Made by a program: the position numbers and the translations under genes. From the NCBI GenBank assembly GCA_964485575.1, contig CAZAJO010000004.1, positions 25,307 to 89,306 on the forward strand: a stretch of DNA of 64,000 nt, written 5' to 3'. Under the pieces are notes generated by a model that was not told the origin of the DNA, made no database searches, and saw only the letters and a program-made list of their open reading frames with translations. Of the stretch, positions 1 through 64,000 are shown piece after piece; positions within the stretch are counted from its first letter, which is position 1, and each line of letters starts with the position of its first letter. Origin of the DNA: an uncultured Gammaproteobacteria bacterium. Its GTDB lineage: Bacteria; Patescibacteriota; Microgenomatia; Levybacterales; GWA1-39-11.

Positions 1-366
1 CTCTAAAATACTCTTTACTTTCTTGAGCAAATCTTCGTGTGATATCTGATACTTCAAAATATAATCAATTGCCCCTCTATTGAGTGCTTCTTTTACTAAT
101 TCGTCATGTGAAAAATTAGTAAGCATAGCAACTGGTATACCTTTTACAGCCTCGTCTTCCTTTAAAGCCCTTAGAACGTCATTACCACTCATATCAGGCA
201 TCATCTGGTCTAAAAGTATGAGATCAAATGGTTCAGTCTTGACTGATGCGAGTGCCCCTTGACCATTATTGGCTATAGTTACCTCATACCCTCCCTGCTT
301 CAGAACAGTCTCAAAAACTGTAGCAGTATCCAATTCATCATCCACGAGAAGTATTTTTAGAGACAT
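1..366 (-). CDS. Response-regulator receiver (CheY-like REC) domain protein; ATG at 366, C-terminus runs off the window edge
   Basis: Reverse-strand translation from 366 gives MSLKILLVDDELDTATVFETVLKQGGYEVTIANNGQGALASVKTEPFDLILLDQMMPDMSGNDVLRALKEDEAVKGIPVAMLTNFSHDELVKEALNRGAIDYILK. The DD...D...K receiver pattern is present. Absent from the ORF track because it reaches the window edge. Confidence 0.6.
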   Translation of the reverse strand, partial: MSLKILLVDDELDTATVFETVLKQGGYEVTIANNGQGALASVKTEPFDLILLDQMMPDMSGNDVLRALKEDEAVKGIPVAMLTNFSHDELVKEALNRGAIDYILKYQISHEDLLKKVKSILE

Positions 367-431
367 ATACCTAATTCCAGGCTATCAACTATCCGTGAAA
401 AATGCAAGGGGCGGTACAGGTCCACAATCAA

Positions 432-1946
432 TTAGGCAGCCTGGGAAAAACCAAGAAGCTCCAGTTCTCCATTGAGCGTTACCGGCTTATATGTACCATC
501 AGGCTGTTTTTCCATGATTTGTTTATCAGAAAGTACGGCTGGATCAAATCCTTTTGTGTTTATACTTTCTCTTTTTGCTTCAGCTTTATTCTGATCAATT
601 GCAGCGGGTACATCAATATAGTACTGCTCCACCATCGCATCAACCTTCTTCCAAAGCTCGTCACTACCTTTTTGAACACGTTGCTTCCATAAATCTGCTT
701 TTCTTTTAGACTCTGGCCCACCACCATTTGAAGTAGCAATTTTTTCATACGTCGCTGCAATAAGAGGCATATAATGAGTCGGTGGCATAAGGCTTCTGCA
801 TTGTGTTATGAATTTTTCAACTGCTTCAGGAGTTGCAGGTAGATAAAATATACCCTCTGAGAAATTTTTCTCATGGTCACTTTTTGCCATATTTGCATGT
901 ATTTTAATTATTTCAGAGAGGGATTTTGATGATACCGCTGAAAGACCAACTTCTTGGTGGGGAGAGACAAGATCCCGGCCAAAACAAACAACCTTCATTC
1001 GATCAATATCAGTCCTAACCTGCCCCGCCTCTTCTTTCATCTTCCCCGCTGCAAAGTCTTTGATGTCATCAGTTGTAATTCTTTCTAAAGATCCATCTTT
1101 TGTTTTAGTAGAAAATCCGGCTTCTTCTTGTAGCTCTTTTTCACCTTGGTTATAAATTGTTTGATTTCTAAAATTTTGAGGGTGACCAGGAACGGTCAGA
1201 CGTGAAAAAGTTGAATCCATTATACCTGCGCCTAAAGCCCCAGGCTGTCCTCCTGACTCTTTTGACGCACGGTATTGGTTGTTTTCTGCAAACCGTCTGC
1301 CTAAAACAAAATAATTGTGAGGACTTCCCTCAGACTCAGTCGTTTCCAATATATTACAAACTCCTGTCGGATACGCAAATTCAATAAGCCCACGAGTAAC
1401 GTCTTCTGGCTTTCTGATGTGTTTGTAAGCAATAAAGGGAACTTTATTAACATCGGCTAGAATTGTATTTCCATCTTTTGAAACGGTGATATTACTGAGC
1501 CGAAATTTATTGTTGTTCTCCATTTTCCGTGCAAATATTGCCCTGTCTCTTGCTGAAAGAAGATCATAATCTTGAGCCTTTTTCTGTGGAAGTGCTGATA
1601 CATATGCAGACTTTTGCTTATCTGTTATAGTAACCCCTAGCTCACGCCATAAAGCAATTTCAGCTTCAATTTCTGATATATTAGCCCCTTCTTTTATGGC
1701 GTCAGCTAAAGTAAATGGGACTTCTTTTTCTTTCAAGTCTTTCTTTATCGCATTTAAGATATTTGCACCATATTCGCCTTGAGCGAGCAATTTCTCCTTC
1801 ATGTGTGGTGGGCGTGGCAAAGTTTGGCCGGTTATAAATTCCAGTCCTTCTGGCCGCGTTGATAAGGCCAAAATTTCATATGCTCGCGTACTAAATAATG
1901 GTTGCGGCTCTTTATATTCGGCTGAACGAGGTTGAAGTTCTTGCAT
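432..1946 (-). CDS. Hypothetical protein, 504 aa, function not recognised
   Basis: Long uninterrupted ORF with native low-GC codon usage, packed tightly between neighbouring genes. No motif I can assign with confidence. Confidence 0.5.
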   Translation of the reverse strand: MQELQPRSAEYKEPQPLFSTRAYEILALSTRPEGLEFITGQTLPRPPHMKEKLLAQGEYGANILNAIKKDLKEKEVPFTLADAIKEGANISEIEAEIALWRELGVTITDKQKSAYVSALPQKKAQDYDLLSARDRAIFARKMENNNKFRLSNITVSKDGNTILADVNKVPFIAYKHIRKPEDVTRGLIEFAYPTGVCNILETTESEGSPHNYFVLGRRFAENNQYRASKESGGQPGALGAGIMDSTFSRLTVPGHPQNFRNQTIYNQGEKELQEEAGFSTKTKDGSLERITTDDIKDFAAGKMKEEAGQVRTDIDRMKVVCFGRDLVSPHQEVGLSAVSSKSLSEIIKIHANMAKSDHEKNFSEGIFYLPATPEAVEKFITQCRSLMPPTHYMPLIAATYEKIATSNGGGPESKRKADLWKQRVQKGSDELWKKVDAMVEQYYIDVPAAIDQNKAEAKRESINTKGFDPAVLSDKQIMEKQPDGTYKPVTLNGELELLGFSQAA

Positions 1947-1984
1947 TCCTCTATTTTATAGTATTTATTGCATCTTGGGCAACC

Positions 1985-2827
1985 TTAGTTCAATTTCCAT
2001 GATTCTCCATCTGAAGTGATTTCTATATCCCCCTTCAAAGTATCTTTATAGGCAATACTGTATTGCCTGAGAATATCTATCACTTGAGGTGAGGGGTGAT
2101 GATACCGGTTACGATATCCGTATGACAGAACAGCATATTTAGGCACGATATGTTGGAATGTGAACTCATCTATCCCTGTTTTTGAGCCGTGGTGGGGAGG
2201 CTTAAATACATTTATATAATCTAACTGAGGTATAATTGAATTGAGAAATGTTGATGGGATATCCCCAGTCAACAAAGATTGAAACTTCCCATACTTAACC
2301 ATCTGCACCAATGAATAGTCGTTTGTCTCCTCACTCTTAAGATCCAAAAAACCACTGGTAGGCCAGTATGTGGAAATGGCAACACCATCTTTTGTTTTTA
2401 ATCCATCTCCCAAAAGTATGGAGTGTTTTGTGATTTTTTTCTCATCTAAAAGACCCATCAGTTCTTTATAAACTTCCGTTCCTTTTGGCGCTTCTGGAGT
2501 TCCAAAATATCCCACATTATAGGACTTTACAACACCGATGAGTCCCGTCAGATGGTCAGCATCAGGATGAGTCAGATATATTACTTCTATTGCCCTGTCC
2601 CAGAAAGGCAAATGCCTTGAGAGACAATCTGTCATGGAATTTTCATGCGGTCCACCATCAATTATTATGTCTAGACCCCTTGGAGTTCGGATTAAAATTC
2701 CATCTCCCTGCCCTACGTTGCAAAAAATCAGATGAAATTTGTTGTCAGAGAACTGTGTTAAGTGATAGGCCACCAAAATGCATAGAAAAGACATTGATAA
2801 CAAGCCAAATAGCAAAATCCGCCTCAT
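1985..2827 (-). CDS. comEC: ComEC/Rec2 C-terminal metallo-beta-lactamase-fold domain; probably the 3' part of a comEC interrupted at an A7 tract
   Basis: CNVGQGDGILIRTP...IIIDGG...HPDADH is the ComEC lactamase-domain pattern. The start overlaps the upstream ORF's stop by 4 nt (ATGA) inside a homopolymer. Confidence 0.7.
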   Translation of the reverse strand: MRRILLFGLLSMSFLCILVAYHLTQFSDNKFHLIFCNVGQGDGILIRTPRGLDIIIDGGPHENSMTDCLSRHLPFWDRAIEVIYLTHPDADHLTGLIGVVKSYNVGYFGTPEAPKGTEVYKELMGLLDEKKITKHSILLGDGLKTKDGVAISTYWPTSGFLDLKSEETNDYSLVQMVKYGKFQSLLTGDIPSTFLNSIIPQLDYINVFKPPHHGSKTGIDEFTFQHIVPKYAVLSYGYRNRYHHPSPQVIDILRQYSIAYKDTLKGDIEITSDGESWKLN

Positions 2828-4041
2828 TTTTTTACAGTTTTCCTTTCTTTTAGTCTAATAACTACTACTAAAAGTATCAAATAGTACCCAAAAATGCATG
2901 CAATTGGTACTGTATCTATACTTATCTGTAAGTTTATTTTGGAGAATAACACTACTATAGTCGTAAAATAAGACAGAAATGGATAGCAAAGAAGTATCAA
3001 AGGTTTGGCTATAATTGGTAAAAACAAGGAAATCAAACCCGCTAGCCCTCCAAAAATCATTATGATGGGAATAGTCCAAAGAACTAATATATTTACTGGA
3101 AATGAGAGTAACGAGTAAGTTCCAAAGACTGTTATTATGAGTGGAAAGGTTGCGATTTGAGCTGAAAGGGTCGTAGTAATGTCATCTTTTATAAAACTCA
3201 GAAACTTAAAACGTAACATGGAATCAAGAATTGGTTTAACCGTCAATATTCCAAATGTCGATAAAAAAGACAATTGAAATGAAACGTCTATGATCTCCTC
3301 CGGCTGTACAAATAGCATCGCCCACCCAGTCAGAAAAAGTACATAAATGCTACCTATTTGTCTACCGCTAAATAGTGCAGTGTATGCCAAAATTGCCATA
3401 ATACTTGCCCTAACAATTGGTGGGTCAAATCCTGTCAGAACTGCGTAGACCAGCACACCAAGTGCCGTGAAAAGTAATGCAAGTCTTCTTTTCACGAAGG
3501 TGCTAAATATTACCAAAAGAAGCATTGCAGCTATGCTGACGTTCTGTCCTGAGGCTGCTATGACATGCAGAACTCCTGCATTTTTCAACTGTTGGTAATA
3601 CTCACTATCTATCTTGTCTCTGACTCCTAAAATTATGCCAAGCAGTAGCCCTCCTTCTCTAGATGGCAAAGTTGTCATGACAGCTTTCTCCACTTTTAGT
3701 CTTACTGATTTCGAAAAAGCCAACAGAAAGTTGTGACTTTTTATCTTTGTGATCTTTGGATTTTCGACAACCAACAATTGCCCTTTTTTAGAATCTTTCT
3801 TTATGATCTTTCCTTCGATCATTACATTGTCTCCATAATGGTAAGACGGATATAACGGTACAGTTATGAGAATCCCATCGGTAAAGAAGTATTGAGAAAG
3901 AGAATTTTTCTTTGGCTCATGAATAAAGCTATAGGATTTTTTGTATGTTTCGTTTTCTTGATAGATATGACGCTCTTCTATCCAAAAAAACTCTCGTGTT
4001 AGTAGCGCTAAAAGTAGTATGCCGATAAATAAGTGCTTCAT
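2824..4041 (-). CDS. comEC: ComEC/Rec2 membrane (competence channel) domain, N-terminal part
   Basis: Polytopic membrane protein with the competence-domain motif GVLHVIAASGQNVSIAA. Sits immediately upstream of the MBL-domain ORF. Confidence 0.7.
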   Translation of the reverse strand: MKHLFIGILLLALLTREFFWIEERHIYQENETYKKSYSFIHEPKKNSLSQYFFTDGILITVPLYPSYHYGDNVMIEGKIIKKDSKKGQLLVVENPKITKIKSHNFLLAFSKSVRLKVEKAVMTTLPSREGGLLLGIILGVRDKIDSEYYQQLKNAGVLHVIAASGQNVSIAAMLLLVIFSTFVKRRLALLFTALGVLVYAVLTGFDPPIVRASIMAILAYTALFSGRQIGSIYVLFLTGWAMLFVQPEEIIDVSFQLSFLSTFGILTVKPILDSMLRFKFLSFIKDDITTTLSAQIATFPLIITVFGTYSLLSFPVNILVLWTIPIIMIFGGLAGLISLFLPIIAKPLILLCYPFLSYFTTIVVLFSKINLQISIDTVPIACIFGYYLILLVVVIRLKERKTVKK

Positions 4042-4047
4042 TGATAC

Positions 4048-4710
4048 CTACTCTGCCACTATCTTATCCTTTATCCCTTCGAATGTTTTTTGACCTAAGA
4101 TTTTCTTACTTACTAACTCGTTTATATTTGAATATGGACGACCAGCGATTATTTTTCTTGCTGTCACCGGTCCAACTTTCTGAAGTGTGTCTAATTCTGA
4201 TTCACTCGCTGAATTTATATTGATCAGTCCACTACTTTCAACAGTTGAGGCTGAGGAATTATCTAAGGTAGCATCGTTTGTATCTACAGATATATTTATA
4301 GTCTTAACCTCACCTATTGCTGGAATATAGATTTTGCCCCCATCCACCACTTTTTGAGCTTGATTCAGATGCTTGCTAACAAATACTCTGTCAGCAGATG
4401 ATGACAAACCCCCGGCTGCTATAAGGGCATCTTGGATCCTGGATCCATCTGCAAGCACATATACACCAGGATGCAGCACTTTTCCTTCAACATCAACAGA
4501 AATCTTGTTGGTAGTAGATGCACCTTTTATATCAGTAGCTTTACTCTCACTTGAGGTGAATACGATATCTGAAGTGTCACTTTTTGAGGCTATGTATTGA
4601 AATACTCCTAGAATCATGAGTAAAACTCCAAGAGAAATAAGTCCTACGAAAAGGAGATTTTTCTTAATAAATTCTAAAATAAATTCTTGGCGGGATTGTG
4701 TTTCCTCCAC
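4048..4710 (-). CDS. comEA: ComEA-like DNA receptor (N-terminal TM, SLBB-like region, C-terminal helix-hairpin-helix)
   Basis: C-terminal ININSASESELDTLQKVGPVTARKIIAGRPY is an HhH motif. Position is directly upstream of comEC. Confidence 0.75.
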   Translation of the reverse strand: MEETQSRQEFILEFIKKNLLFVGLISLGVLLMILGVFQYIASKSDTSDIVFTSSESKATDIKGASTTNKISVDVEGKVLHPGVYVLADGSRIQDALIAAGGLSSSADRVFVSKHLNQAQKVVDGGKIYIPAIGEVKTINISVDTNDATLDNSSASTVESSGLININSASESELDTLQKVGPVTARKIIAGRPYSNINELVSKKILGQKTFEGIKDKIVAE

Positions 4711-4766
4711 TCCTTATCTTATGGCTGATTTAAGCAGTATTTCAAGTAGAAAAATGCGTAGCTCAA

Positions 4767-7760
4767 TTAAACAACGAAATTCACGATCTTACCTGATACA
4801 TAAATGACTTTCTTAATATCTTGACCCTCTAATTGTTTCAAAACCGCAACTTTAGCTTTATTTTCAATCAGATTTCTATCTTCAAGATCTTGGCTACTAA
4901 TTTCTATTTCTCCCCTTCTTTTTCCGTTGATTTGCACAGGAATTACTGTTGATGATGAAATAAGATGCTTTTGGTCAAATTCAGGCCAATTACTCAAATG
5001 TATTGATCCCTCCCCAATTCCACTCCAAATCTCCTCTGTCATATGGGGAGCAAAAGGAGCAAGAAGCCTGAGATAAACCCTAACTTCTTCCTTGCTTAAT
5101 TCTTGATTGTTAACTCTTACCTCCTGGTTGAGGTAGTTGTACCACTCCATGAGCTTTGCGATTGCAGTGTTGTAGCCAAATTCGGATATATCTTTAGTGA
5201 CCCCCTGGATGGTTTTATGCATCATCATCGTCCTTTCATTACTCAGTTGTACTTCATCCTTTGATGATTGGGAAAGAAGTTTCCAGACTTTTCGTAAAAA
5301 TCTGTTCATACCCTCTATCCCACTATCCCTAAAGTCTCCACCGTCAGAGTATGGGCCTATGAACATGAGGTAAGTACGAAGAGTATCAGCCCCATATTTA
5401 CCGATGTACTCGTCAGGTACAACGACATTTCCTTTGCTTTTACTCATCTTTGCTCCATCCTTTATGATGAGACCATGAGCAAAGAAAGTAGAAAATGGTT
5501 CCTCGAAGTTCAAATACCCCAAATCGGACAGCACCATCGTGACAAAACGTGAATATAAAAGGTGTAGCACACTATGTTCTGCTCCGCCAATGTACATGTT
5601 TACTGGTAGCCATTTTCTAGTTGTTTCTATATCAAAAGGTGCTGTAGATACATCAGTTGAGGGGTATCTGAGGAAATACCAGCTACTATCAAGGAAAGTA
5701 TCTGACACATCGGTCTCTCGAGTTGCATCTCCCCCGCAAGATGGACAGGTAGTCTTGTAAAATTCAGGATGATTGGCAAGTGGAGCTTTTCCTGTTCCCA
5801 TTGGTTTCCAATCGGAAACTGATGGTAAAAGTACAGGAAGTTCAGCTTCAGAAACCGTAAACCATCCTTCCATGCCTGTTACCTCAGCTTTACCATTTTT
5901 TTGACAAGTTGAACAGAAGATCATAGGTATTGGCGGCCCCCAATACCTTTGTCGGGAAATGAGCCAATCCCTGAGGTGGAAATTGGATTTTCTAACCCCA
6001 ATTTCTCTTTTTTCAAGGTTTGAAAGAACTTGATCCATTTGCTCTGGCATTACAAGATCATTCCAGGTATCAGAATTTGTTAAGATCCCTTTTCCCGTAT
6101 AAGGCTCAACTTTGAACTCATCAGAACTATTTGTTGTATCAAACCCAAGCTCAATTGCCCGAGCTACTCCATGCTTTAAAAATCTTTCCCAATGTCTTAT
6201 ACCCTCAAGATCCGGATACGACAGCCAATTTTCAAGAATCTCTTTTGGCGTTCTCCAAACAAGCTCAAAATTCTCGTGCTCTTCATGTTTTGTAGGTAAT
6301 AAATCGTTGTCTTCTAGAATTACAAGATATCCTGAAGCTTTCGCAACCCTATATGACTTTCGCCCTCCACTGAAGAAATGAGGGTAGGCATCTCCAATCT
6401 TTTCAACGTGTTTGAAATTATGAAGCCCACTTTCTTCTGTCACTTCCCGCATTACGCCTTTTTCCTCATCTTCTCCTTCTTCTGTTCCTCCGGCAAATAA
6501 TCCTAGGAAGTTATCCCGCTCCGGCCAGAGCGCGACTGCATATTTTTGAGTCCTTGGATCAAATATCACACCTGCTCCTCCATCGCGTCTTTCTTCACCA
6601 TCATGAGGATTTCCATTTTCAGGCATGATAACCTGTTTTACAGCTAGGTTATATTTCTTGGCAAATTCAAAATCACGGCTGTCATGAGCAGGAACTGCCA
6701 TGATTGCCCCAGTTCCATAGCCTGAAAGTACATAGTCAGCGATCCAAACAGGAATCTCCTCATTATTTACAGGATTTATCGCTGTAAGGCCTGAATCAAC
6801 TCCAGTTTTTTCTTTCCCCTCCCCAGTTCTCTCAATATCAGTCTTATCCTTAACTTTTTCTATGTATTGCCTTACCTCTTTACTATCTAAAGTTGAAACA
6901 AGGCTGTGTTCGGGCGCAATAACCATGAATGTTGCACCATACAACGTATCTGGCCGTGTTGTAAAAACCTTCAAACTTTCCTCTCGATCTTTGATTTTGA
7001 ATTCAACCTCCGCTCCTTCACTTTTACCTATCCAATTTGTTTGGGCAATTTTGACCTTGTTCGACCAATCAAGACCTTCAATATTTTTAAGTAGTCTGTC
7101 TGCATATTTAGTAATCCTAAAGAACCACTGTTCAAGATTTTTCTTCTCCACTTTTGTGCCGCAACGCTCACACGACCCATCTATAACTTGCTCATCAGAC
7201 AAAACCGTTAAGTCTTTTGGACACCAATTAACAAGAGCGGTATCACGATATGCAAGGCCAGCTTTAAAAAGTGTTACAAATAGCCACTGGGTCCATTTAT
7301 AGTAATTTGGATTATATGTTTCGACCGTACGTTGCCAATCAAACGAGTTTCCAATACTTCTCATTTGCCTATAAAAGTTCTTCTCAGCAATCTCTGCCTG
7401 TTCTTTAGGGTGTCTTCCTACTTTTAAGGCATAGTTTTCACTATGAATACCAAATCCGTCTAACCCGATAGGCTCAAGAACATCCTTCCCTTGCATGCGT
7501 TGAAATTTTGCGTATACATCGGCACCAGTAAATGCGTACATATTGCCTACATGAAGCCCCTCTGCTGAAGGGTATGGGAACATCATGAGGTTAAAATATG
7601 GGTTCTTTGCTGCTTTTATATCAGGGCTAAAAGTCCTGTCACTCTCCCATTTCTCTTGCCATTTAGCCTCAATATCTGCTGGTATATATTTATTTTCTGC
7701 TGACTTTTGCTGCTTCATATAGACATCCTCTATTCTATCAAATCCAAGTACAAACTTCAC
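4767..7760 (-). CDS. leuS: Leucyl-tRNA synthetase carrying an internal NUDIX-hydrolase-like insertion; the true start is more likely the Met at 7718
   Basis: Class I HVGN (HIGH) and KMSKS motifs, and the CP1 editing motifs TTRPDT and AVPAHDSRD. A perfect Nudix box GGTEEGEDEEKGVMREVTEESGL lies between the editing region and the RDW/RYWG segment. Confidence 0.93.
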   Translation of the reverse strand: MKFVLGFDRIEDVYMKQQKSAENKYIPADIEAKWQEKWESDRTFSPDIKAAKNPYFNLMMFPYPSAEGLHVGNMYAFTGADVYAKFQRMQGKDVLEPIGLDGFGIHSENYALKVGRHPKEQAEIAEKNFYRQMRSIGNSFDWQRTVETYNPNYYKWTQWLFVTLFKAGLAYRDTALVNWCPKDLTVLSDEQVIDGSCERCGTKVEKKNLEQWFFRITKYADRLLKNIEGLDWSNKVKIAQTNWIGKSEGAEVEFKIKDREESLKVFTTRPDTLYGATFMVIAPEHSLVSTLDSKEVRQYIEKVKDKTDIERTGEGKEKTGVDSGLTAINPVNNEEIPVWIADYVLSGYGTGAIMAVPAHDSRDFEFAKKYNLAVKQVIMPENGNPHDGEERRDGGAGVIFDPRTQKYAVALWPERDNFLGLFAGGTEEGEDEEKGVMREVTEESGLHNFKHVEKIGDAYPHFFSGGRKSYRVAKASGYLVILEDNDLLPTKHEEHENFELVWRTPKEILENWLSYPDLEGIRHWERFLKHGVARAIELGFDTTNSSDEFKVEPYTGKGILTNSDTWNDLVMPEQMDQVLSNLEKREIGVRKSNFHLRDWLISRQRYWGPPIPMIFCSTCQKNGKAEVTGMEGWFTVSEAELPVLLPSVSDWKPMGTGKAPLANHPEFYKTTCPSCGGDATRETDVSDTFLDSSWYFLRYPSTDVSTAPFDIETTRKWLPVNMYIGGAEHSVLHLLYSRFVTMVLSDLGYLNFEEPFSTFFAHGLIIKDGAKMSKSKGNVVVPDEYIGKYGADTLRTYLMFIGPYSDGGDFRDSGIEGMNRFLRKVWKLLSQSSKDEVQLSNERTMMMHKTIQGVTKDISEFGYNTAIAKLMEWYNYLNQEVRVNNQELSKEEVRVYLRLLAPFAPHMTEEIWSGIGEGSIHLSNWPEFDQKHLISSSTVIPVQINGKRRGEIEISSQDLEDRNLIENKAKVAVLKQLEGQDIKKVIYVSGKIVNFVV

Positions 7761-7784
7761 TACAACGAAGTAAGTGGATTAATC

Positions 7785-7878
7785 GCGGGTGGCTAGCGGG
7801 GGGAGACCCTCACTGAGCATCCGCAGTGAAGCAACGCGAAACGAGGATTGTCGAGTGAGGAGCGACGACAGAACCCGC
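7785..7878. ncRNA. GC-rich structured RNA-like repeat, family 1 copy A (orientation undetermined)
   Basis: About 95 nt, near-identical to 9623..9718. Closing stem GCGGGU/ACCCGC and internal stem CCUCACU/AGUGAGG. Both stems show compensatory substitutions in copy B. Confidence 0.4.
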
Positions 7879-7889
7879 ACTTCTTGGCA

Positions 7890-7920
7890 GGAACCCAAAA
7901 ATTCTGATTTGTGCTACAAT
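7890..7920 (+). promoter_or_regulatory. Putative extended -10 promoter (TGcTACAAT) ahead of the Clp_N gene
   Basis: tttgtgctacaat at 7908..7920; the -35 is weak. The Clp_N ATG at 8043 is preceded by an aggag RBS. Confidence 0.3.
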
Positions 7921-8042
7921 CCCCCTATCGCTTTGCGGTTAAATAACGCTCGGCCTTTTGGCCTTAGCTTGCGTTGTGTTGGCCGTGAGGCTCGCACATT
8001 AAAAACGCAGGAATTATTCGTAACTACAGCAGGAGTACGTCA

Positions 8043-8498
8043 ATGAATCTGGAAGAACTCTATTTATCCGACCCTCTCCGAAGGACACTCATCCTTGCAG
8101 GTGACGAGGCCAAACGCCTCCGTCGTAAGGAAGTGTCCACCCTAGACATTGTCGCAGGGATGCTCCTTGAAGGAGAAGGAACTGCGGCAGTAGCCCTAGC
8201 ACGATTCGATGTGGACATCCATGCATATCGCCGTGCAGTCGGCAGAATTTTTGGAGAAGGGAAATCACCTCCAAATCCACAGATTGTCTTTACGCACAAG
8301 GCAGAAAAAGCGCTGATCGCCGGACGGGAAGTTGCTGACTGCCTCAACCACGTGACCACCGGAACCGGTCATGTCTTAATCGCTGTCACACGCGACGTGA
8401 GATCTGATGCCGCCGGAGTTCTGCAATCACTCAGGGTGAACCTTGATAATCTGAGGGCAATAGTCCTCACGATCATCTACGATTACCCTGGTCGGTGA
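8043..8498 (+). CDS. Clp N-terminal domain (double Clp_N repeat) protein, GC-rich
   Basis: STLDIVAGMLLEGEGTAAVALARFDVD and a second repeat match the ClpA/ClpC N-domain pattern. Codon third positions are strongly G/C, unlike the flanking genes. Confidence 0.7.
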   Translation: MNLEELYLSDPLRRTLILAGDEAKRLRRKEVSTLDIVAGMLLEGEGTAAVALARFDVDIHAYRRAVGRIFGEGKSPPNPQIVFTHKAEKALIAGREVADCLNHVTTGTGHVLIAVTRDVRSDAAGVLQSLRVNLDNLRAIVLTIIYDYPGR

Positions 8499-8564
8499 TG
8501 GTGCAACACATCCTACGGTGAGCTACTCGCTCACCCCGAACCCCTAGTTTTTGGAGGTGCCCAC

Positions 8565-8897
8565 GTGGGCGAGCAACTATCGGAATCCAGCCAAGATCAA
8601 GAGGCTGGCGAAAAGCCAAGGGCAGGCAGGGCGTCAGACCCTAAGCCCAAGCACCCAGGCACAGTCCTTGAGCGGCTTACGGCCATCCTCGTCGAACAAC
8701 TCGGCGTTGAAGAGGAGGACGTTACCCTAAGTGCCAACTTCGTTGACGACCTCAACGCGGACTCCCTCGACCTCGTCGAGCTCATCATGTCCCTGGAGGA
8801 GGAGTTCGACTCCGAAATCCCTGACGAGGACGCGAAAGCCATCACGGACGTCCAGGCGGCACTGGACTACCTCCGCGACCACGGCGTCGTCGACTAA
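8565..8897 (+). CDS. acpP: Acyl carrier protein (AcpP-like) with about 30-aa N-terminal extension; GTG start with GGAGG RBS
   Basis: [58 protein letters not shown] is near-canonical AcpP, including the DSL phosphopantetheine attachment site. GC-rich codons. Confidence 0.75.
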
Positions 8898-8922
8898 CGC
8901 CCTACCTGCGTTTTCAACCAAG

Positions 8923-8955
8923 AGGCGCCCTTCGGGGCGCCTTACCTTTCTTTGA
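8923..8955 (+). terminator. Intrinsic terminator after acpP-like gene
   Basis: aggcgccc-ttcg-gggcgcct hairpin with UUCG tetraloop, followed by tacctttctttg. Confidence 0.6.
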
Positions 8956-8989
8956 CTCTTTTTCAAATTTGAGATACCATTAACCTTAT

Positions 8990-9613
8990 ATGAGAAGCAA
9001 GCAGATTCTTGAAGGTTCCTCTATAGTCCTTGCAGTATTTTTCGTGTTTTTAGTACAAAATACCGTTCTTATCACTTATAATTCCTATTTGCTAGCCATA
9101 CTTATCATTTTTTCCGCCATATACATCAGCCTCAAAAGAAGATCAAAGTCTCCATCTTCCCTTTTCTCCGGTAGCCCTGTTGAACTCTTCGGACTCATAT
9201 CAATAATAGTACTCATGGTCAGCCTCACAAATGGACTTTCTTCTCCCCTATTCTTCTTTCTTTACTTCATCTTGTTCTTACTTGCATTCATGTGTGAAAG
9301 TATAACCATATGGATATTTTTGACCTCAATTCTACTTTTCTTCCTACCGATAGTTCTGCAGAGTGTGTCCTCTGATTCGCTTATCAAAATGGGATCACTA
9401 GTGCTAATTTCCCCTATAGCCTATTTCATCGGTAGGGAATTTGAGCGTAGACAACTCCTAAACCGTAAGATAGAAAGCAAAACTGATGAAATCATTCAAG
9501 AAGCAAGACTGCTAAAAGAGGATGGAACCCCTAAGGGTCAAGATGAATCTGAGGCTATTGATGAAATAATTGAAGAAGCCTCATCACTTAAAGAAGATGC
9601 ACAAACTGATTAA
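8990..9613 (+). CDS. Polytopic membrane protein with acidic C-terminal tail (hypothetical)
   Basis: Five or more hydrophobic segments, C-terminal E/D-rich region, native low-GC codon usage. Confidence 0.55.
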   Translation: MRSKQILEGSSIVLAVFFVFLVQNTVLITYNSYLLAILIIFSAIYISLKRRSKSPSSLFSGSPVELFGLISIIVLMVSLTNGLSSPLFFFLYFILFLLAFMCESITIWIFLTSILLFFLPIVLQSVSSDSLIKMGSLVLISPIAYFIGREFERRQLLNRKIESKTDEIIQEARLLKEDGTPKGQDESEAIDEIIEEASSLKEDAQTD

Positions 9614-9622
9614 CAATGATTT

Positions 9623-9718
9623 GGGGTGGCTAGCGGGGGGAGGCCCTCATCGAGCACCCGCAGTGAAGCAACGCGAAACGAGGATTGTCGGATGAGGGAG
9701 GAGCGACGACAGGACCCC
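9623..9718. ncRNA. GC-rich structured RNA-like repeat, family 1 copy B
   Basis: Same element as 7785..7878. Closing stem UGGGGU/ACCCCA and internal stem CCCUCAUC/GAUGAGGG are the compensated versions of copy A. Ends 8 nt before the ATG at 9727. Confidence 0.4.
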
Positions 9719-9726
9719 ATTTAAGC

Positions 9727-10500
9727 ATGAATAAAAAAAGTATCACAACTATTCTTTTCTCACCAAAAGGAACTGCAGTATTCCTTACGCTCAACTTTGC
9801 CCTTTTTTGCCTATTTTTAGGTAAGAGTATTAGTGCGGAAACGATGTCTAATTCATCGTATAAAATCAGGTTTGGCAACCTCAATTCATTTGCTGGCAAA
9901 CCTTCAAATGCCTCATATAGCCTTGGAATAACAGGAGGACAAATAGCCCCTGGTCTTTATTCGGGTACAAATTTTAAAGTTAGAGCAGGATTTCAGTATA
10001 TAAAATCAATAATCCCCTTCACCTTCAAGATAAGCAGCGTATTTATCGACTTTGGACCCATAACACCAGGAACACCTATTACACGCACAAATACACTCAC
10101 CATTTCAAACGGTTCTGCTTATGGATACACAGTTCTTGCAAGTGAAAATCACCCTCTTCTTATCAATAGCACGGGTATTTCCATACCTGATACCACATGC
10201 GACAGTGGTACATGCACAGAATCAGTAGCAGCCGCCTGGACAAATCTTACTACATTCGGTTTTGGATACCGCTGCGACAATATAACAGGAACAGACTGCC
10301 AATCTGGATTTAGCACAGCCACAAACTATCGACAGTTTTCGGCTAGTAACTCCGGTGAATTAGCCTATCCTGTGATGCGTGGGGTCAATGTTGGACGTAA
10401 TATCCAAAGTCAGATCACATATAAAGTCAATGTTAGTTCCACCCAAGCAACTGGGGAATACCAAAATGTCATATCTTTCGTTGCTGTTCCTTCTATCTAA
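9727..10500 (+). CDS. Secreted protein with N-terminal signal peptide (hypothetical); the ORF-track start at 9685 is a TTG inside the RNA element, so ATG 9727 is preferred
   Basis: MNKKSITTILFSPKGTAVFLTLNFALFCLFLG is a signal-peptide-like N-terminus; the rest is a Ser/Thr/Asn/Gly-rich body. Confidence 0.6.
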   Translation: MNKKSITTILFSPKGTAVFLTLNFALFCLFLGKSISAETMSNSSYKIRFGNLNSFAGKPSNASYSLGITGGQIAPGLYSGTNFKVRAGFQYIKSIIPFTFKISSVFIDFGPITPGTPITRTNTLTISNGSAYGYTVLASENHPLLINSTGISIPDTTCDSGTCTESVAAAWTNLTTFGFGYRCDNITGTDCQSGFSTATNYRQFSASNSGELAYPVMRGVNVGRNIQSQITYKVNVSSTQATGEYQNVISFVAVPSI

Positions 10501-10910
10501 TCAACTTTTCACAGAGACATTTCCAATTTGCACATATAACAGCGCTTCCAAGGACTCACAAGCATTTTCAGTTATATAAGAATTTATACTTATCGTGTAC
10601 TGATGGATTCTCAAAATTAGGTTTTTAAGCCAATTCATCGATTATCCCATGTACATAGTCCAAAACCCCTCTTTTTTAGTCTATCACTCAGAACCTTAAA
10701 ATGCTGATATGCGAATCATTCGTGCCTTTTTTGAACCGATATAGTTTGATATACTCTATAGTTTTAATGGCTAAAATAACTATTTCCAAATGTATCAGAA
10801 ATGACGAATTACCGCGTATTAGAAATATTCTAGAAATTTGAGGTAAAATATTTTCTCCGCAAAGTAAATACCATTGTGAAATAAATAGGATTCTTTCCTT
10901 TTAAAATGAT

Positions 10911-11903
10911 TTGGGATACTATAAATGTATGAAAAGAAAAGCCATTTTTACCTTACTTATCTTGCCTCTGTTTCTTTCTATAGCAAAGGGCAACATTGAC
11001 GCCCAGGAACAAGCCTTAAGTATTTATCCACCTGTTATTGAAGTCCAGACAACTCCACCCTCCTCACCTCTGGTTCCAATCATAATTCAAAACAGTGCGG
11101 AGAATGATCTGCTTTTGAAAATTGAGCTTGTTCCTTTCAAAACGAATAATATTACAGGTGAGGTAAGATTAGTTCCTAACGATATCTCAAAAGGATTTTC
11201 CCCTTATTATCGGGATCGTATTCAATTTTTGGTTGATGGAAAAAAATCAAATACAGTTACACTCGCTCCTTTAGAATCAAAAGAGGTTCAACTTAATATA
11301 AATCTTAGTAAAGGTGACCCTCCAGGCGACTTCTACTATTCGATAGTATTTATCAATCAACAAGATGGACTCCCTGGCTCTAGCGTATCCCAAATGCCAG
11401 CCGGAATAGCCACAAACCTTCTGCTTTCGGTAGGTCCAAAGGATGAGTCTTCCGGTTCCATCTCCCAGTTCAAGACCTCTTCTTTTAAAACAAATGGCCC
11501 GGTTGAATTTGAGCTTAAAGTACATAATTCAAGCAAGCATCTTATTAACCCTACAGGTTCAATTCAAGTAAAAAATCTCTTTGGTCAGAACGTGGGTTCA
11601 GTCAAAATCTTGCCTCAATATGTTCTTGCTGGATCGGATAGATTTATGCTTGATGATAATCAAAGCTCACCTGAAGCAAGCCTTGCCTATCAACAACTAA
11701 ATACTACACCTAAGGTCATCTGGCCAGAAACGTTTCTCCTCGGTTGGTATGAAGCCAAAGCAACCGTATTACTTGAAGAAGATGGTAGAAGATATACTCA
11801 ATCACTCTACTTCTTCGCTTTTCCGCTGTATCTATTCTTCCCTTTAGTAGCTATAATCTTTATTATTCTTAGTGTGTATCTCAAAGTGAAGAAAAAAATC
11901 TAA
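10911..11903 (+). CDS. Cell-surface protein with signal peptide and C-terminal transmembrane anchor (hypothetical)
   Basis: N-terminal hydrophobic signal (alternative start MKRKAIFTLL at 10929). C-terminal FFAFPLYLFFPLVAIIFIILSVYLKVKKKI anchor followed by a basic tail. Confidence 0.6.
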   Translation: MGYYKCMKRKAIFTLLILPLFLSIAKGNIDAQEQALSIYPPVIEVQTTPPSSPLVPIIIQNSAENDLLLKIELVPFKTNNITGEVRLVPNDISKGFSPYYRDRIQFLVDGKKSNTVTLAPLESKEVQLNINLSKGDPPGDFYYSIVFINQQDGLPGSSVSQMPAGIATNLLLSVGPKDESSGSISQFKTSSFKTNGPVEFELKVHNSSKHLINPTGSIQVKNLFGQNVGSVKILPQYVLAGSDRFMLDDNQSSPEASLAYQQLNTTPKVIWPETFLLGWYEAKATVLLEEDGRRYTQSLYFFAFPLYLFFPLVAIIFIILSVYLKVKKKI

Positions 11904-12463
11904 CTTTTCATTTCTTCGCTTCAAGCTAGCGTTAAAAATATTCCCAGGCTTAAACGAAGTTAAGAAACTTATAGTGAAGAAAAAGGTCTGATTAAGCGGT
12001 TTTTAACAGAGTATTACAAAACATCCCTTTAATAATCCTATTGTGTCTACCAAGATGTATAACCATAGTATAAAAAATTCTATTTACATTATTAATAAAG
12101 GATAAATTAAATTTTAAATCCTTATCACTTCATCCACTAAATTGATTTTTACCGTCCGATAATTATCTTGCTAATTCGTATCTACCAGTTTTAACAAATA
12201 AAAACACCTATCCTAATAGTAATTACTTTTCACAAGATAGTAATTCATTAACCATTGATAAATCGTGTTTAAATGACCAAAAAAGCAACTCACATTATAT
12301 CCTAAAGTATTTTTTGAGGCTAAAATACCAGTTTGATCCACTATTCTAAATTGAATTTTGTGAAAATGTAAAAATCGTTTTTTGTCCTAAAATTACCTCA
12401 AGCAATTAGCGATATTTAATATATCTAAATATAACATAATACATCATAGCCTCAGAGCTACTC

Positions 12464-12491
12464 TTGACAGCGTAGTGTATGATTCTTTAAT
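12464..12491 (+). promoter_or_regulatory. Sigma-70-like promoter for the giant gene (TTGACA-16-TTTAAT)
   Basis: ttgaca at 12464..12469 and tttaat at 12486..12491, inside a 750-bp AT-rich leader. Confidence 0.4.
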
Positions 12492-12653
12492 CTGTTTATA
12501 CCCATGAAAAATCTGGCGTGTAAACAATATAATCAGTATAATTTTGAGGCTAAATACTCCCCTTGCGGTAATAATATTTTTGGACAAAGTGCGGCAATAA
12601 ATTCCAATGAAAATATATCCTCTAGCTTTTCACGATAAATACCAAATCTGCCT

Positions 12654-15600
12654 ATGGAATTATTAGAACTATTCAAAAGACAATTAGCATCAAAATCAGG
12701 ATCATCTTCGAAGAATACAATCAAGAATTATGTTTCAGATGTACGTCATTTTATAGCTTGGTTTGAGGCTATAACAGGATCAAAATTCGACCCTTCGTCG
12801 GTCACTACAGATGTTATTCTTTTATATCAAAATGGCTTGGGAGGGCTCGTTTTGAATGGCCAGTTACAGAGTGGCACCCAATTGTCAGCATCATCCATGA
12901 AAAGACACTTATCCTCAATAAGGAAATTTTTCACAGTCCTTGAGGCAGAAAATGTAGTCCGTGAAAACCCTTTCACAAAAATTATCACGGAAGAGTCTGT
13001 AGAACCGACGGATTATTGGCACTTAAAATCTTTTAAAGATTATTTGATGCTGGGAAATGCTTCAAAGATCACCGTCAAAAATTACCTTTCGGATATTTCC
13101 GGTTTTGCTAGATGGTATGAAGAAGCAATTCTTCCTACTATCGAGAGTCCGTTGAGCTCAAATCAAGGTTTTTATTTAATAACTCAGTCTGTGGTTGAAG
13201 ACTATCGAAAAAGGCTTGTCGAGATTCAAAATGCAGCTCCACGAACCATAAATAGAAAGCTTTCTGCGCTGCGCCGTTATCTGGAATTTGCAACAAGAAA
13301 GGGATTTATTACTAACCAAGAGATAAGTGTAAGCTCGGTTGAAGCAGACATTGCTGACGATGTTGCCGACCTTCCAAAAGTTGCATTATCTGAAATGTCT
13401 GAGAAGCTTTCTCCTCAAAAAAGATCTTACTCAAATATCCCTCCTGTCCGTCTGATTCAAAAACTCCTAATCAACCCATATCTTCTGCTTGAAGAAGGTG
13501 CAGCAAATGCAATAACAGGGTTTTTGATAGGTAAAAAAGTAACTGGTATTGCCAATTTGCCTCAGAAATTATCTGCTCAGATTGCTACTAAAAATGCGCT
13601 CAGAATACAAAATCAAGGAATAAGTACTCTTCTAGGTGTCCGAAATATTGAAAAAGAATTTTATGCTCCAGACAAAGTTTCTCTCTCAGGGTTGCCTGTT
13701 CATCAGAAATTAATCCATCATGTCAGGTTTACTAGACCTAATTGGTATAAAAGATATCATAACTATGCATTTGTTCATTACGTGCATTTTGCCCTACTCG
13801 TCATTTTCGCCGCCGGTGTTGGTGTTGCTTTGTATCAGAATTTAGTAGTGCAAAAACAGACACCAACCTTTGCCGCAGCTACTGCCCCACCTAGAATTCT
13901 TTCATTTCAAGGAAGACTTACTGATGCACTAGACAATCCTATTACTTCTCCTCAACCTGTCAGATTTATGATTTACAATAGCCTTGCTGCTACAGGTGCT
14001 GCTGAACTGTGGGAAGAGACAAGGACAATCAGTCCAGATCAGGATGGTATATTCTCAGTACTTTTAGGTAGCGATTCGACCGGCGCCAATGCTTCTTCTT
14101 GCGGATCTTTCCCTCCGGGAAGTCCATACAACACCGCTTGTCTTATTCCCTCAACAGTCTTCTCTGACAATAGTCAAATTTGGCTTGGTGTAACTATTGC
14201 TAACAGCACTGAGCTAGCACCGCGTCAAAAAATAGCTACCGTCGGATATGCAACAAATTCTGAATTTCTCCAAGGACTTCCTCCAACATCAGCTGTCAGT
14301 AGTTTTGTGAATGCAGTTCTCGCCCTTGATAGTACCGGAAGTTTTAATCTCAATGACGGTATCGAACACACATTTCAGGTCAGTAACGGCACCCTTACTC
14401 TTAAAGCACAAACCCTCAATCTAACCACGAGTCTTGGAACAAATGGAAATATCATCCTAAATCCAGAAGGGCTCGGTAAGGTTGATATACAAAAACCCAT
14501 CATCAATAACTCTAATACAGGCAATCTAGTGAGAGGTGGGGTTGAGATAAATGATAGATTTGGAGTTCTAGCTACCGAATCAGCAGTAGCTGCATTTATC
14601 GTTAACAATAATACGACTGGTGGAGATATTTTTGCTGCCTCTTCTTCTGGTACAACTAAATTTAAGATCGCCAACGATGGTTCTATCACTTCTGGATTTT
14701 ATACTGGTCAGAATGCAGTATTATATGGCACCCAGACTACTGGATTGATAGCTCAAGCAACCACAGCCTCAACTGGTCTTTGTCTTCAATCAGGTGCTTC
14801 AACACCAACGTGGGGCACGTGTGGGTCAAGCTACTGGAACCTTACGACTGACAATGGTGCATTAACCCCATTCAGTAGCACTCTTGACTTACTTATTGGC
14901 GGTCAGTCTACTGCATCTGCTAAATTCGCTTTTATTAATAATGCTTCAGGTGCACCAACCGCCTCTATCTCTGGCAATCTAGCAATCGCTGTGCCAACAG
15001 GAGCAAGTGGGGCAAATCTTTTTAATATTTTTAACGGGGGAAGCCTCAACTTTCAAACTTCAGGAGGAGGTAACGCTGGCCTTACTTCTCGTCTATTTAT
15101 AGCAAATGACGGAAGAATCGGTATAGCAACAACAAGTCCTATTGCTAAAAATGCATTAGATGTTAGGGGGATAAGCGGAACTGGCTCAACTGCAACAATA
15201 TCTGCTCGCTCTTCCTTTGCTGCCCTTGTTGTTAACAATGATGGTCTAGGGGATATTTTTGCTGCAAGTGCATCTGGAGTGCAGAATTTTGTCGTTAAAA
15301 ATAATGGTGATATCATTGTCGGACCCGATGGCGGTGGGAAAATAACAGCAGCAATAATTGATCCTTATCTCGTACAAAACCAAAAAACGACTGGAATTAC
15401 GAGTCTTACCTTACAGACAATGGGGGGGGCCGGGGCTGATATCATATTTTCTAATCAAAGTAGCGATCTTGTACATATCCTTCAAAATGGAAATGTAGGA
15501 ATAGGTGTAACCAATCCTACTACCGCAAAACTTGTGGTTGGTGGGGATATAGGCGCCGATGTAGTAGGACGAAATATAGGCTCACTCTCTATACCATTTA

Positions 15601-18600
15601 ACAATCTCTACGCAAATAATATCATCGCAACCGGTCCGGTAAGCGGATTTTGGGGACAGACACTTGGTTCACTCTACCCTGCAAACCCTACTGTTGATCT
15701 TCTAATCGGAAGCTCTGCGACTTCAACCGCTAAATTTGCAGTACTCAATATCAACACAGGTACCCCTACTGCATCAGTATCAGCTCAAAATGCTGGAGGA
15801 CAGGCATTAGTTCTTGCAAGCGATGGATCGATACAGACAACAAGAAGAAACAGTCTGGCAATTGGAGGCTCTTCCACAGGGTCTATTCAGTTCTTACCAA
15901 ACAATAATTCTGTGAATCTATTCCTTACTGGTTCAAATGCAGCAATCGGCAATCAAACACCTCAAGCGGCACTAGATGTCAGCTCTTCTTCACTAATCTC
16001 ATCTGTCGTCAATAAGATCGTTTTTGGAAGCATTGGTACGGCAATGGGATCATTGGGTTATGATGGATCGTCTTTCAATGAAATCAGGATTGGTGCCACC
16101 TCAAATGTAGGGCTTGAGCTTATAACAAATGACACCGTTAGAGGATATTTCACGGCTACTGGACTTTTTGGCCTGGGTACTGTAAGTCCTGTAGCTCAAT
16201 TACAGGTTAATGGAACCAATGGATCAAATGCTACAGTCATAATAAATCAGGGTAATAATGGTGATATACTCGCGGCATCTGCCTCAGGAACAACAAAATT
16301 TGTCATCAAAAATAATGGAATTGCCTCTTCATCAGCTGGGTTCACAATTGACGGACTGGGCGCTTTACAAAGTACAAATTTTCAGACTCTAACTATTGGT
16401 GGAAATTCTACCGGTAACGTTGTAGTCTCACCAAATAACGGAAGTGGCCAGATTCAATTTACAAATTTCACATCTGCAGGTGGACTACTTTATACTGGGG
16501 CAACTGGTATATTAGCACAGACTAACGTAGGTTCTGGTACACAGTGCTTGCTTGGAGGAACAACTCCTACCTTCGGGACTTGTGGAGGACCATTTAGAGA
16601 ATTGACAGCTTTCGGAACGATTGTTGAGAGCAACACAACTGAAGACTTCTTGCTTGGAGGTGTGGCAACCTCTAGTGCAAAATTTGCTGTACTTAACATT
16701 GCCGGAGGTACTCCTACTGCTTCTGTTTCTGCTCAAAATGCAGGCGGCCAGGCTCTTGTTCTTGGAGGAGATGGCACTATTCAGGCTGTCAGAAACAATA
16801 ACCTCACACTTGGTGGAAATACAACAGGAAGCCTCGTACTGGCAGGAACTTCAATTCAATTAAGCGCTACCAATCCTATCATTGACTTGACGACAGCCTC
16901 GACTCTTTCAATAAACACAACTACCAATAGGCCAATAACTACGGGTACCGGACTTACGACTTTGGGAGGAAATCTTACCGTCAATGGTGCTACCACGTCA
17001 CTTGCCTCAACAGCTATTACCCTGACAGGGTCATCTCCAATAATTGATCTAACTTCAGGCACAACTCTTTCGATAAATACAACTACAAACCGTCCTATTA
17101 CAACTGGGACTGGACTAACAACTCTGGGTGGAAATCTCACTGTAGCTGGTGCCACGACTACATTTAGCAACGCAACTCCAGTTCTAACCTCAAACACCGA
17201 TACTTCACTGACTATAACCCCAAATGGAACAGGAAATCTGATCCTGACCTCTGATCTGGATACAGGAGTAAAAATTGGTGCTTCAACAAATACTCTTGCC
17301 CCACTCTCTGTTTCGGGTGGAATTGGTGGGAATGCTCTCTCAATATTCAATCAGATAAATGGTACAGATATATTAGCGGCTTCGGCTTCGGGTGTTAGTA
17401 AATTCGTCATCAAAAATGACGGTACTGCTTCCTCATCAGCTGGTTTTACCGTTGATGGAATAGGCACAATTCAAAGCACACGAAATCAAACTCTTACTGT
17501 TGGCGGTGGATCGACTGGCAATCTTGTACTTGGAAAAGCCTCACAAACCCTCACACTTCCTGGCTTTACAACAAATGGAGGGTTACTTTATACAAATGCT
17601 TCAGGAGTTTTGGCACAAACAGGTACTGGTGGGGCTACTCAGTGTCTTTTGGGAGGAGCAGGTACTCCAACATTTGGATCATGTGGAACTGGGGTTAACT
17701 CCAGTCCATTCTATGAAATTCCTGCACCAATTGGCGTTATTGCCCAGGCCAACCTCACTGAAGACTTTTTACTTGGAGGACTTGCAACATCAAGCGCAAA
17801 ATTTGCCGTTCTTAACATTGCTGGAGGTACTCCTACTGCTTCTGTTTCTGCTCAAAATGCTGCTGGTCAGGCTCTTGTTCTTTCAGGAGATGGAACAATC
17901 CAATCTACGAGAAATAACAGTCTCACGCTTGGAGGAAATACAACAGGTAGCTTGGTACTAGCAGGAACATCAGTACAGCTCTCAGCTACCAATCCTATCA
18001 TTGACCTAACAAGTTCAAGCACTCTATTCATTAATACAACTACTAACCGTCCTATTACAACAGGTACTGGACTTACGACGCACAACGGAAATCTCACAGT
18101 TGCAGGGGCTACAATTACTTTCAGTAATGCCTCCCCTATCATCACATCAAACACAAATACAGACCTGACAATAACCCCAAATGGAACTGGGAATTTGATA
18201 TTAACCTCAGATCTAGATACAGGAGTAAAAATTGGAAGTTCAACCAATACTATTGCCCCTTTGTCAGTTTCTGGGGGCATTGGATCGAATGCTCTTGCTA
18301 TATTTAATCAAATTAATGGTACAGATATATTAACAGCTTCGGCTTCGGGCGTTAGTAAGTTCGTCATCAAAAACGACGGAACTGCTTCTTCATCAGCAGG
18401 TTTCACCATTGATGGGATAGGCGCTATTCAATCAACTCGCAATCAAACTTTAACAGTAGGTGGTGGAGCTACCGGTAATCTTGTGATTGGTCGTACTGCA
18501 CAAACTGTTACCCTTCCTGGATTTACTACAAATGGAGGATTACTTTATACAAATGCTTCAGGAGTTTTGGCCCAAACAGGTACTGGTGGGGCTACTCAGT

Positions 18601-21600
18601 GTCTTTTGGGAGGAGCTGGTACGCCAACATTTGGATCGTGTGGAACTGGGGTTAATTCCAGTCCATTCTATGAAATTGCCGCTCAGGGAATTATCGTCCA
18701 GGGAAATACCTCTGAGGACTTCCTCTTGGGAGCAACTGCAACATCTAGCGCAAAATTTGCCGTTCTTAACATCGCTGGTGGAACACCTACCGCATCGGTC
18801 TCAGCGCAAAATGCTGCCGGGCAGGCACTAGTTCTTGGATCAGATGGTTCAATCCAGTCAACAAGAAATAACAATCTTACAATTGGTGGTAATACAACAG
18901 GAAGCCTTGTACTTCCTGGAACATCCATCCAACTGACAGGAAACAATCCTGTAATTGACCTTACTACAGCCTCAACTCTTTCGCTAAATACTACAAACAA
19001 CCGTCCTATCACAACTGGTACCGGTACTTTTACTGTTGGTTCAGGAGGAACAGGAACGATTGCTATGAATGGAAGTGCTATAACAACGACCACAACATCA
19101 GTGAGTCTATTTGATGCCAATGCGACCACTATAAATTTTGGGAGAGCAGGAACAAATAATATTAACTTAGGAGGTACGTCAGGAGCACTTAATGTAGGAA
19201 ATGGTGGTAGCTATACTATTCAAACTACATCAAATGGACAACTTAATGTATCAGCTGGGTCAGGCCTTTTAACCCTAAATACTCTTTCAAACGGAGCTGT
19301 AACAACCGGAAATGGACTTACAACATTGGGTGGCAACTTGACTGTGAGTGGAACGACTATTTCTCTTGCTGGTACATCTCCTACAATTTCCACGACAGGA
19401 AGCAACAGCCTTACACTAACAGCAGCAGGAGCAGGCAGTCTAACCCTCTCCTCTGATTCAGATAGCTCAATATTTGTAGGCAACGCTACTACTCCAGCTC
19501 CTCTATCGATATCTGGAGGTATTGGCAATAATGCAGCTTTAGTTCTCAATCAACTTAATTCTACAGGTAATATCTTTTCGGCCTCGGCATCTGGAGTTAG
19601 TAAATTCGTTATCAAAAACGATGGCACAGCCTCTTCATCAGCAGGTTTTACGGTTGATGGGATCGGCAATATCCAATCTACCCTCAATCAAACACTTACG
19701 ATCGGTGGGGGCTCAACAGGAAATCTGATATTAGGTAAAGCAGCCCAGACTCTTACCCTTCCAGGGTTTACCACCAATGGTGGACTATTCTATACAAATG
19801 CGTCAGGGGTACTTGCCCAAACAGGTACTGGTGGGGCAACACAATGTCTACTTGGAGGAGCTGGTACTCCAACATTTGGTTCATGTACAGGAGGATCTAA
19901 TACAAGTCCATTCTATGAGTTCCAAGGAGCAATAGTCCCGGGCAACACCACCGAGGACTTTATCTTGGGTGGAACCGCATCAAGCAGCGCTCGATTTATC
20001 GTAAATGGCCTTGCGACCGGAATCTCCCCTACTGCTTCTATATCTGCTACAAACGGTAACGGAATATATCTTTCTGCACAAAACGGGACCATCCAGTCTC
20101 TAAGAAACAACACTCTTTCAATCGGAGGAAACACTACTGGAATAGTTGCAATAAACCCACTGGCTGCAAATTTCACAGGTATTGGGACTTCTAATCCTAT
20201 AGCTTCTCTTGATGTTAGAGGGTCACTTGGAATTATTGGTGGTGGAACTCTTGCTGTTGCTTCAATATCTGGAAGAACTTCATATGCAGCTCTTGCCGTA
20301 GACAATTTAAGTACCGTAGGAGATCTATTTACAGCTTCATCATCCTCAAATATGCAATTTGTCATCAAAAATAATGGATTTGTTGGCCTTGCAACTGCGG
20401 CTCCGACTGCCCGGCTTGATGTCAATGGTTCAGCCTCGATTTCAAGTGCATTAACATTTAGGACGGGGTCCGGAAGTATTCAAACAACTGCCTTAAATTC
20501 TCTTAATATCGGAGGGAGTACAACAGGAAATCTGATATTTAACCCTAACGGAAATAATCTCATCGGTGCTGGTACCTCAAGTCCGCGTGCCTCTTTTGAT
20601 ATCAGAAACGCTTTGGGGGTTGTTGGCGGGGGAACATTTGCTATAGCTTCAGTCTCGGGTAGAACTTCTTTTGCAGCTCTAACAGTAGACAATAGTTTAG
20701 GAGACTTATTCACAGCTTCATCATCAGGCTTAACAAGATTTGCTATTTCGCAAAATGGAAATGTAGGAATTGGAACAGGTACTCCACTTTACGCATTTGA
20801 TGTTAACAAAAAAACAGCAGCCTTCAATTCAGGCCAGGATGGCACGATTTCAAGCTGGACTAACACAACCGATACTGGATTGAGTGGGCAGCTGGAACAA
20901 TTTGGCCTCGTGTTCATAAATGGATACGTCTACCACGTAGGCGGATATGATGCACCCTCAGTACTTGATACAGTAAGATATGCAAGAGTAAAAAATGACG
21001 GAACACTAGATAATTGGGTAACAAGTCCAAATGTTCTTCCAGAGGCAAGACTTTGGCATGGAACTGTGACAGTTAATGGATATATTTACTCAATTGGTGG
21101 TCACTCAAGTGTTGCTTCACCTACAAATCCTGCTGTTTACTACACTAAAGTCAATTCAGATGGAACAATTAGCAGCTGGGGGTCAACAACTCCACTTCCA
21201 TCTCCCAGGATAAGAATTACACATTCTGTTGCAACAGCAAATGGATATATTTATGTTGTTGGAGGAGAAAATAGCTCAGCTCAAACTACTGTATGGTATA
21301 CAAAAGTAAATGCTGACGGCACGTTGGGACCTTGGCTTACAGGTTCCTCATTGCCAGTTGCTACCTCAGACAATGCAGTGGTTGTAGATAATGGATACAT
21401 ATATTCTATGGGAGGGCTAGCACCTGCAGCAACAAATGCAATCTATTATGCAAAAATTAACTATGATGGATCGATAGGACCATGGATTGGAAATCCCAAC
21501 AATCTTGCGTCAGCTGATTCGATGCATAGTGGAATTGTGGTGAATGGTTTTGTATACATTCTTGGGGGGATAAATAATTCTACAACCGTTTATTATGCAA

Positions 21601-24600
21601 AATTCAACGCTAATGGAACTATACCTGCTTTTTCGACAAATCCTGCCTCTCTTCCTGATGGTCATCAAGGAAGCGGTATAACGTATGGTAATGGCTATAT
21701 CTATATTTCCGGAGGATTTGCTACTGACAATGTAGCTTATGGATCAATTGCAAGAGTGTCTCTAGCTGCTAACTTAGACCTGTTAGGGTTGACCTCAACA
21801 AGTATAGCGAGTTCATCTGGGCTTGCTGGTGGAGGTAGTATCTTTGCAGGTAATATATTTGCCAAAAATCTTGAGGTAGGTGGAAGCGGAACCGTTTGGG
21901 GAAATCTTGCAGTATCAGATACCCTTTCGGCCAAAACTCTATCAATTTCTGGTCGGATTACTGGTAAAGCCCTCACTATTATTAACGAAACAGGTAATCA
22001 GGCTATATTTTCTGCATCTGCTTCCGGAGTTACTAAATTTACCATCGGCAATGATGGACAAGTCATGATAGGCAACATTGCTGCTGACCCTTCAACTGCC
22101 TTGGGAGCAGGATCTATATATTACAACACAGTAAGCCAGGCTCTAAAATTCTATAATGGTTCGGCATGGGCCACAATAGGTACGGGGAGCTCATCGTCAG
22201 GTCCATTTGGAGTACTTCAAGGAGCAATCGTTCCGACAAATACGACGTATGACTTTCTCCTTGGAGGAACAGCAACATCCTCTGCTAAATTCGCCGTACT
22301 CAATCTTTCAGGAACAGCAACTACTGTTGCATCGGTATCTGGCAACTTGGTTGTTATGCCTACAAATGGTACAGGAGGACTCTTGTCGATTGGTACGACA
22401 AATCCTTCTTCCAAATTACACATATTTGAATCTGTTAGCGATGTTGCAGTAACTATCGAGACGCAAGGATCAAACAAAAGTGCTAACCTAAATCTGCTTA
22501 GCACCAGTAATACTGCAGGACAAATATCCCATTTTGCTTCAGGAGTACGACAATGGATGATTGGTAACAATGGGGACATCACAGCTGGTGGAATTGGCAT
22601 ATATACTACTTCAAGTAACGCTAACCGGCTTGCCATATCTTCTACAGGCAACGTAGGGATTGGAACGGCGCTCTCTCCAACAGGAGTAAATCCTACGTCC
22701 CCCCTTCAGGTATATGGACTGAGTACTCAACCTATCGCTTCAATATCAGGTAAAACTTCGGGACCAACCCTTCTTCTAACAAATGATGGAAGCGGTGACA
22801 TACTAGCCGCTTCAGTATCCGGAGTTCAGAAGTTCAGGATCAACGCTACTGGCGATCTTATTATTGGAGACGGATCAGGGAAAATATACGGAGGAGGATT
22901 TGACCCTCTCTATACAATCGATGGCAAGAAATTTTCTACATACGCTTCAAGCATCAATGGTATGAAAGAAGAATATATCGGTACTGCAAATCTTGCCTAT
23001 GATCCTGCCGCTGGAGGATATGCTTATACCCTTGATTTCAACAATTTTGAGTATGGTACTGAGTTATGGACTTTCTCTCGGGTAATCGATCCGGATCTTA
23101 CTAAGGTCAATGTACTTCTCACACCCACTTCTCAAGCAAGGACCTGGTTCAGGCGTGACCCGGTCAACAGAAAACTCATACTCTATTCAGACAGACCTAC
23201 GTCAGTCACATACAGGTTCACTGCACCTCGTTTTGATTATGCTTTGTATCCTTCTTCGGATCATTCCCATGATATTACTGGTTTACAAGCACCAGCGGCT
23301 CCAAACACTACCGGGACAGGTGAGGCTGATCCTATGGATTCTTTCTTTGCATCTCTTTCCATACAATTTAACAATGGGATGTTCACGATACTTGATGGAT
23401 TTGGCAACTTAGTTCATAGGGTCGATGGGTTCTCAAACCTCATAGCAGCAAATCTTGAGGCTGGTTTTATCCACGCAAGGAATTTGGCTGCAGATACTTT
23501 TTCAGCAGGAAGTGCATCATTGGGTAATGCAACAGCAAATACTTTTGCAGTAGCTGCGAATACAATCACTATTGGTGGACAAGATATCAGGCAATTTATC
23601 ATAGATACTGTTACTGCAGCAGGATTTGGCCAAAATACAATCATTTCCCCTCTTGCTGAGGTAGAAACAATAAAAACAAATACTATCAGGTCTCTTACTG
23701 AAGGTGGAGATATAAATGTGAAAGGAAAACTCATCACAGAGTCAGACAGATCGGCTACTGATAGTTCAGTAGTCTCACTTGACGTGAGAGGATCAGCAAC
23801 TATTTCAGGCTCACTAGCAACAAATTCTATCCAAACTAACGATGCGACTATAGCTGGAACCCTTCGCGCAGGAAACCTTATTGCTGACAATATCCAAGGG
23901 CTTGAGGATAAGATTTCCTCAGTAGCCTCACAATTCGTCAACAATCATGCAGCAACTCTAGCAGTAGGTACTGTACGGGCTGATTTTGGCATATTTGAAC
24001 AAGGAATAACCTCAATGGGACCAGTGACTGCCAATATCCTTACTGCAACAGATCAATTGGCCGTAGGAAATAACTTTACAATCTCAAACAATGCAATAAA
24101 TACAGTAGGATCTGATCTTGCCATACAGTCTTTGAGACAAGGTGCTATAGCATTTCAGGGTGGGCTTATCCGCATGGATACAGATGGCAATATGACGGTC
24201 AACGGTAATTTCAACCTTCTCGGCGAAATTGATGCGGTATACGGAGTATTTAGTGGTACTCTCACTACCCCAGCCCTTACTACAGATCTCATTTCACCTG
24301 TAGCTGATTCGAATATCTCTCTTTCATTCAAAGATTCTAAATTTAATATTCAGAATTCCAAAACTGCTTCCGGAAGTGCTGTGCTATCCATAGACAATAA
24401 AGGGAACATACAGTCGTCAGGATCTGCAACATTTGCAAAACTCAATTTCAATCTAGTTGGAAAGGCTGAAGCAACAAGTCTTTCAGAAGCGGTAGCTACT
24501 GGAAGCGCAGGTTTTGCTTCACTCAGAGCCGGACAACCAGAACTAACCATAAAGAACAATATCATTACATCAAAATCATTGATCTATATCACACCATTTG

Positions 24601-24737
24601 GAAATACTGACAACAAAGTCCTTTATCTTCTCCGCCAAATACCCGAATCAGAAACCGAGGATGGCTCTTTCACTGTCGGAGTTTCAGGTCCGGTCCCAAC
24701 ACATGATATGCAATTCAACTGGCTGATCGTGAACTAG
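12654..24737 (+). CDS. Giant 4027-aa surface protein: two N-terminal integrase-type SAM-like domains, one TM helix (about 13767..13835), long tandem beta-strand repeat region, Kelch-type beta-propeller, C-terminal region
   Basis: Single uninterrupted ORF. N-terminal KNTIKNYVSDVRHFIAWF and ITVKNYLSDISGFARWY match the phage-integrase N-terminal SAM-like pattern. Hydrophobic helix YAFVHYVHFALLVIFAAGVGVALY. The motif ILAASASGVSKFVIKNDG recurs about a dozen times. Confidence 0.85.
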   Translation: MELLELFKRQLASKSGSSSKNTIKNYVSDVRHFIAWFEAITGSKFDPSSVTTDVILLYQNGLGGLVLNGQLQSGTQLSASSMKRHLSSIRKFFTVLEAENVVRENPFTKIITEESVEPTDYWHLKSFKDYLMLGNASKITVKNYLSDISGFARWYEEAILPTIESPLSSNQGFYLITQSVVEDYRKRLVEIQNAAPRTINRKLSALRRYLEFATRKGFITNQEISVSSVEADIADDVADLPKVALSEMSEKLSPQKRSYSNIPPVRLIQKLLINPYLLLEEGAANAITGFLIGKKVTGIANLPQKLSAQIATKNALRIQNQGISTLLGVRNIEKEFYAPDKVSLSGLPVHQKLIHHVRFTRPNWYKRYHNYAFVHYVHFALLVIFAAGVGVALYQNLVVQKQTPTFAAATAPPRILSFQGRLTDALDNPITSPQPVRFMIYNSLAATGAAELWEETRTISPDQDGIFSVLLGSDSTGANASSCGSFPPGSPYNTACLIPSTVFSDNSQIWLGVTIANSTELAPRQKIATVGYATNSEFLQGLPPTSAVSSFVNAVLALDSTGSFNLNDGIEHTFQVSNGTLTLKAQTLNLTTSLGTNGNIILNPEGLGKVDIQKPIINNSNTGNLVRGGVEINDRFGVLATESAVAAFIVNNNTTGGDIFAASSSGTTKFKIANDGSITSGFYTGQNAVLYGTQTTGLIAQATTASTGLCLQSGASTPTWGTCGSSYWNLTTDNGALTPFSSTLDLLIGGQSTASAKFAFINNASGAPTASISGNLAIAVPTGASGANLFNIFNGGSLNFQTSGGGNAGLTSRLFIANDGRIGIATTSPIAKNALDVRGISGTGSTATISARSSFAALVVNNDGLGDIFAASASGVQNFVVKNNGDIIVGPDGGGKITAAIIDPYLVQNQKTTGITSLTLQTMGGAGADIIFSNQSSDLVHILQNGNVGIGVTNPTTAKLVVGGDIGADVVGRNIGSLSIPFNNLYANNIIATGPVSGFWGQTLGSLYPANPTVDLLIGSSATSTAKFAVLNINTGTPTASVSAQNAGGQALVLASDGSIQTTRRNSLAIGGSSTGSIQFLPNNNSVNLFLTGSNAAIGNQTPQAALDVSSSSLISSVVNKIVFGSIGTAMGSLGYDGSSFNEIRIGATSNVGLELITNDTVRGYFTATGLFGLGTVSPVAQLQVNGTNGSNATVIINQGNNGDILAASASGTTKFVIKNNGIASSSAGFTIDGLGALQSTNFQTLTIGGNSTGNVVVSPNNGSGQIQFTNFTSAGGLLYTGATGILAQTNVGSGTQCLLGGTTPTFGTCGGPFRELTAFGTIVESNTTEDFLLGGVATSSAKFAVLNIAGGTPTASVSAQNAGGQALVLGGDGTIQAVRNNNLTLGGNTTGSLVLAGTSIQLSATNPIIDLTTASTLSINTTTNRPITTGTGLTTLGGNLTVNGATTSLASTAITLTGSSPIIDLTSGTTLSINTTTNRPITTGTGLTTLGGNLTVAGATTTFSNATPVLTSNTDTSLTITPNGTGNLILTSDLDTGVKIGASTNTLAPLSVSGGIGGNALSIFNQINGTDILAASASGVSKFVIKNDGTASSSAGFTVDGIGTIQSTRNQTLTVGGGSTGNLVLGKASQTLTLPGFTTNGGLLYTNASGVLAQTGTGGATQCLLGGAGTPTFGSCGTGVNSSPFYEIPAPIGVIAQANLTEDFLLGGLATSSAKFAVLNIAGGTPTASVSAQNAAGQALVLSGDGTIQSTRNNSLTLGGNTTGSLVLAGTSVQLSATNPIIDLTSSSTLFINTTTNRPITTGTGLTTHNGNLTVAGATITFSNASPIITSNTNTDLTITPNGTGNLILTSDLDTGVKIGSSTNTIAPLSVSGGIGSNALAIFNQINGTDILTASASGVSKFVIKNDGTASSSAGFTIDGIGAIQSTRNQTLTVGGGATGNLVIGRTAQTVTLPGFTTNGGLLYTNASGVLAQTGTGGATQCLLGGAGTPTFGSCGTGVNSSPFYEIAAQGIIVQGNTSEDFLLGATATSSAKFAVLNIAGGTPTASVSAQNAAGQALVLGSDGSIQSTRNNNLTIGGNTTGSLVLPGTSIQLTGNNPVIDLTTASTLSLNTTNNRPITTGTGTFTVGSGGTGTIAMNGSAITTTTTSVSLFDANATTINFGRAGTNNINLGGTSGALNVGNGGSYTIQTTSNGQLNVSAGSGLLTLNTLSNGAVTTGNGLTTLGGNLTVSGTTISLAGTSPTISTTGSNSLTLTAAGAGSLTLSSDSDSSIFVGNATTPAPLSISGGIGNNAALVLNQLNSTGNIFSASASGVSKFVIKNDGTASSSAGFTVDGIGNIQSTLNQTLTIGGGSTGNLILGKAAQTLTLPGFTTNGGLFYTNASGVLAQTGTGGATQCLLGGAGTPTFGSCTGGSNTSPFYEFQGAIVPGNTTEDFILGGTASSSARFIVNGLATGISPTASISATNGNGIYLSAQNGTIQSLRNNTLSIGGNTTGIVAINPLAANFTGIGTSNPIASLDVRGSLGIIGGGTLAVASISGRTSYAALAVDNLSTVGDLFTASSSSNMQFVIKNNGFVGLATAAPTARLDVNGSASISSALTFRTGSGSIQTTALNSLNIGGSTTGNLIFNPNGNNLIGAGTSSPRASFDIRNALGVVGGGTFAIASVSGRTSFAALTVDNSLGDLFTASSSGLTRFAISQNGNVGIGTGTPLYAFDVNKKTAAFNSGQDGTISSWTNTTDTGLSGQLEQFGLVFINGYVYHVGGYDAPSVLDTVRYARVKNDGTLDNWVTSPNVLPEARLWHGTVTVNGYIYSIGGHSSVASPTNPAVYYTKVNSDGTISSWGSTTPLPSPRIRITHSVATANGYIYVVGGENSSAQTTVWYTKVNADGTLGPWLTGSSLPVATSDNAVVVDNGYIYSMGGLAPAATNAIYYAKINYDGSIGPWIGNPNNLASADSMHSGIVVNGFVYILGGINNSTTVYYAKFNANGTIPAFSTNPASLPDGHQGSGITYGNGYIYISGGFATDNVAYGSIARVSLAANLDLLGLTSTSIASSSGLAGGGSIFAGNIFAKNLEVGGSGTVWGNLAVSDTLSAKTLSISGRITGKALTIINETGNQAIFSASASGVTKFTIGNDGQVMIGNIAADPSTALGAGSIYYNTVSQALKFYNGSAWATIGTGSSSSGPFGVLQGAIVPTNTTYDFLLGGTATSSAKFAVLNLSGTATTVASVSGNLVVMPTNGTGGLLSIGTTNPSSKLHIFESVSDVAVTIETQGSNKSANLNLLSTSNTAGQISHFASGVRQWMIGNNGDITAGGIGIYTTSSNANRLAISSTGNVGIGTALSPTGVNPTSPLQVYGLSTQPIASISGKTSGPTLLLTNDGSGDILAASVSGVQKFRINATGDLIIGDGSGKIYGGGFDPLYTIDGKKFSTYASSINGMKEEYIGTANLAYDPAAGGYAYTLDFNNFEYGTELWTFSRVIDPDLTKVNVLLTPTSQARTWFRRDPVNRKLILYSDRPTSVTYRFTAPRFDYALYPSSDHSHDITGLQAPAAPNTTGTGEADPMDSFFASLSIQFNNGMFTILDGFGNLVHRVDGFSNLIAANLEAGFIHARNLAADTFSAGSASLGNATANTFAVAANTITIGGQDIRQFIIDTVTAAGFGQNTIISPLAEVETIKTNTIRSLTEGGDINVKGKLITESDRSATDSSVVSLDVRGSATISGSLATNSIQTNDATIAGTLRAGNLIADNIQGLEDKISSVASQFVNNHAATLAVGTVRADFGIFEQGITSMGPVTANILTATDQLAVGNNFTISNNAINTVGSDLAIQSLRQGAIAFQGGLIRMDTDGNMTVNGNFNLLGEIDAVYGVFSGTLTTPALTTDLISPVADSNISLSFKDSKFNIQNSKTASGSAVLSIDNKGNIQSSGSATFAKLNFNLVGKAEATSLSEAVATGSAGFASLRAGQPELTIKNNIITSKSLIYITPFGNTDNKVLYLLRQIPESETEDGSFTVGVSGPVPTHDMQFNWLIVN
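16600..19950 (+). repeat. Tandem near-identical coding repeats (about 0.96 kb unit, 3-4 copies) inside the giant gene
   Basis: Stretches of over 300 nt recur almost verbatim, e.g. around 17400..17720, 18360..18680 and 19600..19920. The antisense ORFs in the track (16856..17350, 17867..18280, 18683..19129) are their mirror artefacts. Confidence 0.65.
20900..21750 (+). other. Six-bladed Kelch-type beta-propeller domain within the giant protein
   Basis: NGYVYHVGG, NGYIYSIGG, NGYIYVVGG, NGYIYSMGG, NGFVYILGG and NGYIYISGG spaced about 52 aa apart. Confidence 0.6.
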
Positions 24738-24766
24738 TATATGGTATGTAGTATTTTGTATATAGT

Positions 24767-25132
24767 ATGGGAAAAATAAGTACATTTACTGATCTTGAAA
24801 CCTGGAAAGAAGGTCATAAGCTAGTAATCGCTGTTTATAAAATTCTTCCAACCATTCCTCGCTCTTCATATTCGCTTATAGATCAATTATCTAGATGTGT
24901 AGTGTCTATTACTTCAAATATTGCTGAAGGCTTCTCGAGGCAAAGCAAAAAAGAAAAGATTCAGTTTTATCACATAGCAAAAGGCTCCCTTACTGAGCTT
25001 CAAAATCAATTGTTAATATGTCGAGATGTCCGATTTATAACACAAAAAGAATTCCTTCCGTTAGCTGAACAGACTATAGTTGTGGGAAAATTACTTACAG
25101 GACTTATTCGATCAGCGCAATCATATCAATGA
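24767..25132 (+). CDS. Four-helix-bundle protein (23S rRNA intervening-sequence protein family; DGR Avd-like fold)
   Basis: AEGFSRQSKKEKIQFYHIAKGSLTELQNQL matches the TIGR02436-type four-helix-bundle family pattern. Confidence 0.7.
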   Translation: MGKISTFTDLETWKEGHKLVIAVYKILPTIPRSSYSLIDQLSRCVVSITSNIAEGFSRQSKKEKIQFYHIAKGSLTELQNQLLICRDVRFITQKEFLPLAEQTIVVGKLLTGLIRSAQSYQ

Positions 25133-25182
25133 TTTTTGAATATACTATATACGATATTCAATATACCAACTTTGCTTCGCAA

Positions 25183-25221
25183 AGGCTTGACAAGGGTAAA
25201 AAAATGAGCGTAATATAAAGA
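25183..25221 (+). promoter_or_regulatory. Promoter (TTGACA-18-TAATAT) embedded in the shared motif AAGGCTTGACAAGGGTAAAAAAA
   Basis: Seen directly. The same 22-mer recurs in inverted orientation at 33078..33100. Confidence 0.45.
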
Positions 25222-25224
25222 TAT

Positions 25225-25920
25225 ATGGATCCAAATCAACCTGCCCAATCCAGTGAGAATTTACCTCCTAGAAAAGAACCCCATCTGCCTATATCTATGG
25301 CCGAAACCCACCCTGAAATATACAATGAAAACTCAACGACAAATTCAAAAAACACCCTCCTCACCCTCGCCTCACTATTGGTACTTGCCGGCATCGTCGG
25401 CATAACACTATTTTTATACATTCAGAATAAATCAGGAAAAATTGCGCTTAACAATTATGATAAAAATCCAAAAATAACTCCTCAACAACCTCAACCTACT
25501 CTTAGTATAGAGCAAAAAAAGACAAAATACGGAGTTATTTGTAGGAGATTTACGAGCATTGAACAAGCCCTGGCTCAACCAGAGGTTACCTGTACACTTG
25601 ATCTTTCAAATCAAGGATTAACGGAAATTCCAAAAGATATTGCTAAGCTTTCTTATTTACAAACACTTAATTTATCAAATAACAATATAACAAAATTCTC
25701 TGATGTTCTTGTTGATATGGACAATCTTCTCAGCGTTGATCTTAGTAACAATAATATCTCCTCAGCAGGGACTATCAAAAAACCTACTTCAAAAATTCTT
25801 CCTGATGGCCTTACATCTATGCATATTTTTCAAGTAGTTACTCTTACAGGAAACCCAATTTCTGAGGTTGAGAAATCAAAATTTAGATCTTCTATAGCGT
25901 CAAATAAAATTGTCTTCTAG
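25225..25920 (+). CDS. Membrane-anchored leucine-rich-repeat protein
   Basis: TM helix LLTLASLLVLAGIVGITLFLYI, then LxxLxLSNNNIT-type LRRs (LDLSNQGLTEIP, LNLSNNNITKF, VDLSNNNIS). Confidence 0.65.
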   Translation: MDPNQPAQSSENLPPRKEPHLPISMAETHPEIYNENSTTNSKNTLLTLASLLVLAGIVGITLFLYIQNKSGKIALNNYDKNPKITPQQPQPTLSIEQKKTKYGVICRRFTSIEQALAQPEVTCTLDLSNQGLTEIPKDIAKLSYLQTLNLSNNNITKFSDVLVDMDNLLSVDLSNNNISSAGTIKKPTSKILPDGLTSMHIFQVVTLTGNPISEVEKSKFRSSIASNKIVF

Positions 25921-26001
25921 GTTTATAACTTTTATAAATATTTGTCCCAATTTTTAAAATTCATTTAATTTAGAACAAACAATTATTTTACTTTCCTGAA
26001 G

Positions 26002-29000
26002 TTAATGACATGCTACGTTATATGAATGACTTGGGGAGACCTGTGATGTACACCCACTATTAGTAAAGTACCAATTAAAGTCGGTAAGACTGTAAGTACC
26101 TTGGTTAGAAGGCGCACTAGCCCCACAGGCCGATGGATGTTGACCAACAGTATGACCCGTACAATAGAGAATTGATCCAACTGAAGTACAAACACCAGTT
26201 CCATTATTATCTTTTATCCAGCCTGAACCAGTGGTAGTTCCAGTACAGTAGTCTACAGACTCTTTAACCGATGAGTTGTTACAATCATAGTCATAATCTC
26301 CATTCAACCCACTTCCTGTTGGGGTTGAGAAGTATAAGGTCTGTCCCGGAAATACATTTGCGTTAAGATCATAACAGTCAGCAGTTCCTGAAGCTGAAGC
26401 TCTGTATCCATATGCTAAGGATGAACCAGAGCAAACGGACTGAGAGCCACCGGTAGTGTAAGTGTCATTGTCTGCATCTGAGTATCCAGTTATATTTTGC
26501 CATTTCCCTCCATCGTCATAATTATTATTGTCACCATTGTTACCAGATTGTGCGCAATCTGTACCGGAAGACACACTTACACCAGGCCTTAAAGATGCAC
26601 CAGAACATATCTGTGATTGGAACGAAGGATTAACGCCGTCGCTATCGTTATCTGGATACCCTGTTGAAAGCATTTGATAGTAAGAGCTAGTAGTATCGTC
26701 ACAATCCGTATTATCGGTAGACCACCCTGAAGCAGGAGCTCCAGTTAAACACTGTACCTGCGATGTCTGAGCCAATGGTTTTATAGACATATTGATACCT
26801 AATATAGTTGTACCTCCAGGAGAACTCTGGTTAAACTGAGCCCAATAGGTAGCTTTATTTCCATTATATTTACGATATACTCCAACTAAAGAGTCATTTG
26901 AAGCATACTGAATAAAATAATCACTATACAATTCGTCCCCAAACCCAGGGGCTGAATAAAATACTTTTGAAGAACTCCCTGAATTAGACCCGCCAACTTG
27001 TAAATATAAATCGCCTGCAGTGTAGGCTATTGATGCATCTGAGACAGAATTATATGAACCAGCTGCTCTAATAGGAGCACTTGTTGCTACGTTACTAAAT
27101 GATGTAATAAATCCCTGAGAAGCACCGGTTGATGAGCTTAATGTGAACGCATATGAAGCCCCTTCACCGCTTGCATATTTGTACCAGACATCTAATCCGG
27201 TATTTGTTCCATTATAGGAACTTCTAACTAAATTCCATGTACCGCCACCCGCTGGAGCGCTGACTGTTCTATTACTCCCTCCTTCGTGCTCCACAACAGC
27301 TATCATAAACATACCATCGACTATATCAGCTGGTTTATTAATGGTTAGTGTCGTACCACTGGAAATCGATGCTTTAGTAGTAATCCCATTAGTAAAACTT
27401 GGTCCATTATTACCGTGTCCGTCCAAGTCATTATCAGAGTATACTGTTGTATTGGTACAGCTTGCCGGAGTTGTTAGATTAACTACATTTGATATTGCTC
27501 CTGCTCCTGCGGCATTTTTTGCCCTAACTGCATAACTATAATTTGTAGTTTGTGATACGGTTGAATCACTTAATGAGGTTGAAGCTGTGCTATTAAGCGT
27601 AGCTGAAGGGGTACAATTACCATTACATCTTAATAAGTCATATCCATTAGTAATAGCAGGTACCGCTCCACCTACTTGTGTTCCGCTCCACGATGCATCA
27701 ACCCTGTTGTAGACAGGTGCAGTTGCGCTAAACGATGAAGGTGCGCAAGGCGCACCGCTGGGATTGTCCTGACAGTCAGTCGTTGCTGAAAGTTTTTGCC
27801 CATCAGGAAGCCAGGTGTTCGCATTTGAGGTGTCTTTGTAATATGTTCTTCCACTCACCTGCGTTGGTGTTCCAACGCATTGCGCGGCTGCGGCTGCAGA
27901 GGTTTTATAACCATCATTATCTGCATCTGTTACTAATCCGTCAATAGTCCTAAAAGTGTAGGCGTTGTTAGGATTACAATCTACTGAAGCTGAAGCGCTT
28001 GCCATCTTCCAAGCATAATTATAATTTGTAGATAGGGTATTTCTTCTAACAAATTCAGATGCAGCTGATGGTGTTGAGCCTACATATTGGGTCTTGTCAT
28101 CCAGTATCCCATCACCGTCTTTATCATGGACAAATACTCCACCCTTCTTCAATGATCCTCCGCGGGCAATAACGAGTGATGAATTAGGCTTTTGGAGTTG
28201 GAAGCTTCCAAATGCAACTTGTTGTGAAGGACCAATTGTCATTTGCGCAGTTGTACTAAGAATTAGTGACCCTGTGTTAGTGGTTCCTGAACCTGTGTCT
28301 ACTCCATTGAAATTACCATTTAGGTTACAGGTTGCAGAGGCAGGAATTGTAAGATTTCCTGAAGCTGGTGGGTCGCAAGGACTTGCCGGACCGTCCCCTG
28401 TTGTAAATGTCGCAACTGTTGCTCCACCAGTCGTACCATTAGTATTTATAGCAAATGAGCAATACCAGTATTGTGTATTAGGCTCAAGAAATGTGTTGGC
28501 ATTTGGTGGTATGGTATAAGTAAATGTGTGTGGGCTACTATCTGCACCTATCACTACGTCATTTCCTGATGACTGAGGATACCGGATTCCAAGGCTGTCA
28601 CTATTACAATTTCCAGGAGTTGTAGTATACACCCTAAAGTGACCAGTTGAGGCTGAGGAATTAGGGTTGGCTACTCCAGACAGAGTTACGTAATACGAAT
28701 TGATACCTGTCGGTGAATTTGTGTCTACTCCAGTTGGATTTACATTCAAAGTAGTAAATGTTCCGACATTTGAATACCCATAACCCACCGAATTATGAGC
28801 ATACGCAACGAAAGAATAACCAGTATTTTGTGTAAGACCGCTTATTGTCTGTGTGAAGCCAGTTGTCGCTGTACCACCTTCAGGAGTACAAGTAACTCCT
28901 GTCCCACCAGATTGTGGATTTGAATTAGTTGTTGTTACTGAATAACAAATACCACGCGCGTCAATAGCTTGAGTTCCAGCTGATGTAACCGTGCCACCTA

Positions 29001-31137
29001 GAAGAGCGCTTGTTCCGGTTATTGATGCTGAAGTTGGTGTCGTCACAGTGGGTGGAGCAGCTGTACATACTGAGAGTGCATAAACTTCTACTTCGTTAGG
29101 TGTAAAGGTACTTGTTCCGCTTAAGTAAGTGAATGCACCCTGACTGGATGGTTGCTGCCAATAACTTGAGTTATTATTATTTCCCCAGGATGTATTCAAG
29201 TTTGCACTATTAGGTGCGGCCAAATTGCCTCCACCACCCATGTAGGGTCCATAAGAACTTGCACCCAACAACATATAATCAGAGTAGTTAACCTGCGCAA
29301 GCTTATAATTGTCTGAGATACTAAAAAGCAGTGCTCCGGCACCGGCGATCCAAGAACCTGCTGAATTCCATGATTTTGGAGCATATGCTCCAAATACTTT
29401 ACTATTTGCAGAGTTTCTAATCAAAATCAATGTCGGCCCCTGATTATCAACTGCTGTATGGAAATTTGCTAGTGTCCAACCATTTACAGTTCCTTTATAA
29501 AGCAATGTTCCTTGCATTTTTGATGTACCCAAAAATCCTTTTACTGTTGTTGAGTCTGCAGAATTCGCTATACCTGATCCTGGGAAAAGACTACACGCAG
29601 TAGATGAAGTTGCAGACAATGTAAATGAAACAACAGATGAATAACCCGGACTACCTATGGAAGTTGATTGAAAACAATACACATAAGTAGCACCTGCTGT
29701 AAGCCCAGTTATTTGAGCTGACCGAGGAAAATAATTTCCATTGTTATTACCGGACGATGAATTTGATGTTGTATTTGGCAGACTGCTACATGCAGATCCT
29801 GTCGTATAAGTTGGGGATATTCCATACCGGAAGTAACCATTTGAAGAAGCTCCATAACTGTTAATACCAGCAGTCAGAACTGCTGTTGTATCGTCTACCA
29901 AAATTGCCCCATAGTTACTAACGGCAGGCACAGGAAATGTCTGCTCTCCCCCAACAGTATTGATGAATTTACCTGCACCACTACCCTGATTTTGAACTGT
30001 GTAATATTCAGTATTAAGCCACCCGGCAGTTCTTGCTACATTGGAAATTCTAACCTCATCTATGCTACCCAAAAATGCTTGCGATGTATTCCCATCATAT
30101 CTTCCACCAATACCTAATCCGTTAGTACCATCATAATTTCCCAAAGTCACACCGGGAGATGTTGAATATGCAGCCAAATTAAAATATATGTTAAATGCAG
30201 ATCCATTATAAGTAGATGCTAAATACGTCCAGGTGACATCAGATAAGCTGCTTGTAGTAGCGTACAGTGGATAAGAGGTCGTATCACTAGCAATTTGACC
30301 TCCAATTTCAGTATCGCTACCATTATTAAACTGAAGACCATAAGGGCCATAAGGACTTGCACTGTTTTGTCCGAACCAAACCGGTTTTCCCCAGGTATCT
30401 TGAGCTCCATTTCTATATACCCAAGCACTTAGTGTCACATTTGAAGGCTTAAGACTAGCATGGTTAGCTACTGTAACTCTACCGCTTGAACCGTTGGACG
30501 AGATTCCATTTCCGACTTTTCCTGCTACGCCCGTTGTTGCTCCGACATTTGTACCATTATTGGCATTTGAAGTAGAATCATTTAAATTGGCTCCCAAATG
30601 CCAAACTCCAGCATAGTTACTGCTCCAAACATCGGTCTTATTTTCTTGGGTAGAACTGATACTAGAATTTCCATAGTATACATACAAAACAGTATTTGAA
30701 CCTGAATAAAGATTTAATACTTTAACCCACATTTTAATGGTTCCTGTTGTTCCATCATAACTTTCTATCTCGTGCGATAATTTTGTACCCTCAGCATCAT
30801 CTGTAAAGATGATATCGAATCCACTTGCATTATTGACCCTTCCCCCATTAGCAGTTGTTCTTAGTTGCGAATCTGTTATAGCAACAAGAACCGGGAAATT
30901 ATTGAGAGTCGACCCACCAGGAACCTGCGACCCATCGATAGTCAACTGCTTTTTATATATATATCCTGTGTCATACCAGGCTTCGGATTTATGTACACCT
31001 AGAGGAGATGATTCATTAATGCCATCAGGTGTTAATATATTTGTGTATTGAGCAATAAAACCAATACTTAAAAAGACAAATAAAAGAAATACCTTTGATT
31101 TTTTCATACTGAATTTTTTAAATATATTTCTCTTCAT
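26002..31137 (-). CDS. Giant 1711-aa secreted protein with LamG/ConA-like lectin domain and Cys-rich C-terminal region
   Basis: N-terminal signal peptide. GVWHLGANLNDSTSNANNG...GSIDEVRISNVARTAGW fits the laminin-G-like jelly-roll pattern. Thr/Ser/Gly-rich throughout. Confidence 0.8.
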   Translation of the reverse strand: MKRNIFKKFSMKKSKVFLLFVFLSIGFIAQYTNILTPDGINESSPLGVHKSEAWYDTGYIYKKQLTIDGSQVPGGSTLNNFPVLVAITDSQLRTTANGGRVNNASGFDIIFTDDAEGTKLSHEIESYDGTTGTIKMWVKVLNLYSGSNTVLYVYYGNSSISSTQENKTDVWSSNYAGVWHLGANLNDSTSNANNGTNVGATTGVAGKVGNGISSNGSSGRVTVANHASLKPSNVTLSAWVYRNGAQDTWGKPVWFGQNSASPYGPYGLQFNNGSDTEIGGQIASDTTSYPLYATTSSLSDVTWTYLASTYNGSAFNIYFNLAAYSTSPGVTLGNYDGTNGLGIGGRYDGNTSQAFLGSIDEVRISNVARTAGWLNTEYYTVQNQGSGAGKFINTVGGEQTFPVPAVSNYGAILVDDTTAVLTAGINSYGASSNGYFRYGISPTYTTGSACSSLPNTTSNSSSGNNNGNYFPRSAQITGLTAGATYVYCFQSTSIGSPGYSSVVSFTLSATSSTACSLFPGSGIANSADSTTVKGFLGTSKMQGTLLYKGTVNGWTLANFHTAVDNQGPTLILIRNSANSKVFGAYAPKSWNSAGSWIAGAGALLFSISDNYKLAQVNYSDYMLLGASSYGPYMGGGGNLAAPNSANLNTSWGNNNNSSYWQQPSSQGAFTYLSGTSTFTPNEVEVYALSVCTAAPPTVTTPTSASITGTSALLGGTVTSAGTQAIDARGICYSVTTTNSNPQSGGTGVTCTPEGGTATTGFTQTISGLTQNTGYSFVAYAHNSVGYGYSNVGTFTTLNVNPTGVDTNSPTGINSYYVTLSGVANPNSSASTGHFRVYTTTPGNCNSDSLGIRYPQSSGNDVVIGADSSPHTFTYTIPPNANTFLEPNTQYWYCSFAINTNGTTGGATVATFTTGDGPASPCDPPASGNLTIPASATCNLNGNFNGVDTGSGTTNTGSLILSTTAQMTIGPSQQVAFGSFQLQKPNSSLVIARGGSLKKGGVFVHDKDGDGILDDKTQYVGSTPSAASEFVRRNTLSTNYNYAWKMASASASVDCNPNNAYTFRTIDGLVTDADNDGYKTSAAAAAQCVGTPTQVSGRTYYKDTSNANTWLPDGQKLSATTDCQDNPSGAPCAPSSFSATAPVYNRVDASWSGTQVGGAVPAITNGYDLLRCNGNCTPSATLNSTASTSLSDSTVSQTTNYSYAVRAKNAAGAGAISNVVNLTTPASCTNTTVYSDNDLDGHGNNGPSFTNGITTKASISSGTTLTINKPADIVDGMFMIAVVEHEGGSNRTVSAPAGGGTWNLVRSSYNGTNTGLDVWYKYASGEGASYAFTLSSSTGASQGFITSFSNVATSAPIRAAGSYNSVSDASIAYTAGDLYLQVGGSNSGSSSKVFYSAPGFGDELYSDYFIQYASNDSLVGVYRKYNGNKATYWAQFNQSSPGGTTILGINMSIKPLAQTSQVQCLTGAPASGWSTDNTDCDDTTSSYYQMLSTGYPDNDSDGVNPSFQSQICSGASLRPGVSVSSGTDCAQSGNNGDNNNYDDGGKWQNITGYSDADNDTYTTGGSQSVCSGSSLAYGYRASASGTADCYDLNANVFPGQTLYFSTPTGSGLNGDYDYDCNNSSVKESVDYCTGTTTGSGWIKDNNGTGVCTSVGSILYCTGHTVGQHPSACGASAPSNQGTYSLTDFNWYFTNSGCTSQVSPSHSYNVACH

Positions 31138-31138
31138 A

Positions 31139-31546
31139 TTAATTTATTGTTATAGTTCCAATTTTTTTGTTATTTTTGAGATTTACAACTGACAACTCCC
31201 CAACCTTACCAAAAACAGGACCTCCTACTGACTTACCAGCAGGAATGATAATTTTGTCAATATTTATTACACCCTGAAGTGAAATGGTCATTTCCTCAGT
31301 TGTACTATTTGTAAAAATAATTGTTTTATCTTTTAGTACATCTACAATTACTGGTAGCATCCCAGCTTCATTAATTATTACTGAAGCCTTGTATTCCTTT
31401 GGGATATTTGTTTTAACTACATCCGATGTTTTTACTACATCTGTATTAACTATTTTTCCATCATCTTTTTTAAGGTACCAAAATATACCTCCGGTCAGAA
31501 TTATTATTCCTCCCAAAAATATTATTGCTAATGTTCTTGTATTCAT
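31139..31546 (-). CDS. Small N-terminally anchored hypothetical protein, in an operon with the pilin and the giant gene
   Basis: N-terminal TM LAIIFLGGIIILTGGIFWYL. Overlaps neighbours by 1-8 nt. Confidence 0.5.
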   Translation of the reverse strand: MNTRTLAIIFLGGIIILTGGIFWYLKKDDGKIVNTDVVKTSDVVKTNIPKEYKASVIINEAGMLPVIVDVLKDKTIIFTNSTTEEMTISLQGVINIDKIIIPAGKSVGGPVFGKVGELSVVNLKNNKKIGTITIN

Positions 31547-31551
31547 AGTAT

Positions 31552-32496
31552 TTATTGATTCGCTCTTATTGACCCTGTTTGGGTATTCCCACGATCATCT
31601 GTTCCTATAATGTCATATCCATAGTGAGTATATGTGTCAGTTACCTGCCAGGTCCCCGTCCAAGTTCCACTCTGAGCGGTTCCACCTGTCCTTGATAGTG
31701 TGAATTCACGTGCATCTCCATCTGAATAAAGGATTGCCTTCATTGATGTAATGTTACCAACTGTGTCGTCAGCAAGAACCTGTATTGATTGTGCCATACC
31801 AATAGTCTGATATAACGGCATGACGGTGACTTGATAGATATCGGGGTTGACTCCTGCTTGATTTCCTAAGTTGTAAGTGACCGATCCTACTGGTGGTGTT
31901 GGGGTTGGGGTTGGAGTTGCTGATGGCAATGGTGTTGGTGTTGGAGTTGGACTGATAGACTCAATTCCACCTGCAATCGAAGCAGCTGAGGCAAGAGCAC
32001 TACAATTTACTGCTCCTGACAGGGTACATGCCCATACACCACTGGTATATCCGCTAGGTGTACAGTTGGATAATGATGAAAGTGGACAGACATTTGTCAG
32101 AGCCGAAGATTTACTAACCTGAGCAAATATTACATTCCATTGTGGACAAGAAGCAGCTGACTCAGTCCTATATTTATAACACTCACCATTCCCACCATTA
32201 CATTTAGGATCCTGTGGGACCTTCTTCATATAAGTAGTTGCATTGACTTTCCACTCCTGACCGAAAGGAAGTTGAGATGGATAACACTTTGTATCGTTGT
32301 AGTAAAGGTCTACTGCTGTCTTTATAGCTTGAATGTCAGCGAGTCTTTGAGAGTCCTGACCTTTATTTATTTGAGCGATAGGATTTAGGGTCAAAAGTAC
32401 TCCTCCAATGAGTGTTGCTAGTATAGTTCCTGCAACTAATACCTCAACGAGGGTAAATCCGAATTTTTTTTGTGATTGGGCAGTTTTTATATTCAT
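31552..32496 (-). CDS. Type IV pilin-like / pseudopilin protein (class III prepilin signal) with TP-repeat linker
   Basis: KKFGFTLVEVLVAGTILATLIGG is a prepilin cleavage/methylation motif (G|FTLVE). Also a TPTPTPLPSATPTPTPTPP linker. Confidence 0.7.
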   Translation of the reverse strand: MNIKTAQSQKKFGFTLVEVLVAGTILATLIGGVLLTLNPIAQINKGQDSQRLADIQAIKTAVDLYYNDTKCYPSQLPFGQEWKVNATTYMKKVPQDPKCNGGNGECYKYRTESAASCPQWNVIFAQVSKSSALTNVCPLSSLSNCTPSGYTSGVWACTLSGAVNCSALASAASIAGGIESISPTPTPTPLPSATPTPTPTPPVGSVTYNLGNQAGVNPDIYQVTVMPLYQTIGMAQSIQVLADDTVGNITSMKAILYSDGDAREFTLSRTGGTAQSGTWTGTWQVTDTYTHYGYDIIGTDDRGNTQTGSIRANQ

Positions 32497-33017
32497 TTTA
32501 TAATGATTATTCCAGTCATTTCTGGATTTGCTTTGTTGCGATATGTATATGTACCAGGAGTGTTGAACCTAACCTCTTTCAAATCACTTGGCTCAAGCGT
32601 TCCTATGTTAAGGATCTTACTATTCTCATCATTTGCCTCAATCGTGATTGCGTCTGCGTCAATATTAAGAAATGATATAAATCCCTCTTTTGGAATTGTA
32701 GCAACATTTGGATTGAACCTTCTTGAACTTACCATGACAGTTGTATTGACGATTGGTGGGATGGTTGGATAAGGAGTATTTGTAGTTGTATTCATTGGTA
32801 CGGAAGGAGTATTTTCGACTGAAACGTTATTCTGTTTTCCTTTACCAAATAGTACGATGATCGAAAGGAGAAGAAAAACAATAATACCTGCAACAAGTAT
32901 TCCCATGATGATCTTCTCGTTCTTGTTCATAGATTTCTTGACTTCACTACCGATAAACCCCTCTTGAGAATGGTTTGATTGAGGATGTGCTTTATGTTCA
33001 TGTCTTCTTCTTAACAT
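32493..33017 (-). CDS. Membrane-anchored hypothetical protein (degenerate cupredoxin-like C-terminus?), first gene of the pilin-giant operon
   Basis: TM IIMGILVAGIIVFLLLSIIVLF. C-terminal PGTYTYRNKANPEMTGIIIIK resembles a metal-less cupredoxin strand pattern; this is weak. Confidence 0.5.
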   Translation of the reverse strand: MLRRRHEHKAHPQSNHSQEGFIGSEVKKSMNKNEKIIMGILVAGIIVFLLLSIIVLFGKGKQNNVSVENTPSVPMNTTTNTPYPTIPPIVNTTVMVSSRRFNPNVATIPKEGFISFLNIDADAITIEANDENSKILNIGTLEPSDLKEVRFNTPGTYTYRNKANPEMTGIIIIK

Positions 33018-33060
33018 AAATAAATTCTATACAGCAAAAAACCCTTTTCAGGCTTATATA

Positions 33061-33100
33061 CCTATTTAGTATATGTACGTTTTTTTTCCCTTGTCAAGCC
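33061..33100 (-). promoter_or_regulatory. Minus-strand promoter (TTGACA-18-TATACT) within the inverted copy of the AAGGGCTTGACAAGGGAAAAAAAA motif
   Basis: Reverse complement of 33061..33100 reads aagggcttgacaagggaaaaaaaacgtacatatact. It sits upstream of the gene starting at 33017. Confidence 0.45.
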
Positions 33101-33304
33101 CTTCAAATTAGGGCGCAGTGCCGGCATCTTTTGATGGGCGGTGCAAGCACATATTTTGCTCAAAAATGATTAATTTTACCTATTACAAAGAGTGTATAAA
33201 TACTCATAAATATATAAGACTATATCTTTTAGTACTACAATCTAACACTTTTAATCGCATCTACTCTTCCTATATATGTAATGTTATTGAGTTAGTTTGA
33301 ATTA

Positions 33305-33334
33305 TTGACATCCATTCAGCTACTTTGCTAATGT
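33305..33334 (+). promoter_or_regulatory. Putative promoter TTGACA-18-TAATGT for the gene at 33396
   Basis: ttgaca at 33305..33310 and taatgt at 33329..33334. Confidence 0.3.
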
Positions 33335-33395
33335 GGAATATACCCTTATTTTCTTGTTCAGCTTTTTTTCAGGAAAAGCATAGTAATCTAAATAT

Positions 33396-35564
33396 ATGAG
33401 TAAATCGGTTTTATCATTTTTATCATCAGTTGCCACCATTATCACGGCAACTCTCTTTCTTTTGTTTCCGCTATTCTTCTTGACGATAACTACAGATTTC
33501 TTCACATTTCCAAAACAAATATTGATCGTTATTGGATCGTTACTTCTGTTAGTTCTTTGGGGTATAAAAGTTGTAGTTGAAAAAAGAATCACCTTTCTTC
33601 TCAATCCTCTCAATTTACCTATCCTTCTTTTTGGGCTCGTTCTTATTCTTTCAACCTTCTTCTCCTTGTCGTCTCAGGACGCTGTACTCCAATCTGTACC
33701 GGTCATTCTCCTTTGCGTACTTTTTGTAACAACCGTCAATTTCATCACTGAGAAGTCATCATTTACGATAGTAGTAACCTCCCTTATTATTGGAAGTGCT
33801 CTTTCTACTCTTTTAAGTATCTTTTCCTACTTCAATATATATCTACTTCCTTTTGAGGCTATAAAAAATCCAGGGTTTAACACTCACGGCTCTCCAGTCC
33901 AATACGCTGCTTTTTTGATCCCATTACTAATCCTTTGCGTTGCCTCACTCCTTGATATTGTCAAGAAAGGTAAGTTGAAGTCAATTACCAAAGATTACTC
34001 ATATATTCTTCAGCTTGTATCGGCTGTAATTTTTGCAGTCGGCCTTGGAATAGTTATCTTCCAGATCGTATCTGCACCTCAAAAACCGATTCTTCTACCT
34101 TTCAATCACGGTTTTCAGGTAGCATTTGCGACAATTAGTCAGGATGTTCCTCAAAGACTTGCCCAATCATTACTTCTGGGGAGTGGATATGGGACGTTCT
34201 CGACTGATTTTACACGATATGTATCTCCAGCTTTTAACACACTTTCCTTTTGGAATCTAACATTTGCTTTCTCATCCTCTTATGTTTTGGAGATATTGGC
34301 AACTACTGGTATATTGGGGCTTTTTACTTTTGCCTTCATTTTCCTGAATTTCTTGAGAAGCAAAGCCGCACCATCAAATCCGCTGTTCCTTTCGACACTT
34401 GCCGTCTTTATCATGACTCTTCTTATTCCATTCTCTTATTCTTTGGTTTTTCTTCTATTCGCACTATTGAGTCTATTTGTGTGCTACAGAGCGATAGCCA
34501 GGGCTAAAGGATTTGATAGTATCGCACTCAATCTAGTGGCATTGCGTCAAGGCCTTATCTCAGTTACTGAGGAGGGAGCAAAGAAAAATAAAGAGAACTT
34601 AGTACTACCAGCAATCGTTTTGGCAGTAACCGTCTTGATTGCTGCATTTGTGCTTTTCTACCTGACTGGGACGGGTGCAACACCAAGAAAAGGCTATTTA
34701 TCCCTTATCAGCTCTGATATCAAATTTGCAAAGTCCTTCTCCCAAGAAGCATTAAGATCCGGAACTCAAACATATAACCTGGAGACGCAAGCAATTTCTG
34801 AATATCCATACAGAAGCGACTATTACAGACTGTTCTCTCAAATCAATCTTGCACTTGCCGCAAACATAGTAACAGCACAACAAGGCAGAAAGCCATCAGA
34901 AGACGTGCAAAATAATATCATTGCCCTTCTTCAACAAAGCATTAACAGTGCAAGACAAGCAGTAACCTTGTCTCCTCTTTCATCAGTCAATTGGCAAAAT
35001 CTAGGCCAAATCTATAGAAATCTCATCGGAGTTGGCCAGAATGCTGAACAATTCGCGGTCGCCTCGTACAATCAGGCATCAACGCTCAATCCCTCAAATC
35101 CAAGCCTTAGAATAGAGCTTGGTGGAATATATTACCAACTAAAACAATGGGATCTAGCACAAAATCAATTCAATATCGCTCAACAACTAAAAGCAGATTA
35201 TCCAAATGCATACTACAACCTTGGTCATGTTTATGAGGAAAAAGGAGACCTTCAGAATGCTTTGATCCAATATAGAACGGTTGCTCAGCTCGTAGCCAAT
35301 GACAAGCCAAATCTTGACAAAATCAATGGTGAGATCAAAGCGTTAGAGGATAAAATCGGCCAAGCAGAGGCTCAAAACGCAGAAACAAAGCAACCCGCAA
35401 CAGATACTACACCACTTGGAGTAGATAAGCCTCAAACTGAATTCCCACCAAAAAATCCTAAGGAAACCATTCCAGCTCCTCCAAAAGGTGTTGTGACTCC
35501 AAAACCAACAGCTACTGTTACACCAGCTCCTACAGTTGAGGTTTCTCCAACACCAGTTAACTAA
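33396..35564 (+). CDS. O-antigen-ligase-like polytopic membrane protein with C-terminal TPR repeats and Pro/Thr-rich tail
   Basis: At least 10 TM helices in the N-terminal half. C-terminal TPR-like repeats (ADYPNAYYNLGHVYEEKGDLQNALIQY). Confidence 0.65.
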   Translation: MSKSVLSFLSSVATIITATLFLLFPLFFLTITTDFFTFPKQILIVIGSLLLLVLWGIKVVVEKRITFLLNPLNLPILLFGLVLILSTFFSLSSQDAVLQSVPVILLCVLFVTTVNFITEKSSFTIVVTSLIIGSALSTLLSIFSYFNIYLLPFEAIKNPGFNTHGSPVQYAAFLIPLLILCVASLLDIVKKGKLKSITKDYSYILQLVSAVIFAVGLGIVIFQIVSAPQKPILLPFNHGFQVAFATISQDVPQRLAQSLLLGSGYGTFSTDFTRYVSPAFNTLSFWNLTFAFSSSYVLEILATTGILGLFTFAFIFLNFLRSKAAPSNPLFLSTLAVFIMTLLIPFSYSLVFLLFALLSLFVCYRAIARAKGFDSIALNLVALRQGLISVTEEGAKKNKENLVLPAIVLAVTVLIAAFVLFYLTGTGATPRKGYLSLISSDIKFAKSFSQEALRSGTQTYNLETQAISEYPYRSDYYRLFSQINLALAANIVTAQQGRKPSEDVQNNIIALLQQSINSARQAVTLSPLSSVNWQNLGQIYRNLIGVGQNAEQFAVASYNQASTLNPSNPSLRIELGGIYYQLKQWDLAQNQFNIAQQLKADYPNAYYNLGHVYEEKGDLQNALIQYRTVAQLVANDKPNLDKINGEIKALEDKIGQAEAQNAETKQPATDTTPLGVDKPQTEFPPKNPKETIPAPPKGVVTPKPTATVTPAPTVEVSPTPVN

Positions 35565-35585
35565 AGTTAATAGTAAAAATTCCTT

Positions 35586-35760
35586 GATCGTCGATTGCAG
35601 TTCTGAACTTGAGATTTAGATTGAGCGAACGTCTCGACAGCCGAAAAGGCGGAGTGTATTCACGAAGTCCGGGCTGTAGTGAAAGAATGAGAAATCGAAC
35701 GTTCTAGACTGCTCCTCGACGAGAGCTTTTTGTTCTTTTCTCGGAAGAAAAGAACAAAAG
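35586..35760. repeat. Structured non-coding repeat, family 2 copy 1 (about 175 nt), ending in a perfect palindromic hairpin
   Basis: About 85% identical to 47555..47735. Hairpin gttcttttc-tcggaa-gaaaagaac at 35732..35755. Compensatory GUG-UAUU-CAC versus GCG-UACC-CGC between copies. Lies between convergent genes, so it is non-coding. Confidence 0.5.
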
Positions 35761-35807
35761 ATAGAATTAATGTAGGAAGCTCAGCGGGTCGTTTCGCAAC
35801 CCATTGT

Positions 35808-36983
35808 CTAATGTAAAAATGACAAAGGGTTGTAGAAAGTACCGCCACTTCTGACTTCGAAATGAAGATGGGCACCTGTTGTTCTACCTGTCAAACCCAC
35901 CCAACCTACCACGGTCTGCCCTGCAACCACGCTTTGTCCAGAACTTACATTTAATCCACTCATGTGTGCATAGAGTGTCTGATACCCATTGCTTCCACTT
36001 ACAATAACATGCGTTCCATATCCATAATTCCATCCTCCAGCGACTGCATAACTGACTGTTCCGCTTGAAGCTGCGACAACTGGGGTTCCAACAGGTGCTC
36101 CAATATCAATTCCTTGGTGGTACCAACTATAGTATTGGTTCATGGTTCCCTGTACTGGCCACGCAAACCCGGATCCTGAGACAGAAACTGATCCTGAAGG
36201 TATAAATGTGCGCCGCGCTATGTAAGTTGGAGCCGACCTCGGCGGAACTCCTTCAGGCACAATAAGGGTTTGACCTATGACAAGTGAAAAGGTCTGTGGA
36301 TCTGCAAAATCATTGAATGGAAAATCAACTATTCCCTGTGCATTCGTGCTGTATTTCTTAGCAATTGTGTAAATTGTATCTCCTGAAGTCACTTTATGAG
36401 CTACTCCGCTTACTGGAAGTATCTGCAAAGTGTCTCCTACTGTTATATCATCGTCAGTCAAATCATTCTGCCAACGTACAGTATCTTCAGATACTGCAAA
36501 TTTCTTGGCAATTCCAGACAATGTGTCTCCCTTCTGGACAGTATAGGTAATGATCTCTGATCTAGGTTTGTCTGAAAGCTGGGTATGAAATACGTCTTGA
36601 GGTGCAAGACTTTGCTTTTGCTCTGAGATATCTTGGGCAAAAGAAAGAAGGTTTTTATCTTTTGAAAAAGGGTTTTGGTCTGTGATGAACGGGGAAATAA
36701 GCACACCAAAAGAAAGAACAGCCATGGCTGCAACATGAAGGAAAAACCGATTGCGCTTGCCGCGCTTTATCAAAATAGATTTAACGACGGTATTTTTGTT
36801 CTTCTCAAAGATGTTGGAGAAGAACATTACCTTGTCTTTTGTGTATGTCGAAAGGAACAAAAGAAAGCTCCCAAACTCACTTTTGAGGTAAGAAAGCGAT
36901 TTTAAAGCATTTTTGAAAAACGAGGGTTTTTTTGCTCCTGTATGAACTTTGCCCAATGAGGGGGCCATCTTGTGACGATTCAT
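35808..36983 (-). CDS. LysM-domain M23 family peptidase
   Basis: Two LysM motifs (YTVQKGDTLSGIAKKF, HKVTSGDTIYTIAKKY). C-terminal M23 signature GLTGRTTGAHLHFEV. Confidence 0.85.
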   Translation of the reverse strand: MNRHKMAPSLGKVHTGAKKPSFFKNALKSLSYLKSEFGSFLLFLSTYTKDKVMFFSNIFEKNKNTVVKSILIKRGKRNRFFLHVAAMAVLSFGVLISPFITDQNPFSKDKNLLSFAQDISEQKQSLAPQDVFHTQLSDKPRSEIITYTVQKGDTLSGIAKKFAVSEDTVRWQNDLTDDDITVGDTLQILPVSGVAHKVTSGDTIYTIAKKYSTNAQGIVDFPFNDFADPQTFSLVIGQTLIVPEGVPPRSAPTYIARRTFIPSGSVSVSGSGFAWPVQGTMNQYYSWYHQGIDIGAPVGTPVVAASSGTVSYAVAGGWNYGYGTHVIVSGSNGYQTLYAHMSGLNVSSGQSVVAGQTVVGWVGLTGRTTGAHLHFEVRSGGTFYNPLSFLH

Positions 36984-37030
36984 GGAAGTCTAAGTGTACC
37001 AAATGAGGTATGTGGAAGCAAGTTTTGTAC

Positions 37031-38569
37031 TCACTCTAGGTACGTTTCAAGTTGTTTGAATGCTTTGTTAGCACTCAATTTGCGAAGTGCCCTTGCTTCT
37101 ATTTGCCGGATCCTTTCACGGCTTACACCAAATTTCTTTCCTATTTCTTCTAAAGTGTGTTCATGACCATCTATAAATCCGAATCGTAGATCTAATATAA
37201 CTCGTTCTCTCTTACTGCACACTCTTACAGCAATCTCAGACATCTTTTCTCTTAGTTCTTTTCTTTGAGCTTCATTTATAAACGAATTTGACTGAGGATC
37301 TGCAACAAAATCACCAAGCGTACCCTCTGAATCGGAAAACAATCTTCTATCTAGAGAGCCTATACCTAACGCTGCGAATCCACTTTTGACTGTTTCACTA
37401 GCTTCCTCTAATTTGCCGTCTTTTAATGCTTTCATCATAGCTTCATAAGTTTGGGAAGGAATACGTATGTCGCGTGATTTATCTGTCAATGCTCTTATCA
37501 TTGATTGTCGGATCCACGCTGTTGCATATGTAGAGAACCTAAATCCCTTTCTATAATCAAAATAGGCAGCCGCAACACTAAGACCAATCATTCCTTCCGA
37601 AGTTAAATCCTCAACACCAAAACTAGTTCTCCTATATCTGGTTGCATTAGATAGAACCAAACGGTAATTTCTCATAACTAATTCATCAAATGCTATTTCC
37701 CCCTCAGAGAGATCATTTTTGTATTGTTCAAATAGTTTTTGAAGCTCCTGTTCCCTATCTTCTTTGATCTCTATATCAAGTATTTCTTGAATTTTCTTAT
37801 TGATCTGATCAGTTAAGGCTAAACCTACTTCAGGTAAAGGAGTGTGTTCATCTCTTTCTTCTCCTTCATCCTTCTGATTTCCTGATTTCTCTCTAGCGGA
37901 AAAATGACTTAATAAAAATTTTGCCCTATTACTTCCTAACGCTTTTTCTATGATATCAAGACTTTCTTCGTTCAATCCCTGTCTATCAATTCTTTTGAAA
38001 GCAAATAATATTAACTTAGACCACTGTATTTTTGAACCCAAGATCATCTGCTCTTGCAGCTCTGGAAATTCAACTTGACCAAAAAATGATGCGAGTTTTG
38101 TTATCTCACTATCAGACTCAAACATAGCCAAATCAAGCGATTCCTCTCGAGTTAAAACAACAGATTTTTCAATTATAGGAACCTCACCTGTAGGTCTTTT
38201 AACTTTTGGGCGATAAGGTGCATTCCTTGGACTTGAATTAACTCTTCTTGAAGGTACCTCGTTCTGAGACCTAATAAATTGCTTCACTTCATCTAATACT
38301 GAGGGTTGGTAAATTTCATCTCCAAAAAATTCTGTGGAGCTTTGTTTTCTAAATCGTCTTAGTGCATCACTCAACTGACTTAAATCAGCAATGCCCAAGT
38401 AATCCATAGCCTGTTGCTTCACTTCAGATAATGGCACTTTACCACCTGTAGTATATGGCAATACTTGCTCAGAAGGATTCAAACCTAAATTAATTTCAGG
38501 AACTTGATTTGCTTGGTTTTCAGGAATTTTGTCTGGCGGAATATCTTGGATGGCTTGTTCTGGATTCAT
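37031..38569 (-). CDS. rpoD: RNA polymerase sigma-70 family primary-like sigma factor with long N-terminal extension
   Basis: Region 2 (YRLVLSNATRYRR...EGMIGLSVAAAYFDYRKGFRFSTYATAWIRQ) and region 4 (TLEEIGKKFGVSRERIRQIEARALRKL). Confidence 0.85.
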   Translation of the reverse strand: MNPEQAIQDIPPDKIPENQANQVPEINLGLNPSEQVLPYTTGGKVPLSEVKQQAMDYLGIADLSQLSDALRRFRKQSSTEFFGDEIYQPSVLDEVKQFIRSQNEVPSRRVNSSPRNAPYRPKVKRPTGEVPIIEKSVVLTREESLDLAMFESDSEITKLASFFGQVEFPELQEQMILGSKIQWSKLILFAFKRIDRQGLNEESLDIIEKALGSNRAKFLLSHFSAREKSGNQKDEGEERDEHTPLPEVGLALTDQINKKIQEILDIEIKEDREQELQKLFEQYKNDLSEGEIAFDELVMRNYRLVLSNATRYRRTSFGVEDLTSEGMIGLSVAAAYFDYRKGFRFSTYATAWIRQSMIRALTDKSRDIRIPSQTYEAMMKALKDGKLEEASETVKSGFAALGIGSLDRRLFSDSEGTLGDFVADPQSNSFINEAQRKELREKMSEIAVRVCSKRERVILDLRFGFIDGHEHTLEEIGKKFGVSRERIRQIEARALRKLSANKAFKQLETYLE

Positions 38570-38607
38570 TGAGCCAATTATAGCAACGATTTACTGCTAA
38601 AACAGGG

Positions 38608-39825
38608 CTATTCCTTGCCTAAGCCGTTGAGGAATTCTTCGTTTGTTTCAGTCTGTTGGAGTCTTTCTATAAGAATTTGAGTACGCTCATCAGGTCCTAA
38701 TACATCCATCATTCTTCTCATGGTGGCAATCTTTTTGTAATCCTTCTCAGATAACAATAGCTCTTCTTTTCTGGTGCCTGAACGCTCAATATTAATTGAA
38801 GGGAATATGCGTCGTTCTGCAAGTCTACGGTCAAGATGAAGTTCCATATTTCCAGTTCCCTTAAACTCTTCATAGATAAGATCATCCATTCTGCTTCCGG
38901 TATCAACTAATGCAGTTCCGATAACAGTTAGAGATCCACCCTCTTCACATTTTCTGGCTGCTCCAAAAAATCTTTTTGCAGGCCAAAGTGCAGCAGGATC
39001 AAATCCTCCCGTTAATGTTCTTCCTGACGGTTCAATTGAAAGATTGTATGCGCGTGCAAGTCGCGTTATTGAATCAAGCAGAATAACCACATCTGCTCCA
39101 CCTTCAACGAGTCTTTTCGCTCGATCAAGAGCAATTTCAGCTGCATTGGTTTGTGCTTCCGGTGGTTCATCAAAATTTGAGGCTACAACCTCGCCCTTAA
39201 CTGATCGTGATATATCTGTTACTTCCTCAGGGCGTTCTCCAATAAGACATGCCATCAGATGAACTTTGGGGAAATTTTCAGCAATTCCTGCTGCTAGATC
39301 CTTTAGAATAGTAGTCTTTCCTGCTTTAGGAGGGGATACTATCATTCCTCTTTGACCAAAACCAATTGGACTTACGATGTCGATGATGCGTGATGACAGT
39401 GGTGTTTTACCGGTAGAAAGAACAAGCTGCTTTATAGGATATATAGGAGTCAGGTCTTCAAAATAAACTCTTTTGACACCCTCGGCAGCTATTTTGCCGT
39501 TAATTTTTTCGATCTTCAAAAGTCCATAATATCTCTCGTTGTCTTTTGGAGGACGACCTAGACCTTCAACAAAATCCCCATTTCGTAGCCAAAAACGTCT
39601 GATTTGGGAAGAAGATATATAAATATCTTTTTCTGAAGGTCTGAATTTTGGGCGTAAAAACCCGTGTCCTTCAGGCTTTATGTCTAAAATTCCTGCAACT
39701 ACTTCAGTTGCTTGGTCACCGCGTGGACGTCCATACTCTCCCCTATCTTCAACCATAGGAGTTGCCTCCACAGGCTGTGCTTGGGATTCATCAATGTCTT
39801 CTTGAGATTTCTTTACTGGACTCAT
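38608..39825 (-). CDS. rho: Transcription termination factor Rho
   Basis: Walker A GQRGMIVSPPKAGKTT, plus the RNA-binding and ATPase cores (LIGERPEEVTD). Confidence 0.9.
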   Translation of the reverse strand: MSPVKKSQEDIDESQAQPVEATPMVEDRGEYGRPRGDQATEVVAGILDIKPEGHGFLRPKFRPSEKDIYISSSQIRRFWLRNGDFVEGLGRPPKDNERYYGLLKIEKINGKIAAEGVKRVYFEDLTPIYPIKQLVLSTGKTPLSSRIIDIVSPIGFGQRGMIVSPPKAGKTTILKDLAAGIAENFPKVHLMACLIGERPEEVTDISRSVKGEVVASNFDEPPEAQTNAAEIALDRAKRLVEGGADVVILLDSITRLARAYNLSIEPSGRTLTGGFDPAALWPAKRFFGAARKCEEGGSLTVIGTALVDTGSRMDDLIYEEFKGTGNMELHLDRRLAERRIFPSINIERSGTRKEELLLSEKDYKKIATMRRMMDVLGPDERTQILIERLQQTETNEEFLNGLGKE

Positions 39826-40047
39826 ACGTAATTTCGAGGCTTAATTTGTCTGGAAAATTAACGAAGCGGAAAAATTAAAATTTTACCGAACGTTACAATT
39901 ATTAAACCACGCACCCTCAGGAAAGTCAATGGGTTATTAAAAGGCCAAACTGTAACAACCCATAATAATTAGAGTGATGTAAAACTATAAGCTACCCTAT
40001 TCCCTAAATCCTACAACCTATCACCTCACCTAAGCATCCTATAACAC

Positions 40048-40076
40048 TTGACAAACAACTCTTTCTCTGTTACAAT
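40048..40076 (+). promoter_or_regulatory. Canonical sigma-70 promoter TTGACA-17-TACAAT
   Basis: Seen directly, 12 nt upstream of the ATG at 40089. Confidence 0.5.
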
Positions 40077-40088
40077 CCCAAAATCAAT

Positions 40089-40787
40089 ATGAATTTTAAA
40101 AGATTTGTCGCAACATTTTTTGCTACAGCAGCTTTTCTTGCAACCGCAGGAAGCGCTATAGCTTCTGGTACCGGATATGGTACAAGTAACTGCCAAGTAA
40201 TCTACGGCGGAGGACAAGTTTGTCCAACAACCCTACAATTCTCTATAGATAAGAAAGTTCTTGCACCTACTAAAGGTGGGTCATTTGTTGATAATCTTGG
40301 ATTTAATGATGCAAAATTCCAACCAGGAGATCAGGTTTCATTTAAAATAACTCTAAAAAATACCGGAGACAAGACAATTGACCAAATAACTGTTGTTGAT
40401 ACTCTTCCAGCTTATCTTACATTTACATCTGGACCTGGAACTTATGATGCAACTTCAAGAACCGTTACCTATATCATAAAGAATATTGCTGCTAACCAAT
40501 CAAATGATCAGACAATAGTTGCTACTATCGCAAATGTTGATGCACTTCCAAAAGATCAAGGAGTTATGTGTCTTACAAACAATGTAAAAGGTAATGACAA
40601 TCAAAGTGACGTAGCAAACGATAGCTCTTCTTTTTGTATCCAAAAAGAAGCTATGACTCCAAAAGTATTCACAACAGTTCCACCTAAATCTATCCCAAAT
40701 ACCGGACCTGAAATGCTTCCTTTGCTTGGGCTTATCCCAGCTGGAATCGCAGGATTTACACTTCGAAGAAAATCAAAACTCGGATAA
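40089..40787 (+). CDS. Secreted surface protein with C-terminal sortase-type sorting signal (IPNTG + hydrophobic segment + basic tail)
   Basis: Signal peptide. C-terminus IPNTGPEMLPLLGLIPAGIAGFTLRRKSKLG. Confidence 0.6.
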   Translation: MNFKRFVATFFATAAFLATAGSAIASGTGYGTSNCQVIYGGGQVCPTTLQFSIDKKVLAPTKGGSFVDNLGFNDAKFQPGDQVSFKITLKNTGDKTIDQITVVDTLPAYLTFTSGPGTYDATSRTVTYIIKNIAANQSNDQTIVATIANVDALPKDQGVMCLTNNVKGNDNQSDVANDSSSFCIQKEAMTPKVFTTVPPKSIPNTGPEMLPLLGLIPAGIAGFTLRRKSKLG

Positions 40788-41244
40788 CGCCCGAGTCTAC
40801 GAGGGCGCAAGCTTTGCTTACGCCCACTCGTTAGGCTTGAGGTTAGAGAAGGCAGCTTTCACCAAATCACCCCAACAAATTCCCAAAAAGCTTTCTTCCC
40901 TGACTTTTAAGTTAGGAAAGTAGTATGCAGCAGACTATCCATTAGCTGGATAACTTTGCACCATATACCACTTTGTTCTTTGAAAATTGGTATACAGAAA
41001 TTATTTTTGGAAGACACTTCGGTGTCGGATTGAGCGTTCCGTTGGCATGAAAGCTGCACAATGGGCCGCTCAACCCGGCACTGTAAGTTACAACCGGGAA
41101 ACTTCACTTACAAGGAGAACATATTGGAGGCTCGATCTCCGCCCACCATTCCCCAACCGCAAGGTTAGGATCAAAGAATGTGAGCGGTATCGTCCGCCTA
41201 CATTCTTCCTTTAAGTCAGAGTTCAGTTCCGGAGGAACAACACC

Positions 41245-42177
41245 TTGTCTAGGTCATCCCAAGTTTGGGTCGTGTTCAGTATCATCGTCACCGCTATCGC
41301 GGTTGGCTGGGGTATGCACACGCTCGACAACACGGATTCTGCCATCGCGGACGAACCGTCCACGACGGCAACCGCCACAGTGGCGGCCACCCAGACGCCC
41401 AACCCGGGCGACAAGAAGGACCAGCCGCCGGCGCCTAGCGCCGTCTGCCGTCTTTCGGTCATCGGGCCTTGGTCCGAGATCAATGGCACCGCCCCCTACC
41501 GCATCGAAGTCGGTGGAGGCGATGTTCAGCACATGGACTTCTACCCCACGATTGGGGTCCAGTCCATCAGCTACATCGTCGACTCCCTTCCACGCGGCGG
41601 CGTCGCCGCCAAGTGGTACGGGTACGGCCAGATGTGGCAGGGCAACAAGCACGAGTGCGCTAACTTCGACTACGTCAAGGACGCCGTCGAGTACGCGAAG
41701 GGTAACGCCAGCGGCCAGCCCGGCCGCCTCCAGCAGGGCCACAGCGGGATCGTCATTGATCTCCGCGGTGGCAACTTCAAGATCATCGAGAAGCCGAAAG
41801 GCTGGACCGAAGATCAGATCGATGCCCTCATCGCCCTCCACAAGGCGGCGATGAACCCTGCCAATCCGCCTACTGCTGGTGCTGTTCAGGCTCCCAGCGG
41901 CAAGTGCGAAGCCGTCCGCGTTATGCAAGACGAAACCAAGCGCCCCAACGGCGCCAACAGTATCGTTAAGCTTGGCGGCGACGGCCACGCCTACGTCTTC
42001 GAACTCTGGAATCCAGAAGTTCAGGGCGGCAAGGAGATGAAGGTCCTGATTCCTGCAGGCGAAAGCCGTACGTTCACTGGTTTTGGTGGCGCCGCATGGC
42101 AATACCCAACCACGTGCACGGCTCAGCAGATCAAGGACGACTTCAACAACAACCCGAAGCCTGCCTATACCGGTTAA
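41245..42177 (+). CDS. GC-rich, N-terminally membrane-anchored hypothetical protein (310 aa); TTG start with GGAGG RBS
   Basis: ggagg at 41231..41235 and ttg at 41245. TM VWVVFSIIVTAIAVGWG. G/C-dominated third codon positions, unlike the flanks. The antisense ORFs in the track (41254..42102, 41180..41854) are GC-composition artefacts. Confidence 0.6.
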   Translation: MSRSSQVWVVFSIIVTAIAVGWGMHTLDNTDSAIADEPSTTATATVAATQTPNPGDKKDQPPAPSAVCRLSVIGPWSEINGTAPYRIEVGGGDVQHMDFYPTIGVQSISYIVDSLPRGGVAAKWYGYGQMWQGNKHECANFDYVKDAVEYAKGNASGQPGRLQQGHSGIVIDLRGGNFKIIEKPKGWTEDQIDALIALHKAAMNPANPPTAGAVQAPSGKCEAVRVMQDETKRPNGANSIVKLGGDGHAYVFELWNPEVQGGKEMKVLIPAGESRTFTGFGGAAWQYPTTCTAQQIKDDFNNNPKPAYTG

Positions 42178-42208
42178 TCCGGTGGCCGACTTCTCTGTAT
42201 ACCAAGCT

Positions 42209-42239
42209 CGGGATGGTCCCCTTCGGGGGGCCGTCCCGG
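42209..42239 (+). terminator. GC-rich UUCG-tetraloop hairpin immediately after the island-2 gene (terminator-like; weak U tract)
   Basis: cgggatggtcccc-ttcg-gggggccgtcccgg. Confidence 0.4.
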
Positions 42240-42347
42240 CAAGAGAGGGGAGGCGCTAACACCGCTTCCAAAGAACAAACCGGGCATGCCCGGCAGAACG
42301 CTTTGGAGTCGATTGCCTCCCCCCTTTCCCCCTGTACATAAAAACTT

Positions 42348-42578
42348 TTGTGTACAGAGCCGAAAGGTATGAAAATTTTACAAATAATAGTAATGGGAGT
42401 CATAGGAATAGGCCTTATTGGGGTCGTATATTTTCTTGGCATGAAGCATATCCAAAATGAAGCAATAGACAAATGTCTAGCCGTTGGAAAAGCACAATTT
42501 GTGAGAGATGGCCAGACTCTTACTGGTCCTGATGGATATTGGTATCAGTACTGTATGAAAGAAAAAGGGCTCAAATAA
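42348..42578 (+). CDS. Small single-TM protein (hypothetical)
   Basis: ILQIIVMGVIGIGLIGVVYFLG helix; native AT-rich codons. Short ORF, could be spurious. Confidence 0.4.
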   Translation: MCTEPKGMKILQIIVMGVIGIGLIGVVYFLGMKHIQNEAIDKCLAVGKAQFVRDGQTLTGPDGYWYQYCMKEKGLK

Positions 42579-42589
42579 AAAATATTAAT

Positions 42590-43477
42590 ATGAAAAAACC
42601 ATTAGTATCAGTCATCATGCCAGTCTATAATGCAGGAAAATTCCTAAAACCTGCAATCGATAGTATTTTGAATCAATCATTTCAGGATTTTGAACTTATT
42701 ATTATTGATGATGCCTCTTCAGATGGATCACTTGAGACATTGGAACAATACAAAAGACATTATCCTTTTAAGATAAAGGTTATCGAAATGAAGAAGAACC
42801 TCAATTGTGGTGGAGATAGATGTGCGAATGAAGGATTAAAAATTGCAAAGGGAACATATATTGCCAGAATGGATGCTGACGATGTTGCTCATAAGAGTAG
42901 GCTTCAAAAGCAAATAGACTTTCTTGAGTCTAATGAAGATGTATTTCTCGTCGGTTCAAACGCCTATGTGATTGATAAACAGGGAAAAATAATCGGTGAA
43001 AAAAATGAACCATCAACTCATAAAGAGATTTATAATTCCTATTTCTCTTTTCACCCTCTTATCCACCCTACGTGCATGATGAGAAGAACATTCAAAAACA
43101 AAAAGTTTAGCTACAAACTTTCATATAATGCCAATAATGACTATCTTACCTTCTTCACTCTTATTTGTAGTGGAGCAAAATTTGCCAATCTCAACGATAA
43201 ACTTTTGTACTATAGAATTCATGGAAAGAATGATACTTTCGTACATATGAAGCAAAAATTCATAAATACCATGAAGATCAGACTCAAGATGATCTCAAAA
43301 TATGGTTACAGACCAAGCAAACGGGCTGTAATACTTAGCATTATTCAAGCAACTGCATTTTTGATACTTCCCGAAAAGGTACTTTTTAATATGTACCTTA
43401 CGAGCCGCGGCATCATAAAAAGACCTGTATTTAATTTTTCATACAAAAATTTTATATCTGTGAGATTGAGTGCCTAA
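42590..43477 (+). CDS. Family 2 glycosyltransferase (start taken at MKKPLVSV rather than 42539)
   Basis: KPLVSVIMPVYNAGKFLKPAIDSILNQSFQDFELIIIDDASSDGS is the GT2 N-terminal signature including a DxD motif. Confidence 0.75.
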   Translation: MKKPLVSVIMPVYNAGKFLKPAIDSILNQSFQDFELIIIDDASSDGSLETLEQYKRHYPFKIKVIEMKKNLNCGGDRCANEGLKIAKGTYIARMDADDVAHKSRLQKQIDFLESNEDVFLVGSNAYVIDKQGKIIGEKNEPSTHKEIYNSYFSFHPLIHPTCMMRRTFKNKKFSYKLSYNANNDYLTFFTLICSGAKFANLNDKLLYYRIHGKNDTFVHMKQKFINTMKIRLKMISKYGYRPSKRAVILSIIQATAFLILPEKVLFNMYLTSRGIIKRPVFNFSYKNFISVRLSA

Positions 43478-46400
43478 TATGAATTTAGTCAAAAAAATAT
43501 GGAAAAACTTCTCTTACTACGCAGTAGCAAGCTTCGCTTACCCTCTGCTTCTCATAGTAATTGAAGCAGTAGTTTTTGCTGCAAATTTCACTCCAAAAAC
43601 ATACCTCATTGGCTGGGACAATGTCATGCCTGAGTTCAATTTGAAGTTAAATTACCTGAGAGCTTTAAGTGCTGTGTGGCAGGACTATAGAGGACTTGGA
43701 ACGCTGGATGGGATGGCACACGGTGCAAATCTCTTTCATGTTATGTATATCAATTTACTGAGCTTTTTCTTGCCTCAAAATATGCTCCGTTATTCATTTA
43801 TAGGACTTACTCATCTTATCGGAGGAATCGCTTTCTATTATTTGGCTGTGAAGCTATTCAAGAACAAACACGGGGCATTTTTGGGCGCCCTCTTTTATCT
43901 TTTTAACCTTGGGGTTATCCAAATGTACTTTGCCCCTCTTGAAGTATTTGCGATGCATTTTGCTGCTCTTCCTATTATGGGGCTTGCCATACTACATGCT
44001 ATAAAGAAAAAGACTAGAACCTCCTTATTTGTTCTAGGAGCTGCAAGTCTTATGACAACTCCACAAGCTTTTGTTCCAACAGTATTTATCTCCTACTCAC
44101 TTTTTGTAGCCCTACTTATGGTTTTTTCATTCAAAAAAACCTTGATCAAAAGATTTATTCTAATATTAGGAATTCTTTTTATTACCAATGCATTTTGGTT
44201 GCTTCCTTTTTCATATACTGCTCTTTTTAAGTCTGCCGTTGTCCAAAATACAAGGATCAATGAATTCTCATCTGAAGAGATCTATTACCGCAATAAGGCA
44301 AAAGGGAACATAACTGATGTCATGACTCTTAAGGGATTTATGATAGATACTATCGAATATGACTCATTTAAGAAAGAGAATTTTAACTTCATGCAAAAAT
44401 GGCTGGATCAGACAAAAACAGTATCATTTAAAATAATTTCTTCAGCAATCGCAGGACTTATGATCCTCGGGTCATTTCTTGTCATTCGTTTCAGGCTTAA
44501 ATCACTCTACCCATTTTTGGCTACAAATTTGATAACTCTCGTTCTTCTTGCCAATAATACTCCTGGCCTGACAATGGTTAATGATGGTGTTAGGACCATC
44601 TTCCCTCTTTTTGGTGAGGCTTTCCGCTTCCCCTTCACAAAGTTCATTACGGTTTTTGCTTTTACCTACGCGATGCTTTTTGGTCTTGGGGTGAGTTTTG
44701 CCATCAAATTTATCCTCAACGGCTTTTCTTCAGCCCTAAATCATATAGAGTTTTTAAAACATAGACTCAAAACTCTGTCTTTTTCCCTATACCTTTTGGC
44801 TATTCTTATATTATCCGCCTCTATCCTGTGGTACGCAAAGCCGATATTTACTGGTAATTTTACCTCACCATTTCTAAGACTTTCTGTACCTTCCGACTAT
44901 CAGGCAACGATGACTTATTTTAACGGTCAAAACCCCGATGGAAGAATACTTACTTTTCCGCTCAATAGTTTTTGGAACTGGGAGTATCGAAATTGGGGAC
45001 ACAGAGGTTCAGGCTTTTTATGGTATGGCATTTCCCAGCCTCTACTTATCAGAGCTTTCGACCCATGGAGTAACCAAAACGAACAACTCTATAACGAATT
45101 TGCCACATCTTATTCAAATAAGGATATAGCTTCATTTGATACACTTTTGAAGAAATATGATGTTTCATTTATATTAATTGATAAGACTGTTTTAAATACT
45201 ATATCTCCAAAACCAGTCGATTATGGTGAGGTTGAAGAATTCTTAAGTAAAAGCACATTGGTCAAAAAAGACGCATCTTTCGGAACTCAGCTTATATATA
45301 AGTCTAGAAAATTACCTTCAAAAGTAGCCCAACTACCACTTCTTAACACTATTAATTCTTACCCTGCAACATTACAACAATCAAAAGATACTTTAATTTC
45401 ATCATCAGGCAACTACTATGTATCAGCAAAAAATCCAGACATCATAACTCCCTTGCCGTCAATTTCAACATTGAAGTTACAGAAAGAAAACCAATTTAAC
45501 TGGCTCTACAAAAATAACGTCTTAACCTTTAGCTCGAAAAATGTACCATTCGAATCTAAAGGAAGAAAGATCCTACTTCCTTCCCTATTTAAGGATGAGT
45601 TCTTGATACCGGTCAGTAGTTCAACTGGAGAAAATACGGTCACAATAACACCGATATATCCAAATGTAGTCATTAATGGTAAAAGCTTAACAGTGCCGGT
45701 AACCCCTATTGTTATCCGTACAACAAACGTCACTTATCCAACAAAAATTAGTTTTGTAGATACAAATAATACGGTTGAAATTGGGGGTGATATCAACAGC
45801 TTTCTTCTAAATGACTTTACGAATACCATCAAAATCAGTGATGGTGTTAATGAAGAATACGCGACTATCGATACTACAACTGTTGAAAAATCTCCTATCG
45901 TCCTTGATATTCCATACGACAAAATAAGCTCATTTGAGATATCAGTGCCAACCTTTGATACCGAGCTTGGTAAAGCAAATTATGTAAAGAACAAGCAATA
46001 TATCATCACAAAAGCATCTGACCAATCAAAGATCAAAAACAAGACATCAAACTCAAAAACCACCATTACAAAAAATGGCGTAGGTCTTGAGACAATAAGT
46101 GATACTACTTCTCTTGATATATATCTTGACACTTTGTACCACGCTGCATCATACGCTGTTGTAGGCTCTATCAACCACAAAAAGGGTCTTCCTGTAAATT
46201 TTTATGTAGACAATCCAAAAGAATCAAAGCCAATCCTAGAGACAAAAATGGGTAATGGCCAAAATATTGCTATAGTTACTGGCACAGATACCTATTCAAA
46301 GGGGTATGGATTTCATTTCGGCGTAAAGTCAGTCGGCACTGAAATCGCAAACACGCAGATAAATGAGGTGAGCATATTTCCTATACCTCAAAAAACTATA

Positions 46401-46898
46401 GAATCAGTGCGTATCTTTAGTCCAAACTCCTATATATTATCGGGTCAAAATCCGGAAAAAGAAGCGCTTTCTTATACAAAAACCGGAGATTTTGTATTTG
46501 AAACTAATGGAAAAGACAACTCCATAATCACGTTGTCAGAATCATACGACAAGGGCTGGAAGGCATATGAGATGAAGAACAAGGGAATACTTGCTTCAAT
46601 ATTTCCATTTATCTTTGGGAAAGAGGTAAAATCACACGTCTTAGTCAACAACTGGGCAAATGGCTGGATACTGGATAGCAAACAACAAACTTCAAACACT
46701 AAGCTAGCTTTAGTCTACCTACCTCAATATCTTGAGATTTTGGGGCTTTCACTTCTTGGGATTCCTTTACTTTTTATTCTCATTTCTTTGTATGAAAGAT
46801 TCATGCTGCCTATTACAACTAATGTGGATGCATTCTTTGATGTAAGAGCCAACATGCTTCGCCGGAAAATAAATAAAAGTCTTCATCCTAATTCCTAG
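43470..46898 (+). CDS. Large (1142 aa) polytopic membrane protein, possibly a YfhO/ArnT-like membrane glycosyltransferase
   Basis: About 12 N-terminal TM helices, then a large hydrophilic domain and a final TM helix. Overlaps the GT2 gene by 8 nt. Confidence 0.65.
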   Translation: MPNMNLVKKIWKNFSYYAVASFAYPLLLIVIEAVVFAANFTPKTYLIGWDNVMPEFNLKLNYLRALSAVWQDYRGLGTLDGMAHGANLFHVMYINLLSFFLPQNMLRYSFIGLTHLIGGIAFYYLAVKLFKNKHGAFLGALFYLFNLGVIQMYFAPLEVFAMHFAALPIMGLAILHAIKKKTRTSLFVLGAASLMTTPQAFVPTVFISYSLFVALLMVFSFKKTLIKRFILILGILFITNAFWLLPFSYTALFKSAVVQNTRINEFSSEEIYYRNKAKGNITDVMTLKGFMIDTIEYDSFKKENFNFMQKWLDQTKTVSFKIISSAIAGLMILGSFLVIRFRLKSLYPFLATNLITLVLLANNTPGLTMVNDGVRTIFPLFGEAFRFPFTKFITVFAFTYAMLFGLGVSFAIKFILNGFSSALNHIEFLKHRLKTLSFSLYLLAILILSASILWYAKPIFTGNFTSPFLRLSVPSDYQATMTYFNGQNPDGRILTFPLNSFWNWEYRNWGHRGSGFLWYGISQPLLIRAFDPWSNQNEQLYNEFATSYSNKDIASFDTLLKKYDVSFILIDKTVLNTISPKPVDYGEVEEFLSKSTLVKKDASFGTQLIYKSRKLPSKVAQLPLLNTINSYPATLQQSKDTLISSSGNYYVSAKNPDIITPLPSISTLKLQKENQFNWLYKNNVLTFSSKNVPFESKGRKILLPSLFKDEFLIPVSSSTGENTVTITPIYPNVVINGKSLTVPVTPIVIRTTNVTYPTKISFVDTNNTVEIGGDINSFLLNDFTNTIKISDGVNEEYATIDTTTVEKSPIVLDIPYDKISSFEISVPTFDTELGKANYVKNKQYIITKASDQSKIKNKTSNSKTTITKNGVGLETISDTTSLDIYLDTLYHAASYAVVGSINHKKGLPVNFYVDNPKESKPILETKMGNGQNIAIVTGTDTYSKGYGFHFGVKSVGTEIANTQINEVSIFPIPQKTIESVRIFSPNSYILSGQNPEKEALSYTKTGDFVFETNGKDNSIITLSESYDKGWKAYEMKNKGILASIFPFIFGKEVKSHVLVNNWANGWILDSKQQTSNTKLALVYLPQYLEILGLSLLGIPLLFILISLYERFMLPITTNVDAFFDVRANMLRRKINKSLHPNS

Positions 46899-47554
46899 AT
46901 TCTCCCCAAGTTATCCACATTTAATTTGTGTGTCAAAATATATTGATTTGATAGGCTAAAATGAATACATACTAACTCTAGGTCTACATCATAATATATC
47001 ACTTTTGTTATAGGTTGAAGAGGTTGACAAGATGTGTTATACTTTTGACAATTATGAAACTTTTTTCATTCACCACCAAAAAACGTTCCAAGAACAATAG
47101 AAGTAAAAGGATATTTGCGGACTATCAACAGGAGTCTGTAAATAACTACGGAAAACAACAATTAAAATCACTCATCAGTCGGGGCATTAGTGTCCAATGG
47201 TAGAGAACTGGTGAGGCAGGATCTTTTAAAATAACGGGTTTTAGTTAACAGTTAACTTTCTTTCTTTGACGAGGAGAAAGAAAAAGAGCATCGCTTTCGC
47301 TACTCATAAATAAATTCAAGTACGAAAAGCAATGCTCTTTTAACTGTTAGCTATTAGTCTTTAGGCAGGGTAAGACTATGCTAAGAATCAAATTAGCAAA
47401 TTCTACTCTTCCTTGTCAAGAAAACATGATGAAGCGGATTGTGATCATTTAGATTGTTAAATGAACACTTTTCACGAAGGGTATTTGGTCGGGAGTGAGT
47501 GAGTTGGGCAGGCTTTCTCACTTCCGATTAAGTACCCTTTTTTAGTACCCAAAA

Positions 47555-47735
47555 ATCATCGATTGCAGTTCTGAACTTGAGATTTAGATTGAACGAACGT
47601 CTCGACAGCCGAAAAGGCGGAGCGTACCCGCGAAGTCCGGGCTGTAGTGAGTGAATGAAAAATCGAGCGTTCAAGGCTGCATCTCGATGAGAGCTTTTGG
47701 TTCTTTTCTCGGAAGAAAAGAACAGAGTTATTTTG
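47555..47735. repeat. Structured non-coding repeat, family 2 copy 2, abutting the pyk stop codon
   Basis: Hairpin gttcttttc-tcggaa-gaaaagaac at 47700..47723, 4 nt from the pyk stop (47728..47730). The rest is collinear with copy 1. Confidence 0.5.
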
Positions 47736-49212
47736 AGGGGGAAATTACTTTAATTGTACTGACTCTACCTTCAACCATCCAGTTATCTCCGTAGAGAAGG
47801 ATATAATATTTACTTTCATCGAACACATCAATCTTTTTGAGATAACTTATTGCATTTTTCATATCATCCAGCTTCACTGGCTGCCCTTTTTTGAAAATCG
47901 TAGGTTGAACGAATGGGAATACACCATAATTTGCAGTTAGACTGTCACGTACTTTCTCATTTGGTGCAAAAACAAAAATCGGAGCCTCTGCTCTATATCT
48001 TGAAAGCTTGCGGGCTGTCCTACCACCTTCTGTGAAGACCACAAAGCCACCAAAATTGAAGTTTTTCTTACGGAACTGTAGATAGAGGTTATATGCGGTA
48101 TCACAAAGCATTTCTTCGGCATCTACGGTTATGAAATCGAAAGTGTTTCGTGTATCTTTGACAAGAACGTTCTTTTCATTAAAAACAATTGTTTTTTTCA
48201 TCATGGCAACTGCCTCCAAAGGATACTGTCCTGCAGCTGATTCTTCTGAAAGCATGACCATATCGGTCAAATCAAAAGCAGCGTTTGCTATGTCTGAGAT
48301 CTCAGCCCGTGTTGGGTAAGGTTTTTCTATCATGGAATGAATCATTTGAGTTGCAGTGATCACTGGAAAGCCTCTTTCCATACATTTTTTGATCATAATT
48401 TTCTGGTAATAAGGCACTTGTTCTATCGGTAATTCTACTCCCAAATCTCCTCGAGCAACCATAATTCCTTCAGATGCATCTATGACCTCATCTAGTGCAT
48501 CTATTGCTAGTTTTGTTTCTATTTTTGAGATGACACGACCGTGAAATCCAGTCTTTGCCATGAATTTCTTGAGATCAAAAACATCTTGAGCTGTTCTGAC
48601 GAATGAAAGAGCTACAAAATCAACAGGAGAACTGGCAAATCCTTTTATAGCTTCTTTGTCGCGTTCTGTAATAGCAGCCAAAGGAAAATAGACACCAGGT
48701 ACGCTTAGGGTCTTTCTTGTCTTGAGTGATCCATTGGAATGCGATAAAAGCGTAACAGCGTCTTTCCCTGCTTTTATAACTTCGAATTGGAATTTTCCGT
48801 CGTCTACAACTACTTTCTGGCCTTTCTCAAGGTAAGAAAGTACTATATCATCAGTCAAAGAAAAACTGTCGTTGTCTTTTTGCTGTTTTGTGATTGTTAT
48901 TTCACTACCTTTAACGATTGCAACCTCTGAACTTTGAGGTGTAACAAGTCTGATCTCTGGTCCTTGAAGATCAATAAGAACACCAATTGCACGATCCATT
49001 TTTTTTGCGATTGATTTGACTAAGCTAATTTTCTCTTTATGCCAGGAAAGTTCGTTGTGTTTGAGGTTGAATCGGAATATGTCTACACCCTCTTCGATGA
49101 GCTTTTTGATCATTTCTTCACTCTCTGAGGCTGGACCAATGGTTGCTATTATTTTTGTATATTCGTGTACGTTTAGTTTTTGCATGTTAAAGACGAAAAA
49201 AGCGGCATCCAC
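47728..49212 (-). CDS. pyk: Pyruvate kinase
   Basis: IIATIGPASESEEMIKKLIEEGVDIFRFNLKHN and MVARGDLGVELP motifs. Confidence 0.85.
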   Translation of the reverse strand: MDAAFFVFNMQKLNVHEYTKIIATIGPASESEEMIKKLIEEGVDIFRFNLKHNELSWHKEKISLVKSIAKKMDRAIGVLIDLQGPEIRLVTPQSSEVAIVKGSEITITKQQKDNDSFSLTDDIVLSYLEKGQKVVVDDGKFQFEVIKAGKDAVTLLSHSNGSLKTRKTLSVPGVYFPLAAITERDKEAIKGFASSPVDFVALSFVRTAQDVFDLKKFMAKTGFHGRVISKIETKLAIDALDEVIDASEGIMVARGDLGVELPIEQVPYYQKIMIKKCMERGFPVITATQMIHSMIEKPYPTRAEISDIANAAFDLTDMVMLSEESAAGQYPLEAVAMMKKTIVFNEKNVLVKDTRNTFDFITVDAEEMLCDTAYNLYLQFRKKNFNFGGFVVFTEGGRTARKLSRYRAEAPIFVFAPNEKVRDSLTANYGVFPFVQPTIFKKGQPVKLDDMKNAISYLKKIDVFDESKYYILLYGDNWMVEGRVSTIKVISPSK

Positions 49213-49273
49213 TTGATACCGCCACGGTCAATATTGTACTATATTTTTTCTAATCAATCAAGCACTTTGCCTT

Positions 49274-50074
49274 CTAATTCACTATCTTTCCGAAAAATAT
49301 CCTTCCAACGTCTGTTTGGATTACCCGCGAGATGATAACTTTTACAGTTTCGTCTATCATACTTTCTCCTTCTTCAACTACCACCATCGTTCCATCGGGT
49401 AAATACCCTACTCCTTGCCTGTCACCTTTTCCTTTTTGGATAACTTTGATGAAGAAGGCTTCTCCGGGAAGGGCTGTAGTCTTTAGTACATTTGCCATTT
49501 CGTACATATCAATTGCAGTCACTCCTGAAATCTGGGCTTTCTTCGATAGGTTGAAATCGCAGGTGATGATTTTACCTTTCGTTTTCTTAGAGGCTTCAAT
49601 AATACGCTCATCTACTGGTTTTTTTATCGATGCATCGTCGTATGTTTCAAAAAGAACCCCTTTGCTCTTTCTCAAGATCTCAAGAAGAGTCAATCCTTTT
49701 CTCCCCCGCTCTTTTTTTAATTCATCTTTTGAATCAGCAATATGCTTTAGTTCATCCAACACTCCGTCTAAAACAACAAAGGTTCCTGTAAAAACGCCTA
49801 AGCGTATGAGTTCAAAAACTCTGGCGTCTATGATTGCTGATGTATCAAGGAATAATGGGTTATCGAGTTTTTTTTGTGAATCAGGTGTTGAAGGTGCTCT
49901 TTTGAGCCTATTTGAGACCCTCATAGCTACCTCTTCCGCAATCTGACTAACAACGCGCTGAGGAAGCAGTATTCCTTCAAGAATTCTATTGGCTTCGTGG
50001 ACGTGTGGAACGACTGCCGCTTTTGTAGATTTTTTAACAACTTTCTTTGATGATTGTGTTTTTTCTTTGGCCAT
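49274..50074 (-). CDS. PIN + TRAM domain protein (YacL-like)
   Basis: PIN acidic core LFLDTSAIIDARVFE...VVLDGVLDELK. C-terminal TRAM-like beta-barrel VGYLPDGTMVVVEEG. Confidence 0.7.
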   Translation of the reverse strand: MAKEKTQSSKKVVKKSTKAAVVPHVHEANRILEGILLPQRVVSQIAEEVAMRVSNRLKRAPSTPDSQKKLDNPLFLDTSAIIDARVFELIRLGVFTGTFVVLDGVLDELKHIADSKDELKKERGRKGLTLLEILRKSKGVLFETYDDASIKKPVDERIIEASKKTKGKIITCDFNLSKKAQISGVTAIDMYEMANVLKTTALPGEAFFIKVIQKGKGDRQGVGYLPDGTMVVVEEGESMIDETVKVIISRVIQTDVGRIFFGKIVN

Positions 50075-50117
50075 ACAATAATGATTTTACTTATTCCTAA
50101 CTGAAATCCAGCTGAAT

Positions 50118-51470
50118 CTAGCTTTTTGCTGATGCTAGATTGAGTGCTTTTTTCAAGAATGGAGCTGATTTGAATGTAATGATATTCTTATACCCAAACT
50201 TAACAGCTTCTTTTTCCCGTTTCTCCAAGTTTATCACGCCTTTCGTCTCACCTAAAAGTCCCACTTCGGCGATCGCCACCGTTGAATTTAAAGTAAACCC
50301 TTTGATGCTTGAAGCAATCGCTAGACAAATTGCAAGGTCAGATGCAGTCTCGGAAATCTTGAGTCCCCCGACAACATTAACGAAAACATCGTATTTATCA
50401 GTACTTATTGTACCATGACGTTGTAATACGGCGAGTAAGAGTTCAAGTCTTCTATCGGCAATTCCTTGAGCAACCCGTCTTGGAAATGCCAACTGTGAAG
50501 GAACGGTCAATGCCTGCACCTCAACGAGTAATGGCCGTGACCCTTCCATAACTACTGTTATACAAGAACCGGGGACTGTTTTTTCATTTGTTCCAAGAAA
50601 AAAATCCTTTACATTTGCTATTTCTGAAAGCCCTTTTTCCTCCATGATAAATATTCCGACCTCACTTGTATCACCAAATCTATTTTTAAGAGCCCTTAAA
50701 ATTCTTGTCCCAGTCAATGATTCACCCTCAAGATAGAGTACGCAGTCAACCATATGAGCCAAAAGCTGCGGACCTGCAATCGTACCCTCTTTTGTGACGT
50801 GTCCTATAAAAAAGACAGGAATCTGGCTGCTCTTTGCAAAATTAACCAACTTCATTGTTGAATATCGTAGCTGTGGCAATGAGCCTGGAAATCCGGTAGC
50901 ATCATCCGATGAAACAGTCTGGATGGAATCTATGATCAGAAGGTCTACTTTTTTGTCGGTAGCCGTTGCTACTGCCTGATCAATATCTGTACTTGAAAGT
51001 ATAAAAAGGTCTTGATTTGAAAGTATCTTTTCACTCGCTATTCTTTCTGCTCTAATGCGGATTTGTGACTCACTTTCCTCTCCACTAACGTAAAGCACCT
51101 TCTTACCACTTCCGGCAATATTTAATGCAATCTGAAGCATTATGGTAGATTTCCCTATCCCAGGATCTCCAGATAATAGAATAACCTCTCCTGGAACAAT
51201 TCCTTGAAATTTTTCTTTACCTCCCAAAACGCGATCGAATTCCGAAATTGTTGTTGTGATGCGGGACAATTGTGTACTTTTGATTTGTCCGATTTTCTGT
51301 ACATTTTGAGGCATGACAGGACTTTTTCGACTGGTGACTCCACCCTTTGGTTTTTCTGGAAGGACCATTTCTTGGAATGTATTCCAACTCTGACAATCGG
51401 GACAAAGACCTAACCATTTAGAGGATTCATTACCGCAGTTGTTGCATACGAATATTCTTTTAGCAGCCAT
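50118..51470 (-). CDS. radA: DNA repair protein RadA/Sms
   Basis: N-terminal C4 zinc finger CNNCGNESSKWLGLCPDCQSWNTF, Walker A GDPGIGKST, KNRFG motif, Lon-like C-terminal domain. Confidence 0.9.
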   Translation of the reverse strand: MAAKRIFVCNNCGNESSKWLGLCPDCQSWNTFQEMVLPEKPKGGVTSRKSPVMPQNVQKIGQIKSTQLSRITTTISEFDRVLGGKEKFQGIVPGEVILLSGDPGIGKSTIMLQIALNIAGSGKKVLYVSGEESESQIRIRAERIASEKILSNQDLFILSSTDIDQAVATATDKKVDLLIIDSIQTVSSDDATGFPGSLPQLRYSTMKLVNFAKSSQIPVFFIGHVTKEGTIAGPQLLAHMVDCVLYLEGESLTGTRILRALKNRFGDTSEVGIFIMEEKGLSEIANVKDFFLGTNEKTVPGSCITVVMEGSRPLLVEVQALTVPSQLAFPRRVAQGIADRRLELLLAVLQRHGTISTDKYDVFVNVVGGLKISETASDLAICLAIASSIKGFTLNSTVAIAEVGLLGETKGVINLEKREKEAVKFGYKNIITFKSAPFLKKALNLASAKS

Positions 51471-52561
51471 TATCTATATCCTATCACTTTAGTCTTCAAG
51501 ACTGGGGAAACAAGTATGAGTCTCTTTTTGTCGTCAAAATCAGTCACTTCAACTTCAACCTTATCATCTTTCTTGTATTCTTTGTCTGTAGGGATCTTTG
51601 AAGACGAAATAAATGCAGTGACGTTTTCCTCAACTTGAAGAGTAATTCCTTTTGATTTAACATCAACTACAGTTGCGGTTAATGTGTCCTCCTTTTTATA
51701 TTTCTTTTTAACGTCTTCAAAATTATCTTTCTCCAAGCGCTTCAATGAAAGATTGACTCGTTTGTTTTCGACATCAACTCCAATTATTTGAGTCTCAAGA
51801 GTCTGTCCGATCTTAAATTTACCCTCAAGTCCCTCTACTCTTTGGTGGCTTACTTCTGAAATATGGATAAACCCTTCTATCAAAATGCCTTCACGGGGGG
51901 ATACTTCAAGATAGATTCCATAAGGTGTGACAAGGGTTACAAGTGCTTTTACAACAGTATCTCTCTTTACTTCTTTCTCAATCTCTGAAATATTCATGAG
52001 GTAGTGAGTTGCCTTTTGAGAAACGATTACTCTTTTCTTCTCACGGTCAAATTCAATTACTTTAACATCAACTGAATCCCCTTGCATAAGTCTTGCATCC
52101 AAAAGTTGGGAATTAGGAAGAAAACCCTTGATCCCCTCTTTTGTTTCGATGAAGTATCCGCCACGAGTTACCTCAAGTACATAAGCTTTGAGCGTCGTAT
52201 CGGCTTTAAACACTCCTTCAAGCGCTCCGTATACTTTCTCTTCCAACATCCGTCTCAAAGAAAGGACAGGAAATCCTTCCTCAGACTCGGGTGAAATGAC
52301 GCTTGCAGTGACTGTATCTCCGACTTTAAGAAGACCCAAAAGGTTCTCCATATTCTGCTTGTCGTATTCGATAACCAAAGCATCTGACTTATAACCGATA
52401 TCAAGAAGTATTTCTTTTGGAGTTAGTTTTTTAACTACCCCCTTAACATTATCTCCTCTTTTAAGAGACTGAAATTGTGAAGACTGGCGAGACATTAACT
52501 CGGCCATTGATGTGGCTTTACCCGAATGGGCGTTACCCTTTGAAGATGATACGTCGGACAT
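51470..52561 (-). CDS. rpsA: Ribosomal protein S1 homologue (four S1 domains)
   Basis: Four repeated S1 OB-fold units (GxV.G.V..I...G.FV). Directly upstream of radA. Confidence 0.75.
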   Translation of the reverse strand: MSDVSSSKGNAHSGKATSMAELMSRQSSQFQSLKRGDNVKGVVKKLTPKEILLDIGYKSDALVIEYDKQNMENLLGLLKVGDTVTASVISPESEEGFPVLSLRRMLEEKVYGALEGVFKADTTLKAYVLEVTRGGYFIETKEGIKGFLPNSQLLDARLMQGDSVDVKVIEFDREKKRVIVSQKATHYLMNISEIEKEVKRDTVVKALVTLVTPYGIYLEVSPREGILIEGFIHISEVSHQRVEGLEGKFKIGQTLETQIIGVDVENKRVNLSLKRLEKDNFEDVKKKYKKEDTLTATVVDVKSKGITLQVEENVTAFISSSKIPTDKEYKKDDKVEVEVTDFDDKKRLILVSPVLKTKVIGYR

Positions 52562-52664
52562 ATATATAATTTCCTTTCATGTTAGATGAGGTTATTTTAC
52601 CACACACTACCCTATGTTGCAAAAGAAAAAGAAGTGATATACTCTTTCAATTCTGCCCATATCT

Positions 52665-54089
52665 ATGAGCGCGGAAAAACCATCAAGATTTGAAGTTATA
52701 CAATCAGCCCTAGCACATTCTAGGGAAATAGTAGCAGCTGGACCAACTGAGGAAATTCCAATATTCACAATAGAAGGATTGGCCGACACATCAATACCCC
52801 TACTTGAACAATTGGAAATCCATGAGGAGCATGTAATCAATCCGGATGGTGAATCTGCTCCACATATCGACAAAATAAATACTCCATTCAGACGGGAGTT
52901 ATATCATCAACTCTATTCTTCTGCACAACGAGGCATATTACCCACAAGAGATGCTCTTGTTTTTGCTCTCTTTATTGATGAGCTTAACAATGGGATGGAT
53001 AGACGTGAAGCTGTTGCATTAACTAACGATAATATTAAAAGCCTAACGGGCACACTAGGCAAAAACGGAGTTGAAGTGGTTTCAAAAGCTGGACATAAAG
53101 GGGTATATTACAATCTGCCAAAGTTTTATAAAGAACCGGCTGAAATAACCACAGAAGCTGAAAAACCACAGATGTCAGAATTATTTCCTGAGATTCCAAA
53201 TGAGGAGATTTCTTCATATATCTCACTTTTTCAGGAAGGGACAGCAACTCGAGCATATATTCAATATGCTGCTGACCTAATAGCTAAGGGTATTTATCCT
53301 AACGCCGATACAACGAGAAAGCACTTTTTTGAAAATGGGTACACCCTAAAAAATCATGAAAATTCAGTAGCATACTTGAGATTTAGATTTAGACAAATAG
53401 CCTTAGATAGAAGACAGAAAGAACCTTCAGTAGACGAAACAAATCAGACTAGCAAGTCTACATCTCCGGGGATAGAAGGTTTTTTTAAAGGAATTCCAAA
53501 TGCAGATCTCCCAGATCCGGATGATGTCTTTAGACCAAACACGCTCTCCCATAAATACTTTACCTTCGTGAGAAATCAAATCAAAGACGGTGTTCTTCCA
53601 ACTCTACATGACGTCAAAAGTTACCTATCTGAATCTGGAGCTTCGATTGAGCATTTTGAGCAGATAAGAACTTCTGTGGAAAAGAAGGTTCGTGAATCAC
53701 TCGGACCTTCATTTGATGCTTGGAAATCGAAAAGAGAAATCGTGAACGGTTTCCCAGTTATTATTGCTCCTGAAAGGCCTCATTCTGAAGAACAAGTTCA
53801 AAAACAAAGCGCTGATGATGAAATGCAAAGGGTAAGCATTCAGTTCATGCGTCCGGATCTGAAAGTAGTCGCTTCTACTGTGTTTGATAGAACGGCCGGT
53901 AAATCAATCAGCCAAAGCGATTGGATAGCTGAAATACGAAAAGAAAATCCAAATATATTTATCGGCCCAACAGATCTTCCAAGACTTATTCAGGAAATGA
54001 GAGAAGAGGGAAATATCAAAGTTATATCTTTTGTTAGTGATGGGGTTACTTATTATTACCGTAGGTCGGACAATATAAAAAGAATCTGA
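52665..54089 (+). CDS. Hypothetical cytoplasmic protein (474 aa); paralogous N-terminal module shared with 54776..56713
   Basis: Long ORF with native codon usage. ALVFALFIDELNN...NDNIKSLTGTLGKNGVEV parallels SVALIALANEIAAGLSISDAEFKVSNNIYAQRKSFFKNHGIEI in the downstream gene. Confidence 0.5.
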   Translation: MSAEKPSRFEVIQSALAHSREIVAAGPTEEIPIFTIEGLADTSIPLLEQLEIHEEHVINPDGESAPHIDKINTPFRRELYHQLYSSAQRGILPTRDALVFALFIDELNNGMDRREAVALTNDNIKSLTGTLGKNGVEVVSKAGHKGVYYNLPKFYKEPAEITTEAEKPQMSELFPEIPNEEISSYISLFQEGTATRAYIQYAADLIAKGIYPNADTTRKHFFENGYTLKNHENSVAYLRFRFRQIALDRRQKEPSVDETNQTSKSTSPGIEGFFKGIPNADLPDPDDVFRPNTLSHKYFTFVRNQIKDGVLPTLHDVKSYLSESGASIEHFEQIRTSVEKKVRESLGPSFDAWKSKREIVNGFPVIIAPERPHSEEQVQKQSADDEMQRVSIQFMRPDLKVVASTVFDRTAGKSISQSDWIAEIRKENPNIFIGPTDLPRLIQEMREEGNIKVISFVSDGVTYYYRRSDNIKRI

Positions 54090-54101
54090 TATTATAAAAA
54101 G

Positions 54102-54707
54102 ATGGAAGGTTTTCTTGTTGGTATTATTATTTTAGTGTTCTCAGCGATCCTTCATGAGGTTGCTCATGGGTTTGTCGCTGATAGGCTTGGTGATCCAACG
54201 GCTCGGCTCGCTGGACGTCTGACTCTAAATCCACTACCCCACATAGATCCTATTATGAGTATTGCTGTCCCACTTCTTCTTATCCTCTCCCATTCGCCTC
54301 TTATTTTTGGTGCAGCACGGCCAGTGCCAGTCAATCCTCTCATGCTTCGGGAAGGAAGAAAGGACGTTGCCCTTGTTGCCCTTGCCGGGCCACTGACTAA
54401 CCTTCTTCTTGCATTGACTGGAGCACTACTACTCAAGCTTTTGGGCGGATTTATTCCTCAGATAGTACCAGTACTTACAATTGTAGTTTTTTATAACCTT
54501 GCACTCGGATTTCTGAACCTTATTCCAATTCCACCTTTAGACGGATCAAAATTTTTCTCTATCATCCTACCGGAAAGGGCTGCACAACAGTATTTTGCCT
54601 TGGCTCCTTTCGGAATATTTTTACTATTTCTACTTCTTTTAGCTACTCCGTTAGGTGATATTCTAAACGTATTGATCTTTAACTCTCTTCACGTTCTGGG
54701 GATTTAA
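54102..54707 (+). CDS. Site-2-protease-like zinc metalloprotease (peptidase M50 family), membrane-embedded
   Basis: HEVAHG (HExxH) in the first TM helix and the LNLIPIPPLDGSK motif. Confidence 0.7.
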   Translation: MEGFLVGIIILVFSAILHEVAHGFVADRLGDPTARLAGRLTLNPLPHIDPIMSIAVPLLLILSHSPLIFGAARPVPVNPLMLREGRKDVALVALAGPLTNLLLALTGALLLKLLGGFIPQIVPVLTIVVFYNLALGFLNLIPIPPLDGSKFFSIILPERAAQQYFALAPFGIFLLFLLLLATPLGDILNVLIFNSLHVLGI

Positions 54708-54775
54708 TAACAAATCTTAAAAAGCCTTGTGCAACAACGTTTTTACTGATATATTCATCCCAACCAAATTTAATT

Positions 54776-56713
54776 ATGATAGAAGATCCATTATCCTCTG
54801 CTCAGCTCGGAATTGCACCTGAAGAATTTATTGATCAAGAGCCACTAAGTGTAACTCCAAACGTTGTCCCCCCTTTAGAGATTAATACTCCACCGTTAGA
54901 GCCTGGAGACGAAATACCTCTACCAACCTCTGCAGAATTAAATTTAGTACCAAATAGTATTTTTTCAAGATCATATGATGCAATGAATCAATTAGCACAA
55001 ACTGGACAGCCGATAACTCCTAGAAGTGTTGCCTTAATTGCCCTTGCAAACGAAATAGCTGCAGGACTTTCGATTTCAGATGCAGAATTTAAGGTTTCCA
55101 ATAATATATACGCACAAAGAAAATCATTCTTTAAAAACCATGGAATAGAAATAGAAACTTATAAAAGTGAAGAACACGGGCTAGCATTTAAACCACAAAA
55201 AACAACTGAACCAAAGACATTTCGAACACCAAAATCCGAAGCTGATAAGAATACAGAACCAACTCCAGACTTACAAAAGGAACCAATAAAACCACGTTTA
55301 AGCGCATTTGAAATAGATATATACTCCCATCCTGAAAGATTTGGAGAAGAAGGAAGTGATGTGAGACGCACTGCTGAAATCTTGTTCTCTCGAGCGCTTG
55401 CAAATAGAGGCTCAAGTCGAGAACTTATTCTTGAAGACTTTGCTCCTGGATACCTCTTAGACCATCCTGGTGCTTCCCAAAAAACCATATCAAACGCATT
55501 TGGACGAAGCATTGTATTGCTTGAGCAAGCGTTAAAGGAACGCGATAGTTCTTTTAGAATACCGAGATCAACAGGTAACAGTAAAAATTCAATCTTAAAA
55601 ATTGATCACGACTCTATCCCACTGCCAATAACCACGCAAGAAGAAGCAAAACAAATTTCCGTAGACAAAGAGACAGAAACAGAAGGGGAAGAGCAGGAAA
55701 CAATTGATACCTCAGTATTTGGGGTATCAAAAACAACACTAATTCAATATCTTTTAAGTTCAAATAAGGCACGAACACTAACAGATATATCAGTAATAAG
55801 ACGTAAGGACGGCAAAACTGGCCCCGTTCTAACAGCAGAAATGAATACAACCAGAATGGTTGTTTCGACTCTTCAATTAGAACTCCCGAAAGGAGTTGAG
55901 CTAAGAAATTCTTTAGACCAAAACAATAAACCCCTTCCCGACCAATTCGAAGTTTATCCTAAAGACATTACTATTCAACAAATTATTGAACTTAAAAAAC
56001 AAGAAATTGAAGCATCAAGAATTGCAAAGGAGTCAGAACAAAAGAAACAAGAGGCAGAAAGGATCTCTCTTGAAGAAAGAAGAGTCGCATTAGAAGCAGA
56101 ACGATTGGCACAAAGGGAAAGAATGAGAATTGAAGCTGAAAAAGCACAAAAAGAAAGAATAGAGGCAGAAAGGATTGTTGCTGAAGAACGAGCATTAGAA
56201 GAATCCTTAGCTAAGGCATTAGAGCTAGAGGTAGATGCAGCCCTAAGAGTACTGGAGGTTACTAAGCCTGAGGCCCCAGTTCCACAACCCGCAGAAAGAC
56301 CAGATCCAATACAAAAAGCTCCCCAAGTTCGAAGATTTGAAATGAGACCTGGAGTACAGGAAGAAGTAACAGCTAAAAGAATTGAGCCGCAGAAAGAAGC
56401 AGGGATTGAAATACTCGATGGGAAAGTTATAATGTCTGATGATCAATTAAAGGTTTTTGATGCTCTCAAGGGCATGGGTCAAAATGGAGCAAAACCCCGT
56501 GACATTGCCCAAATTATTACCCAAGGAAAAGCAAAGGGTACAATTATTCCTGATACAGAACGCCGTCTCAAAGAACTAATGGATGCTTTCTCCCAAACTC
56601 CTATTCGCATCATCCACCCCACTGATGAAAATGGCATAGTCGACGACAGAAGATTTATTCTTGATATACCAGAAGGAGTAAATCCACTCAATTTCATATC
56701 ATTTAGGGCTTGA
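54776..56713 (+). CDS. Hypothetical protein (645 aa) with central charged coiled-coil (EAERI repeats) and C-terminal winged-helix-like segment
   Basis: ERRVALEAERLAQRERMRIEAEKAQKERIEAERIVAEERALEE. C-terminal DQLKVFDALKGMGQNGAKPRDIAQIITQ is HTH-like. Confidence 0.5.
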   Translation: MIEDPLSSAQLGIAPEEFIDQEPLSVTPNVVPPLEINTPPLEPGDEIPLPTSAELNLVPNSIFSRSYDAMNQLAQTGQPITPRSVALIALANEIAAGLSISDAEFKVSNNIYAQRKSFFKNHGIEIETYKSEEHGLAFKPQKTTEPKTFRTPKSEADKNTEPTPDLQKEPIKPRLSAFEIDIYSHPERFGEEGSDVRRTAEILFSRALANRGSSRELILEDFAPGYLLDHPGASQKTISNAFGRSIVLLEQALKERDSSFRIPRSTGNSKNSILKIDHDSIPLPITTQEEAKQISVDKETETEGEEQETIDTSVFGVSKTTLIQYLLSSNKARTLTDISVIRRKDGKTGPVLTAEMNTTRMVVSTLQLELPKGVELRNSLDQNNKPLPDQFEVYPKDITIQQIIELKKQEIEASRIAKESEQKKQEAERISLEERRVALEAERLAQRERMRIEAEKAQKERIEAERIVAEERALEESLAKALELEVDAALRVLEVTKPEAPVPQPAERPDPIQKAPQVRRFEMRPGVQEEVTAKRIEPQKEAGIEILDGKVIMSDDQLKVFDALKGMGQNGAKPRDIAQIITQGKAKGTIIPDTERRLKELMDAFSQTPIRIIHPTDENGIVDDRRFILDIPEGVNPLNFISFRA

Positions 56714-56748
56714 GTTTTTAGGCCAAATCCCTTATCATAACTACTCAC

Positions 56749-57990
56749 ATGAAAATTACAAATCTTGCCGCTCTTGAGATTTTGGACTCTCGAGGTAACC
56801 CAACAGTCCGCACAATTGTCACTCTAGAAGATGGAACAACCCACGCATCAAGTGTGCCTTCTGGCGCTTCAACAGGGTCTCATGAGGCAGTAGAGCTTCG
56901 TGATGAGGACAATACCCGTTATATGGGCAAAGGTGTACTTAATGCCGTAGAAAATGTAAATACTACTATAAAAGAAGCGATCGTTGGCATGAAGGCAGAT
57001 CCAAATACGATTGATGAGTTGATGCTTCAACTCGACGGAACCCCAAATAAGGCAAAATTAGGTGCAAACGCTATCCTTTCTGTGTCACAAGCAGTAGTTA
57101 AAGCCGCCGCTCACGCAAAAGGACAACCTCTTTGGAAATTTATGAATGAATACTACTTTAATAGTAGTCCGGTTGGTTTTCCTCAGTTGCTTGTAAACAT
57201 TGTAAACGGAGGCAAACACGCTTCATGGAATTTTGATATCCAGGAATTTATGGTCGTTCCAAATACTAAGGTCCCATCAGAATCAGTCAGAATCGCAGCT
57301 GAGATATTTCATAACCTGGGAAAAATCCTGAAAGAAAAAAAACTCTCTACTCTGTTGGGAGATGAGGGCGGCTATTCTCCTCTTCTTTCTTCAAATGAAG
57401 AGGTATTGGAAACTATTATCGCCGCGGCAAAGAACGCAGGATATGAAAATGTAAAAGATTATCGACTCTCACTTGATGTTGCCTCAACAGAATTTTTCAA
57501 AGACGGAAAGTACGAGTTTAAAAAGCAGAATAAGTGGCTCACTCCTGAAGAATTGACAGCATACTACCAAGAAATTGGGCAAAAATACTTAATTCTTTCA
57601 TTTGAAGATGCATTTTCTGAAGACGATTGGAAAGCTTGGACTAACTTTACCGATATGGCTGAAAAATTTAAGTTCATCACCATTGGAGACGACCTTCTCG
57701 TCACAAATCCTGAAAGAATTAAAAGAGCAATTGATGAAAAGGCTGCTAATGCAGTACTTGTGAAGGTAAATCAGATTGGATCTATTAAAGAAACTGTTGA
57801 AGCAATTAATATGAGCCACGCGGCTGGCTGGAAAACTGCAATTTCTCATAGATCAGGTGAAACTGAAGACTCATTTATCGCAGATTTGGCCTATGCATGC
57901 GCTAGTGAATTTATCAAAACAGGTTCTATGGCCAGATCTGAGCGCCTCGCAAAATATAACCGCCTCCTAGAGATAGAAAAGGGATTATAA
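56749..57990 (+). CDS. eno: Enolase
   Basis: ILDSRGNPTVRTIVTLEDGTTHASSVPSGASTGSHEAVELRD and the SHRSGETED motif. Confidence 0.9.
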   Translation: MKITNLAALEILDSRGNPTVRTIVTLEDGTTHASSVPSGASTGSHEAVELRDEDNTRYMGKGVLNAVENVNTTIKEAIVGMKADPNTIDELMLQLDGTPNKAKLGANAILSVSQAVVKAAAHAKGQPLWKFMNEYYFNSSPVGFPQLLVNIVNGGKHASWNFDIQEFMVVPNTKVPSESVRIAAEIFHNLGKILKEKKLSTLLGDEGGYSPLLSSNEEVLETIIAAAKNAGYENVKDYRLSLDVASTEFFKDGKYEFKKQNKWLTPEELTAYYQEIGQKYLILSFEDAFSEDDWKAWTNFTDMAEKFKFITIGDDLLVTNPERIKRAIDEKAANAVLVKVNQIGSIKETVEAINMSHAAGWKTAISHRSGETEDSFIADLAYACASEFIKTGSMARSERLAKYNRLLEIEKGL

Positions 57991-57996
57991 TTATTT

Positions 57997-58626
57997 ATGG
58001 CAAAGTTAGTACTTGTACGTCATGGAAAATCTGAGTGGAATGAAAAAGGTCTTTGGACTGGGTGGCGTGATATCCCTCTTGCTCCAACAGGCATTGAAGA
58101 AGCCCAAACAACTGGAGAACAGTTAAATGATATCCACTTTGACTATGCCTATACATCCGCACTTATGCGCGCGCAACAAACTTTAGCTGAAATTTTAAAA
58201 GTCATCAATCAACAGCCACCAATCACCAATGACCAATCACTAAATGAGCGTGATTATGGGGATTACACTGAAAAAAACAAATGGGATATCCAAAAAGAAC
58301 TTGGAGAAGAAGAGTTTCAAAAAATTAGACGGTCATGGGACTACCCTCCTCCAAATGGCGAAAGCCTCAAGATGGTATACGAGCGAGTGCTTCCTTACTT
58401 CGTGTCTGAGATTCTCCCCCATCTGAAAGAAGGCAAGAACGTTATTATTGCAGCACACGGCAATTCTTTGAGGGCTCTTGTTAAATTCCTTGAAAACATC
58501 TCGGAAGAAGATATAGCTACACTCGAAATTGGAACAGGAGAAGCATATATTTATGATCTAGATTCTGAAGGAAAGGTGACTAATAAAGAAATCCGCGGCA
58601 TTAACGAGAATAAAGGCACAGTGTAA
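57997..58626 (+). CDS. gpmA: 2,3-bisphosphoglycerate-dependent phosphoglycerate mutase
   Basis: LVLVRHGKSEWNEKGLWTGWRD (catalytic RHG motif) and the AAHGNSLRAL motif. Confidence 0.85.
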   Translation: MAKLVLVRHGKSEWNEKGLWTGWRDIPLAPTGIEEAQTTGEQLNDIHFDYAYTSALMRAQQTLAEILKVINQQPPITNDQSLNERDYGDYTEKNKWDIQKELGEEEFQKIRRSWDYPPPNGESLKMVYERVLPYFVSEILPHLKEGKNVIIAAHGNSLRALVKFLENISEEDIATLEIGTGEAYIYDLDSEGKVTNKEIRGINENKGTV

Positions 58627-58720
58627 AATAGGTAAGAGTACTAGAAGTTAGGTAGTAGAATCTCCAAAATATAACTTGATATTGACTATTTCCTATTACC
58701 TAGTTACTATTACCTAAACT

Positions 58721-59329
58721 ATGAAGATTATTGTTGGACTCGGCAACCCTGGGGATAAATATACAGGTACCCGCCACAATATTGGGTTTGCTACACTTGA
58801 TCATCTCCTAAAAAAATACGAACCAGTCGACCAATCGGTCTGGGAGGACAATAAAAAAACTAAATCTCAGATCAAAAAACTGTCTATTGGGCAATACCAG
58901 GTACTTCTTGCAAAGCCTCAAACTTTTATGAATAACTCTGGCATGGCACTTTCCTTACTCACCCAATACTTCAAGATAAAACCTGAAGAAGTAATTGTTA
59001 TTCATGACGATCTTGATCTTCCTCTCGGAAAAATCCAAATTAGGTTTGGTGGAGGAAGTGCTGGGCACAATGGTATCGAATCAGTGATAGAAGCTTTAAA
59101 AACGGATAAATTTAGCCGAATCCGCATGGGTATTGGACATCCAAGAGGAAGAAACCCGATTGATGAGATTAGAAGCCACGACTCGGTCAGTAATTACGTT
59201 GTTTCACATTTTGTTGAGGGTGAGCATAAAGACGTCAGGAATATGATAAAGCATGTTCAGAAGAACTTAGAGTTACTACTTGAGCATGGAATTGATACCT
59301 TCATGAGCAAATTTAACTCGAAGAGTTAG
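58721..59329 (+). CDS. pth: Peptidyl-tRNA hydrolase
   Basis: IIVGLGNPGDKYTGTRHNIGF and HDDLDLPLGKIQIRFGGGSAGHNG. Confidence 0.85.
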   Translation: MKIIVGLGNPGDKYTGTRHNIGFATLDHLLKKYEPVDQSVWEDNKKTKSQIKKLSIGQYQVLLAKPQTFMNNSGMALSLLTQYFKIKPEEVIVIHDDLDLPLGKIQIRFGGGSAGHNGIESVIEALKTDKFSRIRMGIGHPRGRNPIDEIRSHDSVSNYVVSHFVEGEHKDVRNMIKHVQKNLELLLEHGIDTFMSKFNSKS

Positions 59330-62100
59330 GGACTGACTTCTTGCCACTTCGTGTACGTGGTCTTGTAGAAATCAGTAAGCTGGGTTATAAAATCAGGTCG
59401 TGCACTAATATAGAGTGATGGATACAGTAGGTTATTGAAACAAAGACTTCTTCTATTTTGTAGTGTTCCAGTTCCAGACGTTGAGAAAGGTTTAAGGCTA
59501 TTTGCAACGAGGGCACCACCAACATTAAGCCGTAAATCTGAAGTTACAGTATCAGGACATGAATCACCATCCAATATTATGCTTCCCTGGGCAGTATAAT
59601 ATCCGTCAATATTACTTGTCGTTGAGGAGAGTGTTGCAGTTCCAATTGTTTTTGCTATCGTTATATTTCCTTTTGCAGCAACTATAAATATCCCTTGATT
59701 TTGAGCAATAGAAATAGTACTCGCGTTGATAGTCACGTTTCCATTTACAAGAATAACTACTCTTCTCCCAATAACATGTGTGTAGAGATTTATGGTGAGG
59801 TCCGCGGGGGATTCGTATACACCACTTGCAGTTATCTGTGTCTGATCAAATGTTCCTGCGGAAATAGGAGTAACTGTCACTCCATCTTGCTTTGTCTTTG
59901 ACTTATAGAAGTCGTAGCTCATACCACCATTTCTGTTCTCTGTATCTGCATTGTAAGAATATTCGTTATTGATGACCCAATTTTTAACAGAAGCAGCCCC
60001 AAAACCAAGATTTGCAGTGCTGTCTGAAGAATAAAATATCCCTGGATAATTCGCGTCAGTTGAGGCATAAAGTCCTGCGGGCACTGGATTACTGAGATTT
60101 AAGAATCGCACATCTCCCACGCTGGTCTGAAACCAAGGGTTAAGAGGTGCGATACAAAATGTAGCTACTTGATTATTGCTTCCTGTCGCAAATGATACTC
60201 CATTGCTTCCCAATGGTGACTCGACAGCTGGTGTCACATCTGTACCTATTACGGTGTATCCTGATGGAACCTGAAGACTTAACTGATAATTACCCTGTGG
60301 AAGACATGCAAATGCAGTGTCCCCTGTACCTGAATTGGTAGTCTGGTTAGTATTCACACTTCCACCATTTGTGATATTTAATGTCGCACCTACCCCACCA
60401 CTACTGTATGCAACTCCTGAAGATGAGTTACAAGTGCCAACGGCAGCAACTCTTCGAACATTAGCAGTAACAGTCACCGTTGTTGGTACCGTAATTGAGG
60501 CTGTATAATTTGTTGATCCCCCTGGACCTCCAACTGTCACACGTGGCGTGTAGGTTGTCTGGGATGCTGGACAAGCTGGAGCTGTCCATGTTGTTGTTGA
60601 GCTTGTAGATGTATCTGTCTGTCCACTAACGGTTGGGGGTGGGTTGTTGCCACCAGTATCTGGGTTCCAAGTGAATGGTGGTGGAGGAAGACTATCATCT
60701 GGATTTTCGACATTTGTACATGATGTAACCGATAGTGTGACAGTTCCTCCAGGATTTGCACTTCCACCTGGTGGATTAAGCGTGATTGAACCTGGAGTAC
60801 ACGCAGGTACTGATTGACGAATTCCGAAATTGACCCCTGATGCATCAGGGCCCAAAGAAACAGCCCTTGGATTGGTATTACCACCAGCCGTTCCCATTGA
60901 ATAGCCTGCAGGCAGTGTAAGCGTGATATTATAGCTTCCAGCACTGTTGCTCAAAAAGCTATACGTACCGTTTGCAGCTGTTGTCGTAGATGGATCTGCC
61001 CCTGGTCCTACCCTTTGGACTGATGCGTTTGCCACATTTAACTCATCACCAGCACCATTGTTGCATGCTCCTGAGCAATTCTGAACCCCACTATTATTGG
61101 TGTCAACATAGACCTTCCCAGTCACATCATATGTACAGTCAGCTACACAATTAGCAGCTGTCTCACCGGCATCACAAACTCCATTCCCACAGGTACAATC
61201 AAAATCAGTACTGCAATTTCCGAAAAATCCGCACCCTTGGGGCTGACAAGAATTACCGACGCATGAGCTCACCTCTACTTGTCCAAAACCGCACCCTCCA
61301 CCACCCCCGCTTGGCGGAAGGCAAGTCCCTCCAGCTCCCGGAGCAACGCACGTGTCTCCTGCAGAACAACAAACAGTGCCACACAAAAACCCAGACCCAC
61401 AAGCTCCACCACCTGGAGGTGATGTTGGCGCAGGGGTACCTCCTGTTCCTCCCCCACCACAAGGTGGTGAGGATGAACACCAGGCTCCACAAGAATTACA
61501 GATAGGTTGCGAGTATGTGCTGGATGGAACAGTACAATTACAACTTCCATCGTAAACATAAATTTGAGAAGAACCACAGCTTACACAAAAATCATTACAA
61601 TAAGTACCTGGAGTACAACCTAAAGCTGGGGTTGGCGTTGCTTGGGGAGCTGGACAGCTTGGATCCACTTTTCCTCCCTGTACACATGATCCACCAGAAC
61701 ATACTCCATAACGCTCACAACCTTGTCCATCAAAACTATTAAAACAATTTGAGGGTCCACACGTAGATCCACCTCCCCAGTTACATTCATTAACTATATT
61801 AGCGGAAGCTCCATAACAAGCTTGAGATAAGTAGCATGCAAATTCATCGCTCGCAAAACAACCTCGCCATTCTATATCAGACCCATTAATGACACACGCA
61901 CAATGTCCACCCAGTCCACCACATACCGAACCCTGAGTTGTACAGACACCACTAATCCCATCGTCACAATTACAATCGTAATGGGGCGTCGAACAACTAT
62001 AGCTTCCTGTACAACTCTGGGCAAACGAAGTATTTACAACAAATGAAAAGCAAAAAAGAAGAAATATAACAATAAATACCTTTAGGATTCGAGATTGCAT
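59326..62100 (-). CDS. Secreted 924-aa surface protein with N-terminal Cys/Gly-rich (EGF-like or disulfide-knot-like) region and Thr/Ser-rich beta-rich body
   Basis: Signal peptide MQSRILKVFIVIFLLFCFSFVVNTSFA. More than 60 Cys in the first 330 aa. Overlaps the pth stop by 4 nt. Confidence 0.65.
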   Translation of the reverse strand: MQSRILKVFIVIFLLFCFSFVVNTSFAQSCTGSYSCSTPHYDCNCDDGISGVCTTQGSVCGGLGGHCACVINGSDIEWRGCFASDEFACYLSQACYGASANIVNECNWGGGSTCGPSNCFNSFDGQGCERYGVCSGGSCVQGGKVDPSCPAPQATPTPALGCTPGTYCNDFCVSCGSSQIYVYDGSCNCTVPSSTYSQPICNSCGAWCSSSPPCGGGGTGGTPAPTSPPGGGACGSGFLCGTVCCSAGDTCVAPGAGGTCLPPSGGGGGCGFGQVEVSSCVGNSCQPQGCGFFGNCSTDFDCTCGNGVCDAGETAANCVADCTYDVTGKVYVDTNNSGVQNCSGACNNGAGDELNVANASVQRVGPGADPSTTTAANGTYSFLSNSAGSYNITLTLPAGYSMGTAGGNTNPRAVSLGPDASGVNFGIRQSVPACTPGSITLNPPGGSANPGGTVTLSVTSCTNVENPDDSLPPPPFTWNPDTGGNNPPPTVSGQTDTSTSSTTTWTAPACPASQTTYTPRVTVGGPGGSTNYTASITVPTTVTVTANVRRVAAVGTCNSSSGVAYSSGGVGATLNITNGGSVNTNQTTNSGTGDTAFACLPQGNYQLSLQVPSGYTVIGTDVTPAVESPLGSNGVSFATGSNNQVATFCIAPLNPWFQTSVGDVRFLNLSNPVPAGLYASTDANYPGIFYSSDSTANLGFGAASVKNWVINNEYSYNADTENRNGGMSYDFYKSKTKQDGVTVTPISAGTFDQTQITASGVYESPADLTINLYTHVIGRRVVILVNGNVTINASTISIAQNQGIFIVAAKGNITIAKTIGTATLSSTTSNIDGYYTAQGSIILDGDSCPDTVTSDLRLNVGGALVANSLKPFSTSGTGTLQNRRSLCFNNLLYPSLYISARPDFITQLTDFYKTTYTKWQEVSP

Positions 62101-62148
62101 TATACATCTAGTATAAGCACCTTATGCTGGAATACGCAATAATATGGA

Positions 62149-63288
62149 TTAATTTTCGAATGAGAGGATACTTACCGCCCCAATGTTTTCGTTTGGATAA
62201 GGAACTAGTTGATATTGGAAAGGTTCAGCTCTAGCTATTGTCTGAGTACTATCAGGTAAACCACCAGCACCATAGATAGCCGCCGTATCTGGATAAGTCA
62301 ATGGAACCATCATGTTGGCAACATTTCGCGCAAAAGTAACCGTCCACTCATGACCTACATTGATTGCCTTATCTCCAAGTTCTCTAGTTACCTTACCATT
62401 AGCAACAAGACCATTTACGCGTTCTATAAATTTTTCCTTACCATTATTTTCTTGCATCCATAGTCTTAAAACTTCACTACCTTCATACTCTCCTTCGTGC
62501 ATTGTAGTTCTACCATACCCAAATCCACCTGTCATTACTCCACCAGGATTGTCATTTTCCATTTTTATAAATCTGTCTTTTGTAGGATCTTTATAAAATC
62601 CATCCACCATTTCACCTTTCAATTTATTTGTACGAATAAGATCCTTAATTTTTGCAAGAGCTTGAAGGTCGTGCGGATCTGTTTCAGGATCAAATGACTC
62701 AAATAATTCTTTATGATCGTTTGATGCTCGATAATCATTTACAACTGTCAAAAGAAATACGTTCTCCATGCGCTTAATCATTTCCTCCGCAGACATTTCT
62801 TCACCCTGATATTGCTTAACATATTCCGTTGTAAGTTTAAAGTCAGACAATGGCAAAGTCCCAGCTGTACTATGCTTTGCGCCTTTAAAATCAGTTGTTG
62901 CAGCTGTCCTCTGAGGAAGTCTATTATCAATCAGAAAACCGAATTTTAAATATTCTCCTTGATAGTAATGTAGTACTTCTGTATTGGTGTCTACTTCTTT
63001 CTTCAACTGATCCTTCAATTTTTGAGGAGCTTCAATTATAGCTGGCACCATTAATTCACGGTCATGCTCAATTGCTGGAGGGGCTACTGTTGGGTTTTCT
63101 TGGACATTTGTTGAATTTACTCCATTTTCTGCTTCACTGGTTGCATCTCCATCTAGTATTCCACTTAATTTTGCGCCTACAGCACCTGCACCGACAGCAA
63201 CCCCAGCTACTGCTAAGGCTTGTAAAAATCTCCTTCTCGAATGTCTATTTCCGGGCACATGGTGTGCTCCGGGAGCTTCTATTGCCAT
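62149..63288 (-). CDS. Secreted protein with twin-arginine (Tat-type) signal peptide (hypothetical)
   Basis: N-terminus HSRRRFLQALAVAGVAVGAGAVGA: RRxFL plus a hydrophobic h-region. The first 120 nt are more GC-rich than the rest. Confidence 0.55.
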   Translation of the reverse strand: MAIEAPGAHHVPGNRHSRRRFLQALAVAGVAVGAGAVGAKLSGILDGDATSEAENGVNSTNVQENPTVAPPAIEHDRELMVPAIIEAPQKLKDQLKKEVDTNTEVLHYYQGEYLKFGFLIDNRLPQRTAATTDFKGAKHSTAGTLPLSDFKLTTEYVKQYQGEEMSAEEMIKRMENVFLLTVVNDYRASNDHKELFESFDPETDPHDLQALAKIKDLIRTNKLKGEMVDGFYKDPTKDRFIKMENDNPGGVMTGGFGYGRTTMHEGEYEGSEVLRLWMQENNGKEKFIERVNGLVANGKVTRELGDKAINVGHEWTVTFARNVANMMVPLTYPDTAAIYGAGGLPDSTQTIARAEPFQYQLVPYPNENIGAVSILSFEN

Positions 63289-63334
63289 ACTATGAGATGT
63301 ATAACATATTGGGTATATTTTGTCAAGTTAGCCT

Positions 63335-63991
63335 CTATTTTTTCACGACATCGAAATATTTAGTGCGTGAAGCTTGCTCAATTTGAGTGTTTTGTGACTT
63401 TAGCTCTTCGGCTGATGGTTGATAATTAGTTACATGAGTCAAATTAAATAACGTAAGTATAAGCTGACTGTTAAAATAAAAACCAGGCTCAGGTGCGGCA
63501 AGACCATCAGGCGAAACATTGATTAGAACCAAAAGGGAACTATCATCCATCTTTATACTTGATGATGAGGAAATATTAGAACCTGGTGTCGTAGTAAGCA
63601 ATTTAGGCTGTTTTTCAGCTGTAAGCCTGATGGTTACTTCTTTTATATCTGAATTTGAACCTAATTGAGGAAAGGAACGACCAGTCACCCACCACTTTTT
63701 TAAAAGATCTGAAAATGCTTTTTTATCTAACAATTCTAATTGATATCCAGAGACATCTGAGGAATAAGACAGTACTGCATCTACCTGGGAATCATTTTTG
63801 GATTCTATTTTTAACTTTTTTTCTGCTGGTTTTACTGTATCTATTTGGGGCGAAGACTTAAACAATGTACTGTTTTTAAATACGCCCAAATAATATAACA
63901 ATCCTAGGATCCCGACAATCGCAAAGATTAATACGATTACCTCTAAAACAAAAAGTCTTGCAGCATTTTTCTTCTGTTTTTCTGGGGACAC
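63335..63991 (-). CDS. N-terminally anchored hypothetical protein
   Basis: TM LFVLEVIVLIFAIVGILGLLYYLGVF; native codon usage. Start is close to the window end. Confidence 0.45.
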   Translation of the reverse strand: MSPEKQKKNAARLFVLEVIVLIFAIVGILGLLYYLGVFKNSTLFKSSPQIDTVKPAEKKLKIESKNDSQVDAVLSYSSDVSGYQLELLDKKAFSDLLKKWWVTGRSFPQLGSNSDIKEVTIRLTAEKQPKLLTTTPGSNISSSSSIKMDDSSLLVLINVSPDGLAAPEPGFYFNSQLILTLFNLTHVTNYQPSAEELKSQNTQIEQASRTKYFDVVKK

Positions 63992-64000
63992 ATATGAAAA

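Follow-up and report, generated by a model that had tools for sequence, protein, structure and literature searches.

The window, the whole stretch of 64,000 nucleotides that was analyzed, belongs to a Levybacteria genome (Patescibacteria/CPR) of ~40% GC, and the enolase encoded in it is 85% identical to that of Ca. Levybacteria. Between leuS and a membrane protein gene, it carries a short GC-rich cassette that encodes a stand-alone Clp_N protein and an AcpP-type acyl carrier protein (ACP), together with a promoter, a leader RNA of predicted structure and a terminator. The features of the locus are as follows:

4767-7718, minus strand: leuS, the native left flank, with the Pfam tRNA-synt_1, editing and anticodon domains, divergent from the cassette
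7787-7878, plus strand: dispersed repeat (copy A), GC-rich and structured, ~92-115 nt long, multi-copy and separate from the cassette
7912-7920, plus strand: extended -10 promoter of the cassette, TGCTACAAT, kept as TGnTAnAAT in relatives
7927-8024, plus strand: 5′ leader RNA of ~98 nt, conserved across lineages, with a predicted structure of three hairpins
8043-8498, plus strand: gene for a 151-aa stand-alone Clp_N protein, similar to the ClpC N-terminal domain (Pfam PF02861)
8517-8535, plus strand: hairpin GGTGAGC-TACTC-GCTCACC, 5′ of the ACP ribosome-binding site, present in all lineages
8565-8897, plus strand: gene for the AcpP-type ACP of 110 aa, with a GTG start (TIGR00517) and the Shine-Dalgarno sequence GGAGG at 8553-8557
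8922-8953, plus strand: intrinsic terminator, with a 9-bp GC-rich stem at 8922-8943, a TTCG loop and the tail ACCTTTCTTT, found by terminator scan
8952-9613, plus strand: native right flank, with a TTGACT-17-TACCAT promoter (promoter scan) and the gene for a 207-aa membrane protein

The initial annotation had described positions 7785-8955 as a single island of roughly 60% GC. Sliding-window analysis confirmed the abrupt change in composition, with a GC content of 0.555 across this interval versus 0.398 and 0.396 in the 1.2 kb on either side (mean of all 1171-nt windows, 0.405; SD, 0.04). The figure of 60% holds for the ACP gene (GC 0.604, GC3 0.74) but is too high for the island as a whole and for the Clp_N gene (GC 0.526, GC3 0.49). 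As for its extent, the unit proper runs from ~7910 to 8943, while 7787-7878 is the separate dispersed repeat and lies outside it. Only two regions of the window reached a GC content of at least 0.50 in 1171-nt windows, the island and a segment at 40.5-42.3 kb, and with this second island excepted, the remaining ORFs of at least 120 aa have a GC3 of 0.19-0.38. The cassette is thus foreign in composition, in the sense in which composition is used to recognize genomic islands. The islet at 40.5-42.3 kb is unrelated to the ACP cassette and is present in the same genomes; the predicted structure of its protein has a mean pLDDT of 33.

An abrupt GC step would also be seen if a high-GC contaminating piece had been mis-joined into a low-GC contig, and short-read assemblies do stop nearby, the Logan short-read contigs being ~1.85 kb long and ending near the island. 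The assembly break points, however, lie in the flanking dispersed repeat and away from the GC boundary. Furthermore, the same or orthologous junctions recur in more than 10 independent assemblies, including those of JGI, ENA (megahit and SPAdes) and several from Logan; both are spanned by long contigs of different projects and assemblers (49 kb from JGI, 145 kb and 23 kb from ENA, 28 kb from SPAdes and 33 kb from Logan), and diverged orthologues have an identical junction layout. Because the same junctions are found in so many independent assemblies, the island is not an assembly chimera, as the initial annotation had also argued, and we give contamination or mis-joining practically no weight.

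For comparison with the window, loci of relatives were designated by L-numbers (L001, L004, L014 and so on). The native, low-GC character of both flanks that had been noted earlier was borne out. On the left, leuS (GC 0.41, GC3 0.34) is the neighbor of the site in all relatives, and its start is most likely the ATG at 7718 rather than the GTG at 7760. On the right, the ORF of the 207-aa membrane protein (gene GC 0.38) begins at 8990, and the protein is found at 75-94% identity in relatives both with and without the cassette. The genes comEA and comEC adjoin the cassette locus, and no tRNA or tmRNA genes usable as an integration site were found. Copy A of the dispersed repeat has the leuS promoter region on one side and the cassette promoter on the other; further copies lie at 9624-9717 in the window, at 6164-6277 in L014, and in L022 and L032. 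A degenerate copy is also present at the empty site of L014, which, like one other relative, has no cassette. The terminal and inner helices of the repeat covary, and it had no match in Rfam, either at gathering cutoffs across the window or at E values up to 10 in 7700-9000 and 9590-9750. Segment 7787-7878 resembles GGGTGG...ACCGCG and ACAGAACCCGGC, which we took to be possible signs of a T-box or of RNase P RNA; both identities were dropped, given the absence of any Rfam score and the multi-copy nature of the element. An 85-aa ORF at 7789-8046 was likewise rejected as a gene and taken as non-coding, since it has no Pfam match, runs across both repeat and leader, and lacks conservation as a reading frame.

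The cassette had been proposed to be a self-contained unit running from promoter to terminator, and we found all of the expected elements: the extended -10 promoter, the GGAGG/GTG start and the terminator with its UUCG loop. The extended -10 element is invariant or fits TGnTAnAAT in the window, L001, L004, L016, L019, L022 and L032, whereas the DNA immediately upstream of it is wholly different between lineages. There is no recognizable -35 element for this promoter, which is why a simple promoter scan missed it. The leader has a mean column identity of 83% over 7 lineages, above that of the coding parts, and the ACGCAGG of its 3′ strand adjoins AGGAA. A covariance model of the leader detected exactly one copy at each cassette-bearing locus, zero in the empty-site loci and no extra copies elsewhere in the window. 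In this model, 96.9% of cells were paired, double-sided changes occurred in 3 of 23 pairs and 13 pairs were invariant, figures that derive from only 10 distinct sequences; the covariation score from these 10 sequences was reached by 0 of 500 shuffles. The folding energy is unexceptional (MFE z = -1.06). Neither the leader nor the hairpin preceding the ACP gene corresponded to an Rfam family (window at gathering cutoffs; 7700-9000 at E up to 10). Pattern scans with the leader gave two matches in IMG/VR, both of them chance matches in coding sequence and neither a true leader, and 38 in JGI metagenomes, one of which was real and identified L032, a locus of the same type. Since these scans yielded a single real match, the leader is not a widespread motif; nor was it found beside Chloroflexota acpP genes.

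The second RNA element, the hairpin upstream of the ACP gene, is found there regardless of which gene stands upstream, and in L020 its stem is fully compensated (GTCCAGC...GCTGGAC). At the right end, the cassette closes with a hairpin followed by a T-rich tail, as expected of a Rho-independent terminator. This is kept in L001, L004, L016 and L019, while L020 has a different hairpin. The native sequence restarts at GCCTTACCTTTCTTTGACTC, which is shared with the empty-site relative L015.

The prediction of an AcpP with a DSL site was upheld: the ACP scored 95.8 bits on TIGR00517 (cutoff, 70.45), 104.1 on NF002148 (cutoff, 71) and 47.7 on PF00550 (cutoff, 20.8), fell slightly below the cutoff on NF002149 (105.4 against 106), and failed the AcpM model (55 bits against 146). 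Over the core, it shares ~60% identity with E. coli AcpP, and phosphopantetheine is predicted to attach at Ser67 of the DSL motif, which aligns with the AcpP serine. The four-helix core, DSL serine and helix II surface of the AcpP of type II fatty-acid synthesis (TIGR00517/PF00550) are intact, and an 18-residue stretch covering the DSL motif and helix II is invariant among the cassette alleles and Chloroflexota ACPs. The protein differs from a housekeeping AcpP in having a conserved N-terminal extension of ~32 aa (MGESLSESS...KPK.PGTV), probably disordered; in possessing a private promoter, leader and terminator; and in occurring in a CPR lineage that is believed not to make fatty acids. The gene is also an orphan, with no fabD/G/F, plsX or acpS gene within 10 kb; a search by Pfam family found no fab, pls or other ACP-using gene in the 64-kb window or within 10 kb on either side in any relative. 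A fab/pls neighborhood is typical of AcpP, although not strictly defining. With the host a Levybacterium by its enolase and no fab or pls gene nearby, the AcpP is as unexpected in this genome as had first been remarked. The dN/dS of the ACP is 0.20-0.39 among six alleles, and its GC3 is 0.65-0.75 in every lineage, against 0.29-0.40 in the flanks. Since dN/dS is low and the helix II/DSL stretch is invariant while the upstream gene varies, the ACP is the constant core of the cassette, held under purifying selection.

The upstream gene was correctly recognized as encoding a Clp N-domain protein. It matches PF02861 at 41.6 bits (cutoff, 20.7; 1.4e-10) with two repeats, follows a Shine-Dalgarno sequence AGGAG at 8031-8035, and finds its best PDB matches in ClpC/ClpC1 N-domains (~1e-19, full-length alignment). 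The ORF stops at residue 151 without an AAA+ module, and the protein is hence not a Clp ATPase. In this respect it resembles stand-alone ClpC N-domain proteins of the mycobacterial ClpC2 type (PDB 9p2p, 8ad9 and 8b9o), which likewise consist of a single double-repeat Clp_N without AAA+ and which it also matches, the closest solved structures being the ClpC/ClpC1 N-domains (1e-19). Unlike them, the cassette protein is at most about 30-36% identical to proteins outside the clade, the nearest being multi-repeat Clp_N proteins of Actinoplanes and Chloroflexia, and it is dispensable, since sister lineages have it as a pseudogene or have something else in its place. Among 5.8 × 10⁹ proteins, there was only one other 90% cluster (79% identity; L001/L002). 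The slot upstream of the ACP holds Clp_N in the window and L001, a broken Clp_N pseudogene in L016, a decayed remnant in L004, and unrelated small ORFs with no Pfam match in L019 and L020, a variability which suggests that the cassette can dispense with Clp_N and the other upstream ORFs, as passengers or accessory cargo. Because the GC3 of Clp_N (0.49-0.55 across alleles) differs from that of the ACP (0.65-0.75), the two may have arrived separately. In the window, the two genes lie in the same frame with no stop after the TGA; a read-through fusion was rejected, since a 1-nt indel in L001 breaks the frame relation.

The order leuS, cassette and membrane gene (206/207 aa) is shared by L001/2, L004-7, L016-18, L019 and L020-24. 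The ACPs of these relatives have 56-80% protein identity and pairwise dS values of 0.40-1.71, and are GC-rich throughout. In L014 and L015, on the other hand, the site is empty: leuS lies directly by the membrane gene, with a spacer of 160-185 nt, no rise in GC and no leader. The membrane gene of the empty L014 is 99% identical (dS 0.09) to that of the cassette-bearing L020. The initial annotation had envisaged siblings that lack the block or carry low-GC syntenic versions of its genes, and the comparison gave a third outcome, in which the orthologues are syntenic but high-GC, and some siblings are empty. Because syntenic, equally GC-rich and diverged alleles occur in at least five lineages, the cassette is not recent but old, common to relatives, and confined to one clade and one fixed site. 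The cassette has been lost or gained, as L014 and L015 with their empty sites show, but this is no proof of recency in the window genome. The ACP distances follow neither flank. Between the window and L004, dS is 0.41 for the ACP and 1.5 for leuS and is saturated for the membrane gene, and between L004 and L016 the values are 0.58, 1.2 and 0.28, respectively. Because the flanks themselves have discordant histories, exchange of alleles at the cassette would not be cleanly separable from general mosaicism.

All of the named top matches of the ACP are from Chloroflexota, with 74-76% protein identity and ~70% nucleotide identity, third positions being near saturation. These matches are housekeeping ACPs in a yceD-rpmF-fabD-fabG-nusB-acpP context with a GC3 of 0.66-0.78. 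They share the C-terminal motif DYLxDHGVxD with the cassette ACP, and the L019 allele retains a Chloroflexota-type insertion after EEF. There is no close donor, the best outside DNA match being ~70% identical. The ACP is of Chloroflexota type, with a putative Chloroflexota origin resting on a protein of 75 residues; the relatedness of CPR and Chloroflexota as lineages could also bear on this affinity. Overall, the cassette is probably foreign in origin. At synonymous third positions of the ACP, we counted 30 S>W versus 11 W>S changes, and the consensus ACP has a GC3 of 0.79 versus 0.65-0.75 in the present alleles, a pattern which suggests that the cassette is only partly ameliorated. However, the S>W excess is below that predicted by the native S>W:W>S ratio (p ~0.05, a rough binomial estimate by hand), and the GC3 of the cassette ACP is that of present-day Chloroflexota ACPs, many synonymous changes notwithstanding. 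For these two reasons, the GC content may be actively maintained instead of not yet decayed.

With regard to mobility, there is no integrase, transposase, recombinase, att-like direct repeat or target duplication in the cassette or at its borders, and the cassette replaces spacer DNA rather than forming a clean insertion. Neither the Clp_N protein and the ACP nor the alternative cargo ORFs and neighboring genes were matched by PADLOC, and a defense-system identity was rejected. A phage origin was also rejected, with only generic PHROG families matched and a close phage homologue lacking; among GenBank phages, the nearest ACP was 47-62% identical at most and the nearest Clp_N 29% at most.

The initial annotation had proposed a recent acquisition by the window genome from a high-GC donor, possibly the actinobacterial host of an epibiont. 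The sharp GC step with its own promoter and terminator, the empty site in some siblings, the Actinoplanes protein among the best Clp_N relatives and the mycobacterial ClpC1 among the top PDB matches would fit such an event. Recency is contradicted by the same-site GC-rich cassettes whose ACPs differ by 20-44% with dS values of 0.4-1.7, and an actinobacterial source by the exclusively Chloroflexota affiliation of the named ACP neighbors, the failed AcpM model (55 vs 146 bits) and a Clp_N whose identity with its Actinoplanes and Chloroflexia relatives is just 32-36%; we therefore regard this scenario as highly unlikely. It is also possible to conceive of the ACP as native and vertically inherited, its high GC being held by selection on mRNA structure, stability or translation control. 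Such selection would explain why GC3 has remained at 0.65-0.75 despite many synonymous substitutions, why the ACP dS is 2-3 times below the leuS dS in the same pairs, why the per-site W>S rate is not reduced, and why the transcript bears conserved structured RNA elements, and kinship would account for the affinity of the ACP, CPR and Chloroflexota being adjacent in some bacterial trees. Nevertheless, a native gene is difficult to reconcile with a cassette that is found at a single locus in one narrow clade and is missing from close siblings, and selection on the ACP would leave unexplained that ~50% GC persists in the L016 Clp_N pseudogene and in the L004 remnant, both non-functional, that the non-homologous upstream cargo genes are GC-rich too, and that the same genomes carry another, unrelated GC-rich islet. 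Vertical descent is, in our judgment, quite unlikely.

A phage moron is a promoter-gene-terminator unit of deviant GC, and the cassette shares with morons and other small islets this autonomous layout, its own promoter and terminator, the deviant composition and the patchy occurrence among close relatives. One possibility is accordingly that the cassette is a moron, or is carried by a phage, plasmid or other mobile element of Levybacteria, and moves between lineages, the chromosomal site being a recurrent landing or recombination spot. Presence and absence in near-identical backgrounds, the variable cargo slot, the incongruent genealogies and the occurrence of ACP and Clp_N families in phages (PHROG 5934 and 35667) are all in keeping with this. 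Conversely, the border sequences show none of the marks of integration listed above and spacer has been replaced, IMG/VR contains no true match to the leader, no GenBank phage encodes an ACP or Clp_N close to those of the cassette, and PADLOC matches are absent. The cassette also departs from phage morons in being chromosomal in a CPR bacterium without phage context, and in its long retention, with a core gene under purifying selection and a conserved leader of predicted structure. A moron or mobile-element cargo is consequently an unlikely explanation, but one that deserves some weight.

We consider it probable, though far from certain, that the locus is an old, horizontally acquired, moron-like ACP expression cassette kept by lipid-scavenging CPR bacteria. 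Transcription would start from the one extended -10 promoter and yield a 5′ UTR of ~115 nt holding the three-hairpin leader, followed by the variable cargo slot (here Clp_N), the hairpin, the ACP with its strong ribosome-binding site, and the terminator. The leader and the hairpin before the ACP may control mRNA stability or translation. The cassette would have entered the clade once, in the distant past, from a high-GC bacterium with a Chloroflexota-like ACP. Since then, it would have been passed down, lost and exchanged among lineages, with homologous recombination taking place in the conserved flanks. The ACP itself would be phosphopantetheinylated at Ser67 and carry acyl chains, most likely scavenged fatty acids bound for membrane lipids in a host without fatty-acid synthesis; this acyl-carrier function in salvage is speculative.

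CPR genomes lack complete lipid pathways (PMC7242380), and acpP has been predicted to have been transferred from other prokaryotes into groundwater Patescibacteria, a transfer that was tied to lipid scavenging by CPR deficient in fatty-acid synthesis (Gios et al., mSystems 2025, PMC12455944). The transfer of acpP into Patescibacteria has as such already been reported there, as a one-line MetaCHIP prediction without locus anatomy, whereas the present analysis describes how the cassette is built, its leader RNA, the diversity of its alleles, the empty sites and the Chloroflexota-type affinity. Scavenged lipids are the presumed source of CPR/Patescibacteria membranes, and an AcpP that probably derives from outside the phylum and is long retained and selected in a Levybacteria clade, with its own cassette, points to an ACP-dependent step in lipid salvage. 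A bolder version, which in its entirety is improbable, would see acyl-chain piracy at work. Here the Levybacterium would keep the Chloroflexota-type ACP of its host, with an identical helix II, so that it can be loaded or read by host-derived enzymes or acyl-ACP-dependent steps; the N-terminal extension and the structured, GC-rich mRNA would tune ACP expression or delivery in episymbiosis; and the leader would be a new ligand- or protein-responsive element, the GC-richness being maintained and no fading relic. Returning to an old cassette of foreign origin, the locus is an islet of foreign composition that is still GC-rich after substantial divergence, and it bears on the rate of amelioration in small AT-rich genomes. 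Two elements of the locus, the leader of the cassette and the dispersed repeat of ~100 nt, are also candidates for new structured RNAs.

GC content rises from ~0.40 to 0.50-0.61 between ~7700 and 8950 and then returns to 0.38-0.40 (200-nt windows). The GC-rich block that the initial annotation had placed at 7785-8955 was borne out, its GC being 0.555 compared to 0.398 and 0.396 in the two flanking 1.2-kb stretches; windows of this size had a mean of 0.405 (SD 0.04), and only the cassette region and a second region near 41-42.3 kb had a GC of at least 0.50. The extended -10, Clp_N protein, GGAGG/GTG ACP with its DSL site and TTCG-loop terminator described there were all present in the sequence. 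However, the estimate of ~60% GC held for the ACP gene but not for Clp_N (0.53), and the leftmost ~95 nt of the proposed island proved to be a different element, while the remainder stood. The features are as follows:

4767-7718, minus strand: leuS, left flanking gene, GC3 0.34
7787-7878 and 9624-9717: copies of a dispersed GC-rich repeat, GC 0.63-0.66
7912-7920: extended -10 TGCTACAAT
7927-8024: leader, ~98 nt
8043-8498: Clp_N protein, 151 aa (PF02861, 41.6 bits)
8517-8535: hairpin before the ACP ribosome-binding site
8565-8897: ACP, 110 aa, GGAGG and GTG start, DSL site (TIGR00517, 95.8 bits; cutoff 70.45)
8922-8953: terminator with a 9-bp stem, TTCG loop and T-rich tail
Right flanking gene: 207-aa membrane protein, GC3 0.36

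The cassette (~7910-8943) is a single promoter-to-terminator unit with a probably structured 5′ UTR and two ORFs, each with a good ribosome-binding site. Among 5.8 billion proteins, the Clp_N protein had only one other 90%-identity cluster, at 79% identity; the ACP had a small clade of near relatives at 60-94% identity, followed by thousands of ordinary ACPs. The gene order leuS (-), cassette (+), 206-aa membrane gene (+) was common to all ACP/Clp_N relatives looked up, and since it was identical across JGI, ENA (megahit and SPAdes) and Logan contigs of up to 145 kb, a mis-join is excluded, in agreement with the initial view that the contig is not chimeric. The ACP alleles share 56-80% protein identity (pairwise dS 0.40-1.71), and despite this divergence the cassette is GC-rich at the same site in all lineages, with an ACP GC3 of 0.65-0.75 compared to 0.29-0.40 for the flanking genes. 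These findings indicate that the cassette is no newcomer to this genome, contrary to the recent acquisition that had been proposed. The suggested comparison of siblings for presence or absence gave a divided answer: the cassette is syntenic and GC-rich in relatives, but is missing from two sibling MAGs, L014 and L015, which were located by searching with the native membrane protein. In both, leuS and the membrane gene are 160-185 nt apart, with no GC rise at these empty sites. The site is therefore polymorphic. The membrane gene of L014 is 99% identical (dS 0.09) to that of the cassette-bearing locus L020. Both sibling MAGs are GTDB representatives titled 'uncultured Gammaproteobacteria bacterium'; this label is probably wrong, as gene content and sequence similarity group both with the Levybacteria-like relatives.

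DNA alignments of the cassettes revealed four common elements: the extended -10 (TGnTAnAAT), with lineage-specific sequence directly upstream; the leader, which is better conserved than the coding regions; the pre-ACP hairpin; and the ACP followed by the terminator. A covariance model found one leader copy per cassette and none in the empty-site loci or elsewhere in the 64-kb window. The predicted three-hairpin structure of the leader was 96.9% paired, with 3 pairs carrying compensatory changes and 13 of the 23 pairs invariant among only 10 distinct sequences; for this set of 10, the covariation score was reached by none of 500 shuffles, and slid controls paired at 25-43%. The pre-ACP hairpin was fully compensated in L020 (GTCCAGC/GCTGGAC versus GGTGAGC/GCTCACC). 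Rfam had no match for the leader, and searching IMG/VR and JGI metagenomes for its pattern added just one genuine case, from a locus of the same type. In an ACP-only lineage, five tandem CTAATCA heptamers lie directly 5′ of the cassette -10 (L004 ~9650-9682, also L005).

The content of the slot between the leader and the pre-ACP hairpin varies by lineage. The window and L001 carry Clp_N there, whereas the Clp_N of L016 is broken, lacking a start codon and part of its interior; L004 retains the decayed remnant of a different ORF, L019 has a 93-aa ORF, and L020 has ORFs of 72 and 157 aa. These alternative cargo ORFs had no Pfam, PADLOC or PHROG match. The ACP was intact in every cassette, its dN/dS was 0.20-0.39 and its helix II did not vary, indicating that it is the selected component; its lineage-specific N-terminal extension of ~32 residues opens with a conserved MGESLSESS. 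Clp_N is an accessory part. It is 32-36% identical to single repeats of multi-Clp_N proteins of Actinoplanes and Chloroflexia, and matches ClpC/ClpC1 N-domains in the PDB at ~1e-19. Its GC3 (0.49-0.55) is below that of the ACP, which suggests that the two have separate histories.

Sequence comparison places the host among the Levybacteria (Patescibacteria): its enolase shares 85% identity with a Ca. Levybacteria protein, and the window content is CPR-typical (glycolysis, comEA/comEC, giant surface proteins), with no lipid genes found in it. Complete lipid synthesis is missing from CPR genomes (PMC7242380), and acpP is listed among the genes predicted to have been transferred into Patescibacteria (PMC12455944). 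An actinobacterial donor, as initially suggested, was not upheld, since the named nearest ACPs outside the cassette clade were all from Chloroflexota (Dehalococcoidia, Tepidiformaceae, Ca. Amarobacter and others; 74-76% identity) and the ACP failed the mycobacterial AcpM model. The C-terminal motif DYLxDHGVxD is common to the cassette and Chloroflexota ACPs, and the L019 allele keeps a Chloroflexota-type insertion after EEF. These Chloroflexota relatives are housekeeping acpP genes in a yceD-rpmF-fabD-fabG-nusB-acpP context (GC3 0.66-0.78). Since DNA identity between them and the window ACP is ~70%, and 40-46% at third positions, the transfer is old and its donor cannot be named. No close phage homologues of the cassette proteins were found. 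A foreign origin is best supported, though not proven. The cassette is an old, clade-wide, moron-like AcpP unit of Chloroflexota type and was not newly acquired from an actinobacterial host. Horizontally acquired islets and orphan AcpP are already known kinds, and the cassette belongs with both; what is new here is a conserved leader RNA missing from Rfam, together with persistent GC-richness.

Between the window and L004, dS was 0.41 for the ACP and 1.5 for leuS, and saturated for the membrane gene; between L004 and L016 it was 0.58, 1.2 and 0.28, respectively. The ACP distances track neither flank and the flanks are discordant with each other; the region is a mosaic produced by recombination. 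Competence genes adjoin it, and gain, loss and allele replacement via the conserved flanks are the simplest account. At its borders spacer DNA was replaced, and no repeats, target duplications or recombinase were found there. Synonymous third positions of the ACP showed 30 S>W versus 11 W>S changes (majority-rule polarisation), and the consensus GC3 (0.79) exceeds that of present alleles (0.65-0.75), indicating that its GC is decaying. Native-gene rates would predict a slightly larger share of S>W changes (p ~0.05, a rough binomial by hand), and pseudogene remnants in cassettes still have ~50% GC. The lasting GC-richness may reflect either slow amelioration or weak active maintenance.

The ACP may be modified at the predicted Ser67 and shuttle scavenged acyl chains, while the 5′-proximal and pre-ACP hairpins could act on mRNA stability or translation, and Clp_N would be a passenger, possibly a ClpC-N-domain mimic. 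The cassette is chiefly of value for understanding lipid salvage in CPR bacteria and as an amelioration case study.

The left-edge repeat lies outside the cassette, which does not need it; in L016-L018 the cassette is present without it. Further copies (~92-115 nt, with a variable internal insertion) occur at L014 6164-6277, L022 50-176 and L032 ~1550-1680, and a degenerate copy lies at the L014 empty site. The terminal helix covaries (GCGGGT/ACCCGC, TGGGGT/ACCCCA, TTGGGT/ACCCAA), as does the inner helix (CCTCACT/AGTGAGG versus CCTCATC/GATGAGG), and Rfam had no match. The second window copy ends 9 nt 5′ of the start codon of the gene at 9727. Logan 1.85-kb contigs begin and end within repeat copies, where short-read contigs break. 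The repeat may represent a new small RNA, or a REP/MITE-like element, of Levybacteria.

A second GC-rich islet (~41000-42340; GC 0.59, GC3 0.77) carries an ORF (41245-42177, +) for a membrane-anchored 310-aa protein that matched nothing in Pfam, PADLOC or PHROG and whose AlphaFold model was unusable (pLDDT 33). The islet has its own CCCCTTCGGGGG hairpin downstream; in the relatives L065-L068 it has the same neighbours (rho, DUF11, islet, GT2) and is just as rich in GC. A third rise at 61100-61550 (-), of at least 0.52, was rejected as another islet, being a Pro/Gly/Cys-rich stretch within a 924-aa SdrD_B-domain protein. Small 23S_rRNA_IVP/bAvd-like four-helix-bundle genes occupy varied intergenic spots near both islets in different relatives (L001 11661-12038; L004 6562-6921; L065 1190-1555 and 2979-3143), with none at matching places in the window. 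LeuS contains a NUDIX hydrolase domain inserted directly after the editing domain (residues 384-496; PF00293, 33.9 bits; perfect Nudix box GGTEEGEDEEKGVMREVTEESGL), which is missing from LeuS of relatives (852-901 aa). Two giant predicted surface proteins were also noted: one of 4027 aa (12654-24737, +), whose orthologue in relatives has Phage_int_SAM, LVIVD and Kelch matches, and one of 1711 aa (26002-31137, -) with TLDc, Laminin_G_3 and DUF2341 domains.

What the first reader, a model, noticed from the sequence alone, without database searches (positions are those of the whole stretch)
7785..7878. About 95-nt GC-rich structured RNA-like element (family 1), two copies supported by compensatory base changes
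7785..7878 and 9623..9718 are about 90% identical. The differences are concentrated in paired positions and preserve pairing. The closing stem is GCGGGU/ACCCGC in copy A and UGGGGU/ACCCCA in copy B. The internal long-range stem is CCUCACU/AGUGAGG in copy A and CCCUCAUC/GAUGAGGG in copy B, a transposition that is mirrored in both strands. The invariant core GCAGUGAAGCAACGCGAAACGAGGAUUGUCG is enclosed by that stem. This is covariation evidence for a folded RNA, not a protein or an accidental duplication. The two copies bracket island 1 plus one native gene as direct repeats, so they could also act as recombination or att-like boundaries. I could not match the element to a riboswitch or ribozyme class from memory. 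Its orientation is undetermined.
Basis: seen in the sequence. Interest (0 to 1): 0.7.

Follow-up and report, generated by a model that had tools for sequence, protein, structure and literature searches.

The report
Two-copy GC-rich structured intergenic repeat
Two diverged copies of a roughly 95-base non-coding element keep the same fold through matched base changes, but they are recent insertions into variable gene gaps, not island boundaries, and they match no known RNA family closely.

Summary
Copy A (7785-7878) and copy B (9622-9719) differ by 11 substitutions and a 4-nt insert. Eight substitutions form four compensatory base pairs in two helices; 0 of 3000 random-mutation simulations did as well. 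The purine-rich remainder is nearly invariant.

The "island boundary / att site" reading fails. Related genomes with the same gene order carry the GC-rich island without the element, or lack the island with different junctions. The element is absent from every relative examined, apart from a 13-nt remnant. An empty site shows insertion without target duplication. In relatives the same two gaps hold other small insertions.

Rfam gives nothing, even at E<=10. The only outside relatives share just the apical 22-24 nt: a Pedobacter member of the Flavo-1 family (RF01705, function unknown) and, weakly, an attC-like site.

Copy A lies upstream of both flanking promoter-like boxes, so it is probably not in either mRNA. 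Copy B lies between co-directional genes, 7 nt before a start codon.

Best reading: a lineage-specific dispersed structured repeat of the Flavo-1/ERIC kind, acting as a folded single strand. A novel standalone ncRNA is not excluded. Interest is moderate.

The parts
7785..7878 (+). Copy A of the element (94 nt, 64% G+C, 64% purine on the + strand). It lies between the divergent leuS gene (- strand) and the Clp_N/ACP operon (+ strand).
   Evidence: (CM R2 119.9 bits)
9622..9719 (+). Copy B of the element (98 nt, with a GAGG insert after the 3' strand of helix P2). It lies between the stop codon of the 207-aa membrane-protein gene (9611-9613) and the ATG of the 257-aa gene (9727).
   Evidence: CM R2 107.1 bits
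7785..7790 (+). P1 5' strand of copy A (GCGGGU). It pairs with 7873-7878 (ACCCGC). In copy B the strands are 9622-9627 (UGGGGU) and 9714-9719 (ACCCCA). Two pairs are changed on both sides.
7873..7878 (+). P1 3' strand of copy A (ACCCGC).
7808..7814 (+). P2 5' strand of copy A (CCUCACU). It pairs with 7854-7860 (AGUGAGG). In copy B the strands are 9644-9651 (CCCUCAUC) and 9691-9698 (GAUGAGGG). Two adjacent pairs are swapped on both sides.
7854..7860 (+). P2 3' strand of copy A (AGUGAGG).
7821..7853 (+). Invariant 33-nt apical core (CCGCAGUGAAGCAACGCGAAACGAGGAUUGUCG), identical at 9658-9690. Its 24-mer CAGUGAAGCAACGCGAAACGAGGA is identical in a Pedobacter Flavo-1-type element (L001 7669-7692).
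7791..7807 (+). 5' purine-rich internal-loop strand (GGCUAGCGGGGGGAGAC). It differs by one base between the copies. It faces 7861-7872 (AGCGACGACAGA), which differs by one base and, in B, is preceded by the 4-nt GAGG insert. The weak isolated pairs predicted here are unsupported.

Best explanation
This is a lineage-specific, dispersed, non-coding structured repeat. It is the same general kind of thing as the Flavo-1 family of Bacteroidota or the ERIC/BOX/Correia-type intergenic repeats.

A module of about 95 nt entered two hypervariable intergenic gaps of this genome. At the one gap where an empty site can be reconstructed, it entered without a target-site duplication. Its two helices (P1 of 6 bp, P2 of 7-8 bp) have since been kept by compensatory change, and its purine-rich unpaired two-thirds stayed almost invariant. 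So a folded single strand with sequence-specific loops is what is under selection, most likely the + strand.

Copy B sits between two co-directional genes and ends 7 nt before the downstream ATG. It would be transcribed as part of that mRNA, where it can act as an RNA structure affecting stability, processing or translation initiation. Copy A sits upstream of both flanking extended -10 boxes and is probably silent DNA. The element does not delimit the GC-rich island.

Shown: the two copies, the fold-preserving substitutions, absence from relatives, the empty site, and the lack of any Rfam match.

Inferred: mobility (no enzyme was identified), the strand, transcription of copy B, and any effect on neighbouring genes.
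For: - Fold under selection: 4 compensatory pairs, none broken, 0/3000 in simulation. Substitutions are concentrated in the stems, p = 0.0012.
- Insertion polymorphism: five sets of syntenic relatives lack the element at both sites (blastn; nhmmer; CM). L012-L014 keep only GCGGGTGGCTAGC at site A.
- Empty site: L003 reads ...AATAAT|ACTTCTTTGTGCTACAAT. The window reads ...ATTAATC[element]ACTTCTT....
- The same gaps are insertion hot spots. Relatives have an AT-rich MITE of about 150 nt with an 8-bp duplication at site A (L003) or site B (L012, L016, L017), and a 23S_rRNA_IVP gene at site B (L003).
- Copy A lies between the leuS box TGATAGAAT (- strand, 7740-7732) and the operon box TGCTACAAT (7912-7920). 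Both boxes are conserved in relatives that have unrelated sequence in between.
- Apart from a 13-nt remnant of the element's 5' end in L012-L014, the only outside match is a Flavo-1-type element in Pedobacter that shares the 24-nt apex. Flavo-1 is a many-copy family (many seed rows from single genomes; 239 instances listed) with a hypervariable apex. In Flavobacterium psychrophilum its hits lie sense or antisense to transcribed regions, or outside them (PMC9723704).
- No shared promoter or terminator flanks the two copies.
Against: - Only two copies were seen in about 75 kb of this genome (window plus L020, L023, L024). The copy number in the whole genome is unknown.
- There is no terminal inverted repeat beyond 6 bp and no target duplication. 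No transposase, integrase or reverse transcriptase was found among the 20 window ORFs scanned.
- The element is not a near-perfect palindrome. As single-stranded DNA it folds no better than shuffled sequence.
- The family is very rare. Exact-core scans of about 185,000 species genomes, JGI metagenomes and IMG/VR gave one, one and zero matches.
- Strong conservation of the unpaired segments would also fit a dedicated ncRNA.
Confidence: 0.5

Rival explanations
1. It is a new stand-alone structured ncRNA, or a cis-regulatory leader, transcribed from the + strand. The two loci would be two paralogous genes of a new RNA class whose conserved purine-rich loops bind a protein or ligand or form a catalytic core.
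For: - Stems covary while unpaired regions are nearly invariant.
- It is a G+C-rich island in an A+T-rich genome (64% against about 40%).
- The + strand is 69% purine outside the helices.
- The RNA fold of the + strand scores best (z -1.6 to -1.8 against -1.0 to -1.6 for the - strand and about 0 for DNA).
- Both copies have the same orientation and lie upstream of + strand genes.
- There is no Rfam match, so it would be new.
Against: - The copies share no promoter or terminator.
- The -10-like hexamers just upstream would start transcription inside P1.
- Copy A is separated from its downstream gene by that gene's own conserved promoter and about 165 nt.
- The element is absent from all close relatives, although these keep the flanking genes.
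- No homologs that keep the helices were found anywhere.
Confidence: 0.25
2. It is a DNA-level substrate of a trans-acting single-strand recombinase or transposase (attC-like, or an IS200/IS605/REP-like hairpin element). The fold would matter in single-stranded DNA, not RNA.
For: - It inserted without a target duplication.
- Structure is conserved and sequence in the stems is free, as in attC sites.
- Copy A lies in probably untranscribed DNA.
- A 22-nt piece of the core lies in the variable apex of an attC-like site (ending GTTAGGC) in metagenome contig L002.
Against: - There are no R''/R' core sites (RYYYAAC/GTTRRRY) at the ends on either strand.
- The single-stranded DNA fold is no better than shuffled sequence. 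Only 26-28 of 94 nt lie in solid helices.
- No integrase or Y1 transposase was found in the window.
- The L002 match is weak: 12.9 bits, E 4.5 with CM R2. A 22-mer match in a collection of that size is not far from chance.
Confidence: 0.15
3. The two copies are attL/attR-like or recombination boundaries of a mobile unit made of GC-rich island 1 plus the membrane-protein gene.
For: - The copies are direct repeats with a 33-nt identical core, 1837 nt apart.
- One Logan contig (L007, sample SRR16481186, 1853 nt = 1837 + 16) joins the left half of B to the right half of A. A circle or tandem duplication formed by repeat recombination would look like this.
Against: - L003 and L017 carry the island with neither repeat. 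L016 lacks the island, with different junctions and no solo repeat.
- The membrane-protein gene is syntenic core in all relatives.
- There is no recombinase in the unit.
- The L007 junction can be a de Bruijn-graph artefact at a repeat of at least 31 nt. The other five contigs simply break at the core.
Confidence: 0.03
4. It is a functionless segmental duplicate. Its stems were kept complementary by a mutational mechanism (intra-strand template switching or hairpin repair) rather than by selection.
For: The CU>UC / AG>GA change is a mirrored dinucleotide inversion, a pattern that template switching can create (own knowledge). The family is tiny. Copy A is probably untranscribed.
Against: - Two separate helices each carry two compensated pairs.
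- The 68 nt outside the helices, which template switching would not protect, carry only 3 substitutions against 8 in 26 stem nt.
- The 24-nt apex is identical in a bacterium of another phylum.
Confidence: 0.07

Closest known systems
Flavo-1 RNA motif (Rfam RF01705; Weinberg et al. 2010, PMC2864571), in particular its 'CCCACAG...GCGAGGACUU' subtype
   Same: - Both are imperfect hairpins of similar size (about 70-100 nt in most seed rows) with purine-rich conserved internal loops, a variable apex, an intergenic location and unknown function.
- The Pedobacter element L001 7634-7717 is a clear member of that subtype (68.4 bits with CM R1 built from 10 published seed sequences; 34 bits with Rfam). 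It carries the identical 24-mer CAGUGAAGCAACGCGAAACGAGGA, followed by UUGU..CGA, as the window copies do.
- 'auCC[apex]GauUGU' of the Flavo-1 consensus reads AUCC[23 nt]GAUUGU in copy A.
- CM R2, built from A and B, aligns end to end with the Pedobacter element (25.9 bits, E 0.0045).
   Different: - Neither the Rfam model (no hit at E<=10 on 116 nt) nor the subtype model R1 (no hit at E<=10 in the window) recognises copies A or B.
- The basal helices and the GAA/GGA loops of Flavo-1 are absent.
- The window element has an extra 7-8 bp helix (P2), different loop sequences and a much higher G+C content.
- It sits in a genome whose gene content looks like Patescibacteria/CPR, not Bacteroidota or Spirochaetes. 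The taxon is inferred, not tested.
Enterobacterial ERIC, pneumococcal BOX and Neisseria Correia elements (small transcribed intergenic repeats that fold as RNA)
   Same: About 100 nt, non-coding, present or absent at equivalent intergenic sites in related genomes, hairpin kept by compensatory changes, and often inside operons next to gene starts. The features of these families are from my own knowledge.
   Different: Those families have tens to hundreds of copies, much more extensive self-complementarity and, for Correia elements, terminal inverted repeats with a TA duplication. Here only two copies are seen, only 13-14 solid base pairs, and no duplication.
Integron attC sites
   Same: Structure is conserved and sequence is free. 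Insertion leaves no target duplication. Copies sit next to genes. One attC-like site (L002) holds 22 nt of the core in its apex.
   Different: There are no R''/L''/L'/R' boxes, no GTTRRRY, no integrase and no cassette array. The flanked genes are syntenic without the element in relatives.
Classical MITEs, such as the AT-rich element of about 150 nt found in the relatives at the same sites
   Same: Small non-coding insertions in the same two intergenic gaps.
   Different: The relatives' element has terminal inverted repeats of about 20 bp and an 8-bp duplication (TAAGCGAA), and it recurs at several sites. The window element has a 6-bp terminal stem, no duplication and a different sequence.

Membership tests
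Flavo-1 RNA (RF01705) | Scores at or above the Rfam gathering threshold (42 bits) with the family covariance model | tested here: not met
   No Rfam hit on the window at gathering, none at E<=10 on 7700-9800, none at E<=10 on 7775-7890 alone.
Flavo-1 RNA (RF01705) | Basal helices P1-P4 with conserved GAA/GGA and GGA/GUA internal loops (SS_cons of the published alignment) | tested here: not met
   CM R1, built from 10 seed sequences of the closest subtype, finds the Pedobacter element (68.4 bits) but not copies A or B (nothing at E<=10, filters off).
Flavo-1 RNA (RF01705) | Sequence relatedness to a bona fide member | tested here: inconclusive
   The 24-nt apex is identical to the Pedobacter member. 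CM R2 gives 25.9 bits, E 0.0045, end to end, but most of the score comes from the apex.
Flavo-1 RNA (RF01705) | Occurs in Bacteroidota (a few in Spirochaetes), many copies per genome | tested here: inconclusive
   Two copies in about 75 kb. The gene content (ComEC/ComEA, giant surface proteins with an N-terminal integrase-SAM domain, few Pfam hits) suggests Patescibacteria by inference only.
Any Rfam 15 family (riboswitch, ribozyme, SRP, 6S, tRNA-like and others) | Covariance-model match | tested here: not met
   ARAGORN finds no tRNA or tmRNA in the window.
Integron attC site | R'' (RYYYAAC) and R' (GTTRRRY) core sites at the two ends, with L''/L' inner sites | tested here: not met
   The ends read GCGGGUGG...AGAACCCGC and UGGGGUGG...GGACCCCA. 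No GTTRRRY sits at a 3' end on either strand.
Integron attC site | Follows a mobile cassette ORF, in an array and/or near intI | tested here: not met
   The flanking genes are syntenic in relatives without the element. No integrase was found among the 20 ORFs scanned.
MITE (DDE-transposase type) | Target-site duplication flanking the insertion | tested here: not met
   Empty-site comparison with L003 and L017: TAAT|ACTTCTT against TAATC[element]ACTTCTT.
MITE (DDE-transposase type) | Terminal inverted repeats of about 10-40 bp matching those of an autonomous IS | tested here: not met
   Only a 6-bp terminal stem, which differs between the copies. No IS was found in the window.
REP/BIME with RAYT | Palindrome of 20-40 nt with a conserved 5' GTAG, high copy number and a RAYT gene in the genome | tested here: inconclusive
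   The size and sequence do not fit, and no RAYT is in the window. The rest of the genome could not be examined.
attL/attR of an integrated element (island 1) | The island is present only together with both repeats, and empty sites carry one copy | tested here: not met
   L003 and L017 have the island without repeats. L016 has no island and no repeat.

The most novel reading that the evidence does not exclude
The element, the Pedobacter Flavo-1 variant and possibly an attC-like site share one 22-24-nt apical module (AGUGAAGCAACGCGAAACGAG) that is closed in each case by a different, covarying helix. The module would be a portable functional unit, such as a binding site for a widely conserved protein or a tertiary-contact or catalytic core. 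The window copies would then be the first members of a new structured-RNA class related to Flavo-1 in an A+T-rich, probably Patescibacterial, genome. That would give a handle on the unknown function of the abundant Flavo-1 family.
Probability: 0.12. Interest if true: 0.6.

Novelty: new variant of a known kind. Interest (0 to 1): 0.38.

Why it matters
- If the fold works as RNA, this would be an uncatalogued structured element in a poorly explored, reduced genome. It would also extend the function-unknown Flavo-1 architecture, one of the most numerous 'orphan' RNA motifs, beyond Bacteroidota.
- The comparison with relatives shows that the two intergenic gaps around the leuS-proximal GC-rich island are recurrent landing sites for unrelated small elements. 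That is useful for understanding how tiny genomes turn over their non-coding DNA.
- Practically, the 33-nt identical core breaks short-read assemblies exactly at the repeat. It may also generate recombinant junctions.
- The finding corrects a tempting but wrong reading, that the repeats delimit a mobile island.

Tried and rejected
- Known RNA families: Rfam at gathering and at E<=10, including on the element alone, gave nothing. ARAGORN found no tRNA or tmRNA.
- Recalled resemblances to hammerhead, twister, group II intron domain V, SRP domain IV and k-turns were checked by eye and dropped. The consensus does not fit and Rfam is silent.
- Protein coding: the only frames open through copy A are put out of frame in B by the 4-nt insert. 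A six-frame peptide query against 5.8 billion proteins gave nothing at E<=10.
- DGR template/variable repeat pair: the differences are not adenine-specific and copy B is not inside a gene.
- More family members, all negative or marginal:
  - core 22-mer in species genomes: 1 hit, Pedobacter
  - 20-mer in JGI metagenomes: 1 hit, L002
  - three patterns in IMG/VR: 0
  - blastn against plasmids: 0
  - blastn against phages: two chance-level hits at E = 4
  - blastn, nhmmer and CM searches of about 230 kb of related loci and of the window: only A and B
- Blastn of the Pedobacter element against plasmids found only ordinary Flavo-1 copies with other apices.
- Deletion variant (leuS joined to the 257-aa gene through one hybrid copy): not found. 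The only extra contig breaks at the core.
- Transposase or integrase next door: none among 20 ORFs.
- Thermodynamic support is weak. Z-scores are no better than -1.8, so the case rests on covariation.

Full report
**1. The observation**

The window is A+T-rich (about 36-44% G+C) with a few G+C-rich patches. At 7785-7878 and 9622-9719 on the + strand lie two copies of one element. The quoted invariant 31-mer occurs only at these two places, with 0 expected by chance.

After placing the 4-nt GAGG insert of copy B by hand, the copies differ at 11 of 94 columns. RNAalifold on that alignment gives one long imperfect hairpin of 28 pairs. All 28 pairs are standard in both copies. Four pairs are changed on both sides:
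- G-C to U-A and C-G to G-C in the closing helix P1
- C-G/U-A swapped to U-A/C-G in helix P2

A fifth change goes from U.G to C-G. Sliding the 3' partners by 1-3 columns drops pairing to 32-46% with no compensated pair. Giving copy A 11 random substitutions and refolding never produced 4 compensated pairs in 3000 trials; 3 pairs appeared in 0.3% of trials.

Substitutions hit 8 of 26 nt in P1 and P2 but only 3 of the other 68 nt (p = 0.0012). That remainder is 69% purine on the + strand.

Two cautions apply. The folding energy is not unusual for the composition: the RNA z-score is -1.6 to -1.8 on the + strand, and the DNA z-score is about -1.25 to +0.24. Only P1 and P2 have any covariation support.

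**2. What surrounds the copies**

Copy A lies between leuS (- strand, starting at or just below 7760) and a G+C-rich two-gene operon. That operon holds a Clp_N-domain protein (8043-8498) and an acyl-carrier-like protein (8565-8897), followed by a terminator at 8922-8943. Copy B lies between the stop codon of a 207-aa membrane-protein gene and the ATG (9727) of a 257-aa gene, all on the + strand.

Two extended -10 boxes flank copy A: TGATAGAAT for leuS (7740-7732, - strand) and TGCTACAAT for the operon (7912-7920). Both are conserved in relatives, while the DNA between them is unrelated. Copy A is therefore upstream of both putative promoters and is probably in neither mRNA. This is an inference from consensus and conservation.

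No promoter or terminator is shared by the two copies. No open frame survives the 4-nt indel.

**3. Relatives decide the 'island boundary' question**

Exact-protein look-ups retrieved syntenic loci from related genomes. The shared gene order is leuS / [island] / 206-aa membrane protein / 257-aa protein / 324-aa protein / giant protein.
- L003 and L004 have the whole island (Clp_N 79% identical) but no element at either site.
- L017 has a decaying island and a clean empty site A.
- L016 has no island at all. Its junctions differ and no solo copy is left.
- L012-L014 keep only the first 13 nt of the element (GCGGGTGGCTAGC) at site A.

Blastn, nhmmer and a covariance model built from A and B find no other copy in these loci or elsewhere in the window. 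So the repeats do not define the island. The gene they enclose together with the island is ordinary syntenic core.

Comparing L003 (...AATAAT|ACTTCTTTGTGCTACAAT) with the window (...ATTAATC[element]ACTTCTT...) shows an insertion with no target-site duplication.

The same two gaps are busy in the relatives. A different, AT-rich MITE of about 150 nt, with 20-bp inverted ends and an 8-bp duplication, sits at site A in L003 and at site B in L012, L016 and L017. It recurs at other sites too. In L003, site B holds a 23S_rRNA_IVP/Avd-like gene flanked by 7-nt tandem repeats.

Short Logan contigs of the window's own strain break exactly at the 31-33-nt identical core, as expected for k = 31 assembly. 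One contig, L007, joins B-left to A-right. Its length equals the repeat period plus 16 nt. This is either an artefact or a recombination product, and I could not tell which.

**4. Relatives of the element itself**

Rfam 15 gives nothing: at gathering on the whole window, at E<=10 on 2.1 kb, and at E<=10 on the 116 nt of copy A alone.

Exact scans with the core found one match in about 185,000 species genomes and none in IMG/VR. A 20-mer scan found one match in JGI metagenomes. Plasmid and phage collections gave nothing meaningful.

The genome hit is an intergenic element of a Pedobacter MAG. It shares 24 identical bases plus UUGU..CGA. It is a sub-threshold Flavo-1 hit in Rfam (34 bits against the 42-bit threshold).

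I read the published Flavo-1 seed alignment (Weinberg et al. 2010, supplement). The family is a hairpin with conserved purine-rich internal loops near the base and a hypervariable apex, and many seed rows come from the same genome. One subtype reads ...AAAGCC CACAG [hairpin] GCGAGGACUU...

A model built from ten seed sequences of that subtype scores the Pedobacter element at 68.4 bits (E 4e-15), but it does not find the window copies at E<=10. Conversely, the A+B model aligns to the Pedobacter element end to end at 25.9 bits (E 0.0045), with P2 deleted. Most of that score comes from the apex.

So the window element is not a Flavo-1 member by any model-based test. It does share an apical module and a general architecture with one. 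In copy A, AUCC[23 nt]GAUUGU mirrors the Flavo-1 consensus auCC[apex]GauUgu.

The metagenome hit (L002) places 22 nt of the core in the apex of an attC-like site that ends in GTTAGGC, next to a second, canonical-looking attC. Statistically it is weak.

Flavo-1 has no known function. In Flavobacterium psychrophilum its hits lie sense, antisense or outside transcribed regions (PMC9723704).

**5. How it most likely works**

These facts fit a small dispersed module whose folded single strand is the selected feature:
- lineage-specific insertion into hot-spot gaps
- no duplication and no coding capacity
- no own transcription signals
- two helices kept by compensation and loops kept in sequence
- a nearest relative in a many-copy family of unknown function

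Because the element is not a good palindrome and folds poorly as DNA, an RNA-level or protein-bound single-strand role is more likely than a cruciform or attC-type DNA role. This fits the purine-rich + strand.

Copy B is placed to be transcribed with its neighbours and abuts the next start codon. One of its private changes creates AGGA 12 nt upstream of the ATG. Copy A is probably inert. How the module spreads is unknown. No transposase, integrase or reverse transcriptase is in the window.

I put about 0.5 on this reading. I put 0.25 on a genuine new ncRNA gene or leader, 0.15 on a single-stranded DNA recombination substrate, 0.07 on a neutral duplicate whose stems were kept by template switching, and 0.03 on island att sites.

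**6. Novelty and score**

The element itself is uncatalogued. Structure-preserving intergenic repeats of about 100 nt are a known kind of thing, and the family here is tiny (two copies, one lineage). The cross-phylum identity of the 24-nt apex and the link to the orphan Flavo-1 family are the interesting parts. I rate it a new variant of a known kind, with interest about 0.38.

Noticed in passing
window 35587-35762 and 47555-47730 (+): A second, unrelated two-copy structured family of about 170 nt (21 differences in 176 columns, about 88% identical). There are 52 predicted pairs, 2 changed on both sides, 4 on one side, and none broken. It ends in a strong terminator hairpin (GUUCUUUUCUCGGAAGAAAAGAAC). 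Both copies lie between convergent genes. There is no Rfam match. It looks more like a true sRNA or 3'-end element than family 1 does.
   Followed up: partly
L007 (Logan SRR16481186), ends of the 1853-nt contig: The contig joins the left half of copy B to the right half of copy A and wraps by 16 nt (1853 = 1837-nt repeat period + 16). It is either a circle or tandem duplication made by recombination between the copies, or a graph artefact at the 33-nt identical core.
   Followed up: partly
L012 8276-8288, L013 1320-1332, L014 8408-8420: A 13-nt remnant, GCGGGTGGCTAGC (the element's 5' end), sits at the orthologous site A in relatives that otherwise lack the element. It is followed by TAATCAC tandem repeats. 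This suggests an older presence and later decay at this site.
   Followed up: partly
L003 9681-9860; L012 9746-9900 and 4343-4499; L016/L017 9836-9995; L017 3288-3450: An AT-rich MITE-like family (about 150-170 nt, inverted ends of about 20 bp, 8-bp duplication TAAGCGAA in L003) occupies site A or site B and other gaps in the relatives. It is absent from the window.
   Followed up: partly
window 7910-8042 (+): The G+C-rich leader of the Clp_N/ACP operon starts at an extended -10 box (TGCTACAAT). It is about 90-95% conserved in L003, L012 and L017 while everything upstream is unrelated. It may be a structured 5' UTR in its own right.
   Followed up: no
window 8043-8897; L012 8440-9035; L017 8400-9125; L016 9000-9213: GC-rich island 1 (53-60% G+C in a 40% genome) is old and decaying in the clade. 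It is intact in L003, Clp_N is lost or degraded in L012 and L017, and the whole island is absent in L016. The Clp_N protein has only two 90%-identity clusters in 5.8 billion proteins, so no outside donor was visible in that word-prefiltered search.
   Followed up: partly
window ~41000-42340: A second G+C-rich island (about 60% G+C). It holds a 310-aa ORF with no Pfam hit and is followed by G+C-rich hairpins (for example 42212-42240 GGGATGGTCCCCTTCGGGGGGCCGTCCC).
   Followed up: no
window 24767-25132 (+); L003 11661-12038; L012 5222-5581: Genes of the 23S_rRNA_IVP / Avd-like four-helix-bundle family sit at different, non-orthologous intergenic positions in the window and its relatives. In L003 one sits exactly at site B. 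They behave like another small mobile cargo.
   Followed up: partly
window 7879-7909 (+): Just right of copy A, GGCAGGAACCC...ATTCT resembles the element's own 3' end plus flank (GACAGAACCCGCACTTCTT). These roughly 22 nt are extra relative to L003 and L017. It may be a partial duplication or a second decayed copy.
   Followed up: no
window 4767-7760 (-): The leucyl-tRNA synthetase here (983-997 aa) carries a NUDIX-domain insertion (Pfam hit listed for this strain's contig L020 and for L017). The orthologs in L003, L012 and L016 (852-901 aa) lack it.
   Followed up: no

What the first reader, a model, noticed from the sequence alone, without database searches (positions are those of the whole stretch)
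12654..13835. Giant 4027-aa surface protein starts with two phage-integrase-type SAM-like domains on the cytoplasmic side of a single TM helix
Residues 1-100 and 120-225 each match the N-terminal SAM-like or core-binding domain of tyrosine recombinases (KNTIKNYVSDVRHFIAWF...LSSIRKFFTVL and ITVKNYLSDISGFARWY...LSALRRYLEFA). There is no catalytic integrase domain. A hydrophobic helix follows at about 13767..13835, and then about 3600 residues of extracellular beta-rich repeats and a Kelch propeller. A DNA-binding-type module tethered inside the cell to a giant adhesin-like ectodomain is an unusual architecture. It could anchor the protein, or couple the surface apparatus to DNA or nucleoid, or to another SAM-like-binding partner.
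Basis: partly seen in the sequence, partly recalled or inferred. Interest (0 to 1): 0.6.

Follow-up and report, generated by a model that had tools for sequence, protein, structure and literature searches.

The report
Surface fibre with integrase-type cytoplasmic tail
A giant cell-surface fibre protein of an ultra-small (Microgenomates/Levybacteria-type) bacterium is anchored by one membrane helix. Inside the cell it carries two copies of the DNA-binding "core-binding" domain of integrases with no enzyme part, which suggests, without proving, a direct link between the surface fibre and DNA.

Summary
ORF 12654..24737 (4027 aa) starts with two Pfam-significant integrase SAM-like/core-binding (CB) domains (aa 1-110 and 120-225). 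No catalytic domain occurs anywhere in the protein. The only strongly hydrophobic helix is at aa ~374-399, and about 3600 residues of fibre-like ectodomain with a Kelch propeller follow. Charge distribution, cysteine distribution and signal-peptide-bearing relatives of the first ecto-domain all place the CB pair in the cytoplasm.

It is not a one-off. The order CB-CB-linker-juxtamembrane motif-TM-stem is kept in at least 647 protein clusters, almost all from Levybacteria-type Microgenomates. It always sits at the N-terminus, in a conserved operon of envelope proteins. Public records call these proteins "site-specific integrase, partial", which is wrong.

New points:
- In a related genome a paralogue carries a MerR helix-turn-helix in place of the CB pair.
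- In Woesebacteria-type relatives the CB module is split from the fibre at a TAA stop, always in the +1 frame.
- The gene is preceded by a gene-specific promoter followed by two to three 9-nt direct repeats (TATAATCNG) and GAGGCTAA.

Best reading (inference): a membrane-tethered DNA-binding tail, ToxR-like in logic, possibly acting on its own leader. A RodZ-like protein adaptor is the main rival.

The parts
12464..12493 (+). Candidate promoter of the giant gene: TTGACA (12464-12469), 18-nt spacer, TAATCT (12488-12493). In most other loci it is preceded by a conserved ACTCTAGG box.
   Evidence: The sequence was read. The consensus tAcTcTaggntcTTGACA-N18-tAttcTaat comes from 71 distinct upstream regions. 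TTGACA is 8.8-fold and ACTCTAGG 128-fold enriched in the 300 nt upstream of family genes compared with the rest of 1.2 Mb. No transcription start site data exist, so this is an inference.
12518..12553 (+). Gene-specific leader element: GTGTAAACAA TATAATCAG TATAATTTTGAGGCTAA. This is 2-3 tandem 9-nt units (family consensus ATAAtcnG TATAATCcG TATAATcTcG) followed by aGGCTAA.
   Evidence: There is a single hit in the 64-kb window. Across 1.29 Mb of related loci (both strands searched) there are 80 hits, all on the gene strand and all upstream of the family gene or of a small gene inserted in front of it. RNAalifold finds no consensus RNA structure and there is no Rfam match. In metagenomes, 13 of 16 copies with promoter context precede a SAM-domain ORF.
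12654..12983 (+). Core-binding (SAM-like) domain 1, aa 1-110, cytoplasmic.
   Evidence: Pfam Phage_int_SAM_1 and SAM_5 hits. AF2 pLDDT is ~87-97, with helices at 2-13, 20-41, 52-60 and 79-98. Foldseek matches integrase CB domains. The family-conserved residues T22 K24 N25 Y26 D29 F33 W36 and S81 R84 S87 L89 R90 K91 F92 lie in helices B and D. Median net charge is +4.5 in 126 relatives.
13011..13328 (+). Core-binding (SAM-like) domain 2, aa 120-225, cytoplasmic.
   Evidence: Pfam Phage_int_SAM_4 best stretch is 124-207. The NCBIfam XerC N-terminal match is 126-225. AF2 pLDDT is 81-97 apart from one loop. Conserved residues are T140 K142 N143 Y144 D147 F151 W154 and N200 R201 K202 L203 S204 R207. 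Median net charge is +4.
13329..13673 (+). Basic, mostly disordered cytoplasmic linker (aa 226-340) with the short conserved motifs YSxFPPxRLxQK (aa 259-270) and YAPxxxS (aa 337-343).
   Evidence: pLDDT is mostly below 60. The motifs are conserved in 62- and 126-sequence alignments. Median net charge is +7.
13674..13850 (+). Juxtamembrane aromatic/basic helix (R-x-T-R-P-N-W-Y-K-x-Y-H, aa ~356-370) and the single transmembrane signal-anchor (aa ~374-399).
   Evidence: R361 P362 W364 Y365 Y368 are invariant in 62 sequences. pLDDT is 86-97. The Kyte-Doolittle peak is 2.09 at aa 381-399. The flank is net positive (median +4) on the N side in 99% of relatives. The motif is kept even in the MerR-type paralogue.
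13866..14753 (+). Conserved extracellular stem (aa ~405-700). It starts with the small domain PPRILSFQGRLTD...LWxE...PDxDGxF...LG.
   Evidence: It is present in ~97-99% of 124 relatives. It is also found after a TM in other Microgenomates and directly after a signal peptide in P0236. No Pfam family matches it.
14754..23450 (+). Variable shaft of the fibre: Gly/Thr/Ser/Ala-rich beta repeats, three to four ~320-415-aa repeats, six Cys-X12-Cys loops, and a Kelch propeller at aa ~2750-2970 (nt ~20907-21569).
   Evidence: Composition and Cys pairs are. DNA repeats of 200-300 nt lie 948-1245 nt apart at 65-85% identity. Only 4-55% of relatives align here, and the Kelch part aligns in 4-15%.
23451..24737 (+). 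Conserved C-terminal ~430 aa (the distal end of the fibre), of unknown fold.
   Evidence: It aligns in 76-92% of 124 relatives, always at their C-terminus. There is no Pfam hit and no PDB sequence hit.
8990..11903 (+). Conserved upstream operon partners. c2 (8990-9613) is a ~5-TM protein with an acidic tail. c0 (9685-10500) is a secreted beta-rich protein. c1 (10911-11903) has a signal peptide, beta domains and a C-terminal TM, and resembles WxL-interacting proteins.
   Evidence: The order c2-c0-c1-(c5)-fibre gene recurs in most of 77 loci. For c1, WxLIP_PGBD matches 15 of 29 members (best E 1.5e-7) and the profile hits E. faecium WxLIP1 9i1y at E=0.0015. c0 has no family match. c2 has only weak DUF6057 hits.

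Best explanation
The flagged stretch is the cytoplasmic tail and signal-anchor of a lineage-specific surface-fibre protein.

Shown or strongly predicted:
- The protein is inserted N-in/C-out by one helix.
- The ~3600-aa C-terminal part is outside the cell. It has a conserved stem, a variable repeat shaft and a conserved distal domain, and is probably trimeric.
- The first 225 residues are two tyrosine-recombinase core-binding domains without any catalytic domain.
- These are joined to the membrane by a ~130-residue basic flexible linker and a rigid aromatic/basic juxtamembrane helix.

Inferred: the tail works as a membrane-tethered nucleic-acid (DNA) binding module. The logic resembles ToxR/CadC-type bitopic regulators, but with a different DNA-binding fold and a giant fibre in place of a small sensor domain.

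More speculative: the most concrete candidate target is the gene's own leader. There a conserved, gene-specific array of two to three 9-bp direct repeats lies just downstream of the promoter. Binding there by the tandem (head-to-tail) CB domains could feed fibre abundance or assembly back on transcription. Alternatively it could hold the gene at the membrane while the 12-kb message is translated and exported.
For: Identity of the domains: strong profile and fold matches for both CB domains.

Conservation: the most conserved residues are those of helices B and D. From established knowledge of Cre, XerD and lambda Int structures, these are the two helices that CB domains place in the major groove. 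They include surface basic residues R84, R90, K91, K142, R201, K202 and R207, which are invariant or nearly so over 42-126 sequences. They align with the Arg-rich helix D of XerD.

Charge: the whole tail is basic. Medians are SAM1 +4.5, SAM2 +4, linker +7 and juxtamembrane +4, whereas the first ecto-domain is acidic.

Purifying selection on the layout: 150 of 158 relatives have the same order, and 647 cluster representatives score E<=1e-30.

Replacement by a second DNA-binding fold: in one genome (L201) a 2xCB fibre gene and a paralogue are close neighbours. The paralogue has the same juxtamembrane motif, TM and stem but a MerR-type HTH at the N-terminus. A second such protein, P0231, has MerR at 33.2 bits against a cut-off of 28.2.

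Candidate operator: there is one copy in the 64-kb window. All 80 copies in 1.29 Mb lie upstream of the family gene. It shows no RNA structure signal and is made of direct repeats, which matches a tandem rather than a dyad-symmetric binder.

Not phage-borne: no relative occurs in 2.9 million viral contigs, and the chromosomal synteny next to LeuRS is fixed.
Against: - No binding data of any kind exist.
- From established knowledge of lambda Int and Xer, isolated CB domains bind core sites weakly without the catalytic domain clamping the other face of the DNA.
- The repeat period of 9 bp is short for two ~100-aa domains.
- There are up to three repeat units but only two domains.
- The link between the repeats and the CB domains is only co-occurrence in cis. 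Any other regulator could bind there, or the TATAAT units could be sigma-factor pause or promoter elements.
- DNA-binding folds on bitopic membrane proteins can be re-used for protein binding. RodZ is the precedent: its HTH binds MreB.
- AF2 gives no fixed arrangement of the two domains (pTM 0.38).
Confidence: 0.42

Rival explanations
1. Protein-protein adaptor (RodZ-like re-use of a DNA-binding fold). The CB domains no longer bind DNA. Instead they dock a cytoplasmic partner such as a cytoskeletal, divisome or secretion component, or a soluble CB-domain protein. This would position or stabilise the base of the fibre.
For: - The bitopic N-in layout matches that of RodZ (established knowledge).
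- The linker carries short conserved linear motifs (YSxFPPxRLxQK, YAPxxxS) of the kind typical of partner-binding peptides.
- The TM and juxtamembrane residues are far more conserved than a passive anchor needs.
- In Woesebacteria-type loci, CB1 plus half of CB2 is a separate ORF that overlaps the fibre gene. This would require non-covalent assembly on the tail if no frameshift occurs.
Against: Two unrelated DNA-binding folds (CB pair and MerR HTH) occupy the same position in paralogues. This is easier to explain by a shared nucleic-acid ligand than by a shared protein partner. The conserved surface residues are the basic ones of the DNA-contact helices. No candidate partner gene is conserved next to the fibre gene other than envelope proteins.
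Confidence: 0.28
2. Passive topological and mechanical anchor. A large, positively charged folded domain plus an aromatic belt fixes the N-in orientation of the signal-anchor. It also stops a very long fibre from being pulled out of the membrane. Under this reading the CB fold is incidental.
For: There is a strong positive-inside bias and a Trp/Tyr/His-rich interfacial helix. The ectodomain is very long and probably load-bearing. Relatives with much shorter cytoplasmic parts exist.
Against: A plug does not need two copies of a specific fold with invariant surface residues kept over >600 clusters at 30-40% identity. Nor would it need replacement by another DNA-binding domain. A few basic residues suffice for orientation.
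Confidence: 0.15
3. Proteolytically released transcription factor (Notch/SREBP-like logic). Contact or load on the fibre triggers intramembrane cleavage, and the CB pair then diffuses to its DNA targets.
For: The evidence for DNA binding is the same as in the best explanation. There is also a long flexible linker, and a conserved Gly within the TM consensus.
Against: No protease gene is linked. c2 gives only weak Peptidase_M50 hits in 3 of 28 members and has no conserved His, Glu or Asp. No cleavage motif is recognisable. The strongly conserved juxtamembrane helix argues for a permanent anchor.
Confidence: 0.08
4. Artefact or degenerate integrase. On this view the N-terminus is the remnant of a real recombinase gene fused to a surface-protein gene by misassembly, frameshift or recent gene decay, as the public name 'site-specific integrase, partial' implies.
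For: Public records name family members 'site-specific integrase, partial' or 'recombinase XerD'.
Against: The same fusion recurs in 101 species-level genomes and at least 647 protein clusters from independent assemblies. The junction (linker, juxtamembrane motif, TM) is itself conserved. No catalytic domain lies nearby in any locus. Internal repeats are only 65-85% identical at the DNA level, so repeat collapse is unlikely.
Confidence: 0.01

Closest known systems
Core-binding (N-terminal SAM-like) domain of tyrosine recombinases (XerC/XerD, XerA, lambda Int, Cre, IntI)
   Same: Same fold and same sequence signature in helices B and D, for both repeats.
   Different: There is no catalytic domain and hence no recombinase chemistry. 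The domain is duplicated in tandem. It is tethered to the membrane and forms the first 6% of a 4027-aa surface protein.
ToxR/CadC/TcpP-type bitopic membrane-bound transcription regulators
   Same: N-terminal cytoplasmic domain of a DNA-binding type, one TM, and a C-terminal extracytoplasmic part. ToxR-family proteins bind direct repeats in promoters (established knowledge), and a direct-repeat array lies in this gene's leader.
   Different: The DNA-binding fold is a CB domain, not an OmpR-type winged helix. The outside part is a 3600-aa fibre, not a ~100-200-aa sensor domain. DNA binding is not demonstrated.
RodZ (bitopic membrane protein whose cytoplasmic HTH binds MreB)
   Same: Type II topology with a DNA-binding-type fold at the cytoplasmic N-terminus. 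It shows that such folds can serve protein binding.
   Different: The fold differs (XRE HTH versus CB). RodZ has a small periplasmic domain and no fibre. No link to MreB was seen here.
Csc / WxL cell-surface clusters of Lactobacillales and enterococci (WxL proteins plus WxL-interacting protein DUF916/CscA)
   Same: The upstream operon partner c1 has the WxLIP layout (signal peptide, beta domains, C-terminal TM plus Lys-rich stop-transfer) and weak profile similarity to it. The cluster encodes several envelope proteins next to a large surface protein.
   Different: No WxL domain was detected in c0 or in the fibre. The organisms are CPR bacteria. No member of the Firmicute clusters is known to carry a cytoplasmic CB domain.
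Tail-fibre-like surface proteins of other bacteria that start with a signal peptide followed by I-N-Y-Q-G-x-L-T-D domains
   Same: The first ecto-domain is homologous (P0236). A relative has collagen triple-helix repeats (P0228, E=1e-29), which points to a trimeric fibre.
   Different: Those proteins have an ordinary cleavable signal peptide. Here a 370-aa cytoplasmic module and an uncleaved signal-anchor replace it.
Giant proteins of ultra-small or predatory bacteria (Omnitrophota giant genes, bioRxiv 10.1101/2023.11.21.568195)
   Same: A very large, repeat-rich, mostly extracellular protein in a small-genome organism.
   Different: That study does not mention integrase or CB domains. The size range and domain content differ, and most members of the present family are only ~1450 aa.

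Membership tests
Tyrosine recombinase / phage integrase (Xer, Int) | N-terminal core-binding (SAM-like) four-helix domain | tested here: met
   Pfam SAM_1, SAM_4 and SAM_5 all score above their gathering cut-offs, twice in the protein. Fold matches are to XerA, lambda Int and IntI CB domains.
Tyrosine recombinase / phage integrase (Xer, Int) | C-terminal catalytic domain (PF00589) with the R-K-H-R-H/W-Y active site | tested here: not met
   No PF00589 hit at E<=1 in 4027 aa. XerC/XerD NCBIfam models match only positions 2-94 of ~295 and score 61-71 bits against cut-offs of ~330. No such gene lies adjacent in 77 loci. The protein is therefore not a recombinase, and the public name 'site-specific integrase' is wrong.
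Tyrosine recombinase / phage integrase (Xer, Int) | Soluble protein of ~300-400 aa | tested here: not met
   4027 aa with a single TM helix.
ToxR-like membrane-bound one-component regulators | Bitopic, N-in topology with the DNA-binding-type domain in the cytoplasm | tested here: met
   This is prediction only: positive-inside bias, Cys distribution, and an ecto-domain homologue that follows a signal peptide.
ToxR-like membrane-bound one-component regulators | OmpR/PhoB-type winged-helix DNA-binding domain | tested here: not met
   Only integrase SAM-like families hit the N-terminus.
ToxR-like membrane-bound one-component regulators | Sequence-specific binding to promoter DNA and control of transcription | not testable with these tools
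   A conserved direct-repeat element exists in the gene's own leader. Binding cannot be computed here.
ToxR-like membrane-bound one-component regulators | Small periplasmic sensor domain | tested here: not met
   The outside part is ~3600 aa of fibre repeats, a Kelch propeller and a conserved distal domain.
RodZ | XRE-type HTH at the cytoplasmic N-terminus that binds MreB | tested here: not met
   No HTH_XRE/RodZ family hit in the Pfam or NCBIfam scans. MreB binding is not testable.
Csc / WxL surface cluster | WxL-interacting protein (DUF916/WxLIP) encoded in the cluster | tested here: inconclusive
   For c1, WxLIP_PGBD matches 15 of 29 members (best E 1.5e-7). The window copy scores only 16.5 bits against a cut-off of 27.3. 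The profile hit to PDB EfmWxLIP1 is E=0.0015.
Csc / WxL surface cluster | WxL domain proteins in the cluster | tested here: not met
   No WxL family hit in c0 (29 members) or in the fibre protein.
Kelch beta-propeller | Several Kelch motifs above the Pfam cut-off | tested here: met
   Kelch_6 scores 34.9 bits (cut-off 25.3) and Kelch_1 scores 26.9 bits (cut-off 20.1), at aa ~2750-2970. This insert is present in only 4-15% of relatives.
Phage tail fibre / prophage gene | Occurrence on viral contigs or in a prophage context | tested here: not met
   No relative in 2.9 million IMG/VR contigs. The chromosomal neighbourhood is fixed: LeuRS, ComEA/ComEC, sigma-70 and Rho.

The most novel reading that the evidence does not exclude
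A surface fibre wired directly to its own gene. The tandem core-binding domains recognise the 9-bp direct-repeat array in the leader of the fibre gene. The gene is thereby held at the membrane during the minutes needed to transcribe, translate and export a 12-kb message, or it is switched according to the state of the fibre. That would be a one-protein signalling path from cell surface to DNA in bacteria. In sister lineages the same link would be made or broken by a +1 frameshift at a TAA stop inside the second core-binding domain, or by swapping in a MerR helix-turn-helix.
Probability: 0.15. Interest if true: 0.85.

Novelty: new variant of a known kind. Interest (0 to 1): 0.62.

Why it matters
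All cultivated CPR/Patescibacteria live attached to host cells (PMC12206443). How they sense and regulate that attachment is largely unknown. This family places a recombinase-derived DNA-binding fold at the inner end of what is probably the attachment fibre. It is conserved over hundreds of species and has its own conserved control element.

If the tail binds DNA, this is a new class of membrane-tethered regulator or gene-to-membrane tether. It would also be a new life for the integrase core-binding domain outside recombination.

There are practical consequences as well. The result corrects a systematic misannotation, since these proteins are named "site-specific integrase, partial" or "XerD". 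It also gives defined reagents for a simple test: residues 1-230 and a 36-bp element.

Tried and rejected
- Rfam scan of the 5' region: no match.
- RNAalifold on 26 leaders: no consensus structure, so the leader element is not supported as a structured RNA.
- Intrinsic terminator scan of the 750-nt gap: none found.
- Small ORFs in the gap: none is conserved at the protein level as far as inspected.
- Remnant of the c5 gene in the gap: tblastn found nothing.
- c2 as a site-2 protease: only 3 of 28 members give weak M50 hits, and no catalytic residues are conserved. Rejected.
- c0 as a WxL protein: no Pfam or PDB support.
- C-terminal 458 aa against PDB sequences: nothing.
- Phage origin: nothing in viral contigs.
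- Exact-match metagenome scan with the 17-mer TATAATCCGTATAATCT. Most hits were chance matches inside unrelated coding regions (for example M50 protease 'YNPYNL'). Only hits with promoter context are informative.
I used proteins from the homology search instead.
- Literature searches for this architecture: nothing found.
- The top PDB sequence hit, 9i5v 'RaiA', is a P. gingivalis XerC-like/RaiA fusion. Only 34 RaiA residues of it are modelled, so it says nothing about CB domains on ribosomes.
- TRF found no tandem repeats because the repeat period exceeds its limit. The repeats were found with the repeat finder instead.
Full report
**1. What is in the sequence**

The window holds one ORF of 4027 codons at 12654..24737 on the + strand.

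Pfam on residues 1-420 reports three integrase N-terminal SAM-like families above their curated cut-offs:
- Phage_int_SAM_1: E=6.4e-19, 68.5 bits against 22.3, two stretches.
- Phage_int_SAM_4: E=7.8e-14, two stretches.
- Phage_int_SAM_5: E=4e-9.

NCBIfam XerC, XerD and XerA models match, but only through their first ~94 positions and far below their cut-offs. No catalytic Phage_integrase domain is found at E<=1 anywhere in the 4027 residues. The two copies (aa 1-110 and 120-225) are 29% identical to each other.

An AlphaFold2 model made with a 42-sequence alignment gives pLDDT 90-97 for both domains. Its best PDB fold matches are core-binding (CB) domains of integrases:
- the Haloarcula integrase N-domain 3nrw (TM 0.70);
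- XerA 5hxy (rmsd 1.8 A over 96 residues);
- lambda Int bound to core DNA, 1z19;
- Brujita Int and IntI4.

**2. Topology**

Residues 381-399 form the only strongly hydrophobic 19-residue segment in the protein (Kyte-Doolittle 2.09; the next best is 1.40). AF2 predicts a helix at 372-397 with pLDDT around 95. Four lines of evidence place the CB pair in the cytoplasm:
- There is no N-terminal signal sequence.
- The 15 residues before the helix hold four Lys/Arg, against one in the 15 after it.
- Across 126 relatives, the juxtamembrane N-side is net positive in 99%. The two CB domains and the linker are basic (medians +4.5, +4, +7), and the first domain after the helix is acidic.
- All twelve cysteines lie after residue 480, as six pairs 12-13 residues apart, as expected for extracytoplasmic disulfide loops.

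The domain that follows the helix (PPRILSFQGRLTD...) occurs directly after a cleavable signal peptide in an unrelated protein, P0236. The CB pair is thus cytoplasmic and the remaining ~3600 residues are outside. This rests on prediction, not experiment.

**3. A large family, not a single odd protein**

*Size and layout.* An exhaustive profile search of 1.84 billion cluster representatives found 647 proteins at E<=1e-30. In the best 150 the module matches from residue ~1, apart from a few N-terminally truncated fragments. Domain HMMs built here find the order CB1-CB2-juxtamembrane/TM-stem in 150 of 158 members. The rest are fragments or have a split CB2. Most members are 1300-1650 aa, with a tail up to 6048 aa.

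*Conservation along the protein.* Residues 1-700 and the last ~430 residues are shared by about 90-99% of relatives. The middle is shared by 40-55%, and the Kelch region by only 4-15%. The base and distal end are therefore conserved and the shaft is variable.

*Taxonomy.* A scan of one genome per species found 101 loci (80 kept). The informative record titles are Candidatus Levybacteria/Levyibacteriota, Microgenomates or Patescibacteria. Many others come from a third-party MAG set titled "uncultured Gammaproteobacteria". I treat that title as unreliable, because gene content and synteny are those of the Levybacteria loci (inference).

*Origin.* No relative exists on 2.9 million viral contigs. 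The window itself is ordinary CPR chromosome: LeuRS, ComEA, ComEC, sigma-70, Rho, RadA, S1, pyruvate kinase and enolase.

*Naming.* Public sources name family members "site-specific integrase, partial" or "site-specific recombinase XerD". The membership test shows this is wrong.

**4. Anatomy of the tail**

The residues conserved family-wide are T22 K24 N25 Y26 D29 F33 W36 and S81 R84 S87 L89 R90 K91 F92 in CB1. The matching set in CB2 is T140 K142 N143 Y144 D147 F151 W154 and N200 R201 K202 L203 S204 R207.

These residues fall in helices B and D. In solved recombinase-DNA complexes (Cre, lambda Int, Xer; established knowledge) these are the two helices that lie in the major groove. The profile alignment to XerD puts R84, R90 and K91 on the Arg-rich helix D of XerD.

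After CB2 comes a ~130-residue basic linker of low predicted order. It carries two short conserved motifs, YSxFPPxRLxQK and YAPxxxS. A very conserved aromatic/basic juxtamembrane helix follows (R361 P362 W364 Y365 Y368 invariant in 62 sequences), and then the TM. AF2 gives no fixed packing between the two CB domains (pTM 0.38).

**5. Context**

In most of 77 loci the gene is preceded, on the same strand, by three genes:
- c2, a ~206-aa multi-TM protein;
- c0, a secreted beta-rich protein of ~255 or ~480 aa;
- c1, a ~330-aa protein with a signal peptide and a C-terminal TM.

About half of the loci add an opposite-strand Ig-like membrane protein (c5). Further upstream lies LeuRS on the opposite strand, and a TPR protein lies downstream.

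c1 resembles WxL-interacting proteins of Firmicutes: WxLIP_PGBD matches 15 of 29 members, and the profile hits E. faecium WxLIP1 9i1y at E=0.0015. c0 and c2 have no convincing family.

In the window these genes are at 8990-9613, 9685-10500 and 10911-11903. Four genes are inserted between the fibre gene and the TPR gene (33396-35564): a 23S-rRNA-IVS/bAvd-like gene, an LRR protein, a 1711-aa LamG/TLDc protein and pilin-like genes.

**6. A gene-specific control element**

*Layout.* Many loci keep a 520-990-nt non-coding gap between c1 and the fibre gene, most often 640-750 nt; it is 750 nt in the window. In its last 200 nt there is a conserved layout:
- (tACTCTAGGtyc) TTGACA, an 18-nt spacer, then tAttcT;
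- 30-60 nt further on, ATAAtcnG TATAATCcG TATAATcTcG aGGCTAA. This is two to three 9-nt direct repeats plus a GAGGCTAA box.

In the window the corresponding positions are TTGACA at 12464-12469, TAATCT at 12488-12493 and the repeats at 12518-12553.

*Specificity.* The pattern TATAATnnGTATAAT occurs once in the 64-kb window. It occurs 80 times in 1.29 Mb of related loci, always on the gene strand. It is always upstream of the family gene or of a small gene inserted just in front of it.

A 17-mer exact scan of metagenomes gave mostly chance hits inside unrelated ORFs. Of the 16 hits with a promoter context, 13 precede a CB-domain ORF, 2 are too short to tell, and 1 has an inserted IVS-protein gene.

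*Other features.* TTTTCAC is 22-fold enriched in these upstream regions. There is no Rfam match and no RNAalifold consensus structure. The element therefore looks like a sequence-specific binding site rather than a folded RNA.

**7. Relatives with other tails**

Searching with the extracellular stem found the same TM-plus-stem in Beckwith-, Woese-, Shapiro- and Roizmanbacteria.

*MerR variants.* Protein P0231 has a MerR helix-turn-helix (33.2 bits against a cut-off of 28.2) in place of the CB pair, followed by the same juxtamembrane motif (KIHQKVLHHIKYTRPDWYRNYHN). On contig L201 a 743-aa 2xCB member (P0180) and a 1628-aa MerR-type paralogue lie 6 kb apart. Two unrelated DNA-binding folds in the same position is the strongest indirect argument here that the tail's ligand is nucleic acid.

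*Split CB modules.* The other lineages appear to start with only the second half (helices C-D) of a CB domain. In three Woesebacteria-type loci, however, an upstream ORF of 124-153 aa encodes CB1 plus the first half of CB2. It ends in TAA and overlaps the fibre ORF, which is in the +1 frame in all three. Skipping one base at the TAA would restore an intact CB2. This is either programmed +1 frameshifting or a true split domain.

Two further loci are broken at the same intra-domain position in other ways. L204 (Beckwithbacteria) has an in-frame TAG and a ~330-nt insertion, and L205 (Roizmanbacteria) needs a -1 shift.

*Oligomeric state.* One relative (P0228) has collagen triple-helix repeats in the ectodomain (E=1e-29). 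This suggests the fibres are trimers.

**8. Interpretation**

*Shown or well predicted:*
- a type II membrane protein with a giant fibre outside and a tandem CB tail inside;
- conservation of this layout, operon-embedded, with its own cis element;
- not a recombinase and not phage-borne.

*Best inference (0.42).* The tail is a membrane-tethered DNA-binding module, like ToxR in logic. The direct repeats in its own leader are the best candidate target. This last step is only a co-occurrence.

*Rivals:*
- a RodZ-like protein adaptor (0.28);
- a passive anchor (0.15);
- a proteolytically released factor (0.08);
- an artefact (0.01, refuted).

*Against the DNA model:*
- Isolated CB domains bind weakly in the known systems.
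- The 9-bp period is short.
- There are no binding data.

**9. Novelty**

Nothing describing this architecture turned up in five searches of the open-access PMC/bioRxiv full-text library. The giant-gene survey of Omnitrophota does not mention integrase-type domains.

I rate it a new variant of a known kind: bitopic membrane proteins with a cytoplasmic DNA-binding-type domain. The variant uses a fold not previously seen in that role and an unusually large ectodomain. Interest is 0.62. It would surprise specialists and is directly testable, but the function is still inferred.

Noticed in passing
window 12464-12553 (and 12312-12323): Conserved promoter-like block followed by two to three 9-nt direct repeats (TATAATCNG) and a GAGGCTAA box. 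It is unique in the window and found only upstream of this gene family in 1.29 Mb of related loci. A second TTTTGAGGCTAA box lies 230 nt further upstream.
   Followed up: yes
window 11904-12653: A 750-nt non-coding gap between c1 and the fibre gene, unusually long for a compact CPR genome. It is kept at 520-990 nt (mostly 640-750 nt) in many related loci. TTTTCAC heptamers are 22-fold enriched in the 300 nt upstream of the gene. There is no Rfam hit, no terminator and no conserved small ORF.
   Followed up: partly
L203 5637-6011/6001-, L206 2095-2556/2501-, L208 564-1010/994-: In Woesebacteria-type relatives the CB module is split. An upstream ORF (CB1 plus helices A-B of CB2) ends in TAA and overlaps the fibre ORF (helices C-D of CB2 plus TM plus stem). 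The fibre ORF is in the +1 frame in all three loci. This is either a possible programmed +1 frameshift or a split domain that reassembles.
   Followed up: partly
L204 5175-6000; L205 5770-6030: The same intra-domain position of CB2 (or of the single CB) is interrupted in other ways. In a Beckwithbacteria locus there is an in-frame TAG after CB1 plus a ~330-nt insertion. In a Roizmanbacteria locus a -1 shift near G-runs is needed.
   Followed up: partly
L201 16019-18232 (and protein P0231): Paralogous fibre protein with a MerR-type helix-turn-helix instead of the CB pair. It has the same juxtamembrane motif, TM and stem, and lies 6 kb from a 2xCB paralogue (P0180, 8001-10232) on the same contig.
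   Followed up: yes
window 24767-25132; also L010, L027, L028, L066, L169, L201 15537-15899, L205 4214-4780: Small four-helix-bundle genes (23S_rRNA_IVP / bAvd-like, E=2e-31 in the window) sit repeatedly right next to, or inserted in front of, the fibre gene in different lineages. No reverse transcriptase was seen among the window ORFs scanned, so a diversity-generating retroelement is not evident.
   Followed up: partly
window 4767-7760 (- strand): The leucyl-tRNA synthetase (997 aa) carries a NUDIX domain hit (E=3.9e-8, aa 398-510) inserted after the editing domain. This is an unusual insertion for LeuRS.
   Followed up: no
window 1985-4710 (- strand): Competence genes about 8 kb upstream of the fibre gene: ComEA-like (SLBB plus HHH_3, 4048-4710) and ComEC apparently split into a Competence-domain ORF (2824-4041) and a separate weak metallo-beta-lactamase-like ORF (1985-2827). 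No conserved linkage to the fibre gene was checked beyond LeuRS.
   Followed up: no
window 26002-33017 (- strand): A second large surface protein (1711 aa: DUF2341, LamG, TLDc, fn3-like) followed by a pilin-like gene with an N-terminal methylation motif and a cupredoxin-like gene. In this genome they are inserted between the fibre gene and its usual downstream TPR neighbour.
   Followed up: no
protein P0228 (relative from the stem search): The ectodomain of a Roizmanbacteria-type relative contains long collagen Gly-X-Y repeats (Pfam Collagen E=1e-29). This implies a trimeric fibre for at least part of the superfamily.
   Followed up: partly
PDB 9i5v chain 14, PMC12123416: The P. gingivalis 'RaiA' chain of 401 aa has an XerC-like CB domain at its N-terminus, so it is a natural integrase-like/hibernation-factor fusion. 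Only 34 RaiA residues are modelled in the ribosome structure, so the role of the CB part is unknown.
   Followed up: partly
window 12654-24737, aa 483/496, 710/723, 1298/1310, 1664/1677, 1983/1996, 2398/2411: All twelve cysteines form six regularly spaced pairs (C-x12-13-C, often in the context C...TP(T)FG(S/T)CG). They are probably disulfide-closed loops that mark the repeat units of the shaft.
   Followed up: no
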